Translations under genes and position numbers: made by a program
The notes under the pieces: model-generated
Databases searched by the model: none
Seen by the model: the letters and a program-made list of their open reading frames with translations, nothing else
What the model was told of the DNA's origin: nothing
Source: Candidatus Poribacteria bacterium
GTDB lineage: Bacteria > Poribacteria > WGA-4E > WGA-3G
Length of the DNA: 64,000 nucleotides
Direction of reading: 5' to 3'
Assembly: GCA_022822275.1 (NCBI GenBank)
Contig: JAJEBZ010000095.1
Coordinates: 14,036 to 78,035, forward strand
Shown: positions 1 to 64,000 of the stretch, one piece after another
Layout of the letters: every line of letters starts with the position of its first letter
How positions within the stretch are numbered: position 1 is the stretch's first letter

Positions 1-196
1 CGACCTGGCGGGGGTTCTCGTATTGGTTGCGGCGTGATTGCGTTGATGGAATAATTCCTGAAAGCTTAGATGCTCTAACTGGCTATAATTACTTACTATC
101 TATAACGTGAGTTCGGTTAAACTTTAATGTATGCTGGAATCGGTGTTGCAAACACTGCTATCCCCTTTATTCCCCTGCAATTTGGTTATGGTTGTG

Positions 197-507
197 GGGT
201 GTGTAAAGTTTTTGTCACCCTTTGTGTACGGAATCACGGATTGCGCGGATTTCACGGAAGACGCGGAGAAGACCTCTGCATCTAATCGTATTGCTTAGAG
301 AACTTTAATCATTTCAATATGGAAGGAAATATTGAAAGAGCTCTGCATCTAATCGTATTGCTTAGAGAACGCTTATCTGCTACCGGACGATCTCAGGCTG
401 GTATCTTATCCGCGTAATCCGCGTAATCCGCGTAATCCGTGATTCCGTACACAAAAGAAATATGAAATTCCTAAATTGACACTTACAGTGACAAAAACTT
501 TACACAC
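197..507 (+). repeat. MITE-like element, family A, copy 1 (~310 bp).
   Basis: The element starts 'GGGGTGTGTAAAGTTTTTG' and ends 'CAAAAACTTTACACAC', which form imperfect terminal inverted repeats. The same element recurs at 7991-8262 and, reverse-complemented, at 39860-40103. Internally it carries a 3x tandem 'gcgtaatcc' repeat (411-437) and a duplicated 29-mer 'ctctgcatctaatcgtattgcttagagaac' (276-304 and 343-371). Confidence 0.7.
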
Positions 508-597
508 TCATGGTTGTGTTTTTACTTTTTACATTTCTGAATTTGTGGTATGATAATATCAAAGCAATGTTTCAGTTAAGAAACTGAAAGGAGAAAA

Positions 598-1386
598 ATG
601 ATGTTAAACTTTACAAGTTTGCGTGTCTTTTTATTATTGGTTTTCGTTTTGGGATGTGTGTTAAATCAGACGGTCTACGCACAAGATGAAAACACTGTGT
701 TACTTTATACATTTGAAGCCAGTTCTGGTGATGTTGTCACGGACCTTTCTGGTAACGGTAACGATGGTCAACTCATGGGGAGTACGGAATGGGGTGGAGG
801 AAAACTTGGGAGTGGACTTGTTTTTGGTGGTAATGGACCAAGAGATTTTGTAGAAATTCCTGACAGCGATAGTCTTGATTTGGAAACGGGGCTCACAATT
901 GAGATGTGGGTTTTCCTAAATACTGCATCGTCAGCGGGTGGTACAGGTGCAACAAAAGAGAGTTCCTATAAATTTGGTCCGCGACACGATAGAAAAGTTC
1001 TTCTTCGTATGACAACTACCTCTGCAGGTTGGGTTGAAGGAATCCTTTTTAGTGATACAGTCTTGCAACTGAATAAGTGGATACATACTGCTGCTACTTA
1101 CGATGCAACATCTGATGTTAGCAAGGTTTACATTGACGGTGAATTGGATGCTGAGGGGACCATCGGGGGTGATATTGTTCTAAATGATCGTGAGCTTTGG
1201 CTTGGACGTGGTTCCAATCCATTTTTAGATGGGAAAATAGACGAGTTGCGAATTTCCAATGTAGCTCGTACTCAGAAAGAGGTGCAGCAGTTGATGAATC
1301 TCGGCATTGATGGTGTACTTGCGGTCACACCACAAGATAAGTTAGCAACGTCATGGGGCAAACTGAAGAAGGATTTTAGGAAATAA
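598..1386 (+). CDS. Secreted LamG / concanavalin-A-like lectin-domain protein.
   Basis: It has an N-terminal signal peptide (MMLNFTSLRVFLLLVFVLGCVLNQTVYAQ). The segment 'LSGNGNDGQLMGSTEWGGGKLGSGLVFGGNGPRDFVEIPDSDSLDL...LTIEMWVF' is typical of the Laminin_G_3 fold. An RBS (aaaggag) lies upstream. The C-terminal tail 'DKLATSWGKLK' is shared with the protein at 28492..29322. Confidence 0.65.
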   Translation: MMLNFTSLRVFLLLVFVLGCVLNQTVYAQDENTVLLYTFEASSGDVVTDLSGNGNDGQLMGSTEWGGGKLGSGLVFGGNGPRDFVEIPDSDSLDLETGLTIEMWVFLNTASSAGGTGATKESSYKFGPRHDRKVLLRMTTTSAGWVEGILFSDTVLQLNKWIHTAATYDATSDVSKVYIDGELDAEGTIGGDIVLNDRELWLGRGSNPFLDGKIDELRISNVARTQKEVQQLMNLGIDGVLAVTPQDKLATSWGKLKKDFRK

Positions 1387-1426
1387 ACCTTTAGTACACA
1401 ACATTATGCTGAGAGGTTTCTGAGAG

Positions 1427-2926
1427 ATGTCAAGCATGTTTGATTTCATCTGCAAGATTGGGTGCTTCTGCTATTTTGTTGATTGTATGCTAAACATTCG
1501 GTTTTTGAACAGGGTGTTACTTCCACTATTTATTGTGTTGATGCTGATGGCAAACATAGGCTATGCACAGAATAACGCTGAGACGATTGAAATTAGCAGG
1601 GGTTTTCCGTCCATTTTTCAGGCGTGGAGTGGTATTGAGAATCTACCGAATGAGAACGAAATGCGTCTATTGGCGCGACACGATCTTGCGTTTGGTCACC
1701 CCTACACGTTGTTAGAAGTTAGTTGGAACATCTCTGAATTACAACCTTATTCAGGTTTAGCGACAAGTTTGATGTCAAATCAGTTAGATGCTGCGCGGCA
1801 AAGAAAAGGTGAACTCCGATCTCTCAATCCTCATCTATTGTTGCTTGTAGAGATTCGGTATAGGGATGCTAAATATCTCTCTGCGTCTAACGAGAAGCAG
1901 GTAGAGAATTGGTGGGAGGTAGGCTATTTCCCACCGGACTCACCTTACTGGCTAAAAGGTAAGGATGGAAAATCTGTTATCGGATGGGGTGAAGATACCA
2001 ATGGCGATAAGGTCATAGATGAAAACGATACTATTCTCAATTATCTCATAGACTTTACGCATCCCGAAGTTCAAGATTTGATTGTCAAACAAGCGGTTGC
2101 ATTGGATAAATCTGGTCTATTTGATGGCATCATGTTGGATTGGTGGAATGAGGATTACGCCACTTCCCCGATTGGCATTGACGACTGGTCCGCAACCATC
2201 TTAACACCTGAGGCTGAATTGGAAGCGAGATTGTCTATTCTTCGTAAGGTACGAGCACAAGTGGACAACGATTTCCTCATACTCGTTAATGCGAATATGC
2301 GTCAAATTCCAAAATCCGCACCCTACGTTAACGGTATTTTTATGGAGTGCTATAAAGAGCACTATGATAAAGGTTATAACCTGAACCAGATTAGGCAGAT
2401 GGAAGAAACGCTGATATGGGCAGAAAAACATCTCCGAGAACCACAGATCAACTGTTTAGAAGGATGGCGGATGGTAGCAAATTACATGGGAGATAAGAAT
2501 GTTCGGATTGCCGAGAGGGATAGTGAAAGAAACCTGCAATGGATGCGTATGATCACAACACTGAGTCTGACACATTCTGATGGGTATGTTCTTTTTTCTG
2601 ATGATAATGCCATACCGAGTCCGGACCATTTACATAACTGGTACGATTTTTGGGACGCGGATTTGGGCAAACCGATACAGGATAAAGCCGTTGAATATAA
2701 TCGTGTGGCAGGTCTCTTTGTCCGAGAGTTTGAAAATGGATGGGTGGTTTATAATAGAAATGGTACACCTCAAGACATTACTTTTGATGTTTCAGTAAAA
2801 GCGATTAACAACGATAAACTTCATAAAGAGCATAAGATACCTGCTTATGATGGTGAAATTTTTCTTAGGCAGAACGTCAGAGGGATAGCTGCAAAGTTTG
2901 CGAGCCCCAACACAAAATCTGAATAA
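1427..2926 (+). CDS. Secreted TIM-barrel glycoside-hydrolase-like protein, tentatively GH114/GHL-like.
   Basis: The ORF is about 500 aa. An internal signal-peptide-like segment (MLNIRFLNRVLLPLFIVLMLMANIGYAQ) suggests the true start may be the Met at about 1487. The motifs 'GIMLDWWNEDY' and 'IFQAWSGIEN' resemble uncharacterised GH-like families. I cannot place the family without a search. Confidence 0.35.
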   Translation: MSSMFDFICKIGCFCYFVDCMLNIRFLNRVLLPLFIVLMLMANIGYAQNNAETIEISRGFPSIFQAWSGIENLPNENEMRLLARHDLAFGHPYTLLEVSWNISELQPYSGLATSLMSNQLDAARQRKGELRSLNPHLLLLVEIRYRDAKYLSASNEKQVENWWEVGYFPPDSPYWLKGKDGKSVIGWGEDTNGDKVIDENDTILNYLIDFTHPEVQDLIVKQAVALDKSGLFDGIMLDWWNEDYATSPIGIDDWSATILTPEAELEARLSILRKVRAQVDNDFLILVNANMRQIPKSAPYVNGIFMECYKEHYDKGYNLNQIRQMEETLIWAEKHLREPQINCLEGWRMVANYMGDKNVRIAERDSERNLQWMRMITTLSLTHSDGYVLFSDDNAIPSPDHLHNWYDFWDADLGKPIQDKAVEYNRVAGLFVREFENGWVVYNRNGTPQDITFDVSVKAINNDKLHKEHKIPAYDGEIFLRQNVRGIAAKFASPNTKSE

Positions 2927-3016
2927 ATCCGAGATTCAGGTAATCATCCACAAGCCATCAGCTATTGCTATCATCACCTGCAGCGTTTCTGCACATCTAC
3001 CCGACTTGTTAATCAA

Positions 3017-3354
3017 AATGTGAGTTTGATAATAATATTAAAGTGGGTTTGACGCAATGATTTAGAGGAAATCAACATGCTATATCACGCCTACCCAAAT
3101 TTGATGCCGAATAAATCGCAGCACTCCAGCGGAGTGCTATGTTTATAGAAAATCGGATTTTCAAGTTCTTGCACTCCAGCGGAGTGCTATGTGTGCTGAA
3201 ACCCTATACCGCTCCTACGGAGCGGGTGCTGTGTTGGATAGTTGCTATAAACATATTGCTCCTACGGAGCAAGGGACCTGTTCTGGTTTCCAACCAAGAT
3301 GAACGTCAACGAAACACCACATTCAAAATTGAATTGTTTTATTAAACTCACGTT
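3017..3354 (+). repeat. MITE-like element, family B, copy A.
   Basis: The termini 'AA(T/C)GTGAGTTTGATAA' and 'AAACTCACGTT' are inverted repeats. Internal palindromes are 'GCACTCCAGCGGAGTGC' (x2) and 'GCTCCTACGGAGC' (x2). A near-identical copy lies reverse-complemented at 28027-28315. The 3' end of this copy overlaps the stop codon of the flippase gene at 3353-3355. Confidence 0.7.
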
Positions 3355-4774
3355 AATCAAACGTGAACTTTGTGCGGAATTCGCCTAAAACAACAATTCC
3401 AATACCATAAAATATGATTGCTAAGGGAATCAGAATCCAAATTGTGAGAATCCCTTTCAACAATACCAAACCTAATCCCATTACAGCGGATAGTAGCAGT
3501 ACTTTCATAATGAAACCGATTTCGGTCAGTTTCGTAATTTTTTTGGAGATATAACCGAACCCGACGATGAGCAGAAATACCTCGCTTATGACCATAGCGA
3601 TTGCTGCACCGACATGACTGTAACGTGGGATTAGGATAAGGTTTAGGCAGATATTCAAGAGTGCGGTTGTTCCCATAAGCACAGCGAATGCTCGACGTTT
3701 GTCTGCAGCGCGCAGTACTGTTAGTACAACGGTAGTCAAGAAAATCATACCTCCCGATGCGCTTAGCCATCGTAATGCTATTGCGATATTCTCTCTGGTA
3801 TCTGAGGAATAAGCAGGGAACAACGTATGTGTTATTTCGTGGGAAAGGGTTGCCATGCCGACTGCTAACGGTACGGCACATATTACCATCCACCGCACAC
3901 CATAAGTATATGCTGCGGATAATTTTTCCCGTTTATTTTCATAGGCACGCGATAGTACAGGGAACATTGCCCCCATCATGAATGCGCCCGGTAGTGTCGT
4001 GAACGCGTTGACAATCGTATATGCTAAGCCGTACCATGTATTTGCATCAATGCCATCTGGGCTCAGTTTTGACAGCATAATTGCATCAACGCGAAAATAG
4101 ACAAGATTGAACAGGTTGCCGATTGCGAACGGCAGTGCTTGTTGCATCAGTATGGATATAATTTGACGACACGGTTCAAAACGAAGCGAAGTGAAACGGT
4201 ATCGCGTAAATCCGATGCTCAGGATCATGTTGACTACACTTGCGATTAGCATTACCTGGCACACATTCACCAGATCATATCCGAGCAGAATTGCTCCACA
4301 ACCAACGAAAAAGAACGTCCCGCGTTCTGCGACTACCGTGAATGCCTCATATTTCATCTCCTCATGTGCTCTAAACACACATCTATAGAGTTGTGCGATG
4401 CCGTTGACAATTTCTGCCAGTCCTAAATAGACAATCATTGTTACGATGATTGTGGTATATCCGAGGAATATACCGCTGATGACCATGAGGGCATAAGCGA
4501 CAATGGACAGGATAAGACGGACGAGGAGGGCATTGCCGAGGTAGTGGCGCGTTTGCGATAGGTTGAGTGTCATTTCCCGAATCAACGGGTTATGTATACC
4601 GAGTTCTGTTATGCTTGCGATGAGGTTTGTCAAAGCGATTGCAACAAAGTAGCCGCCTAATTCACTTTCTTCAAAAAAACGTGGCATTAACCAGATCGTT
4701 AGGATGAGTGAACCGAGGCGGCCAATCAGGTGTGCGCTAAACAGCGAAGATGTGTTTTTGAAAATGCGGTTCAT
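3353..4774 (-). CDS. Polysaccharide biosynthesis protein / oligosaccharide flippase (Wzx/MOP superfamily).
   Basis: The 473-aa protein is predicted to have about 12 hydrophobic transmembrane segments. Its N-terminal pattern 'LIGRLGSLILTIWLMPRFF...ELGGYFVAIALTNL' is typical of PF01943/PF13440 flippases. Confidence 0.55.
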   Translation of the reverse strand: MNRIFKNTSSLFSAHLIGRLGSLILTIWLMPRFFEESELGGYFVAIALTNLIASITELGIHNPLIREMTLNLSQTRHYLGNALLVRLILSIVAYALMVISGIFLGYTTIIVTMIVYLGLAEIVNGIAQLYRCVFRAHEEMKYEAFTVVAERGTFFFVGCGAILLGYDLVNVCQVMLIASVVNMILSIGFTRYRFTSLRFEPCRQIISILMQQALPFAIGNLFNLVYFRVDAIMLSKLSPDGIDANTWYGLAYTIVNAFTTLPGAFMMGAMFPVLSRAYENKREKLSAAYTYGVRWMVICAVPLAVGMATLSHEITHTLFPAYSSDTRENIAIALRWLSASGGMIFLTTVVLTVLRAADKRRAFAVLMGTTALLNICLNLILIPRYSHVGAAIAMVISEVFLLIVGFGYISKKITKLTEIGFIMKVLLLSAVMGLGLVLLKGILTIWILIPLAIIFYGIGIVVLGEFRTKFTFD

Positions 4775-4844
4775 CTAATTCGGTAGCGTTGACTCCCGTA
4801 AATGATTAATCAGAAGGGTGTTTATTAGACAAAATGCTTCGAGT

Positions 4845-5525
4845 TTAATACAATCCAATTCTAACATAGTTTGGCACTAAAGTCCAATAACTGTCACTAT
4901 CACCTTGTGTCAGCCGTTTTGCACCGAGTTTTGCGATTGTTGCTCCGCGCGGGACGTTAAAGATAGTGTCAGCGAAATGAATTCCCTTGCCAAATTTTTC
5001 TCGGATCGCCCCTCCATAACTTGCAAGTCCGTCACCAACGAAGGTAACAACGTTGTCATGAGATAGATGTTTATTGAGTTCATCAAGGAATGTATCGATC
5101 GGCATGCAGAGATCGTCAGTGAACCGTTGCCATTCTGCACCACCGTGGAAGATACTGCCATAGATTTCACGCCTGCGTGCATCAAGGACGGGACAAACGT
5201 ATCCCTTTGTCCACCGCAAATTATAGGCGATTGCTTCTAATGTGGAAACACCGACGATGGGTATATCAACAGCGTAGCAGAGAGATTTTGCTGTCGCTAC
5301 ACCGATACGGACACCTGTGAACGACCCCGGACCGATGCCAACTGCACAGCCGTCTAAGTCTTTCGGTGTAACTTCTCCCCATTTTAGGACACTGTCGATC
5401 GCTGGCATCAGTCTGGAGGAATGTGCTTGGACGATATTGAGTGTATGTTCTGCGACTATGTTCTCCGCATCTATGAGTGCAACGCTACCGATAGGGGTTG
5501 AGGTGTCAATACCTAATATTTTCAT
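4845..5525 (-). CDS. tsaB: tRNA threonylcarbamoyladenosine biosynthesis protein TsaB (YeaZ).
   Basis: The segments 'MKILGIDTSTPIGSVALID...' and 'GIGPGSFTGVRIGVATAKSLCYAVDIPIVGVSTLEA' give the TsaB/YeaZ signature. Confidence 0.8.
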   Translation of the reverse strand: MKILGIDTSTPIGSVALIDAENIVAEHTLNIVQAHSSRLMPAIDSVLKWGEVTPKDLDGCAVGIGPGSFTGVRIGVATAKSLCYAVDIPIVGVSTLEAIAYNLRWTKGYVCPVLDARRREIYGSIFHGGAEWQRFTDDLCMPIDTFLDELNKHLSHDNVVTFVGDGLASYGGAIREKFGKGIHFADTIFNVPRGATIAKLGAKRLTQGDSDSYWTLVPNYVRIGLY

Positions 5526-5666
5526 TTATGTGTCAGTCAGATTAAGTCAAATATGGAGATATTATACCATTTCTATATGATAACATTACATTATTTCGTA
5601 GGTCGGGTAGAAACGGTAGCGAAACCCGACTTTTTATAACGTCATGTCGGGTTTCGTTCCTCAACC

Positions 5667-7117
5667 CATAGGTGTCAACTTAAGAAAGGTTAAAGTTGTA
5701 TTTTCGTAATTAAAAGTGTTGCAAAAATGAAACACCTTTTGCATCATGTAGAATATACTATTTTTTATTTTACAAAGAGGTGTTTCAATGTCCATAGTAA
5801 CACAAGTTTCTAACAACATGCAAGAACTCTTTCACTCATCAATCAATCAAAAGGTTCAGGAGTTAGGGGTTGTCCAAAGAATCCGCAAACTCCCTTATGC
5901 TCTCTTCATTCAGGCCCTTGTATGTGGGTGGTTTGAAAAACCTGATGCGAGTTATGCTGACCTTGTTTATACGGCACAAGATTTGGGTATTCATATTTCT
6001 CGACAAGCAATCGCAAAACGGATGACCCCTGAGACAGCTAAAATACTCAAGGCAACCCTTGAAGTGGCAGCAACTCAAGTTTTGACTGTGAGGACACAAC
6101 ATCTTCCAATGTTGGATCAGTTCACAGGTGTATATGTACAAGACAGCACTTGGATCGCACTGCCAGATGAACTTCACACAATACATGGAGCTCCACCTAA
6201 CAAGAACGAACACCCCAAATCTGCCTTGAAACTCCAACTTTGCTTTGATGTTTTGACAGGCACTTTTCATCACTTTGATCTGACAGATGGTGTCATACCT
6301 GATAGTAAGGCTGCAGAACAGTTTTCACCCTTGCCCAAGGGGAGTTTATGTTTAGCAGATCTCGGTTATTTTTCATTGGATGCGTTTGATAAAATGACAC
6401 AAAAGGGTATCTATTGGATATCAAAACTCAAAGCGAAATGTAAACTATTTGACGAACTTGAAAAACCTTTTTGTTTGACAGAACGCCTTACCTCAGAAAC
6501 CTTAGACACCATTGATGTGAACTGCTTTATCGGTGCTACCAAGAAACTTCCTATACGACTTGTGGCATTACGCCTCTCTGAAGAACAAGCAAACAGTCAT
6601 CGTCGTGCCATCAGACGCGATGCAAAGCGAAGAGGGACCACGCCATCAAAAGAACGCCTAAAACACGCCGATTGGTATATTTTTATTACAAATGTGGATG
6701 CGACGCTGCTATCTGTAAAACAGATTGCGGCAATCGTTCGCATTCGATGGCAAGTTGAACTCATGTTTAAATGCTTCAAAAGTGTTGGCAGCGTGAACAA
6801 ATCACGCCGAGAAAAACCATATAGCATTTTATGTGAGGTATATGCCAAACTTATCACACAACTCCTAAGACACTGGATTATGATAGCAAGCGGTTGGCGA
6901 TGTATATACCACAATATCATCAAAACAGCAAAACTCATCAATCTATACGCACGCCACATCATAATCAGTTTTGGTAAATCCAAAACCGCACTACGAAAAA
7001 CTCTTGAAGAAATAAAACGAACTCTACGAAAAAGTGAGAAAAGGATTCGAAATCAAGGAAAAAACACAACATTAGAGCATTTACAAAGAGTAGAAAATCC
7101 TTAAGTTGACACCTATG
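5667..7117 (+). mobile_element. IS4-family insertion sequence (~1.45 kb).
   Basis: Perfect 18-bp terminal inverted repeats 'CATAGGTGTCAACTTAAG' (5667-5684) and 'CTTAAGTTGACACCTATG' (7100-7117) bracket a single transposase ORF. A 19-bp direct repeat 'GGGTTTCGTTCCTCAACCC' flanks both sides (5649-5667 and 7117-7135). Confidence 0.8.
5788..7104 (+). CDS. IS4-family DDE transposase.
   Basis: The 438-aa protein carries 'CLADLGYFS' (second Asp of the DDE triad) and 'IRWQVELMFKCFKS' (the Y-2-R-3-E-6-K block of IS4/IS5 transposases). Confidence 0.8.
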   Translation: MSIVTQVSNNMQELFHSSINQKVQELGVVQRIRKLPYALFIQALVCGWFEKPDASYADLVYTAQDLGIHISRQAIAKRMTPETAKILKATLEVAATQVLTVRTQHLPMLDQFTGVYVQDSTWIALPDELHTIHGAPPNKNEHPKSALKLQLCFDVLTGTFHHFDLTDGVIPDSKAAEQFSPLPKGSLCLADLGYFSLDAFDKMTQKGIYWISKLKAKCKLFDELEKPFCLTERLTSETLDTIDVNCFIGATKKLPIRLVALRLSEEQANSHRRAIRRDAKRRGTTPSKERLKHADWYIFITNVDATLLSVKQIAAIVRIRWQVELMFKCFKSVGSVNKSRREKPYSILCEVYAKLITQLLRHWIMIASGWRCIYHNIIKTAKLINLYARHIIISFGKSKTALRKTLEEIKRTLRKSEKRIRNQGKNTTLEHLQRVENP

Positions 7118-7289
7118 GGTTTCGTTCCTCAACCCGACCTACAATATATTATGACAATTTGTCAATTAGAAATGGTATTATATACTGTCAAGTTGTATGA
7201 GTCAAGATAAACAAAAATAAAGCAGGGTTATTCAGTGTAATCTGCGTCATCCGCTTTTCTGTCTGAACCAGGATTTTCAGACAAACACC

Positions 7290-7919
7290 CTACCTACCAA
7301 CCCAAAGCACACCCCTACGCACAACCTCCTGAAAACTTGGGTTCTCCAAAACGACCATATCATGCCCTAAAGCGAAATAGAAGACCCTGCCGTCCCCGTA
7401 AGTGTGATGAAATGCCATGACATGCGTTTGGTCTTTTGTGGTGTCATACGCCGACATCAGATGCTGTGAGGTGGCGGGGTTGTGTTTAAGATAGTAGAGT
7501 TCATCGGTCACCTCAAAATCGGTTAACCCTTCGGTGATCGGGTGTTCGGTGTTTGTTACCTTAACAGTAAAGTCCATGTACGGGCTGTGTCCGTTGAAAA
7601 AGCCGTTGAGCATGCTATGGTAAGCATCGGAGTCTCTGAAGGAAGCAGCTGCGGTGTGGAGTCCGAAAAATCCACCCCCACCGCTGATATAGTCAAGCAG
7701 CCCGGTTTCTTGTGCAGGTGTCAGTTCTCCGATATCGGTATAGAAAAGCACTGTGTTGTAGACATCAAGACCGTCTGCAAGGATTTGGTAGTCACGCGAG
7801 AAGTTGGCTTCAATCGTGTCGGTTTGGTTCAGCATCGTTGTTAGGTATTGTCCGTTCCCTTCGTGGTCGTGGTAGCGGCCTTCTGTCCCAACAAAGATAA
7901 GGGTTTTTGTTTTATCCAT
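7290..7919 (-). CDS. ThuA-domain protein (type-1 glutamine-amidotransferase-like, trehalose-utilisation family).
   Basis: 'GGGGFFGLHTAAASF' and 'RVFYFALGHD' are ThuA-like motifs in a protein of about 210 aa. Confidence 0.5.
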   Translation of the reverse strand: MDKTKTLIFVGTEGRYHDHEGNGQYLTTMLNQTDTIEANFSRDYQILADGLDVYNTVLFYTDIGELTPAQETGLLDYISGGGGFFGLHTAAASFRDSDAYHSMLNGFFNGHSPYMDFTVKVTNTEHPITEGLTDFEVTDELYYLKHNPATSQHLMSAYDTTKDQTHVMAFHHTYGDGRVFYFALGHDMVVLENPSFQEVVRRGVLWVGR

Positions 7920-7990
7920 ATTCGTCTCCTTTTTGTGTTGTTATGACAATAACACATAAGGGATTTTATGTCAATTTGTGAATACATGTA

Positions 7991-8262
7991 GGGTGTGTAA
8001 AGTTTTTGGCGTACAGAATCTCGGGTTACGCGGCATGTGTGCGGAATCGCGGATTTCACGGATTTCACGGATTTCACGGATTTCACGGATAAGTCCTCTG
8101 CATGACGGTGTATAGCATAGTAACTGCATTATCTCAGCAGCAAGATTAGTGGCAGCGGTCTTCTCCGCGTCTTCCGTGTAATCTGTGTAATCCGCGATTC
8201 CGTACACAAGGAAATATGAAATTCCTAAATTGACGCTTATATTGAACAAAACTTTACACACC
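7991..8262 (+). repeat. MITE-like element, family A, copy 2.
   Basis: It has the same termini as copy 1. Internally it carries a 4x tandem 'GGATTTCACGG' 11-mer (8048-8088) and the inverted pair 'gaagacgcggagaagac' / 'gtcttctccgcgtcttc'. The spurious ORF 7971..8324 ('REIREIREIR') is produced by this tandem repeat. Confidence 0.7.
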
Positions 8263-8534
8263 TGAGACGATGGTTGATTTGACAACAAACGGGAAGTAGA
8301 ATAAAATAAGATCAAGTTGAACATTTCTGATATAATAACTCAAGTTGCTACCTATAGGGTTTTAGGCCTACAGACATCGTTTTTAATAGAGTATAATACA
8401 CTTTTTGGAAGTTTTTGTAGCACAAACTGACAGTTTGTGTGCTAAAATGCACAATCTAACAGATTGTGCTACATGGGTGGCAACTTAGGTTATAATAGGA
8501 AAGTCGTATTTGTTAAAAATATGAGGGAACATCT

Positions 8535-9584
8535 ATGAGCAAAACAAGAAAAGTTGTGATGCGAAATGACGCAGGACGTATATGGACAGAGGAACAGGAA
8601 ACACCAGCACCGAAACAGGGACAGTTGCTAATTGCGGTGCACGCCTCTATGGTCAGTCCGGGGACAGAACTTGGTGGTATGAAACGGAGACGTGAAAAAC
8701 CGGGAGACGCAACAAAGCAACGTCCGTTTGGATATACAAACGCTGGTGTTGTTATTGGTAAGGAAGGGGATTGTGACGAATTCGAGATTGGTGACAGAGT
8801 TGCTGGCATGGGAGGTGGTTACGCACTACATGCAACGTATGCTTGTGTGCCGCATAACTTGTGTGCCAAAATCCCTGATAACGTCAAATATGAGGAAGCA
8901 GCATCTATTCATCTCGCAGCGACAGCACTGCACGCTGTGCAACGCGGGCGTATCCGCATCGGTGAGAACGTTGTTGTTGCAGGATTGGGTATTGTTGGGC
9001 AATTCGCTTGCCAAATTGCTAAAACAGCTGGTGCTTATGTCATCGGTTTAGATCAATTACCATTACGGATAAGCATTGCTGAAAATGCAGGCATAGACCT
9101 TGCAATAAACGTATCTGAAACAGACCCGATCCTGATTTCGAAGGAATTTACACGTGGATATGGCATGGATTGTGGTATTATTGCTTTCGGTGGGGATGCA
9201 ACGAGTGCTTTTCAGCAGATACGTGCCATGCTGCAGTTAGCCCCAGATACACATCACTATGGACGGATTGTCATTGTTGGTGGGGCGAGTATTACACACA
9301 AGTTTGCAGCAGGTCTTGGGAATGTTGATGTAATTAGTGCGGCACGGACGGGACCGGGTTACCACGATGAGGACTATGAACACGGCTCGGATTACCCGCC
9401 AGTGTTTGTGCCGTTTCCTACACAACGCAACTTGGAATTAGCACTCCGTCTCATGTCAGAAGGCAAGATAAATGTTGAAGCTTTAATCACTGATATTGTG
9501 CCGATTGACAAAGCAGCAGATGCATGCGAAAAACTGATCCAAACCCCAAATGAAGCATTAGGTGTGATTTTTACAATGCAGTAG
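8535..9584 (+). CDS. Zn-dependent alcohol dehydrogenase (MDR family, threonine/sorbitol dehydrogenase-like).
   Basis: The N-terminal domain has the GroES-like fold ('VSPGTELGG'). The Rossmann motif is 'VVVAGLGIVGQFACQIAK'. An RBS (gaggga) lies upstream. Confidence 0.65.
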   Translation: MSKTRKVVMRNDAGRIWTEEQETPAPKQGQLLIAVHASMVSPGTELGGMKRRREKPGDATKQRPFGYTNAGVVIGKEGDCDEFEIGDRVAGMGGGYALHATYACVPHNLCAKIPDNVKYEEAASIHLAATALHAVQRGRIRIGENVVVAGLGIVGQFACQIAKTAGAYVIGLDQLPLRISIAENAGIDLAINVSETDPILISKEFTRGYGMDCGIIAFGGDATSAFQQIRAMLQLAPDTHHYGRIVIVGGASITHKFAAGLGNVDVISAARTGPGYHDEDYEHGSDYPPVFVPFPTQRNLELALRLMSEGKINVEALITDIVPIDKAADACEKLIQTPNEALGVIFTMQ

Positions 9585-9603
9585 ATTGCGTTAGGATGAG
9601 AAC

Positions 9604-10815
9604 ATGGAAATTAGAGCAGCACGTGAATCAGAATTAGTACAGATCGTTGAACTGAACTGTATCGCGTTCAATCCGGGACAGCATGAACGCTATTGGCAGT
9701 ATCTCAGAGGGGATAACAGTTACAGGCTATCACAAACCCGAGTGGTTGTTGTCAATGATCGGGTGGTTTCAACTTTGCGCGTGTGGGAACGGAGGATACG
9801 TGTTGGTGCGTCCCTTGTGACAATGGCAGGCATCGGCGGTGTCTGCACTCATCCAAAATATCAAGGTGTTGGATATGCGTCTGCACTCATGCGGCAAACT
9901 ATCGGTTATCTAAAAACGAGAGGATACGATCTTGGTGTGTTGTTTACTATCATACCAGAGGAGTTCTACCACAGATTAGGTTGGACATCTTTCCCGCTAA
10001 AAGGTTTTCAAATAAGGTGTAATTCTGTGTCAAGATTGGAAAGTCAATCTTCTTGGCGGGTTCGTGCGTTCAACGTAGAAAAGGATTTAGGTGGTGTGGC
10101 TAAGATCCATGATATTGTCAACTCGCAGCAAAGTGGGAGCATTTCCCGTACACGCGCCTATTGGGATATGGAACCCTCGCGTATTCGTGGTATCCTTCCT
10201 ACCGTTGTCATCCATCAGAATGGAAACATCGGAGGATACCTAAACTATCAGATAGATGGAAAATGTGCAGAAGTCCGTGAAGTAGGATACTATTCAGACA
10301 ACCCTGAGGTTTTGGATGGACTTATATCACACCTTTTGCAAGTCTGTGTCGCAGAAGGTGTTGATGAAATAAAAGGCATATTTTCACCACAGCATGCGTT
10401 TGTCCAACAGCTGGTTGTAGAGTGCAACGGTGAAATCGCACAGACTTCAGATAGTTCTATGATGTTTTATGCAGTAAGTTTATCTACGTTGCTGCGTAGA
10501 CTTGTAGTGAGGTGGGAATCGCAGATTGCTGCTGCAGATGAAGCGTTCCCATCCCTTGCGGTCAAATTGCCGACAGTCAACGACCAGCAGGTGGCGTTGT
10601 GTTACAATGGTCAAGATACGATTCAAGTCGTAGAAAACGATTCAAATGCAGTTAACTTGGAAATGAGTGAAGAGGAATTTTGGCAGCTTCTGTTTGGTGA
10701 AATTGGGTGGGAGAAGGTCAAATCAGATTCGTCAGTGTCTGCCGAGGTTTCTGCGTTTTTAGATGTGTTGTTTCCAAAACGCGATGTCATTTTTTGGTAC
10801 CCAGATCGATATTAA
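9604..10815 (+). CDS. GNAT-family N-acetyltransferase (Eis-like two-domain architecture).
   Basis: 'MAGIGGVCTHPKYQGVGYASALMRQ' is the acetyl-CoA-binding Q/RxxGxG/A motif. At about 400 aa the protein matches Eis-type GNAT-SCP fusions. Confidence 0.5.
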   Translation: MEIRAARESELVQIVELNCIAFNPGQHERYWQYLRGDNSYRLSQTRVVVVNDRVVSTLRVWERRIRVGASLVTMAGIGGVCTHPKYQGVGYASALMRQTIGYLKTRGYDLGVLFTIIPEEFYHRLGWTSFPLKGFQIRCNSVSRLESQSSWRVRAFNVEKDLGGVAKIHDIVNSQQSGSISRTRAYWDMEPSRIRGILPTVVIHQNGNIGGYLNYQIDGKCAEVREVGYYSDNPEVLDGLISHLLQVCVAEGVDEIKGIFSPQHAFVQQLVVECNGEIAQTSDSSMMFYAVSLSTLLRRLVVRWESQIAAADEAFPSLAVKLPTVNDQQVALCYNGQDTIQVVENDSNAVNLEMSEEEFWQLLFGEIGWEKVKSDSSVSAEVSAFLDVLFPKRDVIFWYPDRY

Positions 10816-10828
10816 TGTGGAGGGAAAC

Positions 10829-11743
10829 ATGAAAAAACTATACTTTGAATATCAATTGAAAGGCACCCAGACAAGTTCATTTGGAACTACCGGAAGAATT
10901 AATCATGATTCCAGTGAATTCTATAAGGGTAAACTCTACGCTGACCAAAACTTGCCAGAACCTGAAGCATGGATAGAAAACCCAATTCCCGCTGAAAGCC
11001 TTGACCAACTCTATTGTGCCTCCAGCGAGCAGATGTCCGAAATTCCGGATGGCAGCATTCACCTAATGGTCACATCACCGCCTTACAATGCGAAAAAGGA
11101 ATATGATGATGATCTGTCGTTAGATGAATACAGAGAACTTCTGCGTGCCGTGTTTGCCGAAACCTACAAAAAGTTAGTGACGGGTGGACGTGCATGCATT
11201 AATATTGCTAATTTAGGAAGAAAACCTTATATTCCGTTACACAGCCATATCATAGAAGATATGTTAGCAATCGGTTATTACATGCGCGGAGAAATTATCT
11301 GGGACAAAGCTGCAAGCGCAGGAAGTTCTACTGCATGGGGGAGTTGGTTGTCCGCGGCGAATCCTGTATTGAGAGATGTTCACGAATATATCCTTGTGTT
11401 TTCTAAAGGCTCTTTTTCGCGTAAACGCAACGATAAAGAAAATTCTATAAGCAAAGAGGATTTCTTAGATTGGACAAAAAGCGTTTGGACATTCCCCTCC
11501 GTTTCAGCGAAACGTATCGGTCATCCTGCCCCCTTCCCAGAAGAACTACCACATCGCTTAATTCAGTTATATACTTTCGTGGGTGATGTTGTCTTAGACC
11601 CATTTTGCGGGAGTGGTACGACCTGTTTGAGTGCTTTGAAATCAGATAGACATTATATCGGATACGATAATGAAGAAGACTATATAAAATTGGCAAACGA
11701 GCGGATCAAACAGTTTACTGATCAACTCCGTTTGCCAATATAA
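10829..11743 (+). CDS. Beta-class DNA methyltransferase (N6-adenine or N4-cytosine).
   Basis: Motif IV 'SPPY' precedes motif I 'FCGSGTT', which is the beta-class order. The predicted start at 10829 follows an RBS 'GGAGGG'. The longer ORF from 10763 overlaps the preceding gene. No restriction enzyme gene is adjacent. Confidence 0.7.
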   Translation: MKKLYFEYQLKGTQTSSFGTTGRINHDSSEFYKGKLYADQNLPEPEAWIENPIPAESLDQLYCASSEQMSEIPDGSIHLMVTSPPYNAKKEYDDDLSLDEYRELLRAVFAETYKKLVTGGRACINIANLGRKPYIPLHSHIIEDMLAIGYYMRGEIIWDKAASAGSSTAWGSWLSAANPVLRDVHEYILVFSKGSFSRKRNDKENSISKEDFLDWTKSVWTFPSVSAKRIGHPAPFPEELPHRLIQLYTFVGDVVLDPFCGSGTTCLSALKSDRHYIGYDNEEDYIKLANERIKQFTDQLRLPI

Positions 11744-11766
11744 ATTCAAACTTTTTTAGCAATCGA

Positions 11767-14079
11767 CTATGCCGAAATTGTATACATTTTGCCTGCTTTC
11801 GTATGGAAGTTAACAACATCCTTTGACTGAGAGTACTTTATTCGTTCCCCATCACATGTCACGGAAACAGTGCCGGGTGTTCGGACCCAGCAGTCTTCCC
11901 CAAGGTTAGATAGAATTCGTGCTTGCGTGAGTTTTCCATCCTTCCACTCCATATCAACATCAAAGCCACCACGTGCACGCAACCCTTTGACGTGTCCAGT
12001 GTTCCACGTCTTCGGAAGTGCAGGGAGTAGGTGTATATCACGTGTATGACTCTGAAGCAACATTTCAGCGATTCCAGCAGTTCCGCCAAAATTGCCGTCA
12101 ATCTGAAATGGTGGGTGCGTATCAAATAGGTTTGTCAAGGTACACTTCGCGAGAAGTGTTTGGAGATGGTTGTATGCTTCTTCTCCTTCCTCAAGCCGTG
12201 CCAAGAAGTTGATAAGCCATGCACGGCTCCATCCTGTGCCGCCGCCTCCGTGTGCTAAACGAGTTTCCAACGATTTTTTTGCTGCGGCTGCCAACTCTGG
12301 TGTACCGCGCAATGTTATCTGACAACTTGGATGGAGGGCATATAAGTGTGACATGTGTCGGTGACCAGCCTTCGGTTCATGGTAATCGCATATCCACTCT
12401 TGCAGTCTTCCAGTTTTTTCACTAATTTGAAGTGGGACGAGGTTATCAAGTGCCGAGGACAATTCTGCACGGAAGTCTTCGTCAACGCCAAGAATATCAA
12501 TACAAGCGATGCAGTTTGTGAAGAGTTCATGGATTATCTCAAGGTCCATTGTTGCTGCATAGGTGAACATCGTGCGTGTACCGTCAGGTGCATCAAAAAC
12601 GTTTTCCGGAGAGTGAGAAGGATTCGTTACCAGTTTTCCTGGAAACGCTGTGCCTTCAGGTGCTTCAACAAGAAAGTCAAGGATAAATTGGGCTGCGCCT
12701 TTCATCAATGGATACGCGCGTTCTCTCAGAAATTTTTCATCACCACCGAATTGATAGTGTTCCCAAACATGTTCACATAACCATGCGGCACCCATTGGCC
12801 AAACACCCCAAACGCCATCAGCGGGAGTGGTAAAACCCCAAATATCTGTGAGATGATGTACGACCCAACCTTCAGCCCCATAGTGTGTCTTCGCTGTCTG
12901 ATTCCCCGGTTCAACAAGAGATTCCATCAGATCAAACAAGGGTGTGTGGCATTCTGGCAGGTTACAGATTTCTGGGACCCAATAGTTCATTTGAACATTT
13001 ATATTGGTATGATAATCACTGTTCCAAGGTGCGTTCATGTGTTCGTTCCAAACACCTTGAAGGTTTGCGGGGAAACATCCCGGGCGTGAGCTCCCCATCA
13101 GTAGATAACGTCCGTATTGGAAGTAGAGCGTTACAAGGCCCGGGTCTTCCGCGCCAGTCTTCACTGCAGCCAAACGTTCATCAGTCGGTAGGTTTTCTGC
13201 ATCAGTAGAACCGAGCTCTAAATCAACACGTCTGAAAAGCGATTGATGATCTGCTATGTGTTCTGAAAGGATTGATTCATAAGTTTTCGTCTCAATAGCA
13301 TTCAGATAATTTTCGCATCGTTCATAGGGATCAGCACTTGTGTCCTGTCTATTGATGTAGTTTGTTGCAGCGGCGATATAGAATGTTGCGGCATCAGCGT
13401 CACTCACAGAGATTCTGTCATTTTTTGCTTGTGATGTGCCACCTTCAACGTTTACCTGAATATCTGCTGCAAAACGTATCACGCCACTATCACCACAATT
13501 TCCATCAAGACGCAATACGTTGTCAGAGGTTGCGGTGACGGTTGCATTTTGTTCGCGTGTCATGGTGACATCAAATTTGAGTTTTCCTGGGGAATTGCTT
13601 TCAACTCTAACAACGATAACATTGTCAACTGCTGTAGCAAAAACTTCTCTGCTAAAGATGACATCACCGTGTTGATAGGTTGTCCTTGCAATGCCGGTGT
13701 CTAAATCCAGTTCTCGTCGGTATTCTGAAACATCTGCCCTGTGTGAGAAATCAAGGAATAGATCCCCTAAAGATTGGTAGGATTTGATCCGTTTCTCTAT
13801 CCCGTGCATGGTTTCACCAGCAAGTTGGGTTGCCTCTTCGTTTTTGTCGTCAAAGAGCAGTTGTCGGACCTTTGGAAGTGCTTCTAAAGCCTTTGGGTTG
13901 TTGTTATTGTTTTCGCGAGGACCGCCATCCCAAATCGTTTCTTCGTTCAGTTGGATACGTTCACGTTGAATACCACCGAACACCATCGCACCGAGTCTTC
14001 CGTTTCCGACTGGAAGTGCGTCTGTCCACTGTTCGGCAGGTTTGTTATACCATAATGTCAGGTTATCTGTGTTTTTCAT
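11767..14079 (-). CDS. Glycoside hydrolase family 95 (alpha-L-fucosidase-like).
   Basis: The N-terminus '[28 protein letters not shown]...NEETIWDG' is the canonical GH95 start. At 770 aa the length fits GH95 enzymes. Confidence 0.8.
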
Positions 14080-14146
14080 AGTTCCTCTCTTTCATGTAAA
14101 TAGTTCTTTTCCAAACCGCATTAAGGTTTAGAATGTTTTGTAGTGA

Positions 14147-15511
14147 TTAGGATTTATTCCGTGAATCCCAGACACATCTGAATCCGATGTTTGCCGCATA
14201 ATCAGCAATATACAATGTAGTGCGGAAATTTGTGAGTGCTGGTGCACAACTCCAACGGGCAGCAGTATGGAACGGGTCTGATGAAGTAAAAATGGTACCA
14301 CCCCGCAATACGCGATCGGTTTTAATGTCCAAAAACTTTGATATTAACATATCCCAATCCTCTTGTTTATCTACACCTGCAACTGGATTCCGTAAGGGTG
14401 AAGAAGAATAGAAATCTGCATTGAAAGCATCAAGACACCACTCCCAAACGTTCCCAACCATGTCATATAAACCGTAACTGTTGGCTGGATATTTTCCTAC
14501 TGAGATGATATTACCAACATCTTTACCGCAAAAAACCATGTTTGGATCAAGTTCACTTCCCCATGGATATTTTTGTCCAGTTTTTCCACCGCGTGCAGCT
14601 TTTTCCCATTCTGCTTCTGTTGGTAGGCGTTTTCCTGCCCATTTAGCATAAGCCATCGCCGCATACCAACTTATGTGAGTTACGGGATGATTAGCCTTTT
14701 CATCTGTATAGCTAGTCCAATCCCATTGTTTTAGATAGTCTTCATCATGATAGTTACTTAAAATCTGCTTGAATATCCTTCTTGTTTTATTCCAATTTCT
14801 CAGTCTACCTGGTTTCCGCCATTGCGGGTTTGCATCAAGAAACTTCTTATATTGTGCATTGGTCACTGGGTACTTGTCAATACAAAATGTATCGACGTAA
14901 ACTGTATGTACTGGTTTTTCTCGGTCATTTGCTTTTTCGTTGTTGTTGCCCATTTGGAACTCACCTGCGGGGATGGGTACCATGTCTTCAGGAATTGAAA
15001 CACTTATAGATGTCTCATCATCAGTATTTGGTAATTCATCTGATTCAGAGGAAGGAACCTCTTCTGTTTGGATAGGTTCGATAGGTTGTGATATTTCATT
15101 TTGAAGTGATGCAATGTGTTCAGCTCGTTTTTGTGGGTCTTTGAGTGTATCGCGTGCTTGATTTAGCACTGTTCGCCACTGTTCTTGTGTTCTACCGTCA
15201 GGACGAGGAAGTCCACCTGCACGTAACGAGTCGCTGTAGTATTTCTGATGTGCTGCATCAACACGGGTTACTATCGTTTCTTCACTTTGGTCTTGTAATT
15301 CTTCAAGGGATAATCCGAGAACTTGAAAATAATTGACACTTTCTCCAACAATTAACCCTGATGATTTTAGTATCTCATCTGCTTTTTCAACGGAGAGGTC
15401 AAACTCCCGGACCGCTCGGTGGAGCAGTCCTCTACGTTGCGCGTCAGTAATAGTTGGCGACAGTGTCTTAAGTGTGTTGATGACCTCAATGAAATCTTCA
15501 TGTTTGGACAT
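14147..15511 (-). CDS. J-like domain / FGE-sulfatase-fold fusion protein, paralog 1.
   Basis: The N-terminal segment 'NYFQVLGLSLEEL...HQKYYSDSLRAGGLPRPDGRT...LNQARDTLKDPQKRAEH' has J-domain architecture with HPD replaced by YSDS. The C-terminal segment 'HPVTHISWYAAMAYAKWAGKRLPTEAEWEKAARGG...YPWG...GNVWEWCLD...RVLRGG...GFRCV' is an FGE-sulfatase (SUMF1/PvdO) fold lacking the catalytic Cys pair. Confidence 0.75.
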   Translation of the reverse strand: MSKHEDFIEVINTLKTLSPTITDAQRRGLLHRAVREFDLSVEKADEILKSSGLIVGESVNYFQVLGLSLEELQDQSEETIVTRVDAAHQKYYSDSLRAGGLPRPDGRTQEQWRTVLNQARDTLKDPQKRAEHIASLQNEISQPIEPIQTEEVPSSESDELPNTDDETSISVSIPEDMVPIPAGEFQMGNNNEKANDREKPVHTVYVDTFCIDKYPVTNAQYKKFLDANPQWRKPGRLRNWNKTRRIFKQILSNYHDEDYLKQWDWTSYTDEKANHPVTHISWYAAMAYAKWAGKRLPTEAEWEKAARGGKTGQKYPWGSELDPNMVFCGKDVGNIISVGKYPANSYGLYDMVGNVWEWCLDAFNADFYSSSPLRNPVAGVDKQEDWDMLISKFLDIKTDRVLRGGTIFTSSDPFHTAARWSCAPALTNFRTTLYIADYAANIGFRCVWDSRNKS

Positions 15512-15559
15512 GTGTTGATTGCCTTTAAGATTCTAATTTTCAGTATGTATCAAAGTAGG

Positions 15560-16939
15560 TTATAAAGATTTAAATTTTAGCTGCACATCCCATGCACATC
15601 GGAATCCGACGTTAGTAGCAAATTCTGTTGATTGTCGGGGTAAGACATTTGTTAAATAAACTGCGGTGAGAAGCGGTGAACGCCCACGTCGTATAGCTGT
15701 CTGAACCGGTTCTGATGAAGTAAACTGTGTTCCACCTCGCAATACGCGATCGGTTGTAATGTTGTGAGTCTTGAAAAGTAATAAATCTAAATTTTCCTTC
15801 GTATTTTCATCGGAAACTGAATTCGGTGTTGACGTAGAACCGTAGTAATCGGCATCATATTCATCAATACACCATTCCCAGACGTTCCCTACCATGTCAT
15901 ATAAACCGTAGTTGTTTGGTGGATATTTTCCGATAGAAGTTGTCTTACCGACCTCCTTTCCGCAATATGCCATGTCTGAATTGAGCTGATTACCCCATGG
16001 ATATTTTTGTCCGTTTTTTCCACCGCGAGCAGCCTTTTCCCATTCCGCTTCTGTCGGTAGACGTTTTCCTGCCCATTGTGAGTATGCCATCGCTGCATAC
16101 CAGCTAACGTGAGTAACCGGATGGTCAGCCTTAGACCTCGGAAATTCGTTCCCGTTCCAATGTCTTAGGTAGTTAACACCGTGGTATTTCTTGAATATAG
16201 AGAGCATGATTTTCTTGATTCTATTCTGTCTACTCCACCACTTCGGGGGTTTTTTAGCCCATTGCTTATTTTCATTAACAAACCTCTTATATTGTGCATT
16301 GGTAACAGGATATTTGTCTATGTAGAAAGCATCTACATAGACTTCAAGAGGTGACAATTTACGCATTTGTGATTTATCATTATTGCTACCCATTTGGAAC
16401 TCACCTGCTGGTATGTACACCATATCATCTGTTATAGAGTGTGATAAAGATGTCTCTTCAGTTTTGTATAATTCATCCGGTTCAGAGGAAGGAACCTCTT
16501 CTGTTTGGATAGGTTGTGATATTTCATTTTGAAGTGATGCAATGTGTTCAGCTCGTTTTTGTGTGTCTTTTAGTGTATCACGTGCTTGATTTAGCACTGT
16601 TCGCCACTGTTCTTGTGTTCTACCGTCAGGACGTGGGAGTCCGCCTGCCCGTAACGAGTCGCTATAGTATTTCTGATGTGCTGCATCAATACGGGTTGTT
16701 ATAGCATCTTCACTTTGGTCTTGTAATTCTTCAAGGGATAATCCGAGAACTTGAAAATAATTGACACTTTCTCCAACAATTAACCCAGATGATTTTAGTA
16801 TTTTATCAGCTTCTTCAACGGAGAGCTCAAACTCCCGGACCGCACGGTGGAGCAGTCCTCTACGTTGCGCGTCAGTAATAGTTGGCGACAGTGTCTTAAG
16901 TGTGTTGATGACTTCAATGAAATCTTGGTGTTTGGACAT
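15560..16939 (-). CDS. J-like domain / FGE-sulfatase-fold fusion protein, paralog 2.
   Basis: The N-terminal 120 aa are near-identical to paralog 1, and the overall architecture is the same. Confidence 0.75.
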   Translation of the reverse strand: MSKHQDFIEVINTLKTLSPTITDAQRRGLLHRAVREFELSVEEADKILKSSGLIVGESVNYFQVLGLSLEELQDQSEDAITTRIDAAHQKYYSDSLRAGGLPRPDGRTQEQWRTVLNQARDTLKDTQKRAEHIASLQNEISQPIQTEEVPSSEPDELYKTEETSLSHSITDDMVYIPAGEFQMGSNNDKSQMRKLSPLEVYVDAFYIDKYPVTNAQYKRFVNENKQWAKKPPKWWSRQNRIKKIMLSIFKKYHGVNYLRHWNGNEFPRSKADHPVTHVSWYAAMAYSQWAGKRLPTEAEWEKAARGGKNGQKYPWGNQLNSDMAYCGKEVGKTTSIGKYPPNNYGLYDMVGNVWEWCIDEYDADYYGSTSTPNSVSDENTKENLDLLLFKTHNITTDRVLRGGTQFTSSEPVQTAIRRGRSPLLTAVYLTNVLPRQSTEFATNVGFRCAWDVQLKFKSL

Positions 16940-16978
16940 GTGTTGATTTGCCTTTAAGATTGTAATCTGCTGAAGTTC

Positions 16979-18160
16979 TCAAAATAGATATAGAGTTTCT
17001 GACTTAAGTTTTATATCCCAAGCACATCGGAATCCGATGTTTGCCGAGAAACTTGATAAGTGTTTTGAATATACTGAGGTGTAAAAGGGAGAACGACCAC
17101 TTCGTAAGGCTGTCTGAATAGGTTCAGAGGTTGTAAAAAGAGAACCCCCTCGCAAGACGCGATCCGTTGAAACGTTACTATAATAGGAGCATAATTGTTG
17201 CAACTCCTTTTCCGTGTTTACACCGGCAACTGGATTTCTATCCGAAGCAGTTGCAAAGAAATTTGGCACATATTCATCAAGACACCACTCCCAGACGTTC
17301 CCTACAATATCGTGCAAACCGTAGTTATTCGGAGGATATTGTCCTATAGCAGTGGTCACTCCAACCTTATTTCCACAATATGCCATGCTATAATTGAGTT
17401 CATCTCCCCATGGGTATTTTTGTCCTGTTAATCCACCGCGAGCAGCCTTTTCCCATTCTGCCTCTGTTGGCAAACGTTTACCTGCCCACTCAGCATAAGC
17501 CATTGCAGCGTACCAACTCACATGCGTTACAGGATGGTCGGCTTTTCCAATCGGGAAGTTGTCCCCGTTCCAATGTTTTAAGTAATCTCCATCATGAAAG
17601 TTTCTATAAATAGATAACAGCTTATTCCTATTCCATTTTGATGGTTTGCTCCATTTTGGGTTGACTTCAATGAATTCCTTATATTGTGTATTGGTAACAG
17701 GATATTTGTCTATGTAAAAAGTGTCTACATAGACCTTATGTGCTTTTGGTTTGCGGTGAGTTGTGCTCTTGTTGTCTATTTGGAATTCACCAGCGGGAAT
17801 ATGTACCATATTGTCTGGAACTGAAAGTGTAATGGATGTTTGTTCAGGTGCCAGTATATCTTTTTGAATGCTGGGATCTACAGAATGTATGTCTGCATCT
17901 TTTATCATTGCGATGTGTTCAGTAAGTTTTTGTGGGTCTATTAGGGTGTCGCGTGCTTGATTGAGAATTGTTCGCCACTGTTCCTGTGTTCTACCGTCAG
18001 GACGAGGAAGTCCACCTGCCTGCAAAGATTCACTGTAACATTTCTTATGTGCTTCATAAACGATAGCAGCTATTGTGTCCTCGCTTTGGTTTTGGAATTC
18101 TTCTATAGATAGTCTTAACACTTCAAAGTAGTTTAGTTCATCACCGACCATCAACCCCAA
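16979..18160 (-). pseudogene. J-like/FGE-fold paralog 3, N-terminally truncated and possibly still expressed.
   Basis: The reading frame continues upstream to 18221 ('LVPTTCGVTSITDIQRRGLLKQAVQNYDLSVEEASEILKS') and then hits a TGA stop. The conserved 'MSKHEDFIEVINTLKTL' N-terminus is missing because the DUF2971 gene occupies that position. The only available starts are an internal TTG or ATG. Confidence 0.55.
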
Positions 18161-18219
18161 AGACTTCAGTATTTCAGAGGCTTCTTCAACGGATAGGTCA
18201 TAATTCTGTACTGCTTGCT

Positions 18220-18972
18220 TCAGCAGTCCACGTCGTTGAATATCTGTAATACTGGTGACTCCACAAGTTGTAGGAACCAGTCAGGAACTAAATGTGCAAC
18301 GACTATTTCTTGAATCAACAATTCAAGATTAACTTCATAGTTAATACCCATACCGTAGATATCCTCCCATTTGGTGATTTCCTCAATGGATATTTCCTGA
18401 ATACTACTCCTTAATTCGGTTATATCAATCCCGGAAGGAGGTTTCTGAACAATAGCTCTCACTTCTCTTTCAGACTCAAAGTTTTTTCTTTTGTATAGAT
18501 ATGGTACTAACCCGTTATCTTCTGGTATGGTATCATTATCGTAGTCAACATATTGAACCTGTCCAATATGAATTTGTTCGTTAGTTATAAAACACTTTTC
18601 GAGAGCATCAGGATTTGTTCTAATAGCAATACCACTATTCTGATTAGCATACCGATTCCACATTGACTCCGATTCATATTTGCTTTCGTGCCAGCAACTA
18701 ATAAATGTATAACGCGTTAAACGTTCCATTACGTGAGCATACTTGAATATATCTTCTTTAGAAAGATTTGGAGTTAAAGTAGTACGTAAAGTTGCATTTT
18801 TCTTTGGAAACGATCCCTCAAAAGGATCACCAAGTTTGTCTGCTCTGGCGAAAAACAGAGTGCGATTTTCCAAAATTGATACAAATTTCGTGAAGTCCAT
18901 GTATCTCCACAAAATAGCGTCTAAGGTAGGTGGTTTGTAAAATTCGAGAATTTTAGAATTTAGATCATCCAT
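18220..18972 (-). CDS. DUF2971-family protein.
   Basis: 'LWRYMDFTKFVSILENRTLFFARADKLGDPFEG' matches the DUF2971 signature (LYRY...FNDPFE), which is recalled from memory and not searched. The gene is inserted inside the J-FGE paralog array. Confidence 0.5.
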   Translation of the reverse strand: MDDLNSKILEFYKPPTLDAILWRYMDFTKFVSILENRTLFFARADKLGDPFEGSFPKKNATLRTTLTPNLSKEDIFKYAHVMERLTRYTFISCWHESKYESESMWNRYANQNSGIAIRTNPDALEKCFITNEQIHIGQVQYVDYDNDTIPEDNGLVPYLYKRKNFESEREVRAIVQKPPSGIDITELRSSIQEISIEEITKWEDIYGMGINYEVNLELLIQEIVVAHLVPDWFLQLVESPVLQIFNDVDC

Positions 18973-19074
18973 GAAATGTTGTTAGATAGACAAAATTAAC
19001 TTGTTACATTGACTTTTATTTTTAGAGTTTCCATCAGGCTAACCAGCCGTTCTAATATACGTGGTTTTGAAATT

Positions 19075-19416
19075 TCAGGTAGATTGCCTTACCTCTGCCT
19101 GTTCTCGCAAAAACTTCTGTTCTTTTTTCAGGATAGTGATGGATTCAGTGATAGTAGAATCTGCTAAAGCTTTTTTTAGAATTGCATTAAATATAAGCTT
19201 CATATCATCTTGATTATCTTGTCCGTCAAGCAAATCAAAGTAATCTACATGCTTATCCTGAATCTGCTGCAAAAGAACAGCTGACTCCCGCCCAGCGGCA
19301 TCCACGACAACAGATCGGAGCAGATCATCATTGTCAATTTTTAAGAGTTCCTCAGGTCCAAGTGTGATTTTTACACGTTCCGCTATGTAGGTTGGCATTT
19401 CCTTTATATGATACAT
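19075..19416 (-). CDS. Hypothetical acidic protein.
   Basis: This is a 113-aa ORF co-oriented with the DUF2971 gene in the array-interrupting cassette. It has no recognisable motifs. Confidence 0.3.
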   Translation of the reverse strand: MYHIKEMPTYIAERVKITLGPEELLKIDNDDLLRSVVVDAAGRESAVLLQQIQDKHVDYFDLLDGQDNQDDMKLIFNAILKKALADSTITESITILKKEQKFLREQAEVRQST

Positions 19417-19661
19417 TATATTTCCTCTATCTATGTTGTTAGAAATTGACTCATAAGGATATGATCCATTGGGAGAATCCTTTTTTACTTTAACTCAAGA
19501 AACACAAGGAATTGAAAACAGTTCTAATATTATAGTAATCAACCGAATTTTAGCATAGGATTTGACAAATAGCAATTTAAATTGGTGAAGTACTACTATA
19601 AAGGTGATAGTGCATAAATATAATGCCATGTATAGTATGAAGACGAAAAGAGGATTGTCGT

Positions 19662-21035
19662 TTACAAAGTTGCTTCCTTTACACAACGAAAACCGAAAAT
19701 CGGCAGTGTGTCTACGGGACTACTTCTGAATCGGTATGCGACCCGTGCCCCCTGTGCATCCACACTCCATGAACCTCCGCGCAACACGCGCGAAGTCTTG
19801 ATGTCCCTAAAGTTTTCGGTTGTCCACTCAATATTATTCGCATCAAAAAATGGATTGCGTGTTGGTGAATTTGCGTAGAAATCTGCATTATACGCATCAA
19901 GACACCATTCCCAAACGTTACCACACACATCATATAAACTGTAGTTGTTTGGTGGATAACGTCCAACAGGAGTAGTGCCACGTGTGTGATAGAAGTAGTT
20001 TGCTTTGCCACGGCCGATTGAATCTCCCCATGGGTATTTCTTTCCCTCTAAACCGCCGCGCGCTGCTTTTTCCCATTCTGCTTCTGTTGGAAGACGTTTG
20101 CCGACCCATTCTGCATACGCCATCGCTGCGTACCAACTGATCCGAGTGACTGGGTGGTCATCTTTTCCATCCGGAAAGTCATCACCTGCCCAATGCCTCA
20201 AGTAGGATCCGTTGTGGTGGGTTATAGAGATATGTTTTTTGAACCATTGCGGTTTACGCCACTACGGGTTTGCATCAATGAATTCTTTATACTGTGCATT
20301 GGTTACAAGGTATTTATCTATGCAGAACGTGTCAGTATAGACTGTATGTGCGGGTTTTTCACGTTCATTTGCCTTCTCCTCATTACTTCCCATCCGAAAT
20401 TCTCCTGCTGGAATGAGTGTCATATTATCGGGTACATCAACGATTAACTGGATCGATTCTGGGGTAGCAGTTTGAACATTTTGCCTTGCTGGTAGTGTGT
20501 TCTCTTCTGGAATTGCCGATTCTGCAGTGTTCGGTTCGGTAGGTTGAGATTCGGTATTTATTTGTTGAATATCATCTGCGGGTGTCTCAAATGTGTCTCC
20601 TTCAGACAGAAATGTATCCAAATATGCTTTTCGTTTTTGTGGGTCTATTAGGGTGTCGCGTGCTTGATTGAGAATTGTTCGCCACTGTTCTTCTGTTCTA
20701 CCATCAGCACGGGGACGACCGCCAGCACGCAACGAAGCGGTGTATAGTCTTTTGTGAGCAACCTCTACACGGTTCGCGATTGTCAATTCGTCTAACCTTT
20801 GAATTTCATCTATTGAGAATCCCAAGACCTCAAAGTAATCAATCCGTTCACCGATAGTCAGTCCTGCCGCATTGAGGATATTCATTGTTTCATCAATAGT
20901 GAGCCCATGCTGCTGTACCCCTAACCGCAAAAACCCCTTGCGTTGTTCGTCCGTTATAGTGGGTGAGACTGCTTTGAGTTGATTGATGAAGACAATAAAT
21001 GTATCGCGTTCGCGCATGTTCAGTCCTTTTGTCAA
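19662..21035 (-). pseudogene. J-like/FGE-fold paralog 4, disrupted by an in-frame amber codon.
   Basis: The ORFs 20262..21035 and 19662..20201 are in the same frame. The translation reads 'FIDANP*WRKPQW', where intact paralogs have 'DANPQWRKP'. The plus-strand 'cta' at 20262-20264 is the TAG. This is a single CAG-to-TAG change. Confidence 0.7.
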
Positions 21036-21103
21036 GATTGATACTATTTTTTCGTCAAGATTGATACTATTTTATAGTAACCTTTAGAATTAATTGGATA
21101 TTA

Positions 21104-21210
21104 TGTTCGGTTCGGTTAGGAAACCGAACCTACCGGGGTTATAGCACAAACTGTTATTTTGTATCCGCATTTGCACAAACTAACAGTTTGTGCTACAAAA
21201 GTGCCCCATT
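21104..21210 (+). repeat. MITE-like element, family C, copy 1.
   Basis: A 'ttatgttcggttcggttaggaaaccgaacc' arm is followed by the palindrome pair 'GTAGCACAAACTGTTA...CACAAACTAACAGTTTGTGCTAC'. The same structure recurs at 28333-28446, with fragments at about 8410-8475 and about 26440-26495. Confidence 0.55.
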
Positions 21211-21246
21211 AATTATATGTTTTAGTATAGTAACTCAAACGGAGAT

Positions 21247-22473
21247 TTATGTCGTAATAGACTTTACACAACGAAAACCGATGTTAGAATTTGCATAAGT
21301 CGGTAGCGCGGCAGAACGTTTTGCGGTTCGTATGTTCTGCACCTTATTGTACCAAGAACCGCCACGCAGTAAACGTAGTGCTTTAGAATTTCTATAGCTA
21401 TTTACTATTCTGCTAATGCTGTCCCCTGTGACGGGATTTTCACTTGGTGAAGATGCATAGAAGTGTTCATCCCACTCATCAAGGCACCATTCCCACACAT
21501 TCCCCGACATATCATATAAATCGAACTCATTTGCCGGATACTCTCCTACGGGTGTTGTAGAACCGATATTTTTGCCGAAGTTTGCCTTTGTGGTATCTAT
21601 GAGATCTCCCCATGGAAACTTCTTACCAGCTAAGCCACCACGAGCAGCCTTTTCCCATTCCGCTTCTGTTGGTAAACGTTTACCAATCCATTCTGCATAC
21701 GCCATAGCAGCATACCAGCTAACGTGAACTACCGGATGATTCGCTTGTCCATCCAAATAGTTGTTCCTATGCCAATGGTGGAGGAGGTACCCATCGTGGT
21801 ATTTTGCGGGTAGAAACTTACTCAATCCTTGGGGTTTGTTCCATTGCGGGTTTGCATCAACGAATGCCTTGAATTGTGCATTTGTTACCGGATATTTGTC
21901 TATATAAAACGCATCCACAAAGACAGTGTGTACAGGTTGTTCATCATTAAAAGCTTCGTTATCACTGCCACCCATTTCAAATTCACCTGCAAGAATAAGT
22001 TCCATGTCATCGTCAAGATGTAAAGGCACTGTGGGGGTGTCTACTAATGCTTCTTCGGTATGTTGTACTGTTGTAAGGTGTGCGTTCCGTTTCTGCGGGT
22101 CTATTAACACATCCCTTGCTTGATTTAGGAGTGTCCGCCACTGTTCTTCTGATTTGCCATCTGCACGCGGACGTCCACCTGCCTGCAATGATGTGCTGTA
22201 CAAGTTTTTATGTGCAGTTTCTACGCGTTCAGTGATAGCCACTTCATCTAAACTTTGGATCGCTTCAACTGTTAGTCCTAAGATTCCAAAATAATCCTCT
22301 TGTTCTCCAATCACTAAACCAGATGAATTTAGAATGTCAGCTGCATCATCAATAGATATGTCAAACTGTTGCACAGCTCTACGGAGCAATCCTTTTCGTT
22401 GTTCATCAGAAATTGTCGGTGAAACCGTTTTAAATTCGTTAATGAGGGTTATATATTCATTACGTTTTGACAT
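21247..22473 (-). CDS. J-like domain / FGE-sulfatase-fold fusion protein, paralog 5.
   Basis: It has the same architecture as the other paralogs, including 'YFGILGLTVEAI...HKNLYSTSLQAGGRPRADGKSEEQWRTLLNQARDVLIDPQKR' and 'HPVVHVSWYAAMAYAEWIGKRLPTEAEWEKAARGG'. Confidence 0.75.
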   Translation of the reverse strand: MSKRNEYITLINEFKTVSPTISDEQRKGLLRRAVQQFDISIDDAADILNSSGLVIGEQEDYFGILGLTVEAIQSLDEVAITERVETAHKNLYSTSLQAGGRPRADGKSEEQWRTLLNQARDVLIDPQKRNAHLTTVQHTEEALVDTPTVPLHLDDDMELILAGEFEMGGSDNEAFNDEQPVHTVFVDAFYIDKYPVTNAQFKAFVDANPQWNKPQGLSKFLPAKYHDGYLLHHWHRNNYLDGQANHPVVHVSWYAAMAYAEWIGKRLPTEAEWEKAARGGLAGKKFPWGDLIDTTKANFGKNIGSTTPVGEYPANEFDLYDMSGNVWEWCLDEWDEHFYASSPSENPVTGDSISRIVNSYRNSKALRLLRGGSWYNKVQNIRTAKRSAALPTYANSNIGFRCVKSITT

Positions 22474-22534
22474 TAGATATTTCTCTTTGGTAAATAGTTT
22501 TTTTGGACAGAATTGAGTCGGTAAAACGTCAAGG

Positions 22535-23836
22535 TTAAACTGGCATCACACAACGGAACCCTATGCTGAAACAAGTATACTTAGGTGTATTACGTGAACG
22601 GTATGCTACCCTAACGTTCTGAGGTATACTCACACAGGAACCGCCGCGCATAATCCGAAAAGACCTAATGTCAGTAAAGTTATTCACAGTTTGGACTATG
22701 CTATCACCTGAAAACGGATTATCCCGTGGGGACTGCATATAGAAGTTTTTATTCCATGCGTCCAGGCACCATTCATACACATTGCCTATCATATCATATA
22801 AACCGTAGTTGTTCGGGGGATATTTACCGACAGTTGTTGTTTTACCGATGTATGCGTCATAGTTTAAATAACTTGCATCAATCGTACTTCCCCATGGATA
22901 TTTTTCGCCTATCAAACCACCGCGTGCAGCCTTTTCCCATTCTGCTTCGGTAGGAAGACGTTTGCCCATCCACTGTGAGTATGCCATCGCAGCATACCAA
23001 CTCACCCAAGTTGCTGGATGTTGATCTTCTCCTCTTGGGTAATCGTTTTTATTCCAATTTTTCAGGTATTCCCCATCGTGAAATTCTCTGAGGATATTTG
23101 CTGTATCAATCTTACCCGACTCATACCATTTCAATGGTTTGCGCCATTGCGGATTCTCATCAATAAATGCTTTAAATTGTGCGTTTGTTACTGGATATTT
23201 ATCCATATAGAAAGCATCTACATAAACAGTATGTATAGGTTTTTCATCGTTGAATGCGTCTCTTTCATCACTTCCCATCTGAAATTCGCCTGCAGGAATG
23301 AGAACCATGTCATCTTTTTCTAATGGAATAGAGGGAGTATGCTGCTCCACCGAAACTGATTGTGTCTGTTCAGAAGGGGTGTTTTCTATCTCTGATATAG
23401 ATTCATTGGAAGGAACTGCACCGTTTTGGAGAAGTGCAATATATTCTTGTCGTTTTTCTACGTCTATAAGTACCTCACGAGCCTGATTCAGGAGCGTTCG
23501 CCACTGTTCTTCTGTTCTACCGTCAACACGGGGACGACCGCCTGCACGCAACGAAGCGGTATATAGTTTTTTGTGTGCAACCTCTACGTGGTTCACGATT
23601 GCCAATTCGTCTAAACTTTGAAGTTCGTCAATAGAGAAACCTAACACTTCAAAGTAATTAATCTGTTCACCGATTGTCAGTCCTGCCGCATTGAGGATAT
23701 ACGTTGCTTCATCAATAGTGAGCCCATGTTGCTGTACCCCTAACCGCAAAAACCCCTTGCGTTGTTCATCGGTTATAGTGGGTGAAGCAATTTTGAGTGC
23801 GTCTATTATCGCAATAAAATCATCCCTGTTTGACAT
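22535..23836 (-). CDS. J-like domain / FGE-sulfatase-fold fusion protein, paralog 6.
   Basis: It has the same architecture as the other paralogs, including 'NYFEVLGFSIDEL...HKKLYTASLRAGGRPRVDGRTEEQW' and 'HPATWVSWYAAMAYSQWMGKRLPTEAEWEKAARGG'. Confidence 0.75.
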   Translation of the reverse strand: MSNRDDFIAIIDALKIASPTITDEQRKGFLRLGVQQHGLTIDEATYILNAAGLTIGEQINYFEVLGFSIDELQSLDELAIVNHVEVAHKKLYTASLRAGGRPRVDGRTEEQWRTLLNQAREVLIDVEKRQEYIALLQNGAVPSNESISEIENTPSEQTQSVSVEQHTPSIPLEKDDMVLIPAGEFQMGSDERDAFNDEKPIHTVYVDAFYMDKYPVTNAQFKAFIDENPQWRKPLKWYESGKIDTANILREFHDGEYLKNWNKNDYPRGEDQHPATWVSWYAAMAYSQWMGKRLPTEAEWEKAARGGLIGEKYPWGSTIDASYLNYDAYIGKTTTVGKYPPNNYGLYDMIGNVYEWCLDAWNKNFYMQSPRDNPFSGDSIVQTVNNFTDIRSFRIMRGGSCVSIPQNVRVAYRSRNTPKYTCFSIGFRCVMPV

Positions 23837-23927
23837 AAGTTCATTTCCTTTGAATCAGATTTGAAGGAGATGGTAGGACAAACAAAAAACACTGCTAACA
23901 TAACAATATTTAAATTCAGCACCGCAC

Positions 23928-25523
23928 TTATTCAACGATTAGGTCTTGTAGGTCAGTTTTTGCCTGTGCAACCTCTTCTTCATTGAGGGTCGGTCTATCA
24001 ATAATGGAAAAGATGTCGTAAACGGCGGTTGCATCATCGTCAGAAAGAGATGTTGCAGTTACCTCAAGATTTTGGTGCAAGTTGTATTTGTAGATAACTT
24101 CAATTGGAGACCCTTGTGGCAACCCCGTTGGCAGCTCAAGCGTGCATTCGCCCAATTTGTACTCATCAAAGAGATCGATATCTTCCTTGAATTGATCCTG
24201 TTCAAGCCCCTGTACAACTTCAATTAACACCGAAGGTTGATTGCGGTCTACTGTCAAAAACTTATCTCCGACTTCACATGGCACAGCAGTCATTTTAGGT
24301 ATCATGACATGGATGATGTGCTCGCGTTGTGCGTTTAGGACGACAAGTCCGAGGTTATGTGTTGCCCCATCAGTTACAGTCACCTTTGGAGCACCGTCAG
24401 GCCCGATAAACCTTTCAATGACAGCGTCAGGTATATCTGTTGTTTCGGTTTCACCTTCGGATATTTGGCGGAGTGTTCCCTGAATAGCAGCACCGATTGC
24501 CACGACTTCATCTGGGTTGACTTCATAAGGATTGATCTCTTTACCACTGCTTGCGGCTATCATTTCCCGCACCATCGGCATCCGAGTTGACCCGCCTACC
24601 AACAAGATTTTGTCTATATTTTCCCATGTCATGTCTGCTTCCGTAAGGACAACATTGCACAAAACACGGCATCTTTCAAGCAGGTCTGCGGTGAGTTGTT
24701 CAAACTTTTCTCTGGTCAATTCCACCCGTGTTGTCTTGCCGTTGTATCCGCAAACGATGAGGGCGCGCTGCCTTAATGACAAAGATTCTTTTGCGGTGAT
24801 CGCATCCAGTTGTAAGTCTTGATACGTGTGAAGGTCTTCTAACGGATTTTCCCCGTGTTCAATTTCATACATCTCCGCAACATGCGTGATGATCTTATCA
24901 TCCCAATCCTTACCGCCAAGTCTGTGGTCACCGTTTGTAGCGAGCATCTGGATTTCAGTTTCTGACACTTTCATGATCGTCACATCAAACGTACCACCAC
25001 CAAGGTCAAACACGAACACATTTTGGTTGGTACCCAATTGGTCCATACCGTAAGCGAGCGCGGCGGCGGTTGGTTCGTTGAGGACTTGCAGGACGTTCAA
25101 CCCAGCAATTTTCCCCGCGTTTCGGGTTGCTTCGCGCTCCGCGTCATGAAAATAGGCGGGAACAGTGATAACAGCATCTGTGATTTCTTCACCCAGATAT
25201 GTTGCGGCATCCTGCTTGAGTTTTGTCAGAATGATTGCGGAGAGTTCTTCGGGGGAATAGTTCTTTGCGTCAAATGTGCGAAAGTATTCTGCCTTGGACT
25301 TACCCATCTCCCGTTTGACAAACTCAACAATCTGTTCGGGAACTGCTCTGGCGTTTTGCTTAGCGATTTTGCCGACGGTTACGAGGGTGTCCTCAAACAT
25401 AATGACCGACGGTGTAATACGTTCACTTTCCAAGTTTGGAATGATCTCTGCCTGTCCATGCTCATTGATGTGTGCTATTGCAGAGAATGTCGTTCCGAGA
25501 TCAATCCCAACGACTTTACCCAT
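23928..25523 (-). CDS. Atypical Hsp70-family chaperone (short, lid-less DnaK/HscC-like paralog).
   Basis: The N-terminus 'MGKVVGIDLGTTFSAIA' is the phosphate-1 motif. 'VFDLGGGTFDVTI' and 'ILLVGGSTRMPMV' are canonical Hsp70 NBD motifs. At 531 aa the protein is too short for a full DnaK C-terminal lid. The start overlaps the stop of the upstream GrpE-like gene. Confidence 0.8.
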   Translation of the reverse strand: MGKVVGIDLGTTFSAIAHINEHGQAEIIPNLESERITPSVIMFEDTLVTVGKIAKQNARAVPEQIVEFVKREMGKSKAEYFRTFDAKNYSPEELSAIILTKLKQDAATYLGEEITDAVITVPAYFHDAEREATRNAGKIAGLNVLQVLNEPTAAALAYGMDQLGTNQNVFVFDLGGGTFDVTIMKVSETEIQMLATNGDHRLGGKDWDDKIITHVAEMYEIEHGENPLEDLHTYQDLQLDAITAKESLSLRQRALIVCGYNGKTTRVELTREKFEQLTADLLERCRVLCNVVLTEADMTWENIDKILLVGGSTRMPMVREMIAASSGKEINPYEVNPDEVVAIGAAIQGTLRQISEGETETTDIPDAVIERFIGPDGAPKVTVTDGATHNLGLVVLNAQREHIIHVMIPKMTAVPCEVGDKFLTVDRNQPSVLIEVVQGLEQDQFKEDIDLFDEYKLGECTLELPTGLPQGSPIEVIYKYNLHQNLEVTATSLSDDDATAVYDIFSIIDRPTLNEEEVAQAKTDLQDLIVE

Positions 25524-26229
25524 CTATACTGCCTCCTTTCTCACTGGAAGGAGATTCATTTATTGAGTTTTCAGATTTTTGGGTGTCGGGAGTATATCGA
25601 AATATTGTCACCTCTTCTGGTCGGAACACTTTCTCTCGCCAATGAAACCCAATTTTATGAACTTCTGCGATTTTCTGATCCTGTTGTGGCTCATCTGACG
25701 GTATTACCTTGCGCGTCTTGTGCAAATGCCGATCAAGCGTGTCCAGAGACTCCTTATAGGGTGTCACATCCATACGGTATAGTACCTCTTCAAGTTTAAA
25801 CCGAAAGTTCTCCACATTTTTCCGAAATTGGTTGAGTTCATCTGGCAGCGTTTCTTCATGCCCGCTCAATATATCGTCAAGTTGTGTTTCAAGCATCCCG
25901 TAACTATCATATAGTTGGATTAGGTTGTGGATAATCGGTTTGTGAAGTACTTCAAGTAGAAAACTTTCCTTATATTCTTTCATTTCAGCATATATTTTGT
26001 CAAACATCTCTGTCTGATTCTGGTTTCGTGCAATCTGCTTTTCGAACAGATCTTGTAGTGAAGATAAGGTTTGATTTACCTGTGCCAGGTCTCTTTGTTG
26101 TGGCATTTCCAGATCATCCAGTTGTGCATCCGAATCCATTTCAACATTATCACTTTTTTCTACTAAATCTGAATCTGTGTCTATATCGGTACTTAGTTTT
26201 ATATCATCTTCATTCAATTGCTTTTCCAA
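25516..26229 (-). CDS. GrpE-like nucleotide-exchange factor.
   Basis: A coiled-coil region is followed by 'FDKIYAEMKEYKESFLLEVLHKPIIHNLIQLYDSYGMLE', which parallels the GrpE 'ENLRRRTERE..A..FA.EKF..DLLPV.DNLERAL' block. The C-terminal 'VHKIGFHWREKVFRPEEV' parallels the GrpE 'QKGY..GR.LRPAMV' block. The likely start is the TTG at 26229, which follows the RBS AAGGAGG. The longer ORF from 26295 begins inside the promoter -10 box. Confidence 0.5.
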   Translation of the reverse strand: MEKQLNEDDIKLSTDIDTDSDLVEKSDNVEMDSDAQLDDLEMPQQRDLAQVNQTLSSLQDLFEKQIARNQNQTEMFDKIYAEMKEYKESFLLEVLHKPIIHNLIQLYDSYGMLETQLDDILSGHEETLPDELNQFRKNVENFRFKLEEVLYRMDVTPYKESLDTLDRHLHKTRKVIPSDEPQQDQKIAEVHKIGFHWREKVFRPEEVTIFRYTPDTQKSENSINESPSSEKGGSIDG

Positions 26230-26286
26230 AATAGAACCCTCCTTACAACGAGTTTTTCTTAGGGGGGTAGTTCCAAGTCTCTTTTG

Positions 26287-26315
26287 ATTATACAACGAAT
26301 TAGGTAGTCTGTCAA
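26287..26315 (-). promoter_or_regulatory. Consensus sigma70-type promoter for the grpE-like/hsp70/J-FGE operon.
   Basis: On the minus strand the sequence reads TTGACA, then a 17-nt spacer, then TATAAT. The RBS AAGGAGG and the GrpE-like start lie about 50 nt downstream. Confidence 0.6.
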
Positions 26316-26558
26316 CAGCAACTTAAAAAGTTCCAATCTCATTATAGAAACACCCTATCTTTTTGAGACATTTCATGCACTAAAAGATAGCAAAATCGCA
26401 ACTATGTGTAGATTTTAGAATTAATTGTACATTCGGCAGTGGGTATGTCAGAATACGCGTATGGTATTCTGAATTGGTTAGGAAACCACACCTACCGTTC
26501 TTTTTGCCAAAATAGACAGCGTGCAAGTGCAATTCGAACTACATACATGGTCATGGAA

Positions 26559-27839
26559 TTAACTTTTCTGCCACGGGACACTTCCTGCCTTCTGTTTTTC
26601 TTCCTGAAACAAACGTCCCATTTCCCTATAAAGTTTGTTGTTTGTGCGTGAAGTGTCATTTGCTTCCATCGAATCGCTTGATAGGTCATATAGTTCCAGT
26701 GGCTCAAAAGGACTATTGTGTAGCAACTTGATGTCCCCCTGTCGTATTGCGTGTTGACACTGTGCGTGAAAGCGGTTTCCCCCCTCTCTGCGTATCCAGT
26801 ATAGCAGACGATCAGAGAAATCCTGTTTTTCTCCTTGAAGTGTTTGCCAAATAGAACGCCCCTCAATTTCATGTTTGACAGGAATATCAGCGACTTCACA
26901 CACTGTCGGCAAGAGATCCATAAGCATTGCTACCTGATCTGTAACGTGTCCTTCTGGTATGTGGTCTTTCCACATTGCACATGTAGGGACTCGGATACCT
27001 CCTTCGTACATCTGTCCTTTTTGTCCACGGAGCGGACCATTGTTTGCCCCAACCTGCATTGCCCCGCCATTGTCTGACGTGTAAATCACCAGCGTATTGG
27101 AGAGTTGACCGGTTTCCTCAAGTGAGTCCAGCACACGTCCGATACCGGCATCCATGTGTTCAACGAGAGCAACGTATTTTGCGCGTTGATCTGAAATCTC
27201 CGGTTCACGTTTTCGTACTCTTTCAATCCAGTCATCGGGTGGTTGGATAGGTGTATGTGGTGCGTTGTAAGCGAGATAGAGGAAAAATGGATGGGATGTG
27301 TGTGCATGCGTGCGAATAAAGTCTACGCTCCAATCCGAGAAAAGATCTGTGGCGTGTCCTCTCGGATCAATGGTTTCAAAACCGCGCCGCATGTAGTTAT
27401 TGCCATGTCGGAGATGTGTGTAATAGTCGTCCATCATATCGCCGAGGAAACCGTGAAAATGGTCAAACCCGCGTTTGCACGGGTGATTCTCATCTTCAAG
27501 TCCCAAATGCCACTTCCCGATAAGTGCCGTGCGATAGTCTTTCTGTTTCAACATTGAAGGCAGTGTGATTGCGTCCTGTTGAAAATAACCCCAGTTGTTC
27601 TGGGCATGCGTGCGTATTACACCGGGGACACCGACTCTATCAGGATAGCGTCCGGTCATAAGCGATGCACGACTTGGAGAACATACAGAGGAGTTTGCAT
27701 AAAATTGCGTTAAGCGAGTGCCTTCTGCGGCAATTCTATCAATATTAGGGGTTTGGATTGAGGGGCCGTCATGAGCTGATATATCGCCATATCCGTGATC
27801 GTCTGCAAGGATGAGTAAAATGTTTGGTGATTTTGCCAT
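26559..27839 (-). CDS. Cys-type sulfatase (arylsulfatase family) without a signal peptide.
   Basis: 'NILLILADDHGYGD' is the sulfatase N-terminal metal-binding motif. 'SSVCSPSRASLMTGR' contains the C-x-P-x-R formylglycine target. The start at 27839 follows an AGGAGA RBS. The N-terminus MAKSPNILLIL has no hydrophobic leader. Confidence 0.8.
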   Translation of the reverse strand: MAKSPNILLILADDHGYGDISAHDGPSIQTPNIDRIAAEGTRLTQFYANSSVCSPSRASLMTGRYPDRVGVPGVIRTHAQNNWGYFQQDAITLPSMLKQKDYRTALIGKWHLGLEDENHPCKRGFDHFHGFLGDMMDDYYTHLRHGNNYMRRGFETIDPRGHATDLFSDWSVDFIRTHAHTSHPFFLYLAYNAPHTPIQPPDDWIERVRKREPEISDQRAKYVALVEHMDAGIGRVLDSLEETGQLSNTLVIYTSDNGGAMQVGANNGPLRGQKGQMYEGGIRVPTCAMWKDHIPEGHVTDQVAMLMDLLPTVCEVADIPVKHEIEGRSIWQTLQGEKQDFSDRLLYWIRREGGNRFHAQCQHAIRQGDIKLLHNSPFEPLELYDLSSDSMEANDTSRTNNKLYREMGRLFQEEKQKAGSVPWQKS

Positions 27840-28026
27840 AGTTATCTCCTTATGGGGTATGATTTGTATTTCAACTAACAATGCAAAACGCCCAAATTAG
27901 CATGTCGTGCAGCCAAGTTGGGCGTGATGCGTGGTCGCTTCAATATAGGGGCGGGGGCTCCCCGCCCGTTGTTTCAATCTATAAGACATGATAAACAACA
28001 AGAACTCACTATATATAGTAGACTTT

Positions 28027-28315
28027 AACGTGAGTTTGATAAAACAATTTAATTTTGAATGTGGTGTTTCGTCAACGTCCATCTTGATTAGAAACCAGAA
28101 CAAACCCCTTGCTCCGTAGGAGCAATATGTTTATAGCAACTGTCCAATACAGTACCCCGCTTCGTAGGAGCGGTATGTGGTTTCAGCACACATAGCACTC
28201 CGCTGGAGTGCTGCGATTTATTCGCCTTCAAATTTGGATAGACGTGATATATCGTTTTGGCTTCCTCTAATTCATTGTGTCAAACCCACTTTAATATTAT
28301 TATCAAACTCACGTT
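28027..28315 (-). repeat. MITE-like element, family B, copy B.
   Basis: It is the reverse complement of 3017-3354. It has perfect 16-bp terminal inverted repeats 'AACGTGAGTTTGATAA' / 'TTATCAAACTCACGTT' and the same internal palindromes. Confidence 0.7.
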
Positions 28316-28332
28316 AGACTTTCGGATTATTT

Positions 28333-28446
28333 GGACATTATGTTCGGTTCGGTTAGGAAACCGAACCGAACAAAGGTGTTGTAGCACAAACTGTTAGTTT
28401 GTGCAGATGCGGACACAAACTAACAGTTTGTGCTACAAAATGTCCA
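28333..28446 (+). repeat. MITE-like element, family C, copy 2.
   Basis: The ends are 'GGACATT...AATGTCC' inverted repeats. Internally 'gtagcacaaactgttagtttgtgc' and 'gcacaaactaacagtttgtgctac' form a long hairpin. This copy lies directly next to family-B copy B. Confidence 0.55.
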
Positions 28447-28491
28447 AATAATTATATGCTTTACTATAAATAATTTATGAGATATGCACTA

Positions 28492-29322
28492 TTATCGGGA
28501 TTTGATACTTCCCCATGTGGTTGCAAGTTTGTCCTTAGGTTCAACAGGCAGGACCCCCGCTAAGCCTTTATCCATTAGGGTATTTATATCTTCCGCGGAC
28601 AGCGCGACATTGAAAATTGCGACATCGTAGAGTTTACCGTTAAGCGTTTCTGAAGTGTTGTTAGTCCAACCACCGATATGAACTTCTTCTGTATCCCGAG
28701 GTGCAGGACCACCATAGCCATTGGTCGAAGAGAACTCTGTCCCATTTTCATAGAGCTTAATGGTATCCACACCATCATACGTCGCTGTCATATACAACCA
28801 AGTATCTTTCTTTACGGTTCCTTGATTCCACACACCTTTCCAACCACCTCGGCTATAGTAAGCTTCCCAATGGGCACCATTACTACTTACCCTGAATGCG
28901 TAATTTACCACTTGTCCTGTGGCAGCTCTTTTGCCGACAATATGTCCATAACCGGTCTCACCACCATTCACAAAGACCCATGCGGTAATTGTCCAGCCTT
29001 CTGATGCATACAAACTATCAGAATCTGGAACGATAACCCGATCATTCTGTCCATTTAAACTCAGGGCTGGCCCGGAGGGACCATCAACCCACTGTCCACC
29101 TTGTAGTTCACCATGATTGTTATTTCCCGAACTGTCGTTGATTTCAGTCCCATCACCTTCGTCAAGGAGCCAAATTGCCATTGCAGTATCAGGATCGATT
29201 GCCGCATCAACCTGCATTGAGAACGCAAGCATAACAGTAAATAAACTGATACTAAATATCCCTAAGTATTTTGAAACTTTTTTCATTTTTTTCTCCAAAT
29301 AAATGATTTTTGTAGTATACAA
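28492..29322 (-). CDS. Secreted LamG / concanavalin-A-like lectin-domain protein, second copy.
   Basis: It has a signal peptide. 'DSSGNNNHGELQGGQWVDGPSGPALSLNGQNDRVIVPDSDSL...WTITAWVF' matches the same fold as 598..1386. The C-terminal 'DKLATTWGSIK' tail is shared. Confidence 0.65.
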   Translation of the reverse strand: MYTTKIIYLEKKMKKVSKYLGIFSISLFTVMLAFSMQVDAAIDPDTAMAIWLLDEGDGTEINDSSGNNNHGELQGGQWVDGPSGPALSLNGQNDRVIVPDSDSLYASEGWTITAWVFVNGGETGYGHIVGKRAATGQVVNYAFRVSSNGAHWEAYYSRGGWKGVWNQGTVKKDTWLYMTATYDGVDTIKLYENGTEFSSTNGYGGPAPRDTEEVHIGGWTNNTSETLNGKLYDVAIFNVALSAEDINTLMDKGLAGVLPVEPKDKLATTWGSIKSR

Positions 29323-29514
29323 TTTTAGTCACAACGATTAATTACAATAATTGCTTTTACACCTAATATTAAAGTAAGGGTAACGCAACGAATGTGTTTT
29401 TATGTTACCACAGTTGCATTCCTGTGTCAATCAATTATATTGTCTGAATATTGAATGCCTCTGGGGAAACATAAAAACCTTGCAGATTGGGATGTTCATT
29501 GCTATAATATACAC

Positions 29515-30357
29515 ATGTCATTGTTTGAAGCGATTTTACTTGGTATTATACAAGGTCTCACAGAATTTCTCCCCGTTAGCAGCTCAGGTCACCTTGTCTT
29601 AGCGCAACAGTTTCTCGGATTGAAAGAACCCCTTGTGTTTTTTGATGTGATGTTACATGTCGGCACATTAGCGGCCATACTTGTTGCATATCGTCAGGCA
29701 ATTGGAAGGTTAGTTATTGGAGGGTTATCAACGCTTGGAGAGACACGGTTCTATCGGAATCCGATTAAAGGTATCAACGAGTCGGTTGAACTCAGGTTTA
29801 TTTGGTTAATACTTCTCGGTTCTATTCCAACAGGTATCATTGCAGTGCTGTTTAAGGATCAGTTGGAGTCCTTCTTTGATGAGGTGCAACTTGTCAGTAT
29901 CATGCTCATTGTAACTGGCATCATCCTCCAACTACCACGTCTCAGAAAGCAACAAGCGGATGGTTTTGTCTCTGGTCCAGATAAGATAAGATGGTGGCAT
30001 GCGCCGCTTGTTGGTATTGCCCAAGGTTGTGCTATTACACCGGGGATTTCGCGTTCTGGATCAACGATTTCACTCGGTCTCTTTTTGGGTATTCCAGCTA
30101 AGACTGCAGCGGAATACTCTTTTCTCCTCTCAATTCCTGCAATTCTTGGGGCAGTCGTCCTCAAAATCAAAGACATTGGAGACACTGCTATTCCTTTGTA
30201 TATCTTAGCGATTGGCATGTTTGCGTCTTTTCTGGTTGGTTATATTGCTTTGCGTTTGCTATTAGTGATGCTTAATCGTGGAAGATTCTCTGTGTTTACG
30301 TATTACTGTATTGCATTAGGACTCGTCGCGTTCTTTGTTTCCCTAAACATCAGTTAG
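29515..30357 (+). CDS. uppP: Undecaprenyl-diphosphatase.
   Basis: 'MSLFEAILLGIIQGLTEFLPVSSSGHL' is the canonical UppP/BacA N-terminus. The protein is a polytopic membrane protein of about 280 aa. Confidence 0.85.
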   Translation: MSLFEAILLGIIQGLTEFLPVSSSGHLVLAQQFLGLKEPLVFFDVMLHVGTLAAILVAYRQAIGRLVIGGLSTLGETRFYRNPIKGINESVELRFIWLILLGSIPTGIIAVLFKDQLESFFDEVQLVSIMLIVTGIILQLPRLRKQQADGFVSGPDKIRWWHAPLVGIAQGCAITPGISRSGSTISLGLFLGIPAKTAAEYSFLLSIPAILGAVVLKIKDIGDTAIPLYILAIGMFASFLVGYIALRLLLVMLNRGRFSVFTYYCIALGLVAFFVSLNIS

Positions 30358-30384
30358 ATTAACTACTGTTTATAGGAACATTTG

Positions 30385-31893
30385 TTACCAATGGGTATAG
30401 AGTAGTACCTCTGATATGATGAGTTGAAGGACAAGCAAACCGGCAACCCAAAAGAAATCACGTTGGGATCGTGTTGTAAGGTATTTGGCTACTGGGATGA
30501 CGAAGAACGGTACCATGAAAATCCAGATACGTTCCACCTCCATCGTGAACCAAGTTGAGAATGTGAAATAGAGTAGTGTTATTAGGAAACCGATGATGTA
30601 TGTATCTGCCTTGTCATGACGTAATATCCAAGGTGTGCGGGTTGGTGCATCTTCTGAATCTGGGGATGTTGTGTTTTGTTTCCACTCCTTGAATGTTTTT
30701 ACAAGTTGTCGTAGCCAGACAGTTGTTATTGGAATACCTACCCCCATCAAGAAAGCAAAAAGATTAGCAAAACTCAGATGGAAATAACGGTCAATGCTTT
30801 CAAAACCTGTTCCCATTCCTGATTCATCTTTTTTGATCGCTGCCCAAAGTGCTTCAAAGGGTTGGAAACCTGTGAGTAAGAATAATAGCACGTAGAATCC
30901 AACGAAGCCGATAGAAGCATATAAAAGCATCTTCAGGTATTGCTTGAACCGGTATCTCTCTAATAATGCGATAACGCACAGGAAGACCCCAATTACCACC
31001 GTTGAATAGGTCATAAACATACCCATTGCAAGCGAAATGCCTGTTAGGAGACTATAAGGACGAAATTTTGTCAATGCGGTTTCTGGATTAGTTTCCTTGT
31101 GTCTTGCTTCGTAAAACAGGTAGAGACTAAGAATTGGAAACACACTAAAAGGGCCGTCCATAGATGTCGTTGTAAACATAACAAAGTTTGGTGTGACAAG
31201 GAATAGCAGCAATGCGTAAAGCGCGACCTTTTGATTGTATAGACGTTCTGCAAGTTTATAGATAGGTATGATGACGAATGCGGTGAATAGGACTGATACT
31301 AACGATGCAGATATGAGATTGTAACCAAATATCTTACTGAAAAGCCACAAGAAAACAACGCCTCCCGGCGGATGAGTGCGTGTGTGTCCAGTTAATTTAT
31401 TGAACAACTCCGGTTTGCTAAAATCCCGCAAAAATGTGCGGAGTCCGAGTTCGTCTATATATGGCACGTCCTCATAGTATTCCAGTCCTGATCGTGTGTA
31501 AGGGTAGAAAAGCGTTAAAATTTGTTCAGTGCCCTGTTCTGTATTTATTTCGCGGAAACCATCAATTTGTGCGACACTGATATTGATGGCAATGAAGCAA
31601 ACAAAGGCAATCAATATCAACTTACGATAACTGATATTGTTCTTAAGGATATATCCATGGCAAAGAAAGAGAAATTCAATACATACAACGAGTGCAGGTA
31701 ATATCCACCAACTCAGATTGAATTCAGGTTGTGCATAGTATGGGACGAAGTGTCTGGCGTAGTTTACTGCCCCTAATCGGAGACTTGTCTCGCGCATGAT
31801 GTATTCCATTACTTTGTGGTATAGCAAGAAAAACAGCGCGACGATATAGATTTGTCGGATAATGGAACGACTTGCTTTTTGTATGTATTGCAT
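30385..31893 (-). CDS. Polytopic membrane protein, possibly a GT-C-fold glycosyltransferase.
   Basis: It has about 12 or more hydrophobic helices and an 'YYEDVPYIDELG' loop reminiscent of ArnT/PMT-type first-loop acidic motifs. The assignment is weak. Confidence 0.3.
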   Translation of the reverse strand: MQYIQKASRSIIRQIYIVALFFLLYHKVMEYIMRETSLRLGAVNYARHFVPYYAQPEFNLSWWILPALVVCIEFLFLCHGYILKNNISYRKLILIAFVCFIAINISVAQIDGFREINTEQGTEQILTLFYPYTRSGLEYYEDVPYIDELGLRTFLRDFSKPELFNKLTGHTRTHPPGGVVFLWLFSKIFGYNLISASLVSVLFTAFVIIPIYKLAERLYNQKVALYALLLFLVTPNFVMFTTTSMDGPFSVFPILSLYLFYEARHKETNPETALTKFRPYSLLTGISLAMGMFMTYSTVVIGVFLCVIALLERYRFKQYLKMLLYASIGFVGFYVLLFLLTGFQPFEALWAAIKKDESGMGTGFESIDRYFHLSFANLFAFLMGVGIPITTVWLRQLVKTFKEWKQNTTSPDSEDAPTRTPWILRHDKADTYIIGFLITLLYFTFSTWFTMEVERIWIFMVPFFVIPVAKYLTTRSQRDFFWVAGLLVLQLIISEVLLYTHW

Positions 31894-32045
31894 TTTGTTT
31901 GATGTTAATGGAAATAGGTGTGCCTATAGGAGCGTCTACTGTGCTACGAAGTATTTTGTGGGTGCCGCTGAGTATGTGTTTAATTTAGTTTAATTTCTTA
32001 TGCGTGTCTACTGAGGTGTGTCAAGGTTGTTGTTCTAATACCTTG

Positions 32046-32279
32046 CTATTCAGTTTTCTGATGTACTGCTATTATATGGGCTAATGTTCGTAATGCGTCA
32101 TTCACGGATTTGGCATCGGGAAATATCTTAGCAACATCTGGATCCAGACGGATCAAGTTTTTGTCCGCGTGGTATCTCTCCGCATATTTTCCGCGAACAC
32201 CTTCACTGACATCATATTCATCAAGAATATCTGCATCATATTGCACTGATGTTGTTGGATTGATATGTTCTTCTTTCAT
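32046..32279 (-). CDS. Small hypothetical protein, possibly an orphan TA-antitoxin-like protein.
   Basis: The 77-aa protein carries 'EYDVSEGVRGKYAERY...LDPDVAKIFPDAKSVNDALR', a motif I recall from small BrnA/DUF4415-like proteins. No toxin partner is adjacent. Confidence 0.3.
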   Translation of the reverse strand: MKEEHINPTTSVQYDADILDEYDVSEGVRGKYAERYHADKNLIRLDPDVAKIFPDAKSVNDALRTLAHIIAVHQKTE

Positions 32280-32525
32280 AAATTTCCGCTATCGTTGATT
32301 ATCAACCCTAAAATTACAATTTAAGTATCACATATATTATAGAAAAAAACAACACAAATTTTGTATGTGGGTGTGTCAAAATATTGTAATCATCAGGATC
32401 AATTTATCAGGTAACGTTTGAGTTTCTGATACACCTTTCGCTTTTTGTTCATGTTTTCTTGATGATTGTTGTGGTTCAGACAAAGCCGCGTAATCTGTGT
32501 TCAGGAGAATCCACTTGAAAAGAAA

Positions 32526-33638
32526 TTACACATCAGATGTCTGCATCTGCTGTGCTGCTTCTAATAATGCATTCGCTAAGAATTGTGGGTTTACCTCATC
32601 TTTTCCCCGGAAGGTACGCACACGTTCACCGTTGACTTTTAGGACAGCCAGTTCTTTACCACCGAGATGGATACCGAGTTTTGCGTTGCGCGTTTCACCC
32701 GGACCGTTGACTTCACATCCCATGACTGCTATATCCATATTAATCCCGTTTTTTTCCAAAAGTTCTTCAGCAACAGCAACGATGTTTTCATAATCTGCAG
32801 TGGGATCACCACGTCCACAGAAGGGACAGGAGATTACATTTAATATATTCTCAGTCAGACCCAATGCACGTAGCAGTTCCTTTGCAGTCAGGACCTCTTC
32901 AACGGGGTCACCTGTGATAGAGATACGAAGAGTGTCTCCAATACCTTCTAACAACAGTGTACCGATGCCGAGGGTGGACTTGACATGTGCGCGGCGCGGC
33001 GTGCCTGCTTCTGTTACGCCAAGGTGCAAAGGATATCGCACTTTCGCGGAAAGCAATCGGTTTGCTTCTATCATCCGAAGTGGGTCACTGGATTTTACAG
33101 AAATTGCGATGTCTGTAAAATCGTGTTCTTCGCAGATATTGACGTGCCGCATAGCACTTTCTACTAACGCTTCTGCTGTGGGTGAGGGATATTTATCTAA
33201 TAGGTCTTTTTCAAGCGATCCTTCGTTGACACCGATGCGAATAGGTATATTTGCGGCTTTGGCAGCGGATAACACTTGTGCAATCCGTTCTTCGCTGCCG
33301 ATGTTCCCCGGATTGATGCGTACCTTTGCGACACCTGCATCTACTGCATCAAGGGCGAGTCTGTAATTGAAATGGATGTCGGAAACAATTGGGACAGGTG
33401 AACGTTTCACGATTTGACTCAGTGCTTTTGCGTCCTTTTCATCTGGTACAGCAACGCGGACGATTTGTGCGCCTGCCTCTGCACACCGTTCAACTTGTGC
33501 TAATGTTGCGTCAATGTCGTGCGTTAGGGTAGTGGTCATCGTCTGGATGGAAACAGGATTTCCACCACCAATCGGCACGTTTCCTACATGTATAGTTCGG
33601 GTAGGTTTCCGATTATCTATTTGTATCAGTTCTTTCAT
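32526..33638 (-). CDS. ispG: 4-hydroxy-3-methylbut-2-en-1-yl diphosphate synthase.
   Basis: 'ISCPFCGRG' and 'MGCEVNGPGE' are IspG/GcpE Fe-S cluster motifs. The N-terminal TIM-barrel region 'IQTMTTT...VRVAVP' fits as well. Confidence 0.9.
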   Translation of the reverse strand: MKELIQIDNRKPTRTIHVGNVPIGGGNPVSIQTMTTTLTHDIDATLAQVERCAEAGAQIVRVAVPDEKDAKALSQIVKRSPVPIVSDIHFNYRLALDAVDAGVAKVRINPGNIGSEERIAQVLSAAKAANIPIRIGVNEGSLEKDLLDKYPSPTAEALVESAMRHVNICEEHDFTDIAISVKSSDPLRMIEANRLLSAKVRYPLHLGVTEAGTPRRAHVKSTLGIGTLLLEGIGDTLRISITGDPVEEVLTAKELLRALGLTENILNVISCPFCGRGDPTADYENIVAVAEELLEKNGINMDIAVMGCEVNGPGETRNAKLGIHLGGKELAVLKVNGERVRTFRGKDEVNPQFLANALLEAAQQMQTSDV

Positions 33639-33732
33639 AATTAGTATGGCTTTCAGTTTTCGGTTATCAGTTTTCAGTTTTCGGTTAAAGAGATTTTGTA
33701 AGGATTATATTGAATTTAATGCTTATGGCATC

Positions 33733-34749
33733 CTATCTTGCTTGAATAATTGAGCCGTAACGAACAATCTGAGTCCGCTGTGTTGGTAACCAATAGGGTG
33801 GGCAATATGCACCAAAAGTTTCAATTGTTGCGACTAATGCAAATCTTTCACAGCCGAAAAGTTCTTGGTTACGTGTGTCAGATATTTCAGGTATTTCTCT
33901 TCGTGCAAAAACGCGGTCGTAGGGAAGATCTTTAACCAATGCTAATCTGTCATTGTTGTAGATCGGTCCAGATAATGGTTTTGCCCAAGTAGCTTTTACG
34001 TCAGGACGTGACCTAACTTTAAAGGAAGCAAGTTGACCATATCCCAATGTAGTTTTCTTACCAAGTCCAATCTGTTCCTTGATAGCAAAATCTAACAACG
34101 TTTCAACTCCCCCTTTATCACCGCGAAAGAAAAAGACGTAACTTTTAGTAAGTGGAAAATAGAGACGATTGTCAAGTGCTTTCGTTGAACCACCACCCGT
34201 ATTCAGTTTATTCTTCAGACCAATCGGACGACCAAACGGTTCGTTTACTCTTCGTCGTAACGGAATAGAATCTACAACTTCAGGATATACCTTAAATTGC
34301 TGACTATTGGAAGTGAAAAATGCTCCTACAGGAATAAGGACATCATCGTTGACATCAACGGGTAAACCTACTGAACAATCATACAGTGGCTTTAACCTTG
34401 TCAACGGAATTTTGCGTAACGGAAGTTCAAAGTCTATCCACATTTCTTGATCACGTAACGCTATATTCCATTGCCATAACAACTGTTGGGAAAGTTCGGG
34501 ATTTCCATTTAAGGCGTTACCCAATGCAGCCCGGAAGGCAACATAACTGAGAAATCCATCAAGCGTAGGAAGCCCAATGACAGGTGCATTTGACTTCTCA
34601 GCAGTAGTCACTGCGGATGTAGCTAAATTTAATCGAAGTTCGTATATTTCCTTTCCTGTCTTCACTCCGAATCGGTACTGTGCATCTTCGAGTATTTTTT
34701 TGATAGACAAATCAGGCTGTAACACTGAATTAGATCTACGCGACTTCAT
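33733..34749 (-). CDS. Cas5-like RAMP (Csf3/Cmr3-like).
   Basis: The N-proximal 'GLPTLDGFLSYVAFRAALG' resembles the Cas5 'P-P-S-T-x-x-G-x-L-R' block. The C-proximal glycine-rich loop is 'GLGKKTTLGYGQ'. Its start is an ATGA overlap with the upstream Cas7-like stop. Confidence 0.5.
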   Translation of the reverse strand: MKSRRSNSVLQPDLSIKKILEDAQYRFGVKTGKEIYELRLNLATSAVTTAEKSNAPVIGLPTLDGFLSYVAFRAALGNALNGNPELSQQLLWQWNIALRDQEMWIDFELPLRKIPLTRLKPLYDCSVGLPVDVNDDVLIPVGAFFTSNSQQFKVYPEVVDSIPLRRRVNEPFGRPIGLKNKLNTGGGSTKALDNRLYFPLTKSYVFFFRGDKGGVETLLDFAIKEQIGLGKKTTLGYGQLASFKVRSRPDVKATWAKPLSGPIYNNDRLALVKDLPYDRVFARREIPEISDTRNQELFGCERFALVATIETFGAYCPPYWLPTQRTQIVRYGSIIQAR

Positions 34750-35708
34750 TCGTTTATCTCTTCAGTTTGAACAGTTAAAACTTCAAGAATATCTTCCCGT
34801 TTTTCTATTAGATAATTTTGGTAGGCACAAACTGCATCTTTGACTGTATCTGGAAAATCTTGCGGATAATTCACTTGTTCAGAACCGACCTTTCCTTGAA
34901 ATTGAGATCGGACTTGTCCATATCCAGCTGCTCTTCTACCCCCGATTGTAGGTTGTTGTAGGAAAGATGACAAACCATCAAATAAGCAACCGAGTTCTAA
35001 CTGATCAACCGGAAATTTAGAGTAGATTTGTTGCAATAACCAAGTTCCAGCAGGAATACATTCAACATAGTAAATCATTTGTGGGGTTTCTTGATTATCC
35101 GTTTGGGGCTCAATATCAACAAAACGTTGTCGTGTAAGATCCTTGCTATCATCCTTACGTGTGAGTGGACCGTCATTAAAGATTAGATTCCTTGCACTTG
35201 TCCATTCATTCATTGGTGGAATAATACTTACATCAAGTGACTCATACATCCCTTGTAGTATTTCCTGTGTCTCCTCAGCACACGGTACAATATGTGTCAT
35301 CGCTAATTTAGATGGAAGCATTCTGTTTCCAAACGCAGCCCCCATTAACCGCATTGAAGGCAACTTCGTGTTGAAATCAGAAATCAGATCACCCGCTTTG
35401 CTTCTCTCAGAGAGTGCTCCTCCACTATACAAGATAGTATAGACATCATTATCATTGAATTTGAGCAGTTGTTTACCTTGATTGCTAAGACGTGAACAGA
35501 GTGCATCCGCAAGAATGTCACGTAACTGACCCCGAAAACTGTTACCAGACAATGCAGGCACAGATACAGGTTTTCCTTTGTAAATGACGCGCATCTGTTT
35601 GAGTTTACTAATATTTCCAATAGTCTCTTCTGTGTGAATGATTGGCTGTTCTGCAAGGTATGCAAATGTTAACTTTACATCAACAAGAGTGTGATTAGTT
35701 TGTTCCAT
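34746..35708 (-). CDS. Cas7-like RAMP backbone subunit.
   Basis: A first beta-strand is followed by 'VPALSGNSFRGQLRDILADAL', which parallels the Cas7/Csm3 'IPGSSxKGxLR' block. The C-proximal glycine-rich loop is 'GGRRAAGYGQV'. The start codon lies 1 nt after the upstream gene's stop, with a GAAGGAG RBS. Confidence 0.55.
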   Translation of the reverse strand: MEQTNHTLVDVKLTFAYLAEQPIIHTEETIGNISKLKQMRVIYKGKPVSVPALSGNSFRGQLRDILADALCSRLSNQGKQLLKFNDNDVYTILYSGGALSERSKAGDLISDFNTKLPSMRLMGAAFGNRMLPSKLAMTHIVPCAEETQEILQGMYESLDVSIIPPMNEWTSARNLIFNDGPLTRKDDSKDLTRQRFVDIEPQTDNQETPQMIYYVECIPAGTWLLQQIYSKFPVDQLELGCLFDGLSSFLQQPTIGGRRAAGYGQVRSQFQGKVGSEQVNYPQDFPDTVKDAVCAYQNYLIEKREDILEVLTVQTEEINE

Positions 35709-35709
35709 G

Positions 35710-36180
35710 CTATGCATCTCCTTCACCGGCATCTTCAAGTAGGAGTTGGGCTTTATCTGCCTCATCTATTCCTCCTCGTGCCTCTTGATAGATTTTTTTC
35801 ATGAGCATTACTAATGGCGTTGTCTCTTCTTTCAAAAGTCTCAATGCCTCATCAACGTGTTCAGTTTTAGACTGATAGATTGCTTCAGTTACTTCTCCAA
35901 GACACCGTAATGTAATGAAATTGGGGGAAATAGCTAACTGCACATCATTCACCAAACTACCAAGTGTTTCTGAATTAGAAGCACGTATGTACTTGACAAG
36001 TACTGAGTATGGATTAAACATTTCCTTTCGCTTAAATAACTTTGGGTCAAGCGGACCTCGCATCAGAAGAAGCGTTTGAACTGCTAACTTGACAGATTCA
36101 TCAAAATCAAGTTTCTCGGTAGCTTGTAGTGCGTCAGTTAAAGTTTCCTCTAAAGTCTTCGACTGGTTTTGTTCTGTCAT
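35710..36180 (-). CDS. Cas11-like small helical subunit candidate.
   Basis: The protein is 156 aa and predicted all-alpha. It sits between the large-subunit candidate and the Cas7-like gene, as the small subunit does in type I-E, III and IV-B loci. An AGGAGG RBS lies upstream. Confidence 0.4.
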   Translation of the reverse strand: MTEQNQSKTLEETLTDALQATEKLDFDESVKLAVQTLLLMRGPLDPKLFKRKEMFNPYSVLVKYIRASNSETLGSLVNDVQLAISPNFITLRCLGEVTEAIYQSKTEHVDEALRLLKEETTPLVMLMKKIYQEARGGIDEADKAQLLLEDAGEGDA

Positions 36181-36191
36181 GGCGAATCCTC

Positions 36192-38561
36192 CTAAATATC
36201 ATCCGTGTTTTGTGGTGGAAATAATTCAAGTTGTTTAGGTTCACTTGTCTTGTTCTTCTCAACTTTTGTCTGTTTTTGCGGGTCTTCCTTTTGTTTTTGC
36301 AGGGCTTGCAAAAGTAGCAGGAGTGCGGGGAATTCCTCAAGAGCATTTGCTGCATTTTGTTTTAACTCCTCATACTGCTTCCAACTATTGGCAAAATCAC
36401 CCTTATCAATATGTCTGTCCCAGAAATCTTCCGCATCCTTAAACGCGATATCCTCTAATGTTGAATTTTTAGGGAGTCGTCCAACATTTATTGTTGCAGC
36501 AGAACTCTCAAGAACAGCTGTAACGGGATCGTTATTAGAAAGTACCAGTTTCAGCCATAGGTTTTTCTGGTTAACTCTTTTTTTCGAACGTTTCAGTTCA
36601 TTGGTCACCTCTGTTAATAGTTTTTCACGTTCAAATAATGCTTTGGTGATATTCACTTGCACATTATCGTCAATCAGTATCCGAATTGCTGATTGAGTAT
36701 CTACGACAATAATGTGAGGAGTCGTTTTAAGTAGTGTATGCTTTCCAGCATGTCTAGCATCTTTTATAGCGGCCTCCATGGCAACTTCTATTGCCGGACA
36801 CACTTTTGTCTCAAATGGGTAGGTTTTCAAATTAACCTTTGAAAATAAAAGGTCAAGGTGCGGGAGCAAATTGCGAACACAATTATTGTTTTCATGAGTC
36901 AAAGCAATAGCACCAAGATATGGTAGTGGAAGGTGTTTATCTGGTACAATCTGCTGCCAAAGTTTCGCAATTACACGACGTGATATTTGCTGAAATAGCG
37001 TGAATTCCTGAGTGGTAACAGTAATACGGTTGAGTTCATTGCGAAAACGTCCGCCTATATCCAAAGGTGGTTGTTCAATTGCTTTCAATTCTTGATCATC
37101 TACAGCAAAGTGTGAAGCGGGAGCGAAAAAAGCAAAAGAACCGCGCAGTGATTTTCGAGTTTTGGATCCTGATCCTGGTGAGTTAATCACATATAAATGT
37201 GTTAATGGGGCAACATCTTCTTCAAAACCTATGAATTCCGTGTCAACAAACTTGCTTGAAAACAATCTTGTTTGAGCAGGAGGCAGTGTTGAAACAAAAG
37301 GTGTACCAGTCAAACGGCAGACTTTCTTATTTGGCGATTTTCTTATTTCAGAGAGCATTTCCGCAGGACGTTGGACAGCATCACTTAACGGGCGAAACAG
37401 ATCATTTTTAGGTGGGCGTTTGCCTAAGCGTCCGGGAACTTCACGCATTTCAATCTGGTTATCAAAAGCAGCTTTGAGATAATCAACACCATCTTTTTGT
37501 GTCAATACGTCAAAGTCCTGTTCAAGTCGATGACGGCTTCTATCAAGCGTCATTTCCTGAATCTCTTGAATCTTTTTAGGGAAGTCATCAGAATAGATTT
37601 GAGATTGCGGAACTGCAATTATTACTGTCCGATTGTCTTGATATACCACTAATAGTTCTGACAACGACACAGTGTTATCCAACATTTCATTCGGTAGCAG
37701 CGGTTTCCCTGTTAGATCTGCCGTAAATGTTGTCTCAAAAGATTCAGACTTGGATCCGGTAACAGGTGTGAGATGGCGCATGACAAAGGTTGTGCCATCC
37801 ATAACATGAAAATGTTTTCCAACTTTGTCCCAGATTTCAGAGTTCGTTGGCGGTGAGGAAAAAGTTATATTTGCCTTAGTATCAAATTTGAATTGGACTC
37901 GTTCAATTGGCACGCGTTCATCATCAATAAATGCCTGTTTTAATGCTTCGGCAACATCTTTTGTCACTACCTCAATAAAAGAATCAGCAATAACTGAGCG
38001 AGTTAACAAGGTAGGTAAAGCGGGTTGCATAGCAAGACTTAATTGAATATAATTTACTGTAGCACCGAGATTGACTTGGTCACTCTGATCTGAAAGTATA
38101 TTCGGTTCAAGGATTTGCAACCGCGGCAACCAATCTCCTGATGCATTTTTTACCCTAAAGTGATGTGTGCAGACTAAACCTTCGCGAATTCCTGTACGAT
38201 GGGCAAGGTTTTGTTCTGCCTGCTTAAAAACGCCGATTCCTGGAATATGATTCCAACGCAGTCCCCTTCCACCGTGATCCCAGTAGAAGGCAGGCTTGTA
38301 TAGATCATGCCAAAGCCACGCGACAAATTCCTCAACACTTGTTGAACCTACAAGTGCATTGAGCATAACATGGAGTGGAAGTGAGGCAAGATTAATGGTG
38401 TCGTGTGTGTCACCTGCTGAAGTTCTCGCTATAGGTCCAAAGTTGAATGATGGCACCCGAATGTTCCTTGTTAAATTTAATTGGTTGATAGTTGCGTTAA
38501 CAATTAGTTGTAAGAATATAGAACCAGTGTGATAATTCCGAATTATTTTAAAGTATACCAT
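36192..38561 (-). CDS. Large-subunit candidate of the Cascade-like module (Cas8/Csf1-like by position only).
   Basis: It is the first gene of the four-gene cluster and is followed 11 nt later by the small-subunit gene. I recognise no motif in its 789 aa. There is no Cas10 GGDD palm, no HD domain and no treble-clef zinc finger. Confidence 0.35.
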   Translation of the reverse strand: MVYFKIIRNYHTGSIFLQLIVNATINQLNLTRNIRVPSFNFGPIARTSAGDTHDTINLASLPLHVMLNALVGSTSVEEFVAWLWHDLYKPAFYWDHGGRGLRWNHIPGIGVFKQAEQNLAHRTGIREGLVCTHHFRVKNASGDWLPRLQILEPNILSDQSDQVNLGATVNYIQLSLAMQPALPTLLTRSVIADSFIEVVTKDVAEALKQAFIDDERVPIERVQFKFDTKANITFSSPPTNSEIWDKVGKHFHVMDGTTFVMRHLTPVTGSKSESFETTFTADLTGKPLLPNEMLDNTVSLSELLVVYQDNRTVIIAVPQSQIYSDDFPKKIQEIQEMTLDRSRHRLEQDFDVLTQKDGVDYLKAAFDNQIEMREVPGRLGKRPPKNDLFRPLSDAVQRPAEMLSEIRKSPNKKVCRLTGTPFVSTLPPAQTRLFSSKFVDTEFIGFEEDVAPLTHLYVINSPGSGSKTRKSLRGSFAFFAPASHFAVDDQELKAIEQPPLDIGGRFRNELNRITVTTQEFTLFQQISRRVIAKLWQQIVPDKHLPLPYLGAIALTHENNNCVRNLLPHLDLLFSKVNLKTYPFETKVCPAIEVAMEAAIKDARHAGKHTLLKTTPHIIVVDTQSAIRILIDDNVQVNITKALFEREKLLTEVTNELKRSKKRVNQKNLWLKLVLSNNDPVTAVLESSAATINVGRLPKNSTLEDIAFKDAEDFWDRHIDKGDFANSWKQYEELKQNAANALEEFPALLLLLQALQKQKEDPQKQTKVEKNKTSEPKQLELFPPQNTDDI

Positions 38562-38620
38562 CCCTGCAGCCTTTTTTCCACAAAAATCAGAAACTGTTCA
38601 TTTTACAACTGCACATAAAC

Positions 38621-39730
38621 TTACCCTGTCCTTACAAGAGACGTGAGTACCTCAATGAAACGTTCGTTCTGATTCGGTTTGCCGATGGTAACCCTGATTG
38701 CATTTGGGTATCCGTAATCTTTCATTTCTCGAACAATTATACCTTTTTTCATCATAGCTTCAGCCAGTTTTGCCCCAGATTGATTTACAAAAACCATGAT
38801 GAAGTTTCCTTCAGATTTTATATACCGTAACCCTAATTTGTCAAATGCGTTGTAAAGAAAGGATTTGCCTACTTCATTGAGTTCTTTACTTTTCTCAACA
38901 AAGTCAGTATCTTTAAGAGCTGCGCGTGCTGCTGCTTGCGCGACTGCGTTGCAGTTGAACGGTTGCCGAACAGCATTCATCGTGGAGATGATTGAGGCGG
39001 GGGCAATGCCATAACCAACACGCAATCCAGCGAGACCGTAGATTTTGGAAAAGGTACGTGTGATAATGAAGTTGCGTTCTTCCATCACATAAGGCAGTGT
39101 CTGTGGATAGTCGGGATGCGTGACATATTCGTAATACGCTTCGTCAAAGATGACTAAGACATTTTCTGGTACCATTGCCATGAATTGTGCAGTTTCAGGT
39201 GCGGTTACCATTGTGCCTGTCGGGTTATTTGGGTTAGCGATGAAGATAACTTTTGTTTTATCCGTGATGGCTGCTGCCATTGATGATAGATGGTGTGTGT
39301 CGTTTTGCATTGGCACGACAACGGGGGTAGCCCCCGTAATTTTTGCAACAAGACCATAGACGACAAATGCACCTTCCGAATAAATGACTTCGTCACCTGG
39401 ACCGAGGTAAGTATCACCAACGAGTGTCAACACTTCGTTAGAACCGTTAGTTAAGATCAGATGGTCTTCGGTTATGCCGAGATGTTTTGCTAAATCTGCC
39501 TTGAGATAATAGGCATTCCCATCGGGATAAAGGTTTATTTTTGTGGCAATCTCTTTCATTGCCAGTAAAGCTGATGGTGGAGCACCGAGTGGATTTTCGT
39601 TTGATGCCAATTTGATTATATTAGAGATACCGAGTTCGCGTTTGACCTCTTCAATCGGTTTTCCACCCTGATATGCCTTGATAGTTTCAATACCGGGTTT
39701 GGGGGTAAGTTTTTTCTTTGTTGTGTTCAC
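38621..39730 (-). CDS. hisC: Histidinol-phosphate aminotransferase.
   Basis: 'IKLASNENPLGAPPSAL' and 'YGLAGLRVGYGIA', together with the class-II aminotransferase PLP-Lys region 'FSKIYG', identify HisC. Confidence 0.85.
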   Translation of the reverse strand: MNTTKKKLTPKPGIETIKAYQGGKPIEEVKRELGISNIIKLASNENPLGAPPSALLAMKEIATKINLYPDGNAYYLKADLAKHLGITEDHLILTNGSNEVLTLVGDTYLGPGDEVIYSEGAFVVYGLVAKITGATPVVVPMQNDTHHLSSMAAAITDKTKVIFIANPNNPTGTMVTAPETAQFMAMVPENVLVIFDEAYYEYVTHPDYPQTLPYVMEERNFIITRTFSKIYGLAGLRVGYGIAPASIISTMNAVRQPFNCNAVAQAAARAALKDTDFVEKSKELNEVGKSFLYNAFDKLGLRYIKSEGNFIMVFVNQSGAKLAEAMMKKGIIVREMKDYGYPNAIRVTIGKPNQNERFIEVLTSLVRTG

Positions 39731-39859
39731 TGGTTACCTAATCTAATAGTTGTTATAAGATGTTGGATGATCAACGTTTGTATATCAGTGGATTTTCAAA
39801 TTTTACATAATTATTGTAGCATAGTTTCAGCATTTTTTCATTGTAAATTATATCGTGAA

Positions 39860-40103
39860 GGGTGTGTAAAGTTTTTGGCACTAAGTTTTTGTCACTATAA
39901 GTGTCAATTTAGGAATTTCATATTTCCTTTGCGTATGGAATCGTGGATTACGCGGAGTGCGCGGATAAGATGCCTGCCTGAGGGTATATAGGATCAGATA
40001 AGTGTTCTCTAAGCAGGACGATTAGATGCAGAGGTCTTCTCTGCGTCTTCCGTGAAATCCGAGAAATCCGTGATTCTGCCAAAAACTTTACATGCTCCAC
40101 CCT
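39860..40103 (-). repeat. MITE-like element, family A, copy 3 (reverse orientation).
   Basis: Its reverse complement aligns with copy 1, for example 'tctgcatctaatcgt(c/a)(c/t)tgcttagagaac' and 'gaaatatgaaattcctaaattgacacttat'. The termini are 'GGGTGTGTAAAGTTTTTG' and 'CAAAAACTTTACATGC'. Confidence 0.7.
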
Positions 40104-40208
40104 ACTTCTATTCTTGACAAGAGATTGTTGCAATGATAGGATATTGTTTGTTGAGAAGACATGTTTTTTTGATAAGAAAAAAGATTACATATTCATGGAA
40201 GGAAAATT

Positions 40209-40985
40209 ATGGCAAGAGTACCGATTGGTTTAGAGTTGTTTTCTGTACGGCATGAGTTGGCAGAGGATGCGCGCGGCACAATCAAAGCAGTAGCAGAAAT
40301 GGGGTACGAGGGTGTAGAATTCGCTGGGGCACCACAACACCCCGCAGAGGAGTTGAAGGGTTACCTTGACGAATTTGAATTGGTGTGTTGTGGATGGCAT
40401 ACACCTTTCAACCTTGTACAAGAGGATAAACTTGATGAGACGATAGAATTCAATAAAGTGCTTGAAAATCGTTATGTGATTGTGCCGGGTATCCCCGGAC
40501 AGCTTCGTCAATCTCGATCGGATTGGTTGAAGTTGGCAGATTTTTTCAATGAACTTGCGGATAAACTGGAACCGCACGGGATGGTGACAGGTTATCACAA
40601 TCACCACGCAGAGTTTTCCCCTATGGATGGCGAAATTCAGTGGGATACTTTCTTCGGCAATACGAATGACGGTGTAGTGATGCAGCTGGATATGGGGAAT
40701 GCCCTCTCTGGTGGTGCGGATCTGGTTGACATTCTGAAGCGATATCCCGGACGGGCTGACACGGTGCATCTCAAACCTTATACCCTATCGGAGGGTGAGG
40801 AGGATAGGCATAAAGGTTTTCGTCCGATTATTGGTGAGGATAGTGTGCCGTGGGCAGAGATTTTTGATGTCTGTGAAACGACTGGTGGCACACAGTGGTA
40901 TATCGTTGAATATGAAAGTGATGCCTTCCCGCCATTGGAAGCTGTAGAGCGGTGTTTGAAGGCACTGCAGGCGATGGGTAAATGA
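40209..40985 (+). CDS. Sugar-phosphate isomerase/epimerase (xylose-isomerase-like TIM barrel).
   Basis: 'GLELFSVRHEL...AEMGYEGVEFAG' is typical of AP-endonuclease-2/xylose-isomerase-like TIM-barrel proteins. Confidence 0.7.
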   Translation: MARVPIGLELFSVRHELAEDARGTIKAVAEMGYEGVEFAGAPQHPAEELKGYLDEFELVCCGWHTPFNLVQEDKLDETIEFNKVLENRYVIVPGIPGQLRQSRSDWLKLADFFNELADKLEPHGMVTGYHNHHAEFSPMDGEIQWDTFFGNTNDGVVMQLDMGNALSGGADLVDILKRYPGRADTVHLKPYTLSEGEEDRHKGFRPIIGEDSVPWAEIFDVCETTGGTQWYIVEYESDAFPPLEAVERCLKALQAMGK

Positions 40986-41422
40986 TTAAGTGAGATTGAT
41001 TATAAGTAGTAGACTCACGTTGTGTGCCTTAACAGATGTGTGGTATAGCGGAAACTGTTAGTTTGAGCAATACCACACAACTAATACCAACTTAACAGAA
41101 TTAATTTTATTTTTAGACGATGAATCACCGCTGAATGCGTGTAAGGTATTCGGCGGGTTCGCATACGCTCTATCCGACCTATAAACCAGATTGGATCGGT
41201 ATATTTTTGCTGTTCCTACCTACCAACATCTTATTAGTTTAACCAGAACTCGATTTTCTTAGGATAATGATGAAAAAAACAGATGAATTTCATTTTTTTT
41301 CCAAATTATGCACGTTTCCTACCCCAAATTTACGTCTTTAGATAATCAAATGATAAAAACAATCGTATCGTTTTAAACGATTTTCGTTCAATATCCGAAG
41401 AACTAACATTTGGAGGCAAAAG

Positions 41423-42727
41423 ATGATTAACAGAATTAAACATGCATTCGTAGTATTACTCGTTCTTGGCAATTTTTCTCTGGCACTTTCCGCACCACCA
41501 AAAGTAACCCGTTTTACGTTAAGTAACGGCATTAAGGTTGTCAATCTCTACGTTGAAGATTCCACAGATGTCATTATCTTGAGTTATTTACCCCTTGGAC
41601 TCGCCAATGATGGGAAAGCAAAGGCACAGTGGAGCCATCTGATTGAACACTTGATAATCCGAACCACAGGACCTATTGATTTCAAAACGAGTAGTGCAGA
41701 AACAATGGCAGATAACATGCGCTTGGAGTTTATCGGTAACACTGATAACTGGATGCAGGGCTTGGAACGACACGCAAAATGGCTTTCCGGATTATCATTT
41801 TCAGCAGAAAGTTTAGCTGAGGAGCTGCCGAGAGCTCTATCCGAGATTAAATTTACGGAAGCAAATTTGGGAACTCATAAGTGGGCTTTCGCAGCGTGGA
41901 ATCAAGTCTATCGGCATGGTGAAACCGATGTATCAATGCGTGGTGATGTTCAATCAGCAAAGTTAAGTGAACTACAAGAATATAGCAATCTACATTTAGT
42001 CCAAGCAGACCGCGTCCTTTTGTGTGTCATTGGCGGTGTTGATTCCAAAACGTTAAAAGGGACTATGGAAAAACAATTTGGCACTATCAAATTAACAGCG
42101 AAGACGTTTCCTAATCCAACAGCATCTCCAAACATGGCAAAAGACCAAAACGCCACTTGGGATGTCAATGTAACGCATTACATGGAAACCTACGCGATTC
42201 CTCGTCCTGAAAACGAAGACTATCCCGCATTGTATATAGCGAACATGCTCCTGAACTTAGTTTTCATGCAGGATACACAATTGAAGAAATTAACAGGGTA
42301 CGTTTTCTGTGGTGTTGACCTCATCACGCCCGAGCAGATATACTTATACGTCAGTGCCTCACTCAAGCCTGAAGTAGATATAGAAAAGGTTAAACAGCGG
42401 ATACGAGAGCTGGTGAACCCGTTGAAACAATCCGAAAATAACATACTGGTACCTATGTTTGCTCAATCTCTTTCAACAGAACTCAGCGCACCGCCGGATA
42501 TAACGATGGTAATGCAACAGATACCTGCAGGTGTGTCAACAGCCATAGCACTTGGTAACATTGGTCTGCGGTGGGGGATGCTTGAATATCAATATGGCGA
42601 TACTTTACCAAAGTTTGCAAACTTGCTTGCCAATGTCTCTCCAGCTGATGTTGCCGCTGTTGTCAAACGGTATTTAACCGAAGATAAGCGAATGACATTA
42701 GTTCTCACGCCGCGCGCGTTAAAGTGA
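41423..42727 (+). CDS. Secreted M16-family (insulinase/pitrilysin-like) peptidase.
   Basis: It has a signal peptide. 'AQWSHLIEHLIIRTTG' contains the inverted zinc-binding motif HxxEH, matching the M16 'GxAHxLEHMxFxGT' block. Confidence 0.6.
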   Translation: MINRIKHAFVVLLVLGNFSLALSAPPKVTRFTLSNGIKVVNLYVEDSTDVIILSYLPLGLANDGKAKAQWSHLIEHLIIRTTGPIDFKTSSAETMADNMRLEFIGNTDNWMQGLERHAKWLSGLSFSAESLAEELPRALSEIKFTEANLGTHKWAFAAWNQVYRHGETDVSMRGDVQSAKLSELQEYSNLHLVQADRVLLCVIGGVDSKTLKGTMEKQFGTIKLTAKTFPNPTASPNMAKDQNATWDVNVTHYMETYAIPRPENEDYPALYIANMLLNLVFMQDTQLKKLTGYVFCGVDLITPEQIYLYVSASLKPEVDIEKVKQRIRELVNPLKQSENNILVPMFAQSLSTELSAPPDITMVMQQIPAGVSTAIALGNIGLRWGMLEYQYGDTLPKFANLLANVSPADVAAVVKRYLTEDKRMTLVLTPRALK

Positions 42728-42782
42728 TATAAGAGTATTAGCAGAAATCCAGTCGTTGTGTGACTCATTACGGAGGATTCTG

Positions 42783-44975
42783 ATGGAAAAAGATGACGTT
42801 CAATTGATTCATAACATCTTGTCTGGCGACGATGAGGCGTTCGGTACCTTAGTTCAAAAATACCAAAAGAGTGTTCACGCCCTTGCATGGCGAAAGATCG
42901 GCGATTTTCATTATGCTGAAGAAATTACACAAGACACCTTCCTTCAGGCATATAGGAAACTTTCGACACTCAAGGATTACAATCAATTTGCTGGATGGCT
43001 ATATGTCATCGCCGATCGACTTTGCATTGATTGGATACGAAAGCGAAAACCAGTGTCGCAAGCGTTGGGAGACTCGTCTATGAAAGCGATAGATAAGTTA
43101 ACTTATGAACGTTATGTATTAGAACAACGTGAGATAGAAGCGACTGAATATCGCCAAGAAATCGTTAAGCGACTTCTGAAAAAACTACCAGAGAGCGAAC
43201 GCACAGTGGTGACGCTCTACTATCTCGGTGAAATGACGGCAAAAGAAATTGGCAAATTCTTGGGGGTGTCAGTGAACACTATTACGAGCCGACTCAAGCG
43301 AGCACGAGAACGTCTAAAAGCATCAGAAGAACTCTTGATTAACGATACACTTGGCGGTTTGCAATTGTCTACTAACCTAATGGAGAACATCATGCAGCAG
43401 GTTGCTGACATAGAACCGGTACCGTCTCCATCTGGAAAACCTTTTTTCCCATGGGTGGCTTTCAGTGCAGCCACGGTTTTGGTTATATTGCTGCTCGGTG
43501 TGAGTAATCAATATCTTACCAGATTTCAGAAACCGTATAGTTTTGAGGCACAGTCCGAACCCACTATTGAAATTATAGAGGCACTTACTATTCTTGATTC
43601 TGACGCAAAACCGGCTGTGCAAAGTCAAATTGGAAGGGTTGTCGATCTTGATAAAAGTAATAACAACGGATCACGGTCTTCTGAGGAAGCCTCACCACCT
43701 AATGCATCCGAGAACTTCCCTGTAATTACTGCCTCTAATGGTCCGCCTATAGTGACACGATTTACTTTAAGCAACGGTATCCGAGTTGTTAATCTCCATG
43801 TTGAAAACTCCAAGGATGTCGGTATTTTTAGCTATTTACCTCTTGGACTTGTCAATGATGGGAAAGCAAAGGCACAGTGGAGCAATCTAATTATGCGCCT
43901 ATCAGTCCGAACACCAGGACCCATTGACTACAACACAAGTAGTGCGGAGGCAATGGCTGATAATATGCGCTTGGAGTTTCGGGGGAATACGGATACATGG
44001 ACGCAGGGATTGGATCTCCATGCAAAATGGCTTTCTGGACTACCGTTCACAGCAGAAAGTCTCGCCAAAGCACTTCCGAATGCCTTGGCTGAGTTTGGCT
44101 ATCTTGAAAAGAACTTGGCAACGCATAAATTGGCACATGCAGCGTGGAATCAAGTTTTTCGGCATGGTGAAACCGATATAGTGATGCGCGAGGGCATTCG
44201 ATCGGTGCAACTGAGTCAGCTTCAGGAATATCGCGATCAGCATTTGGTCCAAGCAGGCCGCGTCCTTTTGTGTGTCATTGGTGGCGTTGATTCCGAAACG
44301 TTAAAAGATACTATGGAAAAACAACTGGGCACTATCAACTTACATGAGAAGACTCTTCCCCAGCCAACAGTGTCTCCAGATATAGCAAAAGACCAAACGG
44401 TTACTTGGGATATCAATGTAACGCATTATATAGAAGCCTACGCGATTCCTCGTCCTGAAAACGAAGACTATCCCGCACTCTATATCGCAAGTGTGCTTTT
44501 ACGGTTAGCATTCATACAGGATGTCCAATTAAAAAAAATAACAGGTCACGTTTACTGTGGGGTTGACCTCGTCACGCCTGAGCAAGTATACTTTTACATC
44601 AGTGCTTCACTCAAGCCAAACACAGATATAGAAAGAGTTAAGCAGCGGATGCGGCAGCTAATGAACCCCTTAAAGCAATCAGAGAACAACGCTCAGGTTT
44701 CTGTCCTTGCCCAGTCCCTCTCTACAGAACTCAGCGCGCCACCGGGTATGAAAACACTCATGCAGCAAAAACCGGAAAATATAACAGAGACTCACATGCT
44801 CCTCCAACTTGGAGTAAGTTGGGGCATAGTGGAATACCAATATGGTGAAACCATGCCACAACTTGCGAGTGCTTTTGCAGATGTCTCTGCAGATGATGTG
44901 GCAGATGTTGTCAAGAGGTATCTGACCAAAGATGAACGGATGACATTAGTTCTCACACCGCGGGCACATGAATAG
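42783..44975 (+). CDS. ECF sigma factor fused through a transmembrane helix to an extracytoplasmic pseudo-M16 domain.
   Basis: Residues 1-200 carry sigma70 region 2 ('WLYVIADRLCIDWIRKR') and region 4 ('LYYLGEMTAKEIGKFLGVSVNTITSRLKRARERL'). A transmembrane segment 'FPWVAFSAATVLVILLLGV' follows. The C-terminal 430 aa are paralogous to 41423..42727, but the HxxEH site reads 'SNLIMRL', so all three catalytic residues are substituted. The start at 42783 follows a GGAGG RBS. Confidence 0.65.
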   Translation: MEKDDVQLIHNILSGDDEAFGTLVQKYQKSVHALAWRKIGDFHYAEEITQDTFLQAYRKLSTLKDYNQFAGWLYVIADRLCIDWIRKRKPVSQALGDSSMKAIDKLTYERYVLEQREIEATEYRQEIVKRLLKKLPESERTVVTLYYLGEMTAKEIGKFLGVSVNTITSRLKRARERLKASEELLINDTLGGLQLSTNLMENIMQQVADIEPVPSPSGKPFFPWVAFSAATVLVILLLGVSNQYLTRFQKPYSFEAQSEPTIEIIEALTILDSDAKPAVQSQIGRVVDLDKSNNNGSRSSEEASPPNASENFPVITASNGPPIVTRFTLSNGIRVVNLHVENSKDVGIFSYLPLGLVNDGKAKAQWSNLIMRLSVRTPGPIDYNTSSAEAMADNMRLEFRGNTDTWTQGLDLHAKWLSGLPFTAESLAKALPNALAEFGYLEKNLATHKLAHAAWNQVFRHGETDIVMREGIRSVQLSQLQEYRDQHLVQAGRVLLCVIGGVDSETLKDTMEKQLGTINLHEKTLPQPTVSPDIAKDQTVTWDINVTHYIEAYAIPRPENEDYPALYIASVLLRLAFIQDVQLKKITGHVYCGVDLVTPEQVYFYISASLKPNTDIERVKQRMRQLMNPLKQSENNAQVSVLAQSLSTELSAPPGMKTLMQQKPENITETHMLLQLGVSWGIVEYQYGETMPQLASAFADVSADDVADVVKRYLTKDERMTLVLTPRAHE

Positions 44976-45125
44976 TTGGACTAAGGCTTTAAGCAGATGA
45001 TCGCTTTAAACAGTTCACTACCTGGGCGCGTTAGCTGCTATTCCTACAATTCTTTTAGTTTTTCCAATAGTTTTATGATCACTTTATGTAATTATTCTGC
45101 AATTGATAGCAGTAATGACAACCCA

Positions 45126-46184
45126 TCACGTCAAATCTGCCAACTGAGGCATCACTTCATTCTTGAGAAGTTCCATTGAATGTACCCACTGTTCCTTTGG
45201 TTCCCACTCGTGTCCTATCGTAAGCAAAACACCAAACCCACCAACATCCTTGTAGAGTTGGCGTAAACGGTCAGCAACTGTGTCAGGACTGCCAACGATC
45301 CACAATGTATCCAATAAGTTTTCCAAACATGCCTCCACATTAGGACTATCTGAACCCATTTTGAATTTTTCCCATCCGAAAAGCCTGAACCAGTATTCCC
45401 GAAAATCTCGTCCGAGTGTGCCTTCAATCGCCTGTTTGCGTGCTTGTTCATCGGTGTCGGCGACATATACCTCGCGCGCGATACGCCATGTAGATCGGGA
45501 TGGGGAAAGCCCTGTTTTTGCTGCACCTTCTTCCACTGCATCCCAATGCGTCTTAATTACATGGACAGGTGCCAGATTGATGCTCATCGGAATCCATCCA
45601 CGCTCTCCAGCAAAAACAAGTGTGTCCGACATCGTTGATGAACCTGCTAATGCAATCGGCGGGTGCGGTTTCTGATACGGTTTCATGTGGATGCTAACAA
45701 TGTCTGGATGGCCACCAGGGATTTTGAATTCCCACGAATCCCCTTTGTAATGTCCTGGTTCAGGATCAGTCCAGATTTTGAGAACGGCATCAATACCTTC
45801 CCGAGTTGCCTTCCGTCTGTCAGCAGCCGCCATGAACATTTCTGCATCGCTTGGTGTGGAACTTGAGCCGACACCCCAATGGAAACGTCCGTGTGCAAGA
45901 TGGTCTAACTGTGCTATCCGATGCGCGACAACTGCTGGATTGTGTATCGGCATACATGTGATACCCGTACCAAATATGATGTTCTCTGTCATTCCAAGTG
46001 CTCTGGCGATAAATAGGTCGGGGGATGGAATGTTTTCCCAAGTAAACGTAAAATGTTCTCCTATGTATGCCTCCTTGTAACCTAACCTGTCTAAAGTAAC
46101 CATCTGTTCAAGGTCATCGTCTAACGTTTTAGTTGTGTCGCTGCCGGGAGGGTGCAAAGGCATTGTGAAAAATCCGAGCTCCAT
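45126..46184 (-). CDS. LLM-class flavin-dependent oxidoreductase (luciferase-like monooxygenase).
   Basis: 'MELGFFTMPLHPP...LDRLGYKEAYIGEHF' is the bacterial-luciferase-like TIM-barrel N-terminus. Confidence 0.7.
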   Translation of the reverse strand: MELGFFTMPLHPPGSDTTKTLDDDLEQMVTLDRLGYKEAYIGEHFTFTWENIPSPDLFIARALGMTENIIFGTGITCMPIHNPAVVAHRIAQLDHLAHGRFHWGVGSSSTPSDAEMFMAAADRRKATREGIDAVLKIWTDPEPGHYKGDSWEFKIPGGHPDIVSIHMKPYQKPHPPIALAGSSTMSDTLVFAGERGWIPMSINLAPVHVIKTHWDAVEEGAAKTGLSPSRSTWRIAREVYVADTDEQARKQAIEGTLGRDFREYWFRLFGWEKFKMGSDSPNVEACLENLLDTLWIVGSPDTVADRLRQLYKDVGGFGVLLTIGHEWEPKEQWVHSMELLKNEVMPQLADLT

Positions 46185-46433
46185 GCTTAAACTCCTTTGT
46201 TGAAATAAATGAACGGAATGGGATGAGTCCTTGTCTATGACCTATTATTTTATAGACGCTGATTATCAAACGTGATAGACTATTTCTGATAACAACAATT
46301 GATGGATTGTTAGAAAACTTGACAAAATCAAGGGAATCTGTTATTGTCTTGACACATATAAATATTCTATTAAGACGTTACTACAAGAATCATTATTTTT
46401 CAAGCGATTTAAGCAGAAGGAAAATCACACATT

Positions 46434-47624
46434 ATGAATATAAAAAATCTGTTTTCTACTTCAGTTGTCCTGTTAGCAATTTTAAGTGTTTCCTTATTAG
46501 GATGTGAACGAATTGATCAGATGATTCCACCTGATACTACATCTCCGACGGATACACAGTTAAAAATAGGTGTCATACAACCATCACACAGCTACACGAC
46601 CTTTAGTCAAGGTGCAGAAACCGCGCGTGTCCAAATCAATGAAAATGGTGGGGTACTTGGCATGGAAGTAGAGTTTATCATCCGAAATAACCAACCCGTA
46701 GCAGGTGAATCGCCAACATCCGAAGCAAGCATCAACGCAGCAAAAGAATTAATTGAGATGGAGAACGTATTTGCACTTCTCGGTCCCGTTCGCTCAACCA
46801 TGGCACTTGAGGTCGGACCAATTGCACAGCAGGCGCAGCGACTTATGCTTCCCGGCTCAAGCGGCTCAAATGTCCCAGAATCAGGTGATTACATCTTTCT
46901 CATCACGGTACCAAACCCATTTCAAGGAAAGGTAATGGCAAGTTTCGCTATGAATCCTGACGAGCTCAATGCTAAAACTGCAGCAACTATTTATGAAGAA
47001 GGTGATAACTACTCTATAGACCTTGTCCAAGCGTTTGAAGCAGCATTTAAGGAACTCGGTGGACAAATTGTTCACAGCGGATCCTACGCAGCAGGTGAAA
47101 CCACATTCACAACACTACTCACAGATATTCAAAGTACTACACCTGATGTTATCTTCTGTCCCGGTCATCAGCCAGAAGTGCCTTTATTGATAGGGAAAGC
47201 ACATCAGGCTGATATTGAAGCGACCTTCCTCGGTGGAAGTGCTTGGGACGACAGAGAACGTTTCCTTAGTATCTTAGACAGTAGTCCTGCGTTAGATGGT
47301 AGTTACTATCCAACGAATTTCTCCGTTGCAACACAGGATGCAGAAGTGCAGGCGTTTGTGAATGGTTATACAACCTTGTTCGGTAGTGCGCCTGATGGTA
47401 TTGCTGCATCTGGTTATGATGCGATGCGTCTGTTAGCACGCGCAATTGAGGCAGCGGGTATGCTTGAACCGGTTGCTGTTCGTGATGCTTTTGCAGCAGT
47501 TAAAGATTACAAAGGTGCTACAAGCATATCGCATTATGATGAAAATCGACATCCAGTCAAAAGTCTGGCGATACAGGTTATACGTGGTGGTAATGTTGAA
47601 CACTACAAAGTTGTTGCGCCGTAA
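46434..47624 (+). CDS. Periplasmic substrate-binding lipoprotein (type-1 PBP fold, Liv-like).
   Basis: It has a lipoprotein signal with a lipobox (LLGC). 'KIGVIQPSHSYTTFSQGAE...NENGGVLGMEVEF' is a Leu/Ile/Val-binding-protein-like fold. No permease or ATPase is adjacent. Confidence 0.55.
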   Translation: MNIKNLFSTSVVLLAILSVSLLGCERIDQMIPPDTTSPTDTQLKIGVIQPSHSYTTFSQGAETARVQINENGGVLGMEVEFIIRNNQPVAGESPTSEASINAAKELIEMENVFALLGPVRSTMALEVGPIAQQAQRLMLPGSSGSNVPESGDYIFLITVPNPFQGKVMASFAMNPDELNAKTAATIYEEGDNYSIDLVQAFEAAFKELGGQIVHSGSYAAGETTFTTLLTDIQSTTPDVIFCPGHQPEVPLLIGKAHQADIEATFLGGSAWDDRERFLSILDSSPALDGSYYPTNFSVATQDAEVQAFVNGYTTLFGSAPDGIAASGYDAMRLLARAIEAAGMLEPVAVRDAFAAVKDYKGATSISHYDENRHPVKSLAIQVIRGGNVEHYKVVAP

Positions 47625-47646
47625 TATAAAGTAGGATACATGCCAA

Positions 47647-48681
47647 ATGTCAAACCAAATCATTCAACTCGGAGTAGTGGGATGTGGATGGGCAGGCTGC
47701 CAGGCTATCTATGCTGCCAATGCTACCTCTCGACTAAACGTTATCGCTATTGCAGAACGTGATCCAATCCGCCATGAACAGGCAGGAAACAACTACGCAG
47801 TACCGCATCGCTATGCTGACTATCAAGAACTCCTTGATAATCCGTCCGTTGATGCTGTTTACCTTGCCACTTCTCCAGATGGCAGACTTCAACAGGTATT
47901 GGATACGCTCAATGCAGGCAAACATGTCTTAGTTCAAAAACCGCATGCTATCCGTGCCCCTGAAATTTTAGAGATGGAAACAGCAGCACAACAGGCCGGC
48001 AAAACGCTCCAATTCTGTTATTTTATGCGTCACTTTCCGCACAACCGCCAAATTCGGCGTGCTGTCCTAAATGGGGCAATCGGAGAACCGTTTCATGCCC
48101 GCGTTTTTGGAAAATTCAATTCCATTCCAACCCTTGATGCCAACAGCCGATGGCTGCATGTATATGGACAAAAAGGCGGTTCATTAGGACAACACTATTC
48201 CCATGAACTCAATCTAACGTGGTGGTGGTTGGGATGTCCAAAACCTGAGTGGGCATTTGCATCAAAGCACGTGCTTTATCCACAGTACGATGGACCAGAG
48301 GGAGCAGCAGAGGACTATTTCACAGGTCTCCTCGGTTGTGAAGGTGGAAAAACTATCCAGATCGACTGTTCACGGATGAGTCATTCAGATTCTGGCAGTG
48401 TTGTGGAGCTTTATGGCACTACTGGCGCAATCACGAACGGCGGCATATCAAGATTTAAAGATGGCGAATTTGTCCGAGAAGCAATTGATGAACCTACTGA
48501 GATTGATCATGGGGAACTGCCTGAAGAGGTGCCTGTATTTTACTATGAACTCAATCATTTCGCTATGGCTATTGCAGGTGAAGTAGCACCAGATGTTGAC
48601 GCATCTAATGCTTATACCTTTATGCAGATATTGGATGCGCTTTATGATAGCGCAAAAAGTGACGAAAAGGTTTATATTTGA
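47647..48681 (+). CDS. Gfo/Idh/MocA-family NAD(P)-dependent oxidoreductase.
   Basis: 'LGVVGCGWAGCQAIYAA' is the Rossmann GxGxxG motif. 'EKPHA' is Gfo/Idh/MocA-like. Confidence 0.7.
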   Translation: MSNQIIQLGVVGCGWAGCQAIYAANATSRLNVIAIAERDPIRHEQAGNNYAVPHRYADYQELLDNPSVDAVYLATSPDGRLQQVLDTLNAGKHVLVQKPHAIRAPEILEMETAAQQAGKTLQFCYFMRHFPHNRQIRRAVLNGAIGEPFHARVFGKFNSIPTLDANSRWLHVYGQKGGSLGQHYSHELNLTWWWLGCPKPEWAFASKHVLYPQYDGPEGAAEDYFTGLLGCEGGKTIQIDCSRMSHSDSGSVVELYGTTGAITNGGISRFKDGEFVREAIDEPTEIDHGELPEEVPVFYYELNHFAMAIAGEVAPDVDASNAYTFMQILDALYDSAKSDEKVYI

Positions 48682-48747
48682 CAAAAACATATTCTTTTGA
48701 TAATCTAATAGCAAAACTGATATATTCCTAACTTAGGAGAAATTTCT

Positions 48748-49785
48748 ATGTATAAAAGTGCGATGTTGGGGTGCGGCGGCCGCGCAGGTGGCCATGCAAG
48801 TGCCTATCGCTTTGTTAAAGGTGGGAAACTCGCAGCGATCTGCGATATGAACGAAGAACGACTCAACAATTTCGGTGATAGATTTGAAATATCTTCTCGA
48901 TATACAGATTTAGACGAGATGCTTGAGAAGGAGAAGCCGGATCTGCTCCATATTGTGACTGCTCCTGTGCTACGCGGATCCAATGAACGGATTCGGTATT
49001 CGCTGATGAAACAGGCATCAGACCATGGTGTACCTGCTGCGATTGTAGAAAAGCCGATTGCAGTTGAAAGCGAAGATTGGAAACAGATTGCTGGGTTAGC
49101 AGAAGAAACCAAAACGAAGTTTGTTGTCAACACACAGTTGAATTTTCATCCCCAGAATCTTGAACTCAAGAGAGACGTGGCGGAAGGCAAAATTGGTGAG
49201 ATTAAGTTCATAGATGCAAGTGCTCGGAGCACGCCAGTGGATCAGGGACCACATGTTCTGCAGTTAGTTTCTTCCTATATTGATAATTCCAGACCTGTGA
49301 GTGTATTAGGACAGGTTTCAGGGAGAGAACATTTGGACTCAGCCCAACCTTCTCCTATGCATGCGGCGGCACAAGTTATTTATGAAAATGGACTTCATGT
49401 CTCTCTGGCATTTGGACAGGGTATGGGAACGATGGCATCCGATAACCAAGGCATTTATTGCCATAAACGCGTCTTTGTCATTGGAACAGAAGGTTTTGTG
49501 CATTGGCGTTTTAGCAGTTGGGAACGTTCTACACAAAAGGGCGGTTATGAAGGCGGTCCACTCAACTATGGTGAACAAGATGTTCAAGCACAAGGCAACC
49601 TCACTGAGGCAGTTTTTGATTGGCTTGATGATGAGAAAAACGAACATCCGACACACCTCAAACAGTCACTTGCAGAATTCAACCTTCTCTTAGGAATGTA
49701 CCACAGCGGTATAACGAATCAAATTATTGACCTTCCGTTTGATCCACCAGATGGGTTAATGGATTCACTAAGAGAGCAACTATAA
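48748..49785 (+). CDS. Gfo/Idh/MocA-like oxidoreductase, tandem paralog 1.
   Basis: 'MLGCGGRAGGHASAY...IVEKPIAVE' fits the family. It is about 80-85% identical at the protein level to the next two genes. Confidence 0.6.
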   Translation: MYKSAMLGCGGRAGGHASAYRFVKGGKLAAICDMNEERLNNFGDRFEISSRYTDLDEMLEKEKPDLLHIVTAPVLRGSNERIRYSLMKQASDHGVPAAIVEKPIAVESEDWKQIAGLAEETKTKFVVNTQLNFHPQNLELKRDVAEGKIGEIKFIDASARSTPVDQGPHVLQLVSSYIDNSRPVSVLGQVSGREHLDSAQPSPMHAAAQVIYENGLHVSLAFGQGMGTMASDNQGIYCHKRVFVIGTEGFVHWRFSSWERSTQKGGYEGGPLNYGEQDVQAQGNLTEAVFDWLDDEKNEHPTHLKQSLAEFNLLLGMYHSGITNQIIDLPFDPPDGLMDSLREQL

Positions 49786-49913
49786 ATCGGTTTTAGGTTT
49801 TTTTATGTAACGATTAGCGATAGCAGTGAATATGTTTGCTACTACCGCTAATTGTTATATACTGCAGAACATTGCTGTGTTCGTAGTACATAAATGTATA
49901 AGGGATTACTGTT

Positions 49914-50951
49914 ATGTATAAAAGTGCGATTTTAGGATGCGGAGGACGTGCCAAAGGTCATGCAGGTGCTTATCGGTTTGTTAAAGGTGGTCAACTCGCA
50001 GCGATCTGCGATATGAATGAAGAACGGCTCAATAATTTTGGTGATAGATTTGAGATTTCATCTCGGTATACAGATTTAGACGGGATGCTTGAGAAGGAAA
50101 AACCGGATCTCCTCCATATTGTCACTGCTCCGCTATTACGCGGTACGAACCAGCACATTCGGTATCCGTTAATGAAGCAAGCCTCAGACCACGGTGTACC
50201 TGCAGTAATTGTAGAAAAACCGATTGCTGTTGATAGCGATGACTGGAAGCAAATAGCTGGATTAGCAGAAGAAACAGAAACAAAATTTATTGTCAACACG
50301 CAACTCAACTTTCACCCCAAAAACCTTGAACTCAAAAAAGATGTCGTAGATGGTAGAATTGGTGAACTTAAGTTCATTGATGCCAGTGCACGCAGTACAC
50401 CTGTAAATCAAGGGCCACACGTACTTCAATTAGTATCTTCTTACGTTGATAACTCTCGCCCTGAGAAAGTCCTTGGGCAAATCTCTGGAAGAGAGAGTTT
50501 GGATTCAGCAGAACCTTCACCAATGCATGCTGCAGCACAGGTTCTATATGATAATGGGTTACATGTCTCCATTGCTTTTGGACCGGAAATGGGGGCGAAA
50601 GTATCAGAAAGACCTGCAAGATTTAGACATAAACGTGTCTTTGTTGTTGGAACGAAAGGTTTTGTACATTGGGGTTTTAGCATGTGGGAACGTTCTACAC
50701 TTGAAAGTGGTTACGAAAGCGGTCCACTCAACTACGGCGATCAAGATGTTCAAGCACAAGGAAACCTTACGGAGGCAGTTTTTGATTGGCTTGATGATGA
50801 GAGTAAAGAACATCCGACACATCTCAAACAATCGCTGGCAGAGTTCAACCTCCTTTTGGGAATTTACTACAGTGGTATTACGAATGAGATTATTGACCTT
50901 CCGTTTGAACCCCCTGACAGCTTAATTGATTTACTTAAGGAAAAATTATAA
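49914..50951 (+). CDS. Gfo/Idh/MocA-like oxidoreductase, tandem paralog 2.
   Basis: It is 345 aa and co-linear with paralogs 1 and 3. Confidence 0.6.
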   Translation: MYKSAILGCGGRAKGHAGAYRFVKGGQLAAICDMNEERLNNFGDRFEISSRYTDLDGMLEKEKPDLLHIVTAPLLRGTNQHIRYPLMKQASDHGVPAVIVEKPIAVDSDDWKQIAGLAEETETKFIVNTQLNFHPKNLELKKDVVDGRIGELKFIDASARSTPVNQGPHVLQLVSSYVDNSRPEKVLGQISGRESLDSAEPSPMHAAAQVLYDNGLHVSIAFGPEMGAKVSERPARFRHKRVFVVGTKGFVHWGFSMWERSTLESGYESGPLNYGDQDVQAQGNLTEAVFDWLDDESKEHPTHLKQSLAEFNLLLGIYYSGITNEIIDLPFEPPDSLIDLLKEKL

Positions 50952-51088
50952 ATTCAGTCTCTAATTTGTCAGATAGAAAGTTTAACGGTAGATGCAAACA
51001 TATATTCAATTCTGCTAAATAAGTATGAATTGTAAACTTGCGAATAATAGTATTGTAATGATAATAATAAGTATAAGGAGATAATTTT

Positions 51089-52126
51089 ATGTATAAGAGT
51101 GCATTTTTAGGTTGTGGTGGTCGTGCCCGCGCACATGCAAGCGCGTACCGCTTTGTCAAAGGTGGGAAAATCGGAGCGATCTGTGACATGAACGAAGACC
51201 TTCTAAACAGTTTCGGTGAACAATTTGATGTCTCTTCCCGATATACAGATTTAGATGAAATGCTTGAAAAGGAGAAACCCGACCTACTCCACATTGTAAC
51301 TGCACCTGTGTTACGTGGAACCAATCAACGTATCCGTTATCCATTGATGAAGCAAGCCTCTGATCATGGCGTACCGATGGCAATTGTAGAGAAACCGATC
51401 GCTGTTGAAAGCGAAGACTGGAAAGAGATCGCTGGATTAGCAGAGGAGACAAAAACAAGGTTTATTGTCAACACACAACTAAACTTTCACCCAAAAAACC
51501 TTGAATTAAAACAGGATGTAGCAGAAGGTAAAATTGGTGAAATTAAGTTTATTGATGCCAGTGCCCGGAGTACACCTGTTGACCAAGCCCCACATGTGCT
51601 GCAGTTGGTATCGTCTTACATAGACAATTCACGTCCGGTGCGAGTGTTAGGGCAAATTGCTGGAAAAGAGCAGTTGGATTCAGCACAGCCGTCTCCGATG
51701 CACGCTGCGGGGCAGGCAATATACGAAAACGGTCTCCATGTTTCTCTCGCATTTGGAACAGGAATGGGAACTTTGGCATCAGAACGTGGGGGCAATACCG
51801 CACATAAACGCGTTTTTGTTGTCGGTACTGATGGATTTGTACACTGGCGATTCAGTAGTTGGGAACGGTCAACACGAGAGGGCGGTTACGAAGGTGGGCC
51901 GCTTAATTATGGTGAACAGGATATCCAAGCACAGGGCAATCTGACTGAGGCAGCTTTTGAATGGCTTGATGATGAGAAAAACGAACATCCGACACATCTT
52001 AAACAATCGCTTGCTGAGTTTAACTTGCTTTTAGGTATTTACTACAGTGGCATAACTAACCAGATTATAGATCTACCGTTCGACCCACCAGACGGGTTAA
52101 TGGATAGTCTTAGAGAGCAACTGTAA
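51089..52126 (+). CDS. Gfo/Idh/MocA-like oxidoreductase, tandem paralog 3.
   Basis: It is 345 aa and co-linear with paralogs 1 and 2. Confidence 0.6.
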   Translation: MYKSAFLGCGGRARAHASAYRFVKGGKIGAICDMNEDLLNSFGEQFDVSSRYTDLDEMLEKEKPDLLHIVTAPVLRGTNQRIRYPLMKQASDHGVPMAIVEKPIAVESEDWKEIAGLAEETKTRFIVNTQLNFHPKNLELKQDVAEGKIGEIKFIDASARSTPVDQAPHVLQLVSSYIDNSRPVRVLGQIAGKEQLDSAQPSPMHAAGQAIYENGLHVSLAFGTGMGTLASERGGNTAHKRVFVVGTDGFVHWRFSSWERSTREGGYEGGPLNYGEQDIQAQGNLTEAAFEWLDDEKNEHPTHLKQSLAEFNLLLGIYYSGITNQIIDLPFDPPDGLMDSLREQL

Positions 52127-52321
52127 ATCGTCAAAATAATTTAATCAGGACTTACGCATACCCCCTCCCATACGTTATCATTATGGGAACTCTTCCTCCT
52201 TATCAAGGGGACTTTAAGAGAATATGCCTAAGTCCTGACGTGAAACACGAATAGAATAAAACGGCAAGTTTGGCAATGTGTTTAAGAAGTAAGTCAAAAC
52301 TAACACAGTGAGGTACCGTTT

Positions 52322-54991
52322 GTGAACTTTCAAATTAGAAACAGGTTTTTGTTCTTCATGTTTACGCTGTCTATGTGTCTAAATTCTATTTTCCTAATGA
52401 ACACTGCTGCACAAGTCGGTGATGAACCTGTTGGCATATCTGCCAACTATACTTATGAGACGATTGATGTTCCGGGTGTAGACTTTTTAGCGGTGACAGC
52501 AAGTAGCGACTTTGAGGACTACGCCGGCAACACCCCAAGTGCCGATGGTGAAAAAATGGTCGCCTTTACGCTCATTGATGGTGTTTTTGAGACCCACGAT
52601 TTCCCCGGCTCGAAAAACACCTATTTCTACGCACTCGGTAACAATGGACTCGCTGCGGGGCACTACGAGGATAGCAAAGGTCTTTTCCACGGTGTCATCT
52701 TAGAGAATGGTGAGTTGCGGCAATACGATTTTCCAGGTGCCGTCCAAACGGAGATCTATGGATATAGCGATTCAACCGGGGTACTGACGGGTAATTTTAT
52801 AGATGCTTCCGGTGTTCGCCGTGGATTCTCAGGAGATGAAATAATTGAGTATCCCGGGGCAACGGAAACTTATGCCGATTTTGTGAGCACGCTTGGCAAT
52901 GTCGTGGGCAGCTATGTAGATACTGAAGACACATATCATGCATACCTGCGTGGCCCAGGAGGTAGCTTTGCAACGCTTGACCTTCCACTCAAAGGAGAGT
53001 TGGACTACTTTTTTCTCCACGGTATTAACAGTGCCCTGATTGCCGTCGGCCGAGCCAAAACCGTGGGTGATGTCCCACGCACCTATGCCGGCAACCCCGT
53101 AGCCTTACAAGAACTGAAGTTTCCGGGCAGCGTCAGCACGGAAGGTTGGAATGTTAATCAGGACAACTCTATCGTGGGACATTATGACTCTGCGGATGGA
53201 CGTAGACACGGGTTTATCGCCAGACCGAAAGAGGGTACTCCACAAGCACGACCCGGTGTTGTACCTCCTAACCTCAACTATACTTTTGAGAGTATTAATG
53301 TGCCTGGTGTAGATTTTTTAGCGGTAACTGCCAGTAGTGACTTTGAAGATTACGCCGGCAACATGCGGACTGCTGATGATGAAAAAGATGTTGCCTTTAC
53401 ACTCATTGATGGCGTTTTTACGACTTATGATTTCCCCGACTCGCAGGGCACCTATTTCTATGCACTCGGGAACGATGGAAAAGCTGCCGGACACTACCAA
53501 GATAGTGATGGACTGTACCACGGTGTTATCTTAGAGAATGGCGAATTGCGGCGATACGATTTTCCAGGTGCCGTTCAAACAGAGATATACGGTCTTAGTG
53601 ATGCGACGGGGGCTCTAACGGGTAGTTATATAGATGCTTCTGGTGTTCGCCGCGGGTTCTCTGGGGATACAATAGTCGAAAAATCCGGGGCATCCGCAAC
53701 TTATGCCGATTTTGTGAGCTGGACAGGCCATATCGTGGGTAGCTATGTGGATGCTGAAGGGGTATATCATGCATACATGCGTAGTTCGGTGGGTAGATTT
53801 CTATCTATTGACCTTCCAAACGCAACAAATCTGGAATACTTTTTTCTCCACGGCCTCAACAATGCAAGGGCTGTCGTTGGTCGAGCCAAAGCGGCGGGTG
53901 ATGTCCCACGTACTTATGTCGGCAGCCCCCTCAACCTGCAGGAATTGCAGTTCCCGGGTGCTGTTAGCACGGAGGGCTGGAATATTAATCAGGATGGCTC
54001 CGTCGTCGGACACTACGACTCAGCGGATGGACGCAGACACGGATTTGTCGCCAGACTCGTCGCCAAGGAAGAGAGTGATCATTTTGGAAACATCTTCAAC
54101 GTTACGCTAACGAAAGGTTTAAACATGCTTTCTTTGCCTTTAGCATCACCAAAACCGATGACCGCAAAATCACTTGCGGGGATTACTGGCGCGACAGTTG
54201 TTATAGCACTTGACGCTGAAAATCAACGGTTCATTGGTTGGACACCAGATGCACCTAACGATGGATTTCCCATTGATGGCGGACAAGGATATATCGTCAA
54301 TGTACCACAAACACGCAATTTTGCCTTCGTTGGATCACGCTGGACAAATCAAACGGAGATTGCTGCAGCACCACCTGCTATATCCCAGACAAAGGAAACA
54401 TGGGCTTTCGTGGTAAGTGGACACTTACATGGCAAACCAACGTTTGACGGTTACAAAGTCATCGTCCGCAACCTGAGAACAAAAAGTACCATAACTACCT
54501 CGGTGCAAGGTGATTACTTCGCTGCTGCAACTGCTGACTTAGCAAGACGAAGTGTTGTCAAAGTTGGAGATGTGATTGAAGCACGCGTCATCGGACCGGA
54601 CGGTAACGTTGAATCCCAAACCCTCAATATTAAAGTGACCCCTGAGAACTTGGCTAATGCACTATTATCTGTCAAGTTTGATAGCATCGGTAAACCGCTG
54701 CAGAACAAGTTGTTGCAAAACTATCCGAATCCATTTAACCCTGAGACGTGGATTCCATATCAACTCGCGCAAGACAGTTCTGTATCGGTATCCATTTATG
54801 ATTCAACCGGTAAGGTGATACGTAAACTATCAATTGGTAATCAATCTGCAGGTTTCTATAATAGTCGGGAACGTGCTGCTTATTGGGATGGCAAGAATGC
54901 TTTAGGAGAAAGTGTTGCGAGTGGTGTCTATTTTTACCAGTTGACAACACCCTCCTTCCAGCAAACACGGCGGCTCGTCATTCTAAAGTAG
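52322..54991 (+). CDS. Giant secreted repeat protein with a T9SS-type C-terminal sorting domain, paralog 1.
   Basis: It has a GTG start and a signal peptide. Two tandem modules of about 280 aa are built from '(D/Y)FPGA.QTEIYG.SD.TG.LTG...GVRRGF' and 'SVSTEGWNINQDGS.VGHYDSADGRRHGF' units. The C-terminus 'LLQNYPNPFNPETWIPYQL...SIYD..GK.IR.L..G....G.Y...R.A.YWDG.N..GE.VASGVYFYQLTTP' is a type-A Por/T9SS sorting tail. Confidence 0.7.
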   Translation: MNFQIRNRFLFFMFTLSMCLNSIFLMNTAAQVGDEPVGISANYTYETIDVPGVDFLAVTASSDFEDYAGNTPSADGEKMVAFTLIDGVFETHDFPGSKNTYFYALGNNGLAAGHYEDSKGLFHGVILENGELRQYDFPGAVQTEIYGYSDSTGVLTGNFIDASGVRRGFSGDEIIEYPGATETYADFVSTLGNVVGSYVDTEDTYHAYLRGPGGSFATLDLPLKGELDYFFLHGINSALIAVGRAKTVGDVPRTYAGNPVALQELKFPGSVSTEGWNVNQDNSIVGHYDSADGRRHGFIARPKEGTPQARPGVVPPNLNYTFESINVPGVDFLAVTASSDFEDYAGNMRTADDEKDVAFTLIDGVFTTYDFPDSQGTYFYALGNDGKAAGHYQDSDGLYHGVILENGELRRYDFPGAVQTEIYGLSDATGALTGSYIDASGVRRGFSGDTIVEKSGASATYADFVSWTGHIVGSYVDAEGVYHAYMRSSVGRFLSIDLPNATNLEYFFLHGLNNARAVVGRAKAAGDVPRTYVGSPLNLQELQFPGAVSTEGWNINQDGSVVGHYDSADGRRHGFVARLVAKEESDHFGNIFNVTLTKGLNMLSLPLASPKPMTAKSLAGITGATVVIALDAENQRFIGWTPDAPNDGFPIDGGQGYIVNVPQTRNFAFVGSRWTNQTEIAAAPPAISQTKETWAFVVSGHLHGKPTFDGYKVIVRNLRTKSTITTSVQGDYFAAATADLARRSVVKVGDVIEARVIGPDGNVESQTLNIKVTPENLANALLSVKFDSIGKPLQNKLLQNYPNPFNPETWIPYQLAQDSSVSVSIYDSTGKVIRKLSIGNQSAGFYNSRERAAYWDGKNALGESVASGVYFYQLTTPSFQQTRRLVILK

Positions 54992-55015
54992 AGTCAACCC
55001 ATATCAAACTAACAA

Positions 55016-55050
55016 GTGTCACAGTTGCGCCATCGGTGTAACTGTGACAC
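55016..55050 (+). terminator. Conserved stem-loop downstream of repeat-protein paralog 1.
   Basis: The stem 'GTGTCACAGTT' pairs with 'AACTGTGACAC' across a 13-nt loop. Near-identical hairpins follow paralog 2 (58526-58559) and paralog 3 (61346-61382). There is no clear U-tract. Confidence 0.4.
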
Positions 55051-55836
55051 CGTTAAGTCTAAGAATCCATTTAATACAAATTTAACGAGTTGTGCTAAAT
55101 AACTAATGGCAATAATATCATTCACATAAGAAGGATTAATTTTCGTTATTTCACTTATGTTGACACCTTCTTTAGTCCCGTAGGCAGAGGCATTCAATCC
55201 TGTAAGAATACATTCCAACAATAGATTTCCAATAGATTGGACATGATTTCTATTGTTCTCAAAACAAAAAACACAACAAACCCACACCACTATCAGGTAT
55301 AATATAACCCGGACACCCAAATAGAATCCAAACTTTTGGTCTTGCTCAAAAAAGGATCACTAAAATGACCGATAGACAAATCAAAAAACACAAAACAAAA
55401 AACGATAAAAAACCCATTTAGTTGTTTTTTTCAAAATTTCGCAAATTCATAAAACCTTCATAAACCCATACCATAACACGATCGAGAACACTTATGAAAA
55501 AAATGCAAAAAACACGAAAAAAACAACTAAAATATTCCACGATTAGGACAAGGTTCACAACCAGATGCATTCAATTGTCGATTAATCACACACGCTAACA
55601 TTATGATTCTTCTGTAGTTCGGGAAAATCACGAAAATAGGTGAAATTTTTCTTGCGTTTTTCTGGAAAATGTTACATAATTTTAAAAATACTAAAAAGAA
55701 AAGAAACCGAATTTTCAATTTAATCACATGTCTGAACACAAACTTGCCAAGTCTTAACTATAAACATCATCTCTCAAGATAAGTTATCCAATATAGATTC
55801 TTGATCCTTGAAGGAAAACTAAGGAGAAATTTCATT

Positions 55837-58500
55837 ATGCAAAATCATTTTAAAAACAGTTTCTTAATTTTTATGTCTTTGTTGTGCTTCAATTCATTTT
55901 TTCTAACCAACACTGTTGCACAAGTTAACATTGAGACCGCCAGTGACAACTATACTTTTGAGACAATTGATGTTCCGGGAGTAGATTTTTTATCACTGAC
56001 AGCAAGTAGTGACTTTGGGGATTACGCAGGCTACACCAAAAGTGTTGACGGTGAAAAGGATGTCGCGTTCACGCTCATTGATGGCGTTTTTACGACTTAT
56101 GATTTCCCTGAATCCCAAAACACCTATTTCTTTGCACTTGGTAATAACGGGAATGCTGCCGGACACTACGAGGATAGTGAAGGGCTTTTTCATGGAATCG
56201 TATTAGAAAATGGTGAATTACGACAATACGATTTTCCTGGTGCAGTCCAAACTGAGATATACGGTATTAGCGATTCTACAGGCGCACTGACAGGCAATTA
56301 TATAGATGCCGCTGGGATTCGTCGTGGATTCTCAGGTGACGAAATCATTGAGTACCCCGGAGCACAGGAAACTTATGCCGATTTCGTGAATTCAAGTGGG
56401 GGTATGGTGGGGAGCTACGTAGATGCTGAAGGACTATATCATCCATACATACGTACCCCAGCAGGCAGATTTGTATCTCTTGACCTTGCAGATGCAGCAT
56501 TCTTGGAATACTTTTTTGTGCACGGTATCAACGATGCAAGGGTCATCGTTGCACGAACTAAATGGGTGGATATTCCCCCGGGCACTCTTGTCGGCACGTT
56601 TCAGGATGGACTAAAGATACTTGAGGTTCCGGGCAGCGTAAGCACAGAAGGTTGGAATATCAACCAGGACGGCTCTATCGTTGGACACTATGATACAGAA
56701 GATGGTCTCAGACACGGGTTTATAGCAAGACCGGCTGCACAAGTTCCCGAGCCACCTGTTGCCACACCCACCGAATTTAACTTTACCTTTGAGAGTATCA
56801 ATGTTCCGGGTGTAGATTTTTTAGCGTTGACTGCAAGTAGCGACTTTGAGGATTACGCAGGTTACACACTGAGTACTGATGGTACAAAAGAAGTTGCGTT
56901 TACCTTAATTGATGGTGAATTTAAAAGGTATGATTTCCCCGGTTCACAGAAAACGCATTTCTACGCACTCGATAATAATGGAAATGCTGCTGGACACTAC
57001 CTGGATAGCGATGGAAATTATCACGGTGTCGTTTTGGAGAATGGAGAACTGCGCCAATATGATTTCCCAGGTGCCGTTCAAACAGAGATATACGGTATCA
57101 GTGATGCCACCGGGGCACTGACTGGGAATTATATTGACGCTACCGGTGTTCGACGTGGATTCTCAGGAGACGAAATCGTGGAAGCCCCCGAGGCATCTGC
57201 AACTTATGCCGATTTTGTAAACGCAAGTGGCCGTCTGGTGGGTAGTTATGTGGATGCTGATGGGATATATCATCCTTATGTACTGAACCCCGAAGCCAGG
57301 TTTATATCTATTGAATTGCCACGAGCAGCAACATTTGAATTCTTTTTTGTGCACGGTATCAACGATGTAGGGACGCTTGTAGGCAGAACTAAAAGGTTTG
57401 GAGATGTCGTGCGCACCACTGTCGGCACATTCCAGCACGGACTACAGGAATTGCGGGTTCCAGGCAGCGTTAGCACGGAGGGTTGGAATATCAATCAAGA
57501 CGGCTCTGTCGTCGGATACTACGACTCAGCAGATGGACGTAGGCACGGGTTTATCGCAAGGTCTGTGTCAAAGGCAATCAGTGACTTTTTTAGCAACAGT
57601 TACAACGTCAAACTCACAAAAGGTTTGAATATGCTTTCTGTCCCATTGGCACCACCAACACCGATGAATGCGAAGAGCCTCGTCGCTATGACAGGGGCAA
57701 CAACGATTATCAGACTTGACGCTGCAAACCAGCGTTTTGTCGGCTGGACTCCAAGTGCCCCTGACGAAGGTTTTCAAATTGAAGGTGGACAAGGTTATAT
57801 CGTCAATGTTCCCCAAGATCGAGATTTTGCTTTCGTTGGATCACGGTGGAATGAACATAGTGGGAGCGCAGCAGCACCTGCAATAGCCAAAGTGGGATCA
57901 CCAAATGTATGGGCATTCGTTGTCAGTGGAAACTTAGACGGCATCCAGGCTGCCAACGGTTACACCGTCAAAGTCCGAAACCTACGGACAAACACTGTCA
58001 TGACATCTCAGGTACGCAGTAATTACTTCGCTGCAGCCACAGCAGATCTCAATTATCGCAGTGTTGTTGGGGCAGGTGACAAACTTGAAATAACCGTTAC
58101 TGATACGAATGGAAATATTGTGTCAGAAAAATTCAATTTCACGGTAAATGCAACACATCTTGAGAATGCTGTTATGAATGTGAAACTTGACGATATCGGT
58201 TCCCCGAAACGGAGCCAACTTCTGCAGAATTATCCGAACCCGTTTAACCCTGAAACATGGATACCTTATCATCTTGCAGAAGCAGGGGTTGTGCCCCTAT
58301 CTATTTATGACGCTGCAGGTAAACTTGTCCGAACATTTTCGCTTGGGCACAAACCAGCAGGTTTCTACCAGAATCGGGGGAACGCTGTTTATTGGAACGG
58401 ACGAAACGCGTCAGGTGAAGCAGTTGCAAGCGGTGTCTATTTCTATCAACTGACAACACCAACATTCCAGCAGACACGACGACTCGTCATTTTAAAGTAG
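55837..58500 (+). CDS. Giant secreted repeat protein with a T9SS-type C-terminal domain, paralog 2.
   Basis: It has the same architecture as paralog 1. The start at 55837 follows an AAGGAG RBS. The longer ORF begins at 55801. Confidence 0.7.
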   Translation: MQNHFKNSFLIFMSLLCFNSFFLTNTVAQVNIETASDNYTFETIDVPGVDFLSLTASSDFGDYAGYTKSVDGEKDVAFTLIDGVFTTYDFPESQNTYFFALGNNGNAAGHYEDSEGLFHGIVLENGELRQYDFPGAVQTEIYGISDSTGALTGNYIDAAGIRRGFSGDEIIEYPGAQETYADFVNSSGGMVGSYVDAEGLYHPYIRTPAGRFVSLDLADAAFLEYFFVHGINDARVIVARTKWVDIPPGTLVGTFQDGLKILEVPGSVSTEGWNINQDGSIVGHYDTEDGLRHGFIARPAAQVPEPPVATPTEFNFTFESINVPGVDFLALTASSDFEDYAGYTLSTDGTKEVAFTLIDGEFKRYDFPGSQKTHFYALDNNGNAAGHYLDSDGNYHGVVLENGELRQYDFPGAVQTEIYGISDATGALTGNYIDATGVRRGFSGDEIVEAPEASATYADFVNASGRLVGSYVDADGIYHPYVLNPEARFISIELPRAATFEFFFVHGINDVGTLVGRTKRFGDVVRTTVGTFQHGLQELRVPGSVSTEGWNINQDGSVVGYYDSADGRRHGFIARSVSKAISDFFSNSYNVKLTKGLNMLSVPLAPPTPMNAKSLVAMTGATTIIRLDAANQRFVGWTPSAPDEGFQIEGGQGYIVNVPQDRDFAFVGSRWNEHSGSAAAPAIAKVGSPNVWAFVVSGNLDGIQAANGYTVKVRNLRTNTVMTSQVRSNYFAAATADLNYRSVVGAGDKLEITVTDTNGNIVSEKFNFTVNATHLENAVMNVKLDDIGSPKRSQLLQNYPNPFNPETWIPYHLAEAGVVPLSIYDAAGKLVRTFSLGHKPAGFYQNRGNAVYWNGRNASGEAVASGVYFYQLTTPTFQQTRRLVILK

Positions 58501-58667
58501 GGGCAATCCGTATAGAATGCACAAGTGTCACAGTTATGCTGTCGGTGTAACTGTGACACTCCTTAAGCACAAAAAACACAAAAAAACAAAAATGTTTGAA
58601 AACTCCATTAAAACGTTCAAAATTCATTAGTAGGAACTTAGATTCCCTTAAAGTAAGGTTTTTTATT

Positions 58668-61325
58668 ATGCATACTGACATTAAAACTAATTTTTTATGT
58701 TACACGTTTACACTGTTCATGTGTCTCAATTCCTTTTTCCTAATCAATACCAATGCCCAAACCGATAATGCCCCAACGCCTTCAGACCCTGAATTCACCT
58801 ACACTTATGAGAGTATTGATGTCCCAGGTGTAGATTTTTTAGCGTTGACTGCAAGTAGCGACTTTGAGGATTACGCAGGTTACACGAAAAGTGCTGATGA
58901 CAAAAAAGATGTTGCCTTTACGTTGATTGATGGTGTTTTTACGACTTATGATTTTCCGGGTTCAAAGAACACTTATTTCTACGCCCTCGGCAACAATGGA
59001 CAAGCGGCGGGACATTACGAGGACAGCAACGGTCTATACCACGGGGTCGTCTTGAATGAAAATGGCGAACTGAGCCAGTATGATTTTCCGGGTGCTGTTC
59101 AAACGGAGATATACGGTATCAGTGATGCAACCGGGGCACTAACAGGGAATTTCACGGACGCTCAGGGGGTGCGTCGTGGGTTCACAGGGGACACTATCAT
59201 TGAGGTGCCCGGTGCCTCGGAGACCTTCGCCGACTTTGTATCTGAAGGACGGCTCGTCGGCAGCTACATCGATACGGACGGACTCTATCACACTTACGTG
59301 TTTACCCCGGATGGCGAGTATCGGTCTGTTGACATCCCAAACGCCGCACAGATCGAATTCGTTCTTGTGCACGGTATCAACAAGGCGGGTGTCTACGTTA
59401 CCCGCTCCAAACTGGTCGGTGATGTCACGCGTACCCATGTCAGCACATTCCGCGGGCGAGTGGAATTACAATTTCCGGAGAGCATTAGCACGGAAGGTTG
59501 GAACATCAATCAGGACGGCTCTGTCGTAGGGTACTACGACAGAGCCGATGGACGCAGATGCGGGTTCATCGCCAGACCCGTTGGGGCACTTGCTCTACAA
59601 CCGACCTTCTCTAACTATACGTTTGAGAGTATTGATGTGCCAGGGATAGAGTTTTTAGCGTTGACGGCGAGCAGCGACTTTGAGGATTACGCCGGCTACA
59701 CGAAAAGTACTGAGGGTCAAAAGATGGTCGCCTTTACGCTCATTGACGGCGTTTTTACGACCTACGCTTTCCCCAACGCAGAGAACACCTATTTCTACGC
59801 GCTCAGTAATGATGGTCGCGCTGCCGGACATTACCAAGACAGTGAGGGGTTCTATCACGGCGTTATCTTGGAAAAGGGGGTGCTTATGCAATACGATTTC
59901 CCCGGTGCTGTTGAAACGAAGATATATGGGATTTCTGATGAAACAGGCGCGCTGACAGGGAATTTCACGGACGCTCAGGGGGTGCGTCGTGGGTTCACCG
60001 GTGATACCGTCATTGAAGTCCCTGGTGCCTCGGAGACCTTCGCGGACTTTGTGGCTGCGGGCCGACTCGTGGGGAGTTACGTCGATGCTGACGGGCTTTA
60101 TCACGGATACATACATACGCACGGCCAATTTACATTTATCGACTTGGCAGATGTCAAAAACCTTGAATACTATTTTTTCCACGCGATCAACACTGCGGGG
60201 ATTTTCGTTGCCCGTTCCAAACGGATCGATGATGTCCCGCGCACCTATATCGGCTCAGCACGTGGACGTTCTGAATTACAGGTGCCAGGCAGCGTTATCA
60301 CAGAGGGTTGGAATATCAATCAGGACGGCTCTATCGTCGGACACTACGACTCAGCGGATGGACGTAGACACGGATTTATCGCAAGGCCGGTTACCAAAGC
60401 AGAAAGCGGGCATTTTGGCAACATCTTCAACGTCACGCTGACGAAAGGTTTAAACATGCTTTCTCTGCCTTTAGCATCACCAAAACCGATGACAGCAAAA
60501 TCACTTGCTGGGATATCTGGTGCGACTGTTGTAATTGCACTTGATGCTGCAAATCAACGTTTCGTAGGTTGGACACCAAGCGCGCCAAACGATGGATTCC
60601 CGATTGAAGGTGGAAAAGGCTATATCGTCAATGTCCCACAGGATCGCAACTTTGCATTCGTCGGGGCACGCTGGACAAATCAAACAGAGGCAGCAGCTGC
60701 ACCCACCATATCCACGAAGATGCCGCAAGACGCGTGGGCGTTCGTTGTCAGTGGGCATTTAGAAGGTAAACCAACGTTTGATGACTACAAGGTCATCGTC
60801 CATAACATGAGAACAAATACCACAATAACAGCCTCGGTGCGAGATAATTACTTCGCTGCTGCAACTGCCGACTTAGCACGGCGCAGCGTTGTCAAAGTTG
60901 GAGACATCGTTGAATTGCACGTTATCGGTCCGGACGGTAACGTTGAATCACAAACCCGCAGCTTTAAAGTAACCCCTGAGCACATGGCAAACGCGGTGTT
61001 GTCTGTCAATCTTGATAGCATTGGTGAACCGACGCAGGATCAGTTATTGCAGAACTATCCGAATCCATTTAACCCTGAGACGTGGATTCCGTATCAACTC
61101 GCGCAAGACAGTTCTGTATCGGTATCCATTTATGATTCTACCGGTAAGCTGATACGCACACTTTCACTCGGTTTACAATCTGCAGGCTATTACAATAATC
61201 GGGAACGTGCTGCATATTGGGATGGGCGTAATGCTCTGGGGGAACGCGTTGCAAGCGGTGTCTATTTCTATCAACTGACAACGCCAACATTCCAGCAGAC
61301 ACGGCGACTCGTCATTTTAAAGTAG
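58668..61325 (+). CDS. Giant secreted repeat protein with a T9SS-type C-terminal domain, paralog 3.
   Basis: It has the same architecture as paralogs 1 and 2. The likely start at 58668 (MHTDIKTNFL...) precedes a signal peptide. The longer ORF begins at 58596. Confidence 0.65.
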   Translation: MHTDIKTNFLCYTFTLFMCLNSFFLINTNAQTDNAPTPSDPEFTYTYESIDVPGVDFLALTASSDFEDYAGYTKSADDKKDVAFTLIDGVFTTYDFPGSKNTYFYALGNNGQAAGHYEDSNGLYHGVVLNENGELSQYDFPGAVQTEIYGISDATGALTGNFTDAQGVRRGFTGDTIIEVPGASETFADFVSEGRLVGSYIDTDGLYHTYVFTPDGEYRSVDIPNAAQIEFVLVHGINKAGVYVTRSKLVGDVTRTHVSTFRGRVELQFPESISTEGWNINQDGSVVGYYDRADGRRCGFIARPVGALALQPTFSNYTFESIDVPGIEFLALTASSDFEDYAGYTKSTEGQKMVAFTLIDGVFTTYAFPNAENTYFYALSNDGRAAGHYQDSEGFYHGVILEKGVLMQYDFPGAVETKIYGISDETGALTGNFTDAQGVRRGFTGDTVIEVPGASETFADFVAAGRLVGSYVDADGLYHGYIHTHGQFTFIDLADVKNLEYYFFHAINTAGIFVARSKRIDDVPRTYIGSARGRSELQVPGSVITEGWNINQDGSIVGHYDSADGRRHGFIARPVTKAESGHFGNIFNVTLTKGLNMLSLPLASPKPMTAKSLAGISGATVVIALDAANQRFVGWTPSAPNDGFPIEGGKGYIVNVPQDRNFAFVGARWTNQTEAAAAPTISTKMPQDAWAFVVSGHLEGKPTFDDYKVIVHNMRTNTTITASVRDNYFAAATADLARRSVVKVGDIVELHVIGPDGNVESQTRSFKVTPEHMANAVLSVNLDSIGEPTQDQLLQNYPNPFNPETWIPYQLAQDSSVSVSIYDSTGKLIRTLSLGLQSAGYYNNRERAAYWDGRNALGERVASGVYFYQLTTPTFQQTRRLVILK

Positions 61326-61408
61326 AGTCCGTATAGAATGCACAAGTGTGACAGTTATGCTATCGGTGTATAACTGTCACACGCCGTTAAACCAAAAAAA
61401 GGATAATC

Positions 61409-63223
61409 ATGGATCATAAAATAAAAACGAAACTTCCCTTGTTGATATGTCTAATTATCTGTTTCATAGGATATGCAGTCGCACAAGTTAATGCTGAAAC
61501 ACCGATTGCAGATTACATCTTTGAAACGATTGAAGTGCCGGGTGTAGATTTTCTGGAGGTGGCTGCAAGTAACGACTTCGGAGACTACGCAGGCAATACC
61601 CGTAACATTGATGGCACAAAAACCATCGGATTCACATTGATTGACGGTGTTTTTAAAACTTATGACTTCCCAGGATCCCTAAATACCTATTTCTATGCCC
61701 TTGATAATGCCGGAAAAGCTGCAGGACATTACAAAGGACAAGATGAACTTTATCACGGTGTTATCATGGAAAATGGAGAACTCACGCAATACGATTTTCC
61801 CGGCGCAGCCCAAACTCTCATCTACGGTATTAGTGATGAAACGGGAGCACTGAGCGGTAATGTCGTTGATGAAGCAGGTGTCAGCCGCGCCTTCTCAGGG
61901 GAGTTGTCATTTATGTTCCCCGGAGCAGTAGCAACTTATGGGGACTTTGTCAACGCCGCAGGTGCTGTCGTCGGCAGCTACAGGGATGCCGACGGGATCC
62001 CCCATGGATTCATACGTCACCCAGACGGCAGTTTCACCACTATAGACCTCCCAGAAATGCCGAATCTTGAATTTCTATTTGTGAACACCATCACTGATGC
62101 CGGTGTTATAGGCTTCAGAGCCAAAGCTGCAAACGATATTCTGCGGTCCTATATCCTTCTGCCCAGTGGTATCCTCCATGAAGTGCGACTCCCAGGCAGT
62201 GTTATCACTGTCGTCCGAAATGTTAATCAGGATGGAAGTATTATCGGTTATTACGACACAACGGACGGGCGGAGATACGGATTCATCGGTAGCCCTAACA
62301 CACAACCAAACGGAGAAGATTACGGCAGGACTTTCTCCATGCACCTCTCTAAAGGTTTGAATATGCTGTCTGTGCCGTTGAAACCGACTGTCCACATGAC
62401 AGCCCGGTCGCTTGCTGTAAAGACAGGCGCGACAGTTGTAATAGCACTCAATGCTGCCAATCAACGTTTTATAGGTTGGACACCGAGTGCACCCGACAAC
62501 GGATTTCCCATAGAAGGTGCTAAAGGGTACATCGTCAATTTACCAAGGGCACGCGACGTTGTCTTCACTGGGGTGGGATGGACAAATCAAGCAGCACCAA
62601 CTTCAACGCCAATCGCAATGCCACGCGAAACGTGGGCATTTGTCGTGAGTGGGCAGTTGGCAGGTAAACAGAAGTTTGACGGCTATCAAATTACAGTTCA
62701 AAACTTGCGGAAAAACACCATTATGACAGCACAAGTGCGTAATAATTACTTCGCTGCTGCCACAGCAGACCTCAGCTATCGCAGTGTTGTTGAAGCAGGT
62801 GACAAAATAGAAATAACCGTTACTGATACAAGTGGAAATGTTGTGTCGGAAAAATTCAATTTCACGGTAAATGCGACACATCTTGAAAACGCTGTAATGA
62901 ATGTGAAACTTGACGGTATCGGTTCCCCGAAACGGAGCCAACTTCTGCAGAATTATCCGAACCCGTTTAACCCTGAAACATGGATTCCGTATCATCTTGC
63001 AGAAGCGGGGGTTGTGTCCCTATCTATTTATGACGCTGCAGGTAAACTTGTCCGAACATTTTCGCTTGGACACAAACCGGCAGGTTTCTATCAGAATCGA
63101 GAGAACGCTGTTTATTGGGACGGACGAAATGCGTTGGGAGAGACAGTTGCAAGCGGTGTCTATTTCTATCAACTGACAACGCCAACATTCCATCAGACCA
63201 AACGGATGATCATTCTGAAATAA
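61409..63223 (+). CDS. Secreted repeat protein with a T9SS-type C-terminal domain, paralog 4 (single-module version).
   Basis: At 604 aa it has one N-terminal module instead of two. The central and C-terminal domains match the other three paralogs. Confidence 0.7.
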   Translation: MDHKIKTKLPLLICLIICFIGYAVAQVNAETPIADYIFETIEVPGVDFLEVAASNDFGDYAGNTRNIDGTKTIGFTLIDGVFKTYDFPGSLNTYFYALDNAGKAAGHYKGQDELYHGVIMENGELTQYDFPGAAQTLIYGISDETGALSGNVVDEAGVSRAFSGELSFMFPGAVATYGDFVNAAGAVVGSYRDADGIPHGFIRHPDGSFTTIDLPEMPNLEFLFVNTITDAGVIGFRAKAANDILRSYILLPSGILHEVRLPGSVITVVRNVNQDGSIIGYYDTTDGRRYGFIGSPNTQPNGEDYGRTFSMHLSKGLNMLSVPLKPTVHMTARSLAVKTGATVVIALNAANQRFIGWTPSAPDNGFPIEGAKGYIVNLPRARDVVFTGVGWTNQAAPTSTPIAMPRETWAFVVSGQLAGKQKFDGYQITVQNLRKNTIMTAQVRNNYFAAATADLSYRSVVEAGDKIEITVTDTSGNVVSEKFNFTVNATHLENAVMNVKLDGIGSPKRSQLLQNYPNPFNPETWIPYHLAEAGVVSLSIYDAAGKLVRTFSLGHKPAGFYQNRENAVYWDGRNALGETVASGVYFYQLTTPTFHQTKRMIILK

Positions 63224-63265
63224 CGTAAATTCAAATTGTTTGTTGAAATAATCTTTCTTCTGTAG

Positions 63266-63293
63266 CCGGGGAATGCTATAGAGCATTCCCCGG
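63266..63293. terminator. Bidirectional terminator-like hairpin between repeat-protein paralog 4 (+) and rsgA (-).
   Basis: The stem 'CCGGGGAATGCT' pairs with 'AGCATTCCCCGG' (12-bp perfect stem) across the loop 'ATAG'. Confidence 0.5.
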
Positions 63294-63326
63294 GCCGCTT
63301 CTACAAGAACACATCAGTAAATGGCA

Positions 63327-64000
63327 TTAGAATTGTGAAGTTTGGGTTTCTGTAGTTTCTCCGGTTTTCAGAACAACATAACTTCGGTAACGTTCTGGGT
63401 GTATATCTCCGGCTTCAACAGCAGACTGGATCGCGCAGTCAGTTTCTTTGACATGAGCACAGTCCTTATATTTGCAGGTGCCGAGAAAAGGTTCCATCTC
63501 TGGAAAATAGAACTCTAAAACTTCAGTATCTACTCCCCACAGTCCAACTTCCCGTATACCCGGTGTGTCTGCGACTTCGCCACCAATTTCCAGGTTGAAC
63601 AATTCCACAAGGGTTGTTGTGTGTCTGCCTTTCTGCGTTTTAGGACCAACTTCTGCAGTTCTTAACTTTAGGTCCGGTTGAATTGCATTCAGCAAACTTG
63701 ATTTGCCAACACCTGATGCCCCTACAATTACACTGAATTTATCTTTGAGAGTGTTCTTAAGAGACTCCAGACTCTGAGGAACTTTGATGCTCGTGAATAA
63801 CACTTGATAACCGAGTTCTTCATAGACTTTGAAGGTAGAGGTAAGTTGTTCATATTGGTTAGAATCTACCAGGTCCATTTTGTTGATGCAGACAATAGCT
63901 GCCATATCTCCTGCTTCAGCTAAAATAAGAAAACGATCCAAAGTTCGGTAGTTTAATGGTGGCATTTGTGTTGAAACAACGATAATAACTTGATGTGCGT
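63327..64000 (-). CDS. rsgA: Ribosome small-subunit-dependent GTPase A (partial; 5' end lies outside the window).
   Basis: The circularly permuted GTPase order is present: 'VCINKMDL' (G4), then 'GASGVGKSSLLNAI' (G1), then 'DTPG' (G3). The C-terminal zinc-finger cysteines are 'CKYKDCAHVKETDC'. The frame stays open to position 64000. Confidence 0.8.
   Translation of the reverse strand, partial: AHQVIIVVSTQMPPLNYRTLDRFLILAEAGDMAAIVCINKMDLVDSNQYEQLTSTFKVYEELGYQVLFTSIKVPQSLESLKNTLKDKFSVIVGASGVGKSSLLNAIQPDLKLRTAEVGPKTQKGRHTTTLVELFNLEIGGEVADTPGIREVGLWGVDTEVLEFYFPEMEPFLGTCKYKDCAHVKETDCAIQSAVEAGDIHPERYRSYVVLKTGETTETQTSQF

Follow-up and report, generated by a model that had tools for sequence, protein, structure and literature searches.

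A conserved operon of Candidatus Poribacteria, which are sponge symbionts, encodes a lidless Hsp70 together with its exchange factor and an array of adaptors. We consider it somewhat probable that this operon specifies a Poribacteria-specific, dedicated Hsp70 machine whose modular adaptors serve particular clients. No prior account of such an Hsp70/J-like-adaptor system was found in the literature searched, in agreement with a first-pass annotation of this DNA that did not recognize the combination as a described system.

Organization of the locus

The window, that is, the whole stretch of DNA analyzed, comprises 64,000 nt. Its relevant features are listed below from upstream to downstream on the minus strand.

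26559..27839 (-): Cys-type sulfatase, upstream neighbour (Pfam Sulfatase, E=1e-65)
26287..26315 (-): sigma-70 consensus promoter TTGACA-17-TATAAT (12/12 consensus match), predicted to drive the chaperone operon
25516..26229 (-): GrpE-like nucleotide exchange factor (Pfam GrpE, E=3.3e-11)
23928..25523 (-): lidless Hsp70, 531 aa, ATPase domain and beta substrate-binding domain (Pfam HSP70, E=1.7e-118)
22535..23836 (-): adaptor P1, 433 aa; subdomain A, J-like subdomain B, linker and putative pseudo-FGE head
21247..22473 (-): adaptor P2, 408 aa, intact (PF03781, E=2.3e-67; paralog alignment)
19662..21017 (-): adaptor P3, one gene with an in-frame TAG at 20262-20264; a single frame spans both ORFs
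19075..19416 (-): 113-aa protein of no family, between P3 and P4, co-oriented
18220..18972 (-): DUF2971 protein, 250 aa, between P3 and P4, co-oriented (Pfam DUF2971, E=2e-6)
16979..18214 (-): adaptor P4, 5'-truncated; the N-module begins at profile position 19
15560..16939 (-): adaptor P5, 459 aa, intact (PF03781, E=7.6e-58)
14147..15511 (-): adaptor P6, 454 aa, intact (paralog alignment)
11767..14079 (-): GH95 glycoside hydrolase, downstream neighbour, context only (Pfam GH95, E=3.6e-180)

The perfect minus-strand promoter, the GrpE-like gene behind it and the overlap of that gene with the Hsp70 gene had all been noted in the first-pass annotation and were borne out. An identical 12/12 promoter lies ~85-92 bp 5' of the GrpE-like start in 18/31 related loci. 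The GrpE-like protein reaches 43.6 bits, which passes the Pfam GrpE gathering cutoff of 25.8, and falls far under the NCBIfam GrpE equivalog cutoffs. The mechanical extent of its ORF is 25516..26295, and the TTG start listed for it falls within the -10 box; the true start is likely TTG 26229, which is preceded by AAGGAGG. The overlap with the Hsp70 gene amounts to 8 bp (ATGGGTAA).

Six adaptor paralogs are present in the window (four intact, one with a TAG nonsense codon and one 5'-truncated). They are pairwise 48-69% identical and match PF03781 (FGE-sulfatase) with E=1e-56 to 1e-67, consistent with the architecture originally proposed, an N-module followed by a C-terminal FGE-type domain. The earlier count of seven tandem genes was too high, probably because the two halves of P3 were counted separately, and two unrelated genes interrupt the array. 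The TAG of P3 sits where the paralogs keep a conserved CAA/CAG Gln codon, and P3 is probably a recent pseudogene. P4 lacks the first ~18 codons, its earliest possible start being TTG 18160. The N-modules of P5 and P6 are 92-98% identical at the nucleotide level, and their heads 50-75% identical. Signal peptides were found on none of the adaptors.

For the 113-aa protein there was no match in Pfam, NCBIfam or PADLOC; homologs occur within the arrays of loci L006/L058, L023 and L054, and DUF2971 is a recurrent companion. The DUF2971 protein matches PADLOC candidate PDC-S31 (E=5.5e-17); at six further loci, homologs of it likewise lie within the array. The GH95 gene, located 67 bp past P6, encodes no signal peptide and is found in at least 22/50 loci.

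The Hsp70 is lidless and of a non-housekeeping type

The Hsp70, rightly singled out as atypical in the first-pass annotation, can be aligned to DnaK residues 1-489 only, the lid being absent. Its ATPase catalytic residues are intact. The interdomain linker reads VTVTD instead of the VLLLD of DnaK, subdomain IB carries a deletion and the acidic patch is changed. Gln146 (codon 25086-25088) occupies the position of DnaK R167, and Gln is found there in 118/120 relatives. The protein scores 415 bits on the DnaK equivalog model (cutoff 648) and has no equivalog-level match to HscA or HscC. A genome holds several Hsp70s of this type, and their partners differ. No canonical dnaK/dnaJ/grpE set was found in the 1.2 Mb of sampled loci, a negative that carries no information about the genome as a whole. 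Because of the low DnaK score, the missing lid, the Gln at the R167 position and the several copies per genome, we regard the Hsp70 as non-housekeeping; these sequence features support the view that it forms a dedicated pair with the GrpE-like protein, in line with the private Hsp70 postulated earlier.

A J-like handle is proposed to join the adaptors to the Hsp70

The adaptor handle consists of a three-helix subdomain A and a J-fold subdomain B. In P1, the RVD motif of subdomain B lies at 23522-23530, and R-x-D is the equivalent of the HPD motif in ~200/203 adaptors. The earlier description of the N-module as J-domain-like holds for the fold and not for the profile search: Pfam DnaJ (PF00226) gave no match at E<=0.1, and sequence comparison with J domains yielded weak similarity (E ~0.07), the best matches being HscB and Jac1. 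Fold and context, rather than HMM evidence, thus support the assignment to the J-fold domains. J-like proteins without HPD, for example Pam16/Tim16, usually fail to stimulate Hsp70 ATPase. This, together with the silence of PF00226 and the weak sequence link, counts against a dedicated machine.

Fusion partners of the handle are FGE heads in 20/71 cases and ankyrin repeats in 11/71; others are WD40, HEAT, PG-binding and membrane modules, some fusions carrying multi-pass membrane segments. WD40- and ankyrin-headed handles occur within the same arrays as FGE-type heads, and therefore the system is not limited to the latter.

Using the N-module, we retrieved 58 loci from species-representative genomes, all of them from Candidatus Poribacteria or unnamed MAGs; none was found in viral contigs. 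A private-type Hsp70 is encoded upstream on the same strand in 46/58 loci, which shows that the neighbourhood of Hsp70 and N-module genes is conserved, and each locus holds 1-10 adaptor genes. What seals the partnership of N-module and Hsp70 is a fusion that occurs naturally at a related locus (L064), a single 642-aa J-like-Hsp70 chain. The GrpE-like gene is present in 30/58 loci; its absence from 16/46 Hsp70 loci, and its replacement by an ankyrin protein in one lineage, speak against the proposed machine. More distant J-like relatives also adjoin GrpE and a short Hsp70 (L063).

The heads are diversified and lack the catalytic cysteines

FGE catalysis needs a bis-cysteine Cu(I) site (PMC6676471). 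The corresponding copper-binding CxxxxC pair was found in 0/188 FGE heads examined; in the alignment to tcFGE, both C269 and C274 are lost and R276 is variable. The heads therefore cannot generate formylglycine by the known mechanism. Likewise, the segment of tcFGE that forms the CxPxR-binding groove wall (W84, F86, W108, W109; PMC6676471) could not be aligned to the poribacterial heads. Sulfatase maturation was the candidate pathway first suggested; if it is taken to mean that the adaptors generate formylglycine, it is not supported. The closest solved relatives of the heads are true FGEs (E=1e-36 to 1e-52) and SUMF2 (E=2e-46 with the family profile), and we infer that the heads are FGE-derived pseudoenzymes with the C-type-lectin-like FGE fold, which would bind rather than oxidise.

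The heads fall into ~10 classes, each occurring once per genome in 11-23 genomes. Classes differ mainly in surface loops; identity at hypervariable columns is 14% between classes and 34-53% inside a class. These comparisons support the idea that the paralogs are diversified recognition heads of ~10 ancient classes, and hence the diversified specificity proposed earlier, for six paralogs rather than seven.

Candidate clients

The annotated CxPxR sulfatase is indeed encoded upstream, with a CSPSR motif at 27683..27669. Its N-terminus starts MAKSPNILLILADD and has no signal peptide, and the gene, which lies upstream of the chaperone promoter, forms a separate transcription unit. In 43/50 Hsp70 loci an ortholog is found upstream in the same orientation, and in some of these it directly abuts the Hsp70 gene. 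Since LamG3 upstream and GH95/methylase/GNAT/ADH downstream are also conserved, this adjacency may be plain synteny; that wider block and the unalignable groove wall weaken the case for sulfatases as clients. A relative enrichment of sulfatases has been described for Poribacteria (PMC7081726). Given the FGE-descended heads, the sulfatase-rich phylum and the conserved cytoplasmic CSPSR neighbour, sulfatases or other proteins of sulfated-glycan degradation are the leading candidates for clients.

Proposed mechanism and alternatives

In the dedicated machine that we propose, a strong constitutive-type promoter would drive the GrpE-like factor, the lidless Hsp70 and the adaptor row. Each adaptor combines a constant N-terminal handle, a flexible low-complexity linker and a variable head. 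Docking of the handle on the private Hsp70 may rely on a rewired contact, to which the J-like domain would contribute R-x-D and the Hsp70 its Gln in place of R167; the handle may also stimulate the Hsp70 ATPase. Such rewiring would insulate the pair from housekeeping DnaK/DnaJ. The head would capture a particular target, which the Hsp70 would then bind, hold or remodel.

An unlikely but coherent alternative is conflict or immune surveillance, the heads being intracellular receptors for phage or host proteins and the Hsp70 providing NTP-dependent thresholding or disassembly. This reading draws on the chaperone-centred conflict systems known from multicellular or social prokaryotes, in which FGS/FGE-fold, WD40 and ankyrin heads and the Hsp70/GrpE/J theme are described (PMC7159879). 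Variable array copy number, pseudogenes and IS insertions, the recurrent PDC-S31-like DUF2971 gene, and the proximity of a DNA methylase and of type IV-like cas genes are consistent with it. The cluster, however, keeps a fixed syntenic position phylum-wide and does not lie in a mobile island, the operon encodes no effector (nuclease, protease, pore, TIR etc.) and no GTPase, STAND or MoxR-vWA partner, the core genes have no PADLOC match and viral contigs lack the N-module. Moreover, the ancient one-per-genome head classes with partly conserved loops argue for stable specificities over rapid turnover.

It is improbable that the N-module is instead a tag, by which the private Hsp70 assembles ankyrin, WD40 and FGE-fold proteins, or keeps them export-competent, for the envelope or the sponge host. 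The range of modules joined to the handle, multi-pass membrane segments included, and the restriction of matches to sponge-associated Poribacteria or unnamed MAGs would suit a system that handles 'eukaryote-like' symbiosis factors, but the conserved cluster has no secretion-system genes and the adaptors lack signal peptides. A role of the adaptor as client also fits poorly because a J-fold domain normally acts on Hsp70 and is not its substrate.

That the J-FGE fusions are active FGEs, with the Hsp70 keeping sulfatases unfolded during conversion of the CxPxR cysteine, is very improbable: closeness to genuine FGEs, the leaderless CSPSR sulfatase next door and the sulfatase-rich phylum are outweighed by the missing copper ligands and groove wall and by WD40 and ankyrin heads on the same handle in the same arrays. 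An ordinary housekeeping dnaK/grpE beside an unrelated FGE-domain family by chance, as domain-level annotation alone would permit, is effectively refuted by the low DnaK score, the absent lid, the Gln at R167, the altered linker, the several copies with different partners, the conserved adjacency, the J fold and the fusion protein.

Relation to known systems

The locus resembles DnaK-DnaJ-GrpE in that an ATPase, a J-type co-chaperone and an exchange factor are encoded together, with the ATPase residues and beta substrate-binding domain kept. The Hsp70 differs from DnaK in the lid, linker, subdomain IB and R167 position, and the J-like domain differs from DnaJ in its missing HPD and PF00226 match; FGE-fold, WD40 or ankyrin heads replace the Gly/Phe and zinc-finger client-binding domains. 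HscA-HscB (Fe-S cluster assembly) and HscC with DjlB/DjlC likewise place a non-housekeeping Hsp70 beside a dedicated client-targeting J protein. E. coli HscC reportedly has a shortened C-terminal lid (Kluck et al. 2002), which recalls the missing lid here, and HscB/Jac1 are the top sequence-level matches of the N-module. HscB and DjlB/DjlC keep HPD, in contrast to the R-x-D/Gln pair, and in the poribacterial operon the co-chaperones are amplified to at most 10 per array, the heads are exchangeable and a GrpE-like gene is included.

Sulfatases and FGE are bound by pFGE, which modifies neither. Like the poribacterial heads, human pFGE/SUMF2 (PDB 1Y4J) has the FGE fold and has lost the catalytic cysteine pair; it is, however, a stand-alone ER-lumen protein with no J-like handle, private Hsp70 or paralog array, and the poribacterial heads have no conserved counterpart of the groove-wall segment. 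The variable proteins of DGRs (for example Treponema denticola TvpA, PDB 2Y3C) also use the FGE fold as a framework on which ligand binding is diversified, and the variation is concentrated in C-terminal loops that immediately precede the GFRC motif. TvpA matches the heads much more weakly (E=5e-22) than true FGEs do, the head diversity stems from ancient gene duplication and not from a reverse transcriptase, and neither a reverse transcriptase nor a template repeat was found within the window.

Kaur, Burroughs, Iyer and Aravind (2020) described GAP1-N2 GTPase systems with Hsp70, GrpE and DnaJ-fused FNIII, and FGS-domain effectors in VMAP ternary systems (PMC7159879). Shared features are Hsp70 and GrpE with a J-domain on a binding module, and FGS and repeat domains as non-enzymatic recognition modules. 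The poribacterial locus lacks GTPase, MoxR, vWA, STAND and effector-associated domains, and its J-like domain is non-canonical; those systems occur in actinobacteria, firmicutes and cyanobacteria, whereas here a single phylum carries the cluster as a fixed part of its chromosomes.

If the dedicated machine exists as proposed, it would represent an undescribed way to steer one chaperone to many specific targets.

Organization of the chaperone operon

The chaperone operon lies on the minus strand and is preceded, as the first-pass annotation had proposed, by a consensus promoter ahead of the GrpE-like gene. This sigma-70-type element is the sole 12/12 match in the region, where promoter-like matches in total number 34 versus 31 expected, the level of chance. 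The mechanically called ORF of the GrpE-like protein begins at a TTG within the −10 box of this promoter; the plausible start is the TTG at 26229, 8 bases past AAGGAGG. The reported overlap of the first two genes was confirmed, the ATG of the 531-aa Hsp70 overlapping the stop codon of the GrpE-like gene (ATGGGTAA). The adaptor paralogs that follow (P1 to P6, 48-69% identical) each consist of an N-terminal module (N-module, or handle), a linker and a head of the formylglycine-generating-enzyme (FGE) type. There are six of them in the array, 4 intact, and not seven as originally counted; the two halves of P3 had probably been tallied separately.

Features of the chaperone operon (window coordinates)
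26315..26287, minus strand: sigma-70-type promoter TTGACA-17-TATAAT, perfect 12/12
First gene of the operon, minus strand: GrpE-like gene
23928..25523, minus strand: lidless 531-aa Hsp70
22535-23836, minus strand: adaptor P1
21247-22473, minus strand: adaptor P2
19662-21017, minus strand: adaptor P3, one frame interrupted by TAG in place of a conserved Gln codon
19075-19416, minus strand: 113-aa gene, family not known, between P3 and P4
18220-18972, minus strand: DUF2971 gene, between P3 and P4
16979-18214, minus strand: adaptor P4, without the N-terminal ~18 codons
15560-16939, minus strand: adaptor P5
14147-15511, minus strand: adaptor P6

The gap between P2 and P3 is unusually long (229 bp), and a 23-bp tandem repeat of 2.1 copies (21027-21073) lies there, near the start of P3. 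The embedded DUF2971 protein matches the PADLOC candidate PDC-S31 (E = 5.5e-17); PADLOC models gave no significant match to the Hsp70, the GrpE-like protein or the adaptors. Together with the 113-aa gene, the DUF2971 gene recurs co-oriented in the arrays of related loci (L010, L011, L019, L032, L046, L054, L006/L058 and L023), the usual position being just upstream of an adaptor of head class D or G. A one-off insertion truncating P4 was rejected because the pair recurs co-oriented in the arrays of six other loci. They may contribute an accessory function to the system, or represent a defence gene that has settled among the adaptors.

Several other gene groups were seen in the window. Four co-oriented genes at 33733-38561 (minus strand) show weak matches to type IV CRISPR-associated proteins (Csf2/Cas7, E = 7e-14; Csf3/Cas5, E = 2e-6) and to the RAMP superfamily, along with a 789-aa protein that matches no family; a search of the window for CRISPR arrays was negative. 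On the plus strand, a 739-aa protein (42756-44975) combines regions 2 and 4 of an ECF-type sigma-70 factor with an inactive peptidase M16 domain; the neighbouring gene (41423-42727) encodes an M16-like protein on its own. Four tandem paralogs of ~345 aa from the GFO/IDH/MocA oxidoreductase family (47647-52126, plus strand) come after the gene for a periplasmic binding protein (46434-47624). Finally, four tandem genes at 52322-63223 (plus strand) encode large proteins of 889, 899, 909 and 604 aa. Scans of three of these identified FlgD-Ig domains and type IX secretion C-terminal sorting domains, whereas the N-terminal portions match no family.

The Hsp70 and GrpE-like proteins

The Hsp70 of the operon matches Pfam PF00012 with E = 1.7e-118, but with 415 bits it stays below the cutoff of the NCBIfam DnaK equivalog model (648). 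Its alignment to solved DnaK structures comprises residues 1-489 only, which correspond to the ATPase domain and the beta substrate-binding domain. Just ~20 residues lie past the aligned part; there is no helical lid, and the protein departs from the full-length DnaK architecture. The ATPase residues (DnaK D8, K70, E171, D194, T199 and D201) are invariant in 119-120 of 120 relatives. The family is further characterized by a ~20-residue deletion in subdomain IB, a deletion within the acidic 206-217 patch, a ~22-residue insert ahead of the interdomain linker and the linker sequence VTVTD (VLLLD in DnaK).

The position equivalent to DnaK R167 (Gln146 in the window protein) is occupied by Gln in 118/120 relatives. 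Both genetics and structure identify R167 as the DnaK residue that contacts the aspartate of the DnaJ HPD motif. Reportedly, as described by Suh and colleagues in 1998, the DnaJ mutation D35N is suppressed by DnaK R167H; the contact between R167 and the HPD aspartate is visible in the DnaK-J-domain complex 5NRO.

The GrpE-like protein scores 43.6 bits against PF01025 (cutoff 25.8; E = 3e-11; profile positions 10-163 of 165) and stays far under the cutoffs of the NCBIfam GrpE equivalog models. Single genomes hold several copies of the lidless Hsp70, each with different partners. The score below the DnaK cutoff, the missing lid, the exchange of R167 for Gln and the several copies per genome all support the initial proposal of a dedicated Hsp70. 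The Hsp70 and its GrpE-like partner are distinct from the housekeeping pair, and we infer that a canonical dnaK is encoded separately; the 1.2 Mb of sampled Poribacteria loci contain neither a canonical DnaK nor a canonical FGE motif, a sample that is uninformative on either.

The N-module of the adaptors

The N-module is represented in neither Pfam nor NCBIfam. Of the families that the first-pass annotation had named, HSP70, GrpE and FGE-sulfatase were recovered by HMM search, but DnaJ was not: PF00226 gave no match to the window paralogs at E ≤ 0.1. The NCBIfam HscB model produced a weak match below its cutoff (E = 5e-4), and when all PDB sequences were searched with a profile built from 21 N-modules, the best matches were Jac1 (E = 0.065) and HscB (E = 0.27), both of which are J-type co-chaperones. 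An AlphaFold2 model calculated from the alignment of the 21 N-modules (pLDDT 86) has two parts: subdomain A, with three helices (residues 1-57), and subdomain B, which is also helical (residues 59-137). The four-helix J fold is present, helices II and III forming an antiparallel hairpin. The loop between these two helices contains R-x-D instead of HPD. Among 203 adaptors, the equivalent tripeptide is RPD in 99, RAD in 51 and RSD in 20, with others making up the remainder and HPD occurring once; R103, D105 and G106 and the QWR that comes next are invariant. The J-domain-like character originally assigned to these proteins therefore stands at the level of the fold, but the N-module lacks both the HPD motif and the HMM match by which the family is defined, and J-like is the most fitting name for it.

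Across 1.84 billion representative proteins, a complete HMMER search found the N-module in just 134 clusters, so the family is small. Many of its members carry subdomain B alone at the N-terminus. At two loci (L055:6605-10411 and L057:6599-10411), an N-module match lies at the C-terminal end of an open frame of ~1270 codons, with a stop directly after it; this is either a C-terminal-handle architecture in a large protein or an artefact of stop-to-stop ORF calling.

The heads and their loss of catalytic residues

The C-terminal domains of the window paralogs have the FGE fold, as first described, and match PF03781 with E = 1e-56 to 1e-67. They are nearest to true FGEs (tcFGE, scFGE and human SUMF1; family profile E down to 1e-52) and to SUMF2, and farther from PorK, EgtB, PvdO and the DGR protein TvpA. 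FGE catalysis requires a Cu(I) site formed by two cysteines (PMC6676471), which are C269/C274 in tcFGE and C336/C341 in the human enzyme. In the alignment of P1 to tcFGE, 'GGSFLCHESYCNRYR' stands opposite 'GGSCV---SIPQNVR' of P1, and both copper-ligand cysteines are gone, replaced or deleted; a CxxxxC following GGS is found in 0/188 heads. Since the bis-cysteine site on which catalysis depends is absent, the heads are predicted to be unable to form formylglycine by the known mechanism, and the pathway initially favoured, sulfatase maturation in the sense of formylglycine generation, is not supported. Of the residues with which tcFGE holds the CxPxR motif, S290 is kept as S/T, W228 is mostly kept and R276 is variable. 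The tcFGE segment containing W84, F86, M99, A101, W108 and W109 could not be aligned to the heads, the family profile included.

Handles are also joined to other heads. The 71 long family members include 20 with an FGE-fold head and 11 with ankyrin repeats, and WD40, HEAT and PG-binding domains occur as well. Proteins of ~460 aa with handle and WD40 domains and of 680-885 aa with handle, helical, Ig and ankyrin parts are encoded inside arrays, and at paralogous Hsp70 loci the partner handle proteins have membrane segments.

In 205 full-length adaptors, the most variable columns form four surface segments, one of which, the former loop of the active site, directly precedes the GFRC motif. By clustering, the heads fall into ~10 major classes; each class has a single member per genome, in 11-23 genomes, and the order of the classes is partly conserved (for example A-K-C-H-J-D-G). 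The hypervariable columns are 14% identical between classes and 34-53% inside a class, from which we judge the paralogs to be ancient, with class-specific loops that have been kept. This would agree with the earlier suggestion that amplification of the paralogs reflects diversified client specificity, and the class pattern would be easier to reconcile with separate specificities that are stable than with a rapid arms race. The handles of P5 and P6 are 92-98% identical at the nucleotide level, whereas their heads fall to 50-75%; P1 and P3 show a similar contrast. Recombination or gene conversion has been acting locally in the array. The handles of one genome do not in general evolve in concert: pairs of different classes from the same locus are 57% identical, against 56% for pairs from different loci. 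A DGR variable protein was likewise dismissed: no RT domain is present in window ORFs of at least 150 aa, and there are no relevant repeats.

Conservation of the locus

The window itself is assigned to Candidatus Poribacteria by the names that near-identical proteins and loci bear. When one genome of each GTDB species was scanned for the N-module, 58 loci were found, all from Candidatus Poribacteria or from MAGs without a name, with 1-10 N-module genes each. In 46 of the 58 loci, local HMMs detected the lidless Hsp70 upstream in the same orientation, so that the neighbourhood is conserved; most of the remaining loci are the far ends of long arrays. A GrpE-like gene is present in 30 of 58, and the 12/12 promoter in 18/31, at equal distance from the GrpE-like start. 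In one Poribacteria lineage (L004, 8951-9850; L031, L036, L039, L043, L045, L047, L056 and L061), a gene for a 299-aa ankyrin-repeat protein takes the place of the GrpE-like gene between sulfatase and Hsp70; in another (L038, L044, L048 and L050), the sulfatase gene adjoins the Hsp70 gene with nothing between. Syntenic relatives have 3, at least 5, 7 and 8 adaptors versus 6 in the window, as well as frameshifted adaptor copies and one IS element. A DDE transposase at 16553-17501 is inserted within the adaptor array of the syntenic locus L003; it is unlike that of the window, a DDE-type IS transposase at 5788-7104 (plus strand), 7 kb past the array.

At a more distant locus (L063), J-like proteins come after a GrpE and a 522-aa Hsp70. 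At another (L064, 2375-4303), a single 642-aa protein carries a J-like subdomain B at the N-terminus of a lidless Hsp70 with Gln at the R167 position, a Rosetta-stone fusion. This fusion and the conserved adjacency of the genes are indirect evidence that the J-like domain may stimulate ATP hydrolysis by its Hsp70. The AlphaFold2 model of this fusion, run without an alignment, has a pLDDT of 34 and is unusable for docking geometry. Its gene is flanked by genes for an FGE-fold membrane protein, an ankyrin protein, transposases and large WD40 proteins.

The gene upstream of the operon (26559-27839) encodes, as had been noted, a CxPxR sulfatase; it is of the Cys type, with the motif CSPSR. It lacks a signal peptide, starting with MAKSPNILLILADD and leading straight into the sulfatase fold. 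An ortholog lies upstream on the same strand in 43/50 Hsp70 loci, and adjoins the Hsp70 gene in some. A LamG3 gene is found upstream in 26 loci, and downstream genes for GH95, a DNA methylase, GNAT and ADH in 13-22, counts that are underestimates as long arrays push flanking genes beyond the 10-kb flanks. Because these flanks are syntenic too and the promoter lies between sulfatase and chaperone operon, the adjacency of the sulfatase, suggestive as it is, is indistinguishable from inherited gene order, and we no longer regard it as strong functional evidence. Poribacteria are rich in sulfatases (PMC7081726), and sulfatases are a candidate client class of the adaptors.

Discussion

As the function of the cluster we infer a dedicated Hsp70 machine whose adaptors are client-specific, which is the best-supported reading. 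A constant J-like handle would pair with the rewired Hsp70, R-x-D being matched to Gln146; a flexible linker would join the handle to an exchangeable binding head, which in the window would be a dead FGE comparable to human pFGE/SUMF2. Closest in working mode are HscA-HscB, E. coli HscC with DjlB/DjlC and the diversified J-protein networks of eukaryotes. The system falls outside canonical J domains, DnaK, active FGEs, DGR targets and the published GTPase-centred conflict systems. Full-text literature searches on Poribacteria, or on Hsp70 with FGE or J-like systems, turned up no account of the cluster, in agreement with the first impression that it is not a described system. We rate it as a specialised Hsp70/J/NEF type of system with new features.

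The main rival is a conflict or immune-type role. The variable size of the arrays would fit such a role, but their chromosomal position is fixed; the head types are like those of published chaperone-centred conflict systems (PMC7159879), yet the head classes are ancient and conserved. Recurrence within arrays of the DUF2971 gene, with its match to PDC-S31, also speaks for it; the lack of an encoded effector and the absence of the N-module from viral contigs speak against it. The systems of Kaur et al. 2020 (PMC7159879) are not the same, as a GTPase domain, such as that of the GAP1-N2-type GTPase, is absent among the window neighbours and from the gene lists of the related loci.

A wider version of the dedicated-machine reading, which we consider possible though rather improbable, is that Poribacteria have an orthogonal, 'addressable' Hsp70 machine. 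An R-x-D handle and an R167Q lidless Hsp70 would be combined with receptor heads (pseudo-FGE, WD40, ankyrin) through duplication and domain shuffling, directing one ATPase to many defined targets. It might serve as a sulfatase-specific network in which dead maturation enzymes have been recruited for holding and quality control, or as an intracellular array that catches foreign (phage or host) proteins for Hsp70-driven neutralisation; with either type of target, it would represent a new principle of chaperone targeting in bacteria.

The non-HPD J-like domain with a compensating change in its Hsp70, the arrays of pseudoenzyme heads and the natural fusion are features that would surprise a chaperone specialist. 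If our reading is correct, the cluster would provide a natural, insulated Hsp70/J pair that functions without the supposedly essential HPD, has a matching change at the DnaK R167 contact and comes with a whole set of targeting heads that can be exchanged. This would open the rules of J-Hsp70 specificity to direct testing and supply parts for engineered orthogonal chaperone targeting. For sulfatase biology, it would offer a bacterial counterpart of the enigmatic pseudoenzyme pFGE/SUMF2 that is linked to a chaperone. The cluster is phylum-wide, strongly promoted and expanded, and the system is therefore likely to be important to these uncultivated symbionts; for sponge symbiosis, part of the 'eukaryote-like' ankyrin/WD40 repertoire of Poribacteria would belong to an intracellular chaperone network and not to host manipulation.

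Follow-up and report, generated by a model that had tools for sequence, protein, structure and literature searches.

The six adaptor paralogs encoded at 14147-23836 of the window (the whole 64,000-nucleotide stretch of Candidatus Poribacteria DNA analyzed here) belong, we consider it reasonably probable, to a dedicated three-part chaperone composed of a GrpE-like protein, a lid-less Hsp70 and a diversified repertoire of target-binding adaptors. The region is the adaptor-array tail of an operon that is conserved in sponge-symbiont Poribacteria and runs from the GrpE-like gene through the Hsp70 gene to the paralogous adaptors. Each adaptor would combine an N-terminal three-helix module, a J fold without the His-Pro-Asp (HPD) tripeptide, a disordered linker and a head with the FGE/C-type-lectin fold; the helix II-III hairpin of the J fold is predicted to be longer and to end in a nearly invariant P-R-x-D-G loop.

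Organization and Conservation of the Operon

The operon lies on the minus strand. A sigma-70-like promoter is predicted ahead of it at 26287-26315 from its consensus match (TTGACA-17-TATAAT, 12 of 12 positions); downstream of this stand an AAGGAGG Shine-Dalgarno sequence (26238-26244) and a TTG at 26229, the probable start of the GrpE-like nucleotide-exchange factor, whose coordinates (25516-26295) are those of the maximal ORF. This ORF scores 43.6 bits with Pfam GrpE (E 3.3e-11; cutoff 25.8), and NCBIfam GrpE matches are weak; the gene holds the same position in other loci. Its stop overlaps by 8 nt the start of the Hsp70 gene (23928-25523; 531 aa; Pfam HSP70, E 1.7e-118).

The adaptors follow. 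P1 (22535-23836; 433 aa) comprises the three-helix module (23666-23836), the J-like module (23432-23665) and, separated from the latter by the disordered linker, the FGE-fold head (22547-23317). Next come P2 (21247-22473; 408 aa) and P3 (19662-21035), in which an in-frame TAG at 20262-20264 replaces the Q of the family motif NPQW, so that P3 is either a pseudogene or the product of a sequencing error. P4 (16979-18160; 393 aa) starts just ahead of its J-like module and is without the N-terminal ∼55 residues that form the three-helix module. P5 (15560-16939; 459 aa), which has RGGT in place of RGGS, and P6 (14147-15511; 454 aa) complete the array.

Could the array simply be decaying, a set of degenerate duplicates with no current function? 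The stop in P3, the truncation of P4 and the IS transposases that interrupt arrays at other loci speak for this; nonetheless four of the six remain whole, strong conservation of core motifs extends over 170 sequences and dozens of genomes, and the operon order is preserved, which together make decay hardly credible. The Hsp70 gene lies directly upstream of the adaptors in 44 of 57 Poribacteria loci, where arrays reach 11 adaptors in 20 kb, and the order GrpE, Hsp70, J-like adaptor recurs in four unrelated contigs (L058, L060 with 69% GC, L061 and L062). This conserved order supports the proposal of an earlier note on this DNA that the Hsp70 next to the adaptors is the partner of their J-like module.

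Genes for housekeeping or carbohydrate functions (sulfatase, GH95) make up most of the flanks in the window, with their synteny kept in L061; the locus therefore does not resemble a mobile defence island. In PADLOC-DB v2 the adaptors have no match, and the Hsp70 and GrpE-like proteins have marginal ones (E 3e-4 and 1e-3, respectively).

The J-Like Module

Profile and model comparison show the J-like module to be a genuine, if strongly diverged, J-domain. With Pfam DnaJ the window paralogs score at E 0.1-0.2 and 12-13 bits, below its gathering threshold of 27.8 bits, and a more canonical intermediate, P0242, reaches E 1.2e-4 and 22.5 bits, still under that threshold. Alignment of the window family with eight canonical J-domains in hhalign gives a probability of 94.4% (E 9e-8), rising to 96.1% with a wider family profile. 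The AlphaFold (AF2) model of the module has a pLDDT of 83, and the top 23 Foldseek PDB matches to it are all J-domains (probability 0.91-1.0; TM to target 0.46-0.74). The hhalign, model and Foldseek results together give a four-helix J fold with the helix II-III hairpin. An exhaustive HMM search of 1.84 billion proteins returned only 134 cluster representatives; just one of them carries a canonical HPD, and it matches weakly and over part of its length.

HPD is missing from all six window copies and from all 192 J-like modules of the Poribacteria loci (0/192), whichever alignment register is used. The earlier note had reported this loss and had equated HPD with Y-S/T-x-S. The strings that it quoted are present on the minus strand (YTAS in P1 and P3, YSTS in P2, YSES in P4, YSDS in P5 and P6); the equation holds in one of two plausible registers. 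In the first, from hhalign (P6 KYYSDS against KYHPDK), Y92-x-x stands over H33-P34-D35. In the second, from the wider profile and the ungapped P0242, AH.KLY falls over A24-Y25..L28-A29, which places L96-x-A at HPD. The residues assigned to the position, Y92-x-x or L96-x-A, thus depend on register; in both, there is no HPD and no Asp at position 35. Residue-by-residue correspondences of the J-like module shift with the register, so a K26-to-E charge swap is not claimed.

The motif is no chance occurrence: the Tyr is kept in 191 of the 192 modules and the Ser in all 192, and since the second position varies (S/R/A/T/N) the motif is better written Y-x-x-S-L. The conserved loop GG(R/L)PR.DG(R/K)(T/S).EQW described earlier is found downstream of it in every one of the six copies. 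H88, Y92, S95, L96, G99, R103, D105 and W112 vary little or not at all, and the residues of the hairpin tip are invariant.

J folds that have lost HPD are known. Pam16/Tim16 are J-domain proteins without the classical HPD. So is DNAJB13, and a large census of J-domain proteins (JDPs) dropped all non-HPD sequences (PMC10410713). With the loss of HPD and the subthreshold Pfam DnaJ scores, these precedents would suit a J-like module that acts as a regulator or decoy, as in Pam16/Tim16, or as a structural domain, the adaptors perhaps being clients or inhibitors of an Hsp70 that they do not activate. Pam16/Tim16 and DNAJB13, however, work alongside a genuine J protein or have a structural role, whereas the clusters examined encode no HPD-bearing J protein to regulate; the invariance of the hairpin tip also argues against this reading, as does the Hsp70 itself, which is altered such that a canonical DnaJ is an unlikely partner (see below). 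We regard this explanation as improbable. Stimulation of the partner Hsp70 ATPase is a candidate activity of the module, whose genes keep their place next to those of Hsp70 and GrpE.

The Cognate Hsp70

The Hsp70 has PDB matches to DnaK (E 1e-87), and its catalytic nucleotide-binding domain (NBD) residues, interdomain linker region and substrate-binding SBD-β are of DnaK type; mapped to Escherichia coli DnaK, it keeps K70, E171, D194, T199, D201, P143, D148, K414 and P419. It nevertheless scores 415 bits against the NCBIfam DnaK cutoff of 648, short of equivalog-level similarity. The helical lid is absent, the protein ending ∼35 residues past SBD-β; the linker reads VTVTD in place of VLLLD, with an insertion of ∼22 residues before it, and the 206-221 hairpin has a four-residue deletion. 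Four substitutions stand out against E. coli DnaK: R167 to Q146, D208 to S187, D477 to K479 and D481 to H483. The R167 position is Q or H in 44 of 44 locus orthologs and in 119 of 120 homologs, and the D208 position is S or A throughout the subfamily.

In the canonical pair, DnaJ D35 bonds DnaK R167 and Q378, DnaK R167H suppresses DnaJ D35N, and D208 coevolves with K26 (PMC8215388; PMC5519331). Since the Hsp70 has also changed at HPD-reading residues, the system has the look of a naturally rewired chaperone-targeting apparatus. The earlier note had proposed that the J-like module may engage Hsp70 without classical ATPase stimulation; the alterations (R167Q, D208S and D481H) suggest an interface that is rewired and may still stimulate ATPase activity, rather than a dead one. 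Without these residues, the Hsp70 is unlikely to be served by a canonical DnaJ. Because D481 is His here, R167Q may instead mirror an altered intramolecular R167-D481 clamp. As a counterpoint to coevolution, the Q and H variants among the Hsp70 orthologs track no change in the J-like modules.

The FGE-Fold Heads

PF03781 (the FGE-sulfatase fold) matches the intact paralogs with E 1e-56 to 1e-67, and PDB matches to the heads include TvpA and SUMF2. As had been noted earlier, the Cu(I)-binding Cys pair (Thermomonospora curvata C269/C274; human C336/C341; PMC6676471) is absent from the six paralogs and from their L058 and L061 relatives: alignment to the FGEs of T. curvata, Streptomyces coelicolor and human places a three-residue deletion at the first catalytic Cys and, in P1, a Pro at the second, and no Cys pair stands at the catalytic position. 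Over 170 family sequences the heads keep a conserved core (0.5-1.2 bits) around four hypervariable surface loops (2.1-2.5 bits), one of them the loop in which real FGEs bear the Cys pair. Hypervariability marks both the loop 401-425, which forms the groove, and the insert at 231-272, a region where the structural model is poor; the C-terminal half of the head is poorly modeled in the full-length AF2 prediction. Most of the variation lies in the C-terminal stretch of loops between RGGS and GFRC. In proteins elsewhere, the J-like module carries WD40, ankyrin, HEAT or PEGA domains instead of the FGE head. The heads thus look like noncatalytic binding modules, as the earlier note proposed, judging from the hypervariable Cys loop and from the repeat domains that fill the same slot in sister proteins.

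The further suggestion, that the heads bind the CxPxR sulfatase motif, fared less well. The system would in that case act as chaperone to newly made sulfatases on their way to formylglycine maturation or export, and there are points in favor of this: true FGEs are the closest solved relatives of the heads by sequence (E 1e-35), Poribacteria carry many sulfatases, and a sulfatase gene flanks the operon both here (26559-27881) and in L061. The active-site and groove loop, however, is shorter or deleted and hypervariable, and the segment of T. curvata FGE that contains W108/W109 (residue roles in PMC6676471) corresponds to a hypervariable insert in the adaptor family that HMMER cannot align. Many divergent paralogs would be unexpected for a single short conserved motif, and WD40, ankyrin, HEAT and PEGA heads substitute on the same J-like module. 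We therefore find CxPxR specificity quite unlikely.

It is equally doubtful that the heads are enzymes with another chemistry, like the Cys-pair-less PvdO or EgtB, and merely assisted by Hsp70. Subthreshold NCBIfam matches to EgtB, SenA and PvdO exist, and the equivalents of W228 and S266 (in GNVWEW and RGGS) are mostly kept; the scores, however, lie far under the family cutoffs (125 against 360 bits; 76 against 500), W228 is Tyr in P1 and S266 is Thr in P5 and P6, there is no DinB-like iron domain, and none of the His, Cys, Asp and Glu residues in the variable loops of the 170 sequences is conserved. The exchange of the head for repeat domains also counts against an enzyme.

We return to heads as binding modules. 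P5 and P6 have J-modules that are 93% identical (94% at the DNA level) and FGE heads that are only 56% identical, a contrast which indicates that J-module and head have separate histories.

Comparison with Known Systems and Proposed Role

Like the DnaK-DnaJ-GrpE triad with class C JDPs, the system has three components, an N-terminal J-fold module joined to a candidate target-selecting domain, and an Hsp70 that keeps its ATPase and allostery residues. It differs in adaptors that lack HPD, fall below the Pfam DnaJ threshold, carry a longer, PRxDG-tipped hairpin and stand in tandem arrays, and in an Hsp70 without R167, D208, D481 and the lid, and with its own linker and insertion. HscA/HscB and HscC/DjlB-DjlC are also dedicated Hsp70s of shortened architecture with their own coevolved J partners (PMC8215388), but HscA and HscC work without GrpE, and HPD or HPE is preserved in their partners, whereas the Poribacteria system has its own GrpE and neither tripeptide. 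GAP1-N2 GTPase conflict systems (Kaur et al. 2020) likewise have an HSP70 and GrpE of their own, alongside a J protein that bears interaction repeats (FNIII/TPR); they are built around a GTPase and are reported from actinobacteria and firmicutes, whereas here no GTPase is seen, FGE-fold domains form the heads and HPD is missing from the J module.

For the heads, a family of FGE-like T6SS immunity proteins exists, and these proteins, the DGR protein TvpA (2Y3C), the FGS domains of STAND/VMAP systems and SUMF2/pFGE all share with the adaptors an FGE fold without the Cys pair. A focus of variation on the C-terminal RGGS...GFRC region is a further shared trait, and FGE-type CLec domains have already been viewed as ligand sensors in conflict systems (PMC7159879, PMC10907252, PMC12642450). 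In the adaptors, an Hsp70 machine takes the partner's place in lieu of a STAND NTPase, protease or kinase. Adaptor diversity, unlike that of DGR proteins, resides in germline paralogs: the window contains no DGR template repeat, each repeated FGE segment corresponding to the six paralog copies only, and no reverse transcriptase was found among the window ORFs scanned, a part of all ORFs.

In the mechanism that we propose, the head would capture a specific macromolecular target, and the J-like module would bind the cognate Hsp70 by way of a coevolved interface that takes the place of the HPD-R167 contact; the target would then be passed to Hsp70, and GrpE would reset the cycle. Many paralogs with differing heads (FGE, WD40, ankyrin, HEAT) would form a germline repertoire of specificities. 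The biological role overall is one that we infer: most likely, and this is the least supported step, particular proteins, perhaps foreign ones (phage or host), would be recognized and then remodeled or sequestered. More speculatively, and with appreciably less confidence than in the three-part chaperone itself, the system might be a natural orthogonal Hsp70 machine in which both partners have exchanged the HPD-R167 lock, supposedly indispensable, for a different interface: a longer, PRxDG-tipped hairpin would read a Q167/S208/H481 Hsp70 whose linker region is extended. A germline repertoire of hypervariable FGE-fold, WD40 and ankyrin receptors would steer this private chaperone to recognize foreign (phage or host) proteins and to unfold or sequester them. 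If true, Hsp70 would here be the basis of an innate-immune-like or symbiosis system.

Other Genes within the Array

The earlier note had spoken of all paralogs across the span. Six adaptor copies are indeed present, although P3 is interrupted and P4 truncated as described above, and two genes within 14147-23836, both on the minus strand, are unrelated to the adaptors. One is a 113-aa ORF (19075-19416) with no assigned function and no match in Pfam, NCBIfam or PADLOC, also present within the arrays of L002, L020, L021 and L049. The other encodes a DUF2971 protein (18220-18972; Pfam DUF2971, E 2e-6) in a low-GC stretch (GC 0.376); it matches the PADLOC defence candidate PDC-S31 (E 5.5e-17) and is found in the arrays of seven loci.

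A compact chaperone operon with six tandem adaptors

The genes for a GrpE-like protein (25516–26295, minus strand; probable start TTG at 26229, with AAGGAGG ahead) and an Hsp70 (23928–25523, minus; start overlapping the GrpE stop by 8 nt) form, together with six adaptor paralogs (P1 to P6), a single compact minus-strand gene row. Directly 5' of grpE lies a perfect sigma-70-type promoter sequence, TTGACA-17-TATAAT (26315–26287, minus), a consensus match only. P1 (22535–23836), P2 (21247–22473), P3 (19662–21035), P4 (16979–18160), P5 (15560–16939), and P6 (14147–15511), all on the minus strand, are paralogs of a two-domain protein comprising a J-like module and an FGE-fold head; P4 is without the first ~55 residues, and P3 carries an in-frame TAG (20262–20264) at the Gln of the family "NPQW" motif. 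A 23-nt tandem duplication, TTTTGTCAAGATTGATACTATT (2.1 copies, 21027–21073), extends from the 5' end of P3, a putative pseudogene, into the upstream intergenic DNA.

Two unrelated genes occupy a low-GC stretch (GC 0.376) between P3 and P4 (18220–19416, minus): a DUF2971 gene with a match (E = 5.5e-17) to PDC-S31, a PADLOC defence candidate, and an orphan ORF of 113 aa. Both recur within adaptor arrays of other Poribacteria genomes and look like a small cassette that repeatedly enters, or travels with, these arrays.

The J-like module lacks the HPD motif

Pfam recognizes the FGE-sulfatase domain alone in the paralogs (E = 1e-56 to 1e-67), DnaJ scoring just E = 0.1 to 0.2. Despite this weak score, the J-domain assignment of the module survives three independent tests: When a 31-sequence N-terminal alignment is compared, profile against profile, with eight canonical J-domains, the probability is 94.4% (E = 9e-8); a wider-family profile gives 96.1%; and, for an AlphaFold model of residues 1 through 142 (pLDDT 83), the 23 best PDB Foldseek matches are all J-domains (probability 0.91 to 1.0). 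The module is very divergent, and sequence alone gives no link to solved J-domains, since the N-terminal alignment, used as a profile against the PDB, matched nothing at E ≤ 10.

The strings YTAS, YSTS, YSES, and YSDS, from which the earlier note deduced replacement of the His-Pro-Asp (HPD) tripeptide by Y-S/T-x-S, are all found in the paralogs. Loss of HPD holds in either of two alignment registers, while the tetrapeptide as its exact replacement depends on the register chosen. The first, from the 31-sequence profile–profile alignment and a small J-HMM on P6 (KYYSDS vs. KYHPDK), places Y92-x-x on H33-P34-D35. The second, from the wider-family profile and an ungapped alignment of the intermediate P0242 ("NYYDVLGVPQNATAEQIAEAHQKLY"), a more canonical homolog (Pfam DnaJ, E = 1.2e-4), places A-H-x-x-L-Y on A24-Y25-x-x-L28-A29 and thus L96-x-A at the HPD position. 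In both registers HPD is missing and position 35 is not an Asp. A candidate K26-to-E charge swap on J helix II was dropped because it is valid in just one register; J-side equivalences beyond the absence of HPD are register-dependent and are not claimed.

H88, Y92, S95, L96, G99, R103, D105, W112, and R113 are invariant in 63 full-length homologs. In modules from Poribacteria loci the Tyr is present in 191 of 192 and the Ser in all 192; the residue after the Tyr is S, R, A, T, or N, and "Y-x-x-S-L" therefore describes the motif better than Y-S/T-x-S. Helix II of the AlphaFold model (77 through 98) is longer than that of DnaJ, and loop 99 through 108 is formed by the GGRPRxDG segment, in which P-R-x-D-G is the most conserved feature across the wider family. 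Of the features that define the J-domain family, the module is missing two: the HPD tripeptide and a score above the Pfam threshold.

Residues 1 through 57 of each adaptor (23666–23836 in P1) form an N-terminal 3-helix module ("RDEFIxxINxLKxxSPTITxEQRxGLL...GLSxDEAxxIL"). It is separable, standing after the J-like module or repeated in some relatives (P0148, P0158, P0161, P0169, and P0245), with up to seven matched stretches in one 3058-aa protein.

The partner Hsp70 is altered at HPD-reading residues

The 531-aa Hsp70 was mapped on an E. coli DnaK reference sequence that agreed at 19 checked positions. K70, P143, D148, E171, D194, T199, and D201, as well as K414, P419, I438, V440, and L484, residues of ATPase and allostery, are all kept. 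Relative to DnaK, R167 is replaced by Q146, D208 by S187, D477 by K479, and D481 by H483; E206 is changed to K and E217 to Q, and the 206 through 221 hairpin has a 4-residue deletion. The linker reads VTVTD vs. VLLLD in DnaK, a conserved insertion of ~22 residues precedes it, and there is no helical lid. Q occupies the R167 position in 40 of the 44 locus orthologs and H in the other 4; among the best 120 database homologs Q occurs 117 times and H twice, and the distant loci L058 and L060 also have Q. The D208 position carries S or A across the whole subfamily.

In the literature, D35 of the HPD is described as hydrogen-bonded to R167 and Q378, with H33 in contact with the L391 backbone and P34 with P419; R167H suppresses DnaJ D35N, D481 clamps on R167/I168, and D208–K26 is one of three co-evolving Hsp70–J contacts (PMC8215388, PMC5519331). 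Given these contacts, the changes at R167, D208, and D481 mean that the Hsp70 side of the canonical HPD contact has been lost in a lineage whose J side is HPD-less. They constitute circumstantial evidence for what may be a co-evolved, private Hsp70/J-like interface; alternatively or additionally, R167Q may be linked to D481H within the Hsp70. Covariation between Q/H at the R167 position and the J-like motif gave no signal, because Y-R-x-S-L-N, typical of the H clade, also occurs in some Q loci.

The FGE-fold heads are probably noncatalytic and have hypervariable loops

The FGE domain was aligned with HMMER to the FGEs of T. curvata, S. coelicolor, and human; in T. curvata FGE, Cu(I) is bound by Cys269 and Cys274 (PMC6676471). 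In P1 a 3-residue deletion takes out the position of the first catalytic Cys, and a Pro stands opposite the second, bearing out the absence of the pair given in the earlier note; no Cys pair occupies the catalytic position in any paralog or any distant relative inspected, and the heads thereby lack one feature that defines an FGE.

Across 170 aligned J-like–FGE proteins, entropy is low (0.5 to 1.2 bits) at the fold motifs WYAAMAY...LPTEAEWEKAARGG, GNVWEW, RGGS, and GFRC. Four segments (231 through 272, 317 through 336, 367 through 393, and 401 through 425; P1 numbering) reach 2.1 to 2.5 bits, near the 2.9 of the disordered linker; 401 through 425 is the loop that in real FGEs carries the Cys pair and borders the substrate groove. 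The full-length AF2 model is weak in the head (pLDDT 41 to 51 over residues 350 through 420) and could support neither a fold search nor residue mapping.

DGR variable repeats usually sit in the FGE-type C-type-lectin fold (PMC10907252). For the window, a DGR was rejected as the source of the head diversity, since there is no template-like extra copy of the head segments and no tandem or CRISPR-like array; in the absence of a template-like copy, it is the paralogs that carry the diversity. P5 and P6 have J-modules 93% identical (94% in DNA) and heads only 56% identical; for P1 and P3 the values are 75% and 58%. The modules evolve as a mosaic.

Hypervariable loops, paralog diversity, mosaic evolution, and head exchange with WD40, ANK, HEAT, and PEGA domains support a probable noncatalytic binding role, as the earlier note had proposed. 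The CxPxR specificity it suggested is argued against as a family-wide property by the hypervariable groove loop, the mosaic evolution, and the head exchange.

Distribution and relatives of the adaptor family

A pattern-based scan for the N-terminal module, with one genome per species, identified 57 loci, most from Candidatus or uncultured Poribacteria and four labeled "uncultured bacterium" only. Arrays comprise 1 to 11 adaptor genes within 20 kb, and 44 of the 57 loci encode an Hsp70 ortholog (72 to 97% identical), directly ahead of the adaptors in nearly all cases and usually behind a GrpE-like gene. DDE transposases, DUF2971 genes, and the 113-aa ORF interrupt arrays, and within Poribacteria arrays the J-like module is also joined to WD40 propellers and ankyrin repeats. 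The family is small: in an exhaustive HMM search, 1.84 billion cluster representatives yielded only 134 proteins at E ≤ 1e-3, and the one among them that carries a canonical HPD matches weakly and in part. A shorter subfamily begins directly at the J-like module ("MNYFEVLELSIDEIQGKDE...HKKLYALTIGAYANVPRPDGKTQAQWQ"), and a third homolog search with its profile gave two matches.

The GrpE/Hsp70/J-like order is repeated on four contigs with distant members or the Hsp70 subfamily. L058 encodes a caspase-PEGA-FGE protein, GrpE, Hsp70 (533 aa), J-like–FGE (1018 aa), and WD40 proteins; L060 encodes GrpE, Hsp70, and J-like–PG_binding/PEGA, and breadth beyond Poribacteria rests on its GC content of 69%. 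L061 encodes a sulfatase, GrpE, Hsp70, J-like–FGE (758 aa), TPR, and GH95 proteins, with the same flanks as in the window, and L062 an Hsp70-vWA protein, GrpE, Hsp70, and J-like–BACON/HEAT.

The Hsp70-vWA fusion of L062 (723 aa; 2582–4753) lies just 5' of the GrpE–Hsp70–J-like(HEAT) triad, with HicAB and PIN toxin–antitoxin genes nearby. At L053 (6605–10411) and L054 (6599–10411), a J-like match ends a 1269-aa stop-to-stop ORF with SNF2 helicase and Mrr restriction-endonuclease domains. This may be a genuine fusion, or else two separate genes were joined by the crude ORF call.

Comparison with known systems and possible role

The present system would have the same working plan as a class C JDP/Hsp70/GrpE triad. 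HscA/HscB and HscC/DjlC do without GrpE and retain HPD or HPE, whereas the window system has GrpE and no HPD; Pam16-type J-like proteins act beside a true J partner, unlike these adaptors, and the HSP70–GrpE–DnaJ theme of GAP1-N2 systems is GTPase-centred, unlike this operon (PMC7159879). No description of the operon was found in the searchable literature, whose incomplete coverage keeps this from being proof of absence. HPD is usually taken as the defining, indispensable feature of J-domains, and surveys filter on it, the largest JDP census leaving out non-HPD sequences by design (PMC10410713), so that HPD-less families are invisible to large surveys. HPD-less adaptors with an Hsp70 changed at the HPD-reading residues offer a natural test of how J-domains trigger Hsp70 and a possible template for orthogonal chaperone pairs.

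A working model built on the established features (architecture, HPD and Cys-pair loss, operon order, reciprocal Hsp70 changes, loop hypervariability, and modular shuffling) would have the head bind a target and the J-like module dock on its cognate Hsp70 via the extended hairpin and position the target or trigger hydrolysis; GrpE would recycle the Hsp70, and the paralog array would furnish many specificities. As the tandem heads vary in the exact loop that DGRs diversify in related proteins, we suggest that the Hsp70 may be steerable by a receptor-like repertoire, an idea that bears on bacterial immunity and sponge-symbiont biology.

Three observations point to a possible conflict or immune-like role: FGS, WD40, and ANK domains are reputed to be sensors (PMC7159879, PMC12642450), a caspase-FGE gene is a neighbor at L058, and the PDC-S31 candidate is inserted in arrays. 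Counting against such a role, PADLOC has no model for the adaptors, and the locus is flanked by conserved housekeeping or carbohydrate genes.

Other features of the window

Four co-directional ORFs at 33733–38561 (minus) include two with sub-threshold NCBIfam matches to type IV CRISPR proteins, one Csf3/Cas5-like (33733–34749, minus; E = 2e-6) and one Csf2/Cas7-like (34746–35765, minus; E = 7e-14); the 156-aa and 789-aa ORFs of the set have no matches. Together the four may make up a type IV-like Cas module of divergent sequence; no CRISPR-like array was detected with Tandem Repeats Finder anywhere in the window.

At 47647–52126 (plus) stands a tandem row of four oxidoreductase paralogs of the GFO/IDH/MocA type, each ~345 aa long; three of them share 78 to 84% DNA identity at ~1170-nt spacing. 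At 52322–63223 (plus), four tandem large proteins (604 to 909 aa) consist of internally repeated ~830-nt units and end in FlgD_ig/Por_Secre_tail domains (T9SS sorting); they are a second expanding paralog family in the window. A 739-aa protein (42756–44975, plus) has regions 2 and 4 of an ECF sigma factor and, at its C-terminus, an inactive M16 peptidase domain, and the preceding gene (41423–42727) also encodes an M16-like domain.

Follow-up and report, generated by a model that had tools for sequence, protein, structure and literature searches.

A predicted solo type IV-C-like effector cassette at a housekeeping site in Poribacteria

Type IV-C is the least understood of the type IV CRISPR-Cas subtypes, and it is predicted to cut DNA by means of its HD domain. 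The traits published for it are an N-terminal HD domain, a central Zn finger, the lack of a GGDD motif and an association with type I systems; its loci are often devoid of array or adaptation genes and show no bias towards mobile elements (PMC7038947, PMC8175902). According to the 2025 classification this subtype is still experimentally uncharacterised, with no published biochemistry; arrays are absent from most IV-B and IV-C loci, an array-less state being normal for IV-C, and many type III loci use arrays in trans (PMC12669027). The literature allows a non-defence role for array-less IV-C loci (PMC8175902), and the IV-B complex loads heterogeneous RNA (PMC7937560). In this work we analysed a four-gene cassette in a 64-kb stretch of Poribacteria DNA (the window), and from it we delimit a bacterial clade of IV-C-like cassettes, compact and well conserved, that shows three states: within type I-B loci, within type I-D loci, and solo.

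The cassette is composed of four co-oriented, abutting minus-strand ORFs with ispG and hisC as flanks (Table 1). The first-pass annotation had described this position and its tight junctions, and both were found as described: 11 nt separate the large subunit (LS) gene from cas11, 1 nt separates cas11 from cas7 when the latter starts at M20, and cas7 and cas5 overlap by 4 nt (ATGA). The first gene is a true ORF, but the 789 aa attributed to it are likely too many. GTG 38456 is preferred as the start because an AAGGA Shine-Dalgarno sequence lies 8 nt upstream and because the LS homologues are 725–760 aa long, with an alignment that begins at this codon.

Table 1. Features of the cassette and its flanks (positions in the window)
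Feature	Position	Strand	Length or remark
Large subunit (LS), Cas10-like with N-terminal HD-type motifs	36192..38456	-	754 aa from GTG 38456
LS ORF as called	36192-38561	-	789 aa, up to ATG 38561
Cas11-like small subunit	35710..36180	-	156 aa
Cas7 (Csf2 family) backbone subunit	34746..35708	-	320 aa from M20 at 35708
Cas7 ORF as called	34746-35765	-	339 aa
Cas5 (Csf3 family)	33733..34749	-	338 aa
ispG flank	32526-33638		
hisC flank	38621-39730		

As first noted, the locus is chromosomal and its surroundings hold no CRISPR genes. No CRISPR-like array was found in the window by TRF, direct-repeat search, k-mer scan or Rfam, nor any remnant of the 30-nt repeat of the cassette family with ≤3 mismatches allowed, and Pfam scans of the 44 window ORFs gave no cas1, cas2, cas3, cas4, cas6, DinG or cysH, three short ORFs (103–250 aa) having no assignment. 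For ~33 kb upstream and ~25 kb downstream of the cassette there are only housekeeping or carbohydrate-metabolism genes, with no array, cas6, adaptation or type I gene. In other loci of the family, such as L001 and L020, type I genes lie within a few kb of the cassette, and the four genes might likewise belong to a standard type I or type III locus just beyond the window. This is most improbable, as no full cas operon was found within ±10 kb in two of the three syntenic relatives, L003 and L004 (the third, L017, has ~3 kb of sequence on the hisC side), nor any cas gene in that range on the syntenic chromosomes (OX638351.1, OY282386.1), and the cassette proteins match type IV profiles, not I-D, type I or type III ones (PADLOC). 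An ordinary locus is effectively refuted for ±25 kb; the source contig is 87.8 kb long and has another 24 kb beyond the window.

The four proteins belong to the Cas10-like LS, Cas11, Cas7 (Csf2) and Cas5 (Csf3) families. Cas7 matches the PADLOC typeIV_Cas7 profile (Csf2_0_IV) over its full length (E 2.6e-48) and the Pfam RAMPs model above cut-off; its family profile matches IV-C Cas7c (3.3e-18, full length) and IV-B Csf2 (7jhy, 4.9e-11) in the PDB, and archaeal IV-B Cas7 is 27% identical to the window protein (87–100 bits). Cas5 matches typeIV_Cas5 (Csf3_0_IV) over residues 37–329 (E 7.3e-17), the IV-C Cas5 profile (3e-4) and NCBIfam cas5_csf3 (2e-6, under its cut-off). Its PDB matches are weak (IV-A Csf3, 0.013; Cas5c of 11fs, 0.17, not significant), and its size is closer to that of Cas5c (306 aa) than to that of IV-A or IV-B Csf3 (220–254 aa). 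The motifs on which these two proteins had been called RAMPs, including the 'GGRRAAGYGQV' loop of the 320-aa protein, are present, and the profile searches show that these calls were not due to chance. The Cas11-like call is supported by PADLOC typeIV_Cas11 (E 1.2e-4), the best PDB match being Cas11c of 11fs (E 0.2–0.3, not significant). We compared 54 related loci (L001–L054), 39 of them complete: cas11 is placed between the LS and cas7 genes in all 39, and in L013 LS and Cas11 are naturally fused in a single 899-aa frame.

The LS had been described as a protein with no recognisable motif, and the module as one without nuclease; the former description does not stand, and the latter is not supported. 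LS contains a conserved HD-type series, H29 / H50-D51-x2-K54 / H70 / H98-H99, which is invariant over 26–100% identity. In Cas10IVc, the large subunit of the type IV-C complex, the HDxYKP region is the part that aligns with this H/HD/K/H/HH series. In the window protein the catalytic-type residues are intact. Cas10IVc is the sole significant solved relative of LS (E 4.8e-9), with collinear matches in the HD and Zn-finger regions; the PADLOC IV-C Cas10 profile matches 65 LS residues only (E 0.004). LS is a Cas10-family protein with a Cas10 fold, homologous to Cas10IVc, and takes the place of Csf1. The HD assignment is based on the motifs and on this homology; Pfam HD models gave no match, and comparison with the HD domain of Cas3b by hhalign was not significant. 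The invariant HD motifs argue for a nuclease role of LS, and the cassette is probably not nuclease-free. A central Zn finger (CxxC...CxxC), aligned to that of Cas10IVc, is present in divergent family members; in the window clade it has decayed to CRLTGTPF...APLTHLY, with one Cys left. Its absence is a secondary loss inside the family, and the finger is not a subtype-defining trait. No GGDD cyclase motif was found in the window LS, nor any conserved GGDD-like column in alignments A1 or A5.

In Poribacteria and Chloroflexi the four genes occur as one invariable unit. The family is narrow and chromosomal: in a set of 1.84 billion proteins it accounts for ~10 full-length clusters at 50% identity, all members being annotated as 'hypothetical'. 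The order LS–Cas11–Cas7–Cas5 is identical in 39/39 complete loci. Type I-B or I-D systems surround or adjoin the cassette in 20 loci, nine loci have arrays, and in many genomes a complete locus of this kind supplies Cas6, Cas3, Cas4–Cas1–Cas2 and an array around it. The closest non-syntenic relative, L001, reads Cas8b–Cas7b–Cas5b–Cas3b–[cassette]–Cas4b–Cas1b–Cas2–array, with at least 67 repeats, and L020 reads Cas10d–Cas7d–Cas5d–[cassette]–Cas3d–Cas6d–Cas4d–Cas1–Cas2–array. One 30-nt repeat family is adjacent to the cassette in L001, in L002 and in L018/L019, three Poribacteria contexts in all. Nesting between type I interference and adaptation genes suggests that two effectors share one array and one Cas6, an arrangement that would be much like that of type III systems riding on type I arrays. 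The nested cassettes offer a natural system in which to ask what a IV-C complex adds. Some loci of the family are damaged: L002 has a truncated Cas1b and an array of six repeats that are degenerate at the ends of the array, Cas1b is also truncated in L018, L008 has a Cas3d fragment, and cas7 of L006 is interrupted by an ~880-bp insertion.

Relatives of the window copy lie inside complete type I loci, and the window copy is a solo derivative that lost that neighbourhood; its solo status is real, yet it derives from an array-linked system. We estimate at about 55% the probability that the locus is a solo bacterial type IV-C-like effector cassette, a second effector that receives crRNAs in trans from a type I array elsewhere. 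The predicted complex is a Cascade/Csm-like filament that the four proteins would build on a crRNA processed by Cas6, with Cas5 at the 5' handle, Cas7 as the backbone, Cas11 as the minor filament and the Cas10-like subunit at the foot. This complex would base-pair with its target, a nucleic acid and most probably DNA, which the predicted HD site of LS would cut, and the crRNAs would be common to the cassette and the type I system. Cleavage is a prediction, since no biochemistry has been published for IV-C. The trans source of crRNA would be a type I-B locus with its array elsewhere on the chromosome. This supply is an assumption, because array, cas6 and type I genes are absent near the solo loci: there are 11 of these overall, and none of these elements was found within ±10 kb of ten other solo loci, the 11th, L017, having ~3 kb of hisC-side sequence. 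Cas1b of type I-B is very frequent among Poribacteria; none was found on solo-cassette chromosomes among the cluster members listed.

The window copy is intact and under purifying selection, as dN/dS between solo copies of different species is 0.13–0.24. The cassette could nevertheless be a non-functional relic, the decaying remainder after loss of a surrounding type I-B locus and its array, as the partial decay of L002, L018, L008 and L006 might suggest. This is quite improbable given the dN/dS values, the four intact ORFs with coupled junctions, the preserved catalytic-type residues, and the persistence of the solo arrangement in at least four genomes in which the synonymous sites of the flanking genes are saturated. 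In the same genome pairs, dS is 0.23–0.64 for the cassette versus 1.3–2.2 for hisC, ispG and PMT2, and nucleotide identity is 0.86–0.97 versus 0.73–0.85 in the flanks. These values, and the presence of the cassette in several unrelated contexts and in two phyla at 52–60% identity, would fit a recently exchanged mobile cassette, selfish or addiction-like, whose low synonymous divergence would result from repeated horizontal replacement among Poribacteria and not from host benefit. We consider this very doubtful: no integrase, transposase or repeat boundary adjoins the cassette, identity boundaries at its edges are not sharp, there are no relatives on viral contigs, and a Cas7-only search of plasmids gave distant type IV-B-like relatives (≤29% identity). 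Exchange also fits an ordinary defence role.

The first-pass annotation had proposed a IV-B-like complex, without nuclease and co-opted for a non-defence role. The class 1 type IV module and its order, LS–Cas11–Cas7/Csf2–Cas5/Csf3, are upheld, as are the chromosomal site and the missing array; the IV-B analogy, the lack of a nuclease and the co-option are not supported. An array-independent ribonucleoprotein, that is, a IV-B-like assembly on non-CRISPR cellular RNA co-opted beyond adaptive immunity (RNA binding, regulation or guide sponging), would account for the lack of array, cas6 and adaptation genes in 64 kb, for a site among housekeeping genes that is stable in four genomes, with 11 solo loci known overall, for selection still acting on solo copies, and for the Zn finger lost in the window clade; the heterogeneous RNA of the IV-B complex (PMC7937560) and the non-defence role allowed for array-less IV-C (PMC8175902) are consistent with it. 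However, cassettes of the same clade (74–82% LS identity) lie directly beside arrays of 6 to at least 67 spacers and within I-B loci, the invariant HD motifs argue for a nuclease, there is neither cysH nor Csf1, and IV-C loci, like many type III loci that use arrays in trans, normally have no array next to them (PMC12669027). This makes the array-independent assembly rather unlikely. It is also unlikely that the Poribacteria solo cassette is a Cas10-like HD nuclease complex that uses non-CRISPR RNA or no guide in a host function; low synonymous divergence would then reflect mRNA constraint or repeated allelic replacement. If true, this would amount to the domestication of a class 1 effector that has a nuclease, a case of which no earlier description is known. 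Solo copies at a housekeeping site across species provide a clean test between function in trans and an array-independent role.

Among known systems, type IV-C (PDB 11fs/11hc/11hd) has the same four-subunit composition as the cassette (Cas10-like LS, Cas11, Csf2/Cas7 and Csf3/Cas5), its Cas10IVc is homologous to the window LS in the HD and Zn-finger regions, and both are without GGDD, DinG and cysH. IV-C as published (PMC7038947) and the cassette family are alike often array-less, chromosomal and type I-associated. They differ in hosts, described IV-C being mainly from archaeal hyperthermophiles and the present family from bacteria (Poribacteria, Chloroflexi), and in LS, which is ~730–760 aa here versus 587–608 aa, is alignable by sequence only in the Zn finger and the N-terminal ~270 residues, and has lost this finger in the window clade. 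In addition, comparison with the solved IV-C chains barely detects the window Cas11 and Cas5, and cassettes of the family can lie within type I-B or I-D loci. Type IV-B (Mycobacterium sp. JS623 complex 7JHY; Thermococcus nautili and Natrinema plasmids) shares the order large–small–Cas7–Cas5 and the array-less locus, and the window Cas7 is at least as close to archaeal IV-B Cas7 as to Cas7c. In contrast, Csf1 of real IV-B loci (~225–240 aa) has no similarity to the 754-aa LS, and IV-B carries no nuclease motif; the cysH-like gene of IV-B is absent from the window and from 54/54 loci (tblastn with the IV-B cysH-like protein), and IV-B is mostly plasmid-borne. As for type I-D, the Zn finger alone aligns in profile–profile comparison of Cas10d (PDB 7sbb) with LS, sequence homology being undetectable elsewhere, and the structural link between the two bears on the relation of types I-D, III and IV. 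The I-D partners are Csc2/Csc1 (Cas7d/Cas5d) instead of Csf2/Csf3, and a separate cas11 gene stands here in place of the internal translation of I-D. Since genuine Cas10d, Cas7d and Cas5d are encoded by separate genes adjoining the cassette in L020, L008, L028, L042 and L045, the cassette is a second effector and not the I-D one. In conclusion, the module is a real CRISPR effector cassette, of the rare type IV-C kind.

The first-pass annotation had placed four minus-strand reading frames between ispG and hisC, and ORF and Pfam analysis confirmed them at the same coordinates (see table). The first gene encodes the large subunit (LS) and is followed by cas11, cas7 and cas5. LS most likely starts at a GTG codon at 38456, giving a protein of 754 amino acids, because AAGGA lies 8 nt upstream and homologues can be aligned only from there: the more than 100 LS homologues are 725-760 amino acids long, and their alignment begins only at the position of the GTG start. 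The LS gene and cas11 are separated by 11 nt, the cas11 stop and the M20 start of cas7 by 1 nt, while cas7 and cas5 overlap by 4 nt, stop and start sharing the sequence ATGA.

Coordinates of the cassette, its flanking genes and other features of the window
Feature	Position	Strand or place	Basis
LS gene, as called	36192-38561	minus	ORF call
LS gene, from GTG	36192-38456	minus	ORF call and start correction
cas11	35710-36180	minus	ORF call
cas7, as called	34746-35765	minus	ORF call
cas7, M20 start	35708	minus	ORF call
cas5	33733-34749	minus	ORF call
ispG	32526-33638	flank of cassette	Pfam
hisC	38621-39730	flank of cassette	Pfam
Segment without long ORF	31894-32525	between ispG and PMT_2 gene	
Repeat-pair region	228-450		
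42-nt direct repeats	269-310, 336-377		
9-nt tandem repeats	234-258, 408-439		
DDE transposase (IS)	5788-7104		
N6/N4 DNA methyltransferase	10763-11743		
FGE-sulfatase paralogues	14147-23836, 26559-27881		
Split FGE-sulfatase paralogue	19662-20201, 20262-21035		
23-nt tandem duplication	21027-21073		
M16-like gene	41423-42727		
ECF sigma/M16 ORF	42756-44975		
GFO/IDH/MocA paralogues	48748-52126		
FlgD-Ig proteins	52322-63223		

Three of the products belong to type IV effector families. Against PADLOC profiles, the cas7 product matches the type IV Cas7 over its full length (Csf2_0_IV, E 2.6e-48) and also passes Pfam RAMPs, the cas5 product matches the type IV Cas5 (Csf3_0_IV, E 7.3e-17) and the cas11 product the type IV Cas11 (E 1.2e-4). 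When family profiles were compared with the PDB, the matches fell on the chains of one recent complex, the type IV-C complex of entries 11fs, 11hc and 11hd. The Cas7 profile matches Cas7c of 11fs over its full length (3.3e-18) and the IV-B Csf2 (7jhy) at 4.9e-11. The Cas5 profile matches Cas5c of 11fs at 0.17 and the IV-A Csf3 at 0.013, and the top and only match of the Cas11 profile, Cas11c of 11fs, is not significant (0.21).

LS matched no Pfam or NCBIfam family, and its sole profile match was a weak one to the PADLOC IV-C 'Cas10-like' profile (E 0.004, residues 42-106). Exhaustive searching with HMMER across 1.84 billion representatives retrieved just 43 relatives, of which about 10 were full-length, with canonical IV-C Cas10 proteins out of reach of the LS profile at a library-wide E <=1e-3. 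In an alignment extending down to 26% identity, H29, 'WLxHDxxK' (H50, D51, K54) and H70 are invariant and H98-H99 nearly so (residues counted from the GTG start); these conserved residues form an HD-type H…HD…H…H series. Divergent members carry a mid-protein CxxC…CxxC zinc finger ('CRLCGSPF…CPLCRIY'), which has decayed to 'CRLTGTPF…APLTHLY' in the clade of the window, and no GGDD is present in LS. A diverse LS profile gave a single significant match in the PDB, to Cas10IVc (E 4.8e-9), made of two collinear stretches, the N-terminal approximately 200 residues with the HD motifs and the zinc finger. A first AF2 model, built from a shallow alignment of 18 sequences (pLDDT 38.6), was discarded before the fold search; a second, from a more diverse alignment, reached pLDDT 79.2 and pTM 0.85, and its best Foldseek matches were again Cas10 proteins, with weak scores. 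Using hhalign, LS aligned with the Cas10d of the same loci by the zinc finger alone (E 0.002, probability 15%), and showed no significant match to the Cas3b HD domain. The fold and the homology to Cas10IVc support the kinship of LS with Cas10 proteins. The same homology, together with the conserved motifs, suggests that LS is of the HD nuclease type, and this subunit is the probable nuclease of the window cassette.

Related cassettes were found at 16 loci in a scan of species-representative genomes and at 38 more in a scan of metagenome contigs (together L001-L054). The genomes that host them belong to Candidatus Poribacteria and to several lineages of Chloroflexi (Chloroflexia, Oscillochloris trichoides DG-6, Ca. 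Ribeiella, Ardenticatenaceae and Caldilineaceae); many of the contigs are Mb-scale, and none of the relatives was found on a viral contig. The order LS-Cas11-Cas7-Cas5 is identical in 39/39 loci with enough sequence, including those where LS identity falls to 26%. In an uncultured Chloroflexaceae MAG (L013, 9980-12676), LS and Cas11 lie in one continuous open frame of 899 amino acids, which appears to be a natural fusion unless an internal start is used. As side observations, a stretch of about 880 bp without in-frame ORF, possibly a small IS/MITE or intron, is inserted in the cassette cas7 of a Poribacteria chromosome (L006, 13148-14031) and has probably inactivated that cassette, and in Ca. 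Ribeiella danica (L009, 8755-9072) six tandem 43-nt units, of a period too short for CRISPR, precede the LS gene by about 1 kb.

The cassette is repeatedly found nested in type I loci that carry Cas6, arrays and adaptation genes: type I genes lie near it in 20 loci and arrays in 9. In L001, a Poribacteria chromosome of 5.9 Mb whose LS is 82% identical to that of the window, the order is Cas8b-Cas7b-Cas5b-…-Cas3b-[cassette]-Cas4b-Cas1b-Cas2, followed by an array in which CTTTTAATCGCACCAGTTTGGAATAGAAAC is repeated at least 67 times. The 30-nt repeat adjoining the cassette in array-bearing Poribacteria relatives has the pattern CTTTTAATCG[AC]ACCAGT[AT]TGGAAT[AT]GAAAC. L018/L019 have, after the cassette, a truncated Cas1b, then Cas2 and about 65 repeats that belong to the family seen in L001. 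In L002, 77 nt separate cas5 from the beginning of a σ70 consensus promoter and six repeats, and a Cas1b fragment comes next. In the Chloroflexi locus L020 the order is Cas10d-Cas7d-Cas5d-[cassette]-Cas3d-Cas6d-Cas4d-Cas1-Cas2-array; I-D genes also neighbour the cassette in L008, L012+L016, L025-L028, L037, L039, L042, L045 and L054, and L043 has I-B-like genes and a 24-repeat array. A new type I/IV hybrid, with the cassette as sole effector with Cas3, was weighed for L020 and L037 and rejected for L020, because true Cas10d/Cas7d/Cas5d or Cas8b/Cas7b/Cas5b are present in the same loci. The truncated Cas1b, which retains the C-terminal third only (131-133 amino acids) and precedes Cas2 in L002 (15092-15493) and L018 (5160-5558), is also seen in several members of Cas1b clusters (P0286, P0287, P0322, P0331); beside Poribacteria cassettes this short form is a truncation that has either been conserved or arisen repeatedly by decay.

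We infer a mechanism in which the four proteins would assemble with crRNA into a filament, as other class 1 effectors do, the crRNAs being processed by the Cas6 of the type I partner. This complex would recognize a complementary target, to be cut by the HD site of the Cas10-like subunit, and the cassette would act as a second effector on an array shared with the type I system. The window is one of 11 solo loci, in which the cassette lies without array or type I genes in the sequence at hand (with L003, L004, L017, which is covered by only about 3 kb on the hisC side, four other Poribacteria and three Chloroflexi). The proposal of an effector without local array was borne out, as searches of the 64-kb window by Tandem Repeats Finder, direct-repeat search, k-mer periodicity scan and Rfam found no CRISPR-like array. 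No tRNA was found in the window either, and Pfam scans of 44/47 called ORFs, the other three being short (103-250 amino acids), revealed no cas1/2/3/4/6, DinG or cysH. A pair of 42-nt direct repeats with a period of 67 was rejected as a mini-array, being bracketed by inverted repeats GTACGGAATCACGGA and TCCGTGATTCCGTAC, flanked by 9-nt tandem repeats and unlike the repeat of the family; it may represent a small element, mobile or regulatory. To serve as a second effector, the window copy would depend on a type I-B array at another place in its genome. In Poribacteria, Cas1b of type I-B is very common; among the Cas1b cluster members listed, none could be matched to a solo-cassette genome, and the clusters, drawn at 90% identity, conceal which genome a member comes from. 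The chief alternative is a role independent of any array, as has been proposed for IV-B, which would suit the solo loci; the relatives of the cassette are array-linked, and we regard this role as rather unlikely.

The solo copies are under purifying selection. Compared with other Poribacteria, the four window genes have a dN/dS of 0.13-0.24, and this range, the intact ORFs and the presence of the HD residues argue against the window copy being a decaying relic. The window and its relatives L003, L004 and L017 share the arrangement hisC-cassette-ispG-PMT2; the segment of about 630 nt that separates ispG from the PMT_2 gene is absent in L003, and in L004 the interval from hisC to the LS gene is instead longer by about 2 kb. 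Unexpectedly, dS in the cassette (33733-38456) is 0.23-0.64, compared with 1.3-2.2 (saturated) for hisC, ispG and PMT2 in the same genome pairs, i.e. 3-5 times below the flanks (30385-33638 and 38621-39730, vs L003, L004 and L017). At the nucleotide level the cassette is about 0.86-0.97 identical and the flanks 0.73-0.85, and the edges are not sharp. Either exchange among Poribacteria more recent than the divergence of the flanks or a constraint on synonymous sites could account for the low dS.

By Pfam, the window ORFs include sulfatases, FGE-sulfatase paralogues, glycosidases, chaperones and oxidoreductases. Seven tandem FGE-sulfatase (SUMF1-like) paralogues have a sulfatase gene nearby, and one of them is split in two ORFs, adjoined by the 23-nt tandem duplication. 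A single ORF of 739 amino acids, directly after another M16-like gene, fuses an ECF sigma factor (regions 2 and 4) to a Peptidase_M16_C-like domain, an unusual pairing. Three GFO/IDH/MocA oxidoreductase paralogues of 345 amino acids each are in tandem, as are four large proteins (604-909 amino acids) that each end in a FlgD-Ig domain, 3/4 with a Por-secretion-tail domain. The transposase and the orphan methyltransferase are 23-28 kb from the cassette, without evident link to it.

The closest plasmid-borne relatives of Cas7 come from the archaea Natrinema and Thermococcus nautili, on plasmids whose annotated loci are classical IV-B, with a Csf1-sized gene (224-241 amino acids), cas11, cas7, a cas5 of about 250 amino acids and, in Thermococcus, a PAPS-reductase (cysH-like) gene. 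The window Cas7 is 27% identical to its IV-B counterparts (87-100 bits), Cas5 is weakly similar at the C-terminus only, the Cas11 similarity is not significant, and LS has no similarity to Csf1. The earlier interpretation is partly supported: a type IV effector without local array stands, whereas its IV-B affinity does not, since LS is unlike Csf1 and neither the window nor any of the 54 related loci has a cysH-like gene. The cassette belongs with IV-C. Published IV-C systems have a Cas10-like subunit with an N-terminal HD domain, a central zinc finger and no GGDD, frequently lack arrays and adaptation genes, are commonly associated with type I and show no mobile-element bias (PMC7038947; PMC8175902), a description with which the distribution and context of the cassette agree. 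In the 2025 classification the majority of IV-B and IV-C loci are without arrays, and IV-C is experimentally uncharacterized (PMC12669027); our literature search found no published account of the 11fs structure or of the Poribacteria/Chloroflexi clade. The cassette differs from the described IV-C in its bacterial host range, in its larger and very divergent LS, in the loss of the zinc finger in the clade of the window, in its systematic nesting in I-B and I-D loci, and in the conservation of solo copies at a housekeeping site.

Follow-up and report, generated by a model that had tools for sequence, protein, structure and literature searches.

In a 64,000-nucleotide stretch of DNA from Candidatus Poribacteria, a sponge symbiont, two neighboring genes encode a predicted secreted M16B-type zinc peptidase (gene A) and an ECF sigma factor joined through a single membrane helix to an apparently dead copy of that peptidase (gene B). 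We tentatively propose, with a probability of about 0.45, that B is a transmembrane sigma factor made of one polypeptide, whose dead M16B domain would act as a ligand trap and control an autoregulated A-B operon. ECF sigma factors whose C-terminal extensions span the membrane have been predicted in several phyla, and almost none of them is understood. The A-B locus is unusually readable, since the peptidase gene from which the sensor originated can still be seen next to it. Its features are given below in the coordinates of the whole stretch (hereafter the window).

41293..41341, + strand: putative ECF-type promoter motif (sequence reading, conservation)
41423..42727, + strand: gene A, 434 aa, predicted secreted M16B-type zinc peptidase (ORF, Pfam, PDB, fold)
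~aa 1-24 of A, + strand: signal peptide (hydrophobic N-terminus, ALSA motif)
41636..41650, + strand: HLIEH of A (aa 72-76), predicted zinc-binding and catalytic motif (aligned to HMLEH of 5euf)
41822-41824, + strand: E134 of A, supporting Glu (aligned to ExxxxxxE of 5euf)
41843-41845, + strand: E141 of A, third zinc ligand (aligned to ExxxxxxE of 5euf)
42772..42776, + strand: ribosome-binding site GGAGG of B (sequence upstream of the B ATG)
42783..44975, + strand: gene B, 730 aa, ECF sigma, membrane helix and predicted dead M16B domain
42849..43316, + strand: sigma region 2 (aa 23-89) to region 4 (aa 126-178) of B (Pfam, NCBIfam)
43323..43442, + strand: conserved cytoplasmic linker of B (aa 181-220; paralog conservation)
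43443..43502, + strand: single transmembrane helix of B (aa ~221-240; hydropathy)
43503..43631, + strand: extracytoplasmic juxtamembrane segment of B (aa 241-283), including RFQKPYSFEAQSEPTIEI (paralog conservation)
43632..43730, + strand: variable low-complexity linker of B (aa 284-316; AlphaFold pLDDT <50)
43731..44972, + strand: predicted dead M16B domain of B (aa 317-730; alignment to mature A)
43884..43898, + strand: NLIMR of B (aa 368-372), at the HLIEH position (alignment to A)

The membership of A in M16 was established by PDB sequence and fold searches, because Pfam and NCBIfam returned only the M16_C domain for A and no named family; its orthologs bear the name "insulinase family protein". 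PF05193 (Peptidase_M16_C) scored above threshold in both A and B (33.3 and 45.4 bits, against 23), covering aa 475-633 of B (1.1e-11, Pfam), whereas the N-terminal model PF00675 (Peptidase_M16) matched neither protein in Pfam. The profile searches suggested in the initial annotation thus succeeded for Sigma70_r2, Sigma70_r4_2 and M16_C and failed for Peptidase_M16, and the N-terminal half was recognised solely through fold and the alignment to 5euf. The latter (H. pylori M16 protease) was matched by A with an E-value of 9.4e-11, HLIEH falling on HMLEH and E134/E141 on ExxxxxxE. The AlphaFold models of A and B were of moderate confidence (pLDDT ~65), and with them Foldseek found M16B subunits (E 1e-18 to 1e-13, TM(target) <=0.67), the top matches being 5euf, 3ami, 3eoq, 4nnz, 7v4y, 3hdi, and MPP. 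These models point to the two-domain alpha/beta fold of M16 subunits, of ~400 aa, for A and for the B domain. Mature A and the B domain gave a gapless alignment of 412 aa with 69% identity, beginning at aa 21 of A and aa 317 of B, confirming the paralogy first proposed; the domain begins where mature A begins, at the signal-peptide cleavage site of A. Since the alignment starts at aa 317 of B, the extracytoplasmic domain stands but measures ~414 aa, not 430 aa as first stated.

B is an ECF (group 4) sigma-70 factor, with regions 2 and 4 present and regions 1.1 and 3 absent: Pfam recovered Sigma70_r2 (aa 23-89, 3.7e-14) and Sigma70_r4_2 (aa 126-178, 5.8e-15) and no region 1 or region 3 domain, and the NCBIfam sigma70-ECF model TIGR02937, whose cutoff is 42.9, reached 95.6 bits. 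The best equivalog models were SigW-type, at 120 bits, under their cutoff of 209 (NCBIfam). B orthologs begin at the identical Met. Hydropathy revealed just one hydrophobic segment, placed at aa 229-244 in the AlphaFold model, so that Pfam, TIGR02937, hydropathy, and Foldseek agree with the initial reading of an ECF sigma factor, one membrane helix and an M16B-fold domain. The net charge beside the helix is -1 on its N-terminal flank and +1 on its C-terminal flank, which does not clearly satisfy the positive-inside rule; the N-in/C-out topology is argued from the function of the sigma domain and from the signal peptides of free paralogs. The M16 domain cannot directly bind the sigma domain as its anti-sigma domain, as had been suggested, because it lies on the opposite side of the membrane. 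A class I anti-sigma domain cannot fit in the cytoplasmic linker either, since the latter is only ~40 aa long, and Pfam found no FecR, zf-HC2 or RskA match in B. In the full-length B model, the packing of sigma domain and linker was unreadable, with a pLDDT below 50 there; the unreliability of these parts means that the model tells nothing about intramolecular inhibition.

The HxxEH motif is invariant in all 69 free orthologs of A and is kept by almost every full-length representative of the wider subfamily; together with the 5euf alignment and the fold, the ortholog count indicates that its occurrence in A is no chance match. The five active-site positions read HEHEE in 68 of the 69. In line with the intact (HLIEH) and lost (NLIMR) zinc sites already noticed in A and B, every free copy has the catalytic Glu (69/69) and no fused copy does (0/120), its position being taken by N or M throughout (120/120), and the third zinc ligand has become Q in 88 of the 120. 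Zinc-site variants in fused copies are HLINH, HLINY, QLINH, and NLIMR; in the last, found in the clade of the window itself, both zinc-binding His are lost as well, which may reduce peptide binding. Free and fused copies alike retain E93, R100, E146, H152, W159, N160, and R164. Uninterrupted B orthologs of ~730 aa formed at least 120 clusters (90% identity), some on complete chromosomes. The dN/dS ratio of the dead domain, 0.18, was close to that of A (0.17), and the sigma domain had a ratio of 0.10. As A and B copies evolve at dN/dS ~0.17-0.18, B is a maintained pseudoenzyme, and the loss of its catalytic Glu is lineage-wide and under purifying selection.

A neighbor-joining tree of fused and free M16-like domains did not display two clean clades, which we attribute to gene conversion between A and B. 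Poor resolution was ruled out as the cause by pairwise and sliding-window DNA analysis. At one locus (L008), A and B share an identical run of 119 nt against ~26 nt expected by chance, and the converted region is 96-100% identical with flanks at ~75%. Judging from such tracts, gene conversion is swapping sequence between A and B and keeping the copies alike. Despite this exchange, E75 remains fully diagnostic of free versus fused copies: the class of residues separating enzyme from sensor is known, and selection holds the difference against ongoing conversion. Gene conversion, the paralog family and the common promoter motif go beyond what was initially annotated.

The 55-nt gap between A and B, in which no terminator-like site was found, and the ribosome-binding site of B suggest that the two genes form one operon; their synteny is conserved in 18 or more genomes. 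The putative promoter lies ~85-130 nt 5' of the start of A and consists of a T-tract (41293-41300), ATTATGCACGTTT (~41305-41317) and CGTCTTTAG (41333-41341), with a CGTC-type -10 element. A pattern of fixed spacing failed on this site, which was recovered with a variable-gap pattern (match at 41309-41338). The motif is found 5' of A in orthologous loci, 5' of B where A has been lost, and ahead of 26 of 53 paralog sigma genes. It probably acts as a promoter, although a regulator other than the B sigma domain could bind it.

B belongs to a large, undescribed family of one-protein signalling sigma factors. Residues 1-~311 form a conserved module that recurs in 56 or more paralogs from Poribacteria, with homology stopping at ~aa 301-322, where LRR, LRR-GHL15, Kelch, BNR-propeller or unknown domains are fused instead as sensors. 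Sigma regions 2 to 4 are near-identical between paralogs, and the juxtamembrane segment is about as conserved as regions 2 and 4, making it a candidate processing or interaction site. The service of one module to many sensor domains argues for a family-wide activation mechanism independent of A. The design of A/B is repeated elsewhere, by a sigma-TM-LRR-GHL15 fusion that adjoins a secreted LRR-GHL15 paralog and whose junction again corresponds to the mature N-terminus.

In our preferred reading, the linker, helix and juxtamembrane module would keep the ECF sigma of B on the cytoplasmic side of the membrane. Because the M16B domain has kept the fold of A with almost all of its conserved residues and lost the catalytic Glu and part of the zinc ligands, it would bind the ligands of A uncut; these might be short peptides, possibly A itself. 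Laboratory E-to-Q mutants of peptidases serve as substrate traps, of which the B domain would be a natural counterpart. Foldseek matches included the substrate complexes of MPP beta-E73Q (1hr8) and FusC E83A (6b05), offering by analogy a precedent for a trap role. Ligand occupancy would be passed on through the shared transducer module, most likely by juxtamembrane proteolysis followed by intramembrane cleavage, as in IutY. The freed sigma domain would then activate the motif 5' of A, so that A and B both rise, and A would degrade the ligand in a feedback. IutY of Pseudomonas putida (ECF243) is a sigma/anti-sigma hybrid freed by Prc and RseP (PMC8999054, PMC5411451), and, within the literature reviewed, the only such hybrid with characterised activation, through proteolysis (PMC8999054).

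M16B enzymes act as dimers, with active/inactive subunit pairs. Along the lines first suggested, A and the dead domain of B might constitute an obligate M16B clam-shell at the membrane, or A might cut B and free the sigma domain, which we consider rather unlikely. Solved active/inactive heterodimers are among the closest folds (3amj, 4nnz, i.e. PA0371-PA0372, 7v4y, and MPP), so that A:B pairing and A-driven release fit M16B biology. The probable co-transcription of A and B would favor such a partnership, their likeness through gene conversion would keep an interface, and the unstructured B linker (pLDDT <50) is of the kind that M16 enzymes accept as a substrate. A could be the site-1 protease acting on this linker (aa 284-316) or on the juxtamembrane segment. 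In Planctomycetota-type metagenomes, the same M16-like subfamily is carried, with HxxEH intact, by unrelated ECF sigma factors of the multi-pass type and by Ser/Thr kinases, as though protease activity in cis served the mechanism; catalytic death is thus not generally needed for sensing. However, A has been deleted to remnants at four orthologous loci (L005, L007, L011, and L014) where B is intact and still dead. Since adjacent A is gone from at least four loci with B intact, it is not an obligatory cis-encoded partner, and the use of the same module by LRR, Kelch, and propeller paralogs in the absence of an M16 partner also argues for release independent of A.

ToxR and CadC are one-component membrane regulators. 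Similarly, B might never be released, a ligand or partner driving periplasmic dimerisation and switching on the tethered sigma factor. The lack of any anti-sigma domain in B according to Pfam, the tendency of M16B folds to dimerise and the conserved helix and juxtamembrane module, which could be a dimerisation element and not a cleavage site, would all suit this mode of action. It is nevertheless improbable: IutY is released by proteolysis, the data on truncated SCO4117 also favor processing (PMC8999054), and we found no precedent in the literature for a sigma factor active while tethered. Finally, it is hardly credible, and effectively refuted, that the fusion arose by evolutionary accident and has no function, or that it reflects an error of assembly or annotation, since the stepwise zinc-site decay from HLINH to NLIMR and the decay of the whole locus in L012 and L091 are outweighed by the ortholog clusters, some of them on complete chromosomes, by a dead-domain dN/dS on a par with that of the active paralog, and by the conserved promoter motif and ribosome-binding site.

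Like IutY, B unites in one polypeptide an ECF sigma at the N-terminus, a single membrane helix and a C-terminal domain in the periplasm, and it may likewise be part of an autoregulated signalling unit. IutY, however, has a FecR-type anti-sigma and periplasmic domain and uses a TonB-dependent receptor, whereas the sensor of B is a predicted M16B pseudoenzyme and B lacks the cytoplasmic anti-sigma and periplasmic FecR domains that define the IutY type (Pfam; ~40 aa between region 4 and helix). The actinobacterial ECF48/52/53 (e.g. SCO4117) carry membrane-spanning C-terminal extensions (PMC8999054), and the Planctomycetes ECFs have diverse ones that arose through duplication (Pinto and da Fonseca, 2020, PMC7671368). 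The B family resembles both in combining an ECF core, one or more membrane helices and a big extracytoplasmic extension, and in the unrelated C-terminal domains borne by duplicated sigma cores. It differs from ECF52-type factors in having no zinc-finger anti-sigma element, and from both groups in that the conserved unit in Poribacteria runs through the helix plus ~60 periplasmic residues and that the sensor donor, gene A, still adjoins B and recombines with it. We found no mention in the literature of M16 extensions on sigma factors or of Poribacteria ECFs.

A/B also resembles the M16B active/inactive pairs (MPP alpha/beta, Sphingomonas Sph2681/2682, PA0371/PA0372, and TTHA1264/1265), with the ~410-aa two-domain fold, adjacent genes, and one partner having HxxEH and a distal Glu while the other is dead. 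In contrast to these pairs, the dead partner is covalently joined to a sigma factor, and A and B are 69% identical with gene conversion whereas the M16B alpha/beta pairs are ancient and divergent. In BlaR1/BlaZ, a membrane sensor has an extracellular domain homologous to the induced enzyme and binds the same ligand without turnover, BlaR1 signalling via a cytoplasmic zinc protease domain of its own and a repressor that is a distinct protein. The logic proposed for A/B would be similar, but with a sigma factor fused to the sensor.

It is possible, if doubtful, that Poribacteria possess a whole array of one-polypeptide sigma factors with a common module and promoter specificity and swappable sensors (LRR, Kelch, BNR-propeller, GHL15, and M16B), the enzyme-like ones being dead copies of co-transcribed secreted enzymes. 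Gene conversion would keep each such sensor matched to its enzyme while selection fixes the catalytic-residue difference, and A/B would be the peptide-sensing "enzyme plus pseudoenzyme receptor" circuit, which may read peptides of the sponge host or of competitors. A candidate target promoter has been located, the paralogs with other sensors provide built-in comparisons, and the locus offers a testable model for a pseudoenzyme turned receptor and for a sigma factor as its own membrane transducer. It points to unexplored signalling in uncultivated sponge symbionts, with "eukaryote-like" LRR/Kelch domains wired to transcription.

A second match to the promoter pattern in the window, at 45522, was rejected as a target: it lies inside a luciferase-like gene, its conservation reflects coding sequence alone, and the T-tract is missing. 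A motif scan of metagenomes returned 8 contigs, too few to define a regulon, among them the decayed ortholog locus L091 and, at L089, a PD40-like secreted protein that is a possible regulon member.

The locus consists of two genes on the same strand, A and B, preceded by a putative promoter motif:

41293-41341, upstream of A: putative promoter motif (motif match)
41423-42727, + strand: gene A, ORF of 434 aa
42783-44975, + strand: gene B, ORF of 730 aa

A carries a signal peptide. In B, Pfam placed Sigma70_r2 at aa 23-89 and Sigma70_r4_2 at aa 126-178, the ECF superfamily model TIGR02937 was passed with 95.6 bits (cutoff 42.9), and a single hydrophobic segment lay at about aa 221-240. The start of B is the ATG at 42783, with GGAGG seven bases upstream, and the same start Met was found in its orthologs. 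A aa 21-432 and B aa 317-728 aligned without gaps at 69% identity, SNLIMRL in B standing at the position of SHLIEHL in A.

Pfam recognised in both proteins the C-terminal "inactive" M16 domain alone, PF00675 matching neither. A aa 26-338 matched the H. pylori M16 protease structure 5euf (E 9.4e-11), and the alignment placed HLIEH of A on HMLEH and its E134 and E141 on the ExxxxxxE motif, the source of the third zinc ligand. The AlphaFold models of A and B were moderately reliable (pLDDT averaging about 65, mostly 75-95 in the M16 part of B), and both matched M16B subunits in Foldseek with E values of 1e-18 to 1e-13, including 5euf, Sphingomonas 3ami/3amj, PA0372, TTHA1264/1265, BH2405, MPP and bc1 core proteins. 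The Foldseek and 5euf matches thus show that A and the B domain each correspond to one two-domain M16B subunit, and on alignment and predicted fold we consider their family membership genuine despite the divergence.

We compared the active site between free copies (secreted, A-type) and fused copies (M16-like domains within B-type proteins).

Active-site residues (A numbering) in 69 free and 120 fused copies
E75 (catalytic Glu): free, E in 69/69; fused, N in 101/120, M in 19/120, E in 0/120
H72: free, H in 69/69; fused, kept in 94/120
H76: free, H in 69/69; fused, kept in 74/120
E141 (third zinc ligand): free, E in 69/69; fused, Q in 88/120
E134 (supporting Glu): free, E in 68/69; fused, A in 63/120

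H72, E75, H76 and E141 were thus all invariant in free copies, and the remaining conserved residues were kept in both sets alike. HLINH was the most frequent fused state, NLIMR being a further step found in the clade of the window. Median dN/dS values were 0.17 (A), 0.18 (dead M16B domain) and 0.10 (sigma domain of B), and we regard B as a maintained pseudoenzyme and not as a decaying copy. The initial annotation had described two genes, with sigma regions and one helix in B, A/B paralogy and a zinc-site contrast, and ORFs, Pfam, NCBIfam, hydropathy and alignment agree with it; its claim of M16 homology holds through the 5euf alignment and the M16B fold matches, the HxxEH of A being no chance match, and the inactivation of the zinc site in B is confirmed by the counts for the catalytic Glu.

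The source names of the relatives were Candidatus Poribacteria, a group of sponge symbionts. At 90% identity, the B orthologs (about 730 aa) fell into at least 120 clusters, some of them on complete chromosomes. Among orthologous loci the pair was syntenic along with its neighbours, an AP_endonuc_2 gene on the upstream side and, on the downstream side, genes for luciferase-like, periplasmic binding and GFO/IDH/MocA proteins. At four loci (L005, L007, L011 and L014) A was missing within 4 kb upstream of B, with 23-24-aa remnants alone left in L005 and L011, and B was intact and still devoid of the catalytic Glu; within this 4-kb scope, A is dispensable in cis. Two further loci were rearranged or decayed: in L012 (4001-6951) a piece of A (aa 242-432) lies within the fusion region, and L091 (4918-6027) has, besides the promoter motif and a 201-aa membrane ORF, no more of B than its final 130 aa. 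In many other Poribacteria genomes A has a 684-aa form (e.g., P0275, L016 region), the 434-aa form of the window being short; the additional 250 aa or so at the C-terminus of the long form make up a domain with a weak, sub-threshold LolA_like match (E 6.5e-4).

A-B identity inside one genome averaged 69% and rivalled that of distant orthologs (window versus the distant genome of L022: A-A 69%, B-B 65%). The DNA profile of L008 showed a 119-nt identical run in about 300 nt at 96-100% identity with flanks at about 75%, and a similar tract was found in L009. The window pair showed one 90% stretch plus a 41-nt identical run; by our own estimate, chance matching at 81% identity would give identical runs of up to about 26 nt. 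These profiles indicate that A and B exchange sequence via gene conversion. Three columns fully separated A from B among 18 genomes, one of them E75, the sole absolute discriminator in the larger sets (69 free, 120 fused). The observed tracts begin just downstream of E141, which, for these few events, is compatible with selection against conversion of the active site.

A genome scan yielded 327 relatives in Poribacteria MAGs, from which 80 loci were retained: 24 orthologs and 56 paralogs matching only the N-terminal part of B, from residue 1 to about 301-381 (mostly about 322), at 55-67% identity. The common module starts with sigma regions 2 and 4 and continues through a 40-aa cytoplasmic linker and the helix into a periplasmic stretch of about 60 residues, which includes RFQKPYSFEAQSEPTIEI and is as conserved as the DNA-binding regions. 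The C-terminal domains vary (BNR/Sortilin propellers, LRR, LRR+GHL15, Kelch, or unknown), and several paralogs may share a chromosome (e.g., L031, L047, L080 and L083 on OY764016.1). In B the module extends up to the start of the homology with mature A, i.e., to the signal-peptide cleavage site of A; it has in effect taken the place of the signal peptide in a duplicated secreted protein. L033 (3992-8763) displays the same event: here a secreted LRR-GHL15-dockerin paralog comes after a sigma-TM-LRR-GHL15 fusion whose junction likewise falls at the mature N-terminus. An adjoining near-full-length paralog was present in 6/55 paralog loci examined (L033, L038, L045, L046, L054, L059), and another 6/55 had shorter or repeat-only matches. 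The former six are sigma-TM-LRR-GHL15 fusions beside secreted LRR-GHL15(-dockerin) paralogs at 40-48% identity, a tethered-plus-free design in common with the M16 pair.

From 8-mers enriched ahead of the paralog genes we arrived at the motif TTTTTTT-cAgATTATGCAcGTTTT-N8-AAAATTaCGTCTTTA, which was nearly invariant upstream of A across orthologous loci and stood upstream of B where A was deleted. At L042, L044 and L053 it preceded a small secreted-protein gene, with the sigma fusion further downstream. CGTC is a typical ECF -10 element, and no terminator-like site was found in the 55-nt A-B gap; together with the motif placement, this makes an autoregulated A-B operon likely. Since the paralogs have almost the same sigma regions 2 and 4, recognition of the motif by all family members is plausible. 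The motif with its T-tract also occurs at L089 (1754-1785, +) ahead of a 328-aa secreted PD40/TolB-like protein, with no sigma fusion within 13.8 kb, a possible unlinked regulon member.

We favour a reading of B as a one-polypeptide transmembrane sigma factor with its dead M16B domain as ligand trap. This domain would trap ligand, and the signal would travel through the transducer module common to the paralog family, most likely via IutY-like juxtamembrane plus intramembrane proteolysis (PMC8999054); the response would be expression of the A-B operon, with A then removing the ligand. The natural E-to-N/M changes parallel the laboratory E-to-Q/E-to-A traps crystallised with substrate (1hr8, 6b05). 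The A-dependent heterodimer suggested in the initial annotation is a serious rival, backed by M16B biology, but the transducer module also occurs in paralogs without an M16 partner and A is dispensable in cis, and we therefore prefer the ligand trap. The further suggestion of an anti-sigma domain is excluded in the direct sense because the M16 domain lies across the membrane from the sigma domain. Sigma factors whose extensions span the membrane (IutY/ECF243, ECF48/52/53) are already known, as are Planctomycetes ECF cores that were duplicated and bear unrelated extensions (PMC8999054, PMC7671368, PMC7826278). In the searchable literature we found neither an M16B pseudoenzyme as sigma-factor extension, nor its pairing and gene conversion with an adjacent active enzyme, nor the family of Poribacteria proteins built on the module, with its putative promoter. 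The value of the locus is chiefly that of a tractable model and a way into the paralog family.

The wider M16-like subfamily (motif WSHLxEHLxIRST) comprised 453 representatives at 50% identity, the majority secreted, of about 430-450 aa and with HxxEH. Separate fusions joined it to ECF sigma factors with about six helices (P0122, P0130, P0133, P0354-P0363), whose sigma domains were merely 24-30% identical to that of B and in whose neighbourhood no paralog was found, to Ser/Thr kinases (P0187; P0226 in Planctomycetota), to a 10-helix protein (P0141) and to a 3-keto-disaccharide-hydrolase (P0210). HxxEH was intact in all of them. These independent fusions show repeated recruitment as an extracytoplasmic signalling domain; the split into a free active and a tethered dead copy is confined to Poribacteria. 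Some multi-pass ECF fusions (P0122 at L002/L003; P0354-P0363) lie next to tig-clpP-clpX.

Other features of the window were as follows:

36192-38561, - strand: 789-aa ORF, no Pfam match at E <= 0.001
38621-39730, - strand: adjoining 369-aa ORF, histidinol-phosphate aminotransferase-like by eye only
47647-52126, + strand: four tandem 344-345-aa ORFs downstream of the periplasmic binding protein gene; syntenic counterparts at L001 have GFO/IDH/MocA domains in its precomputed annotation
52322-63223, + strand: four large tandem ORFs (889, 899, 909 and 604 aa), each with C-terminal FlgD_ig and Por_Secre_tail (T9SS C-terminal sorting), the rest without confident Pfam match
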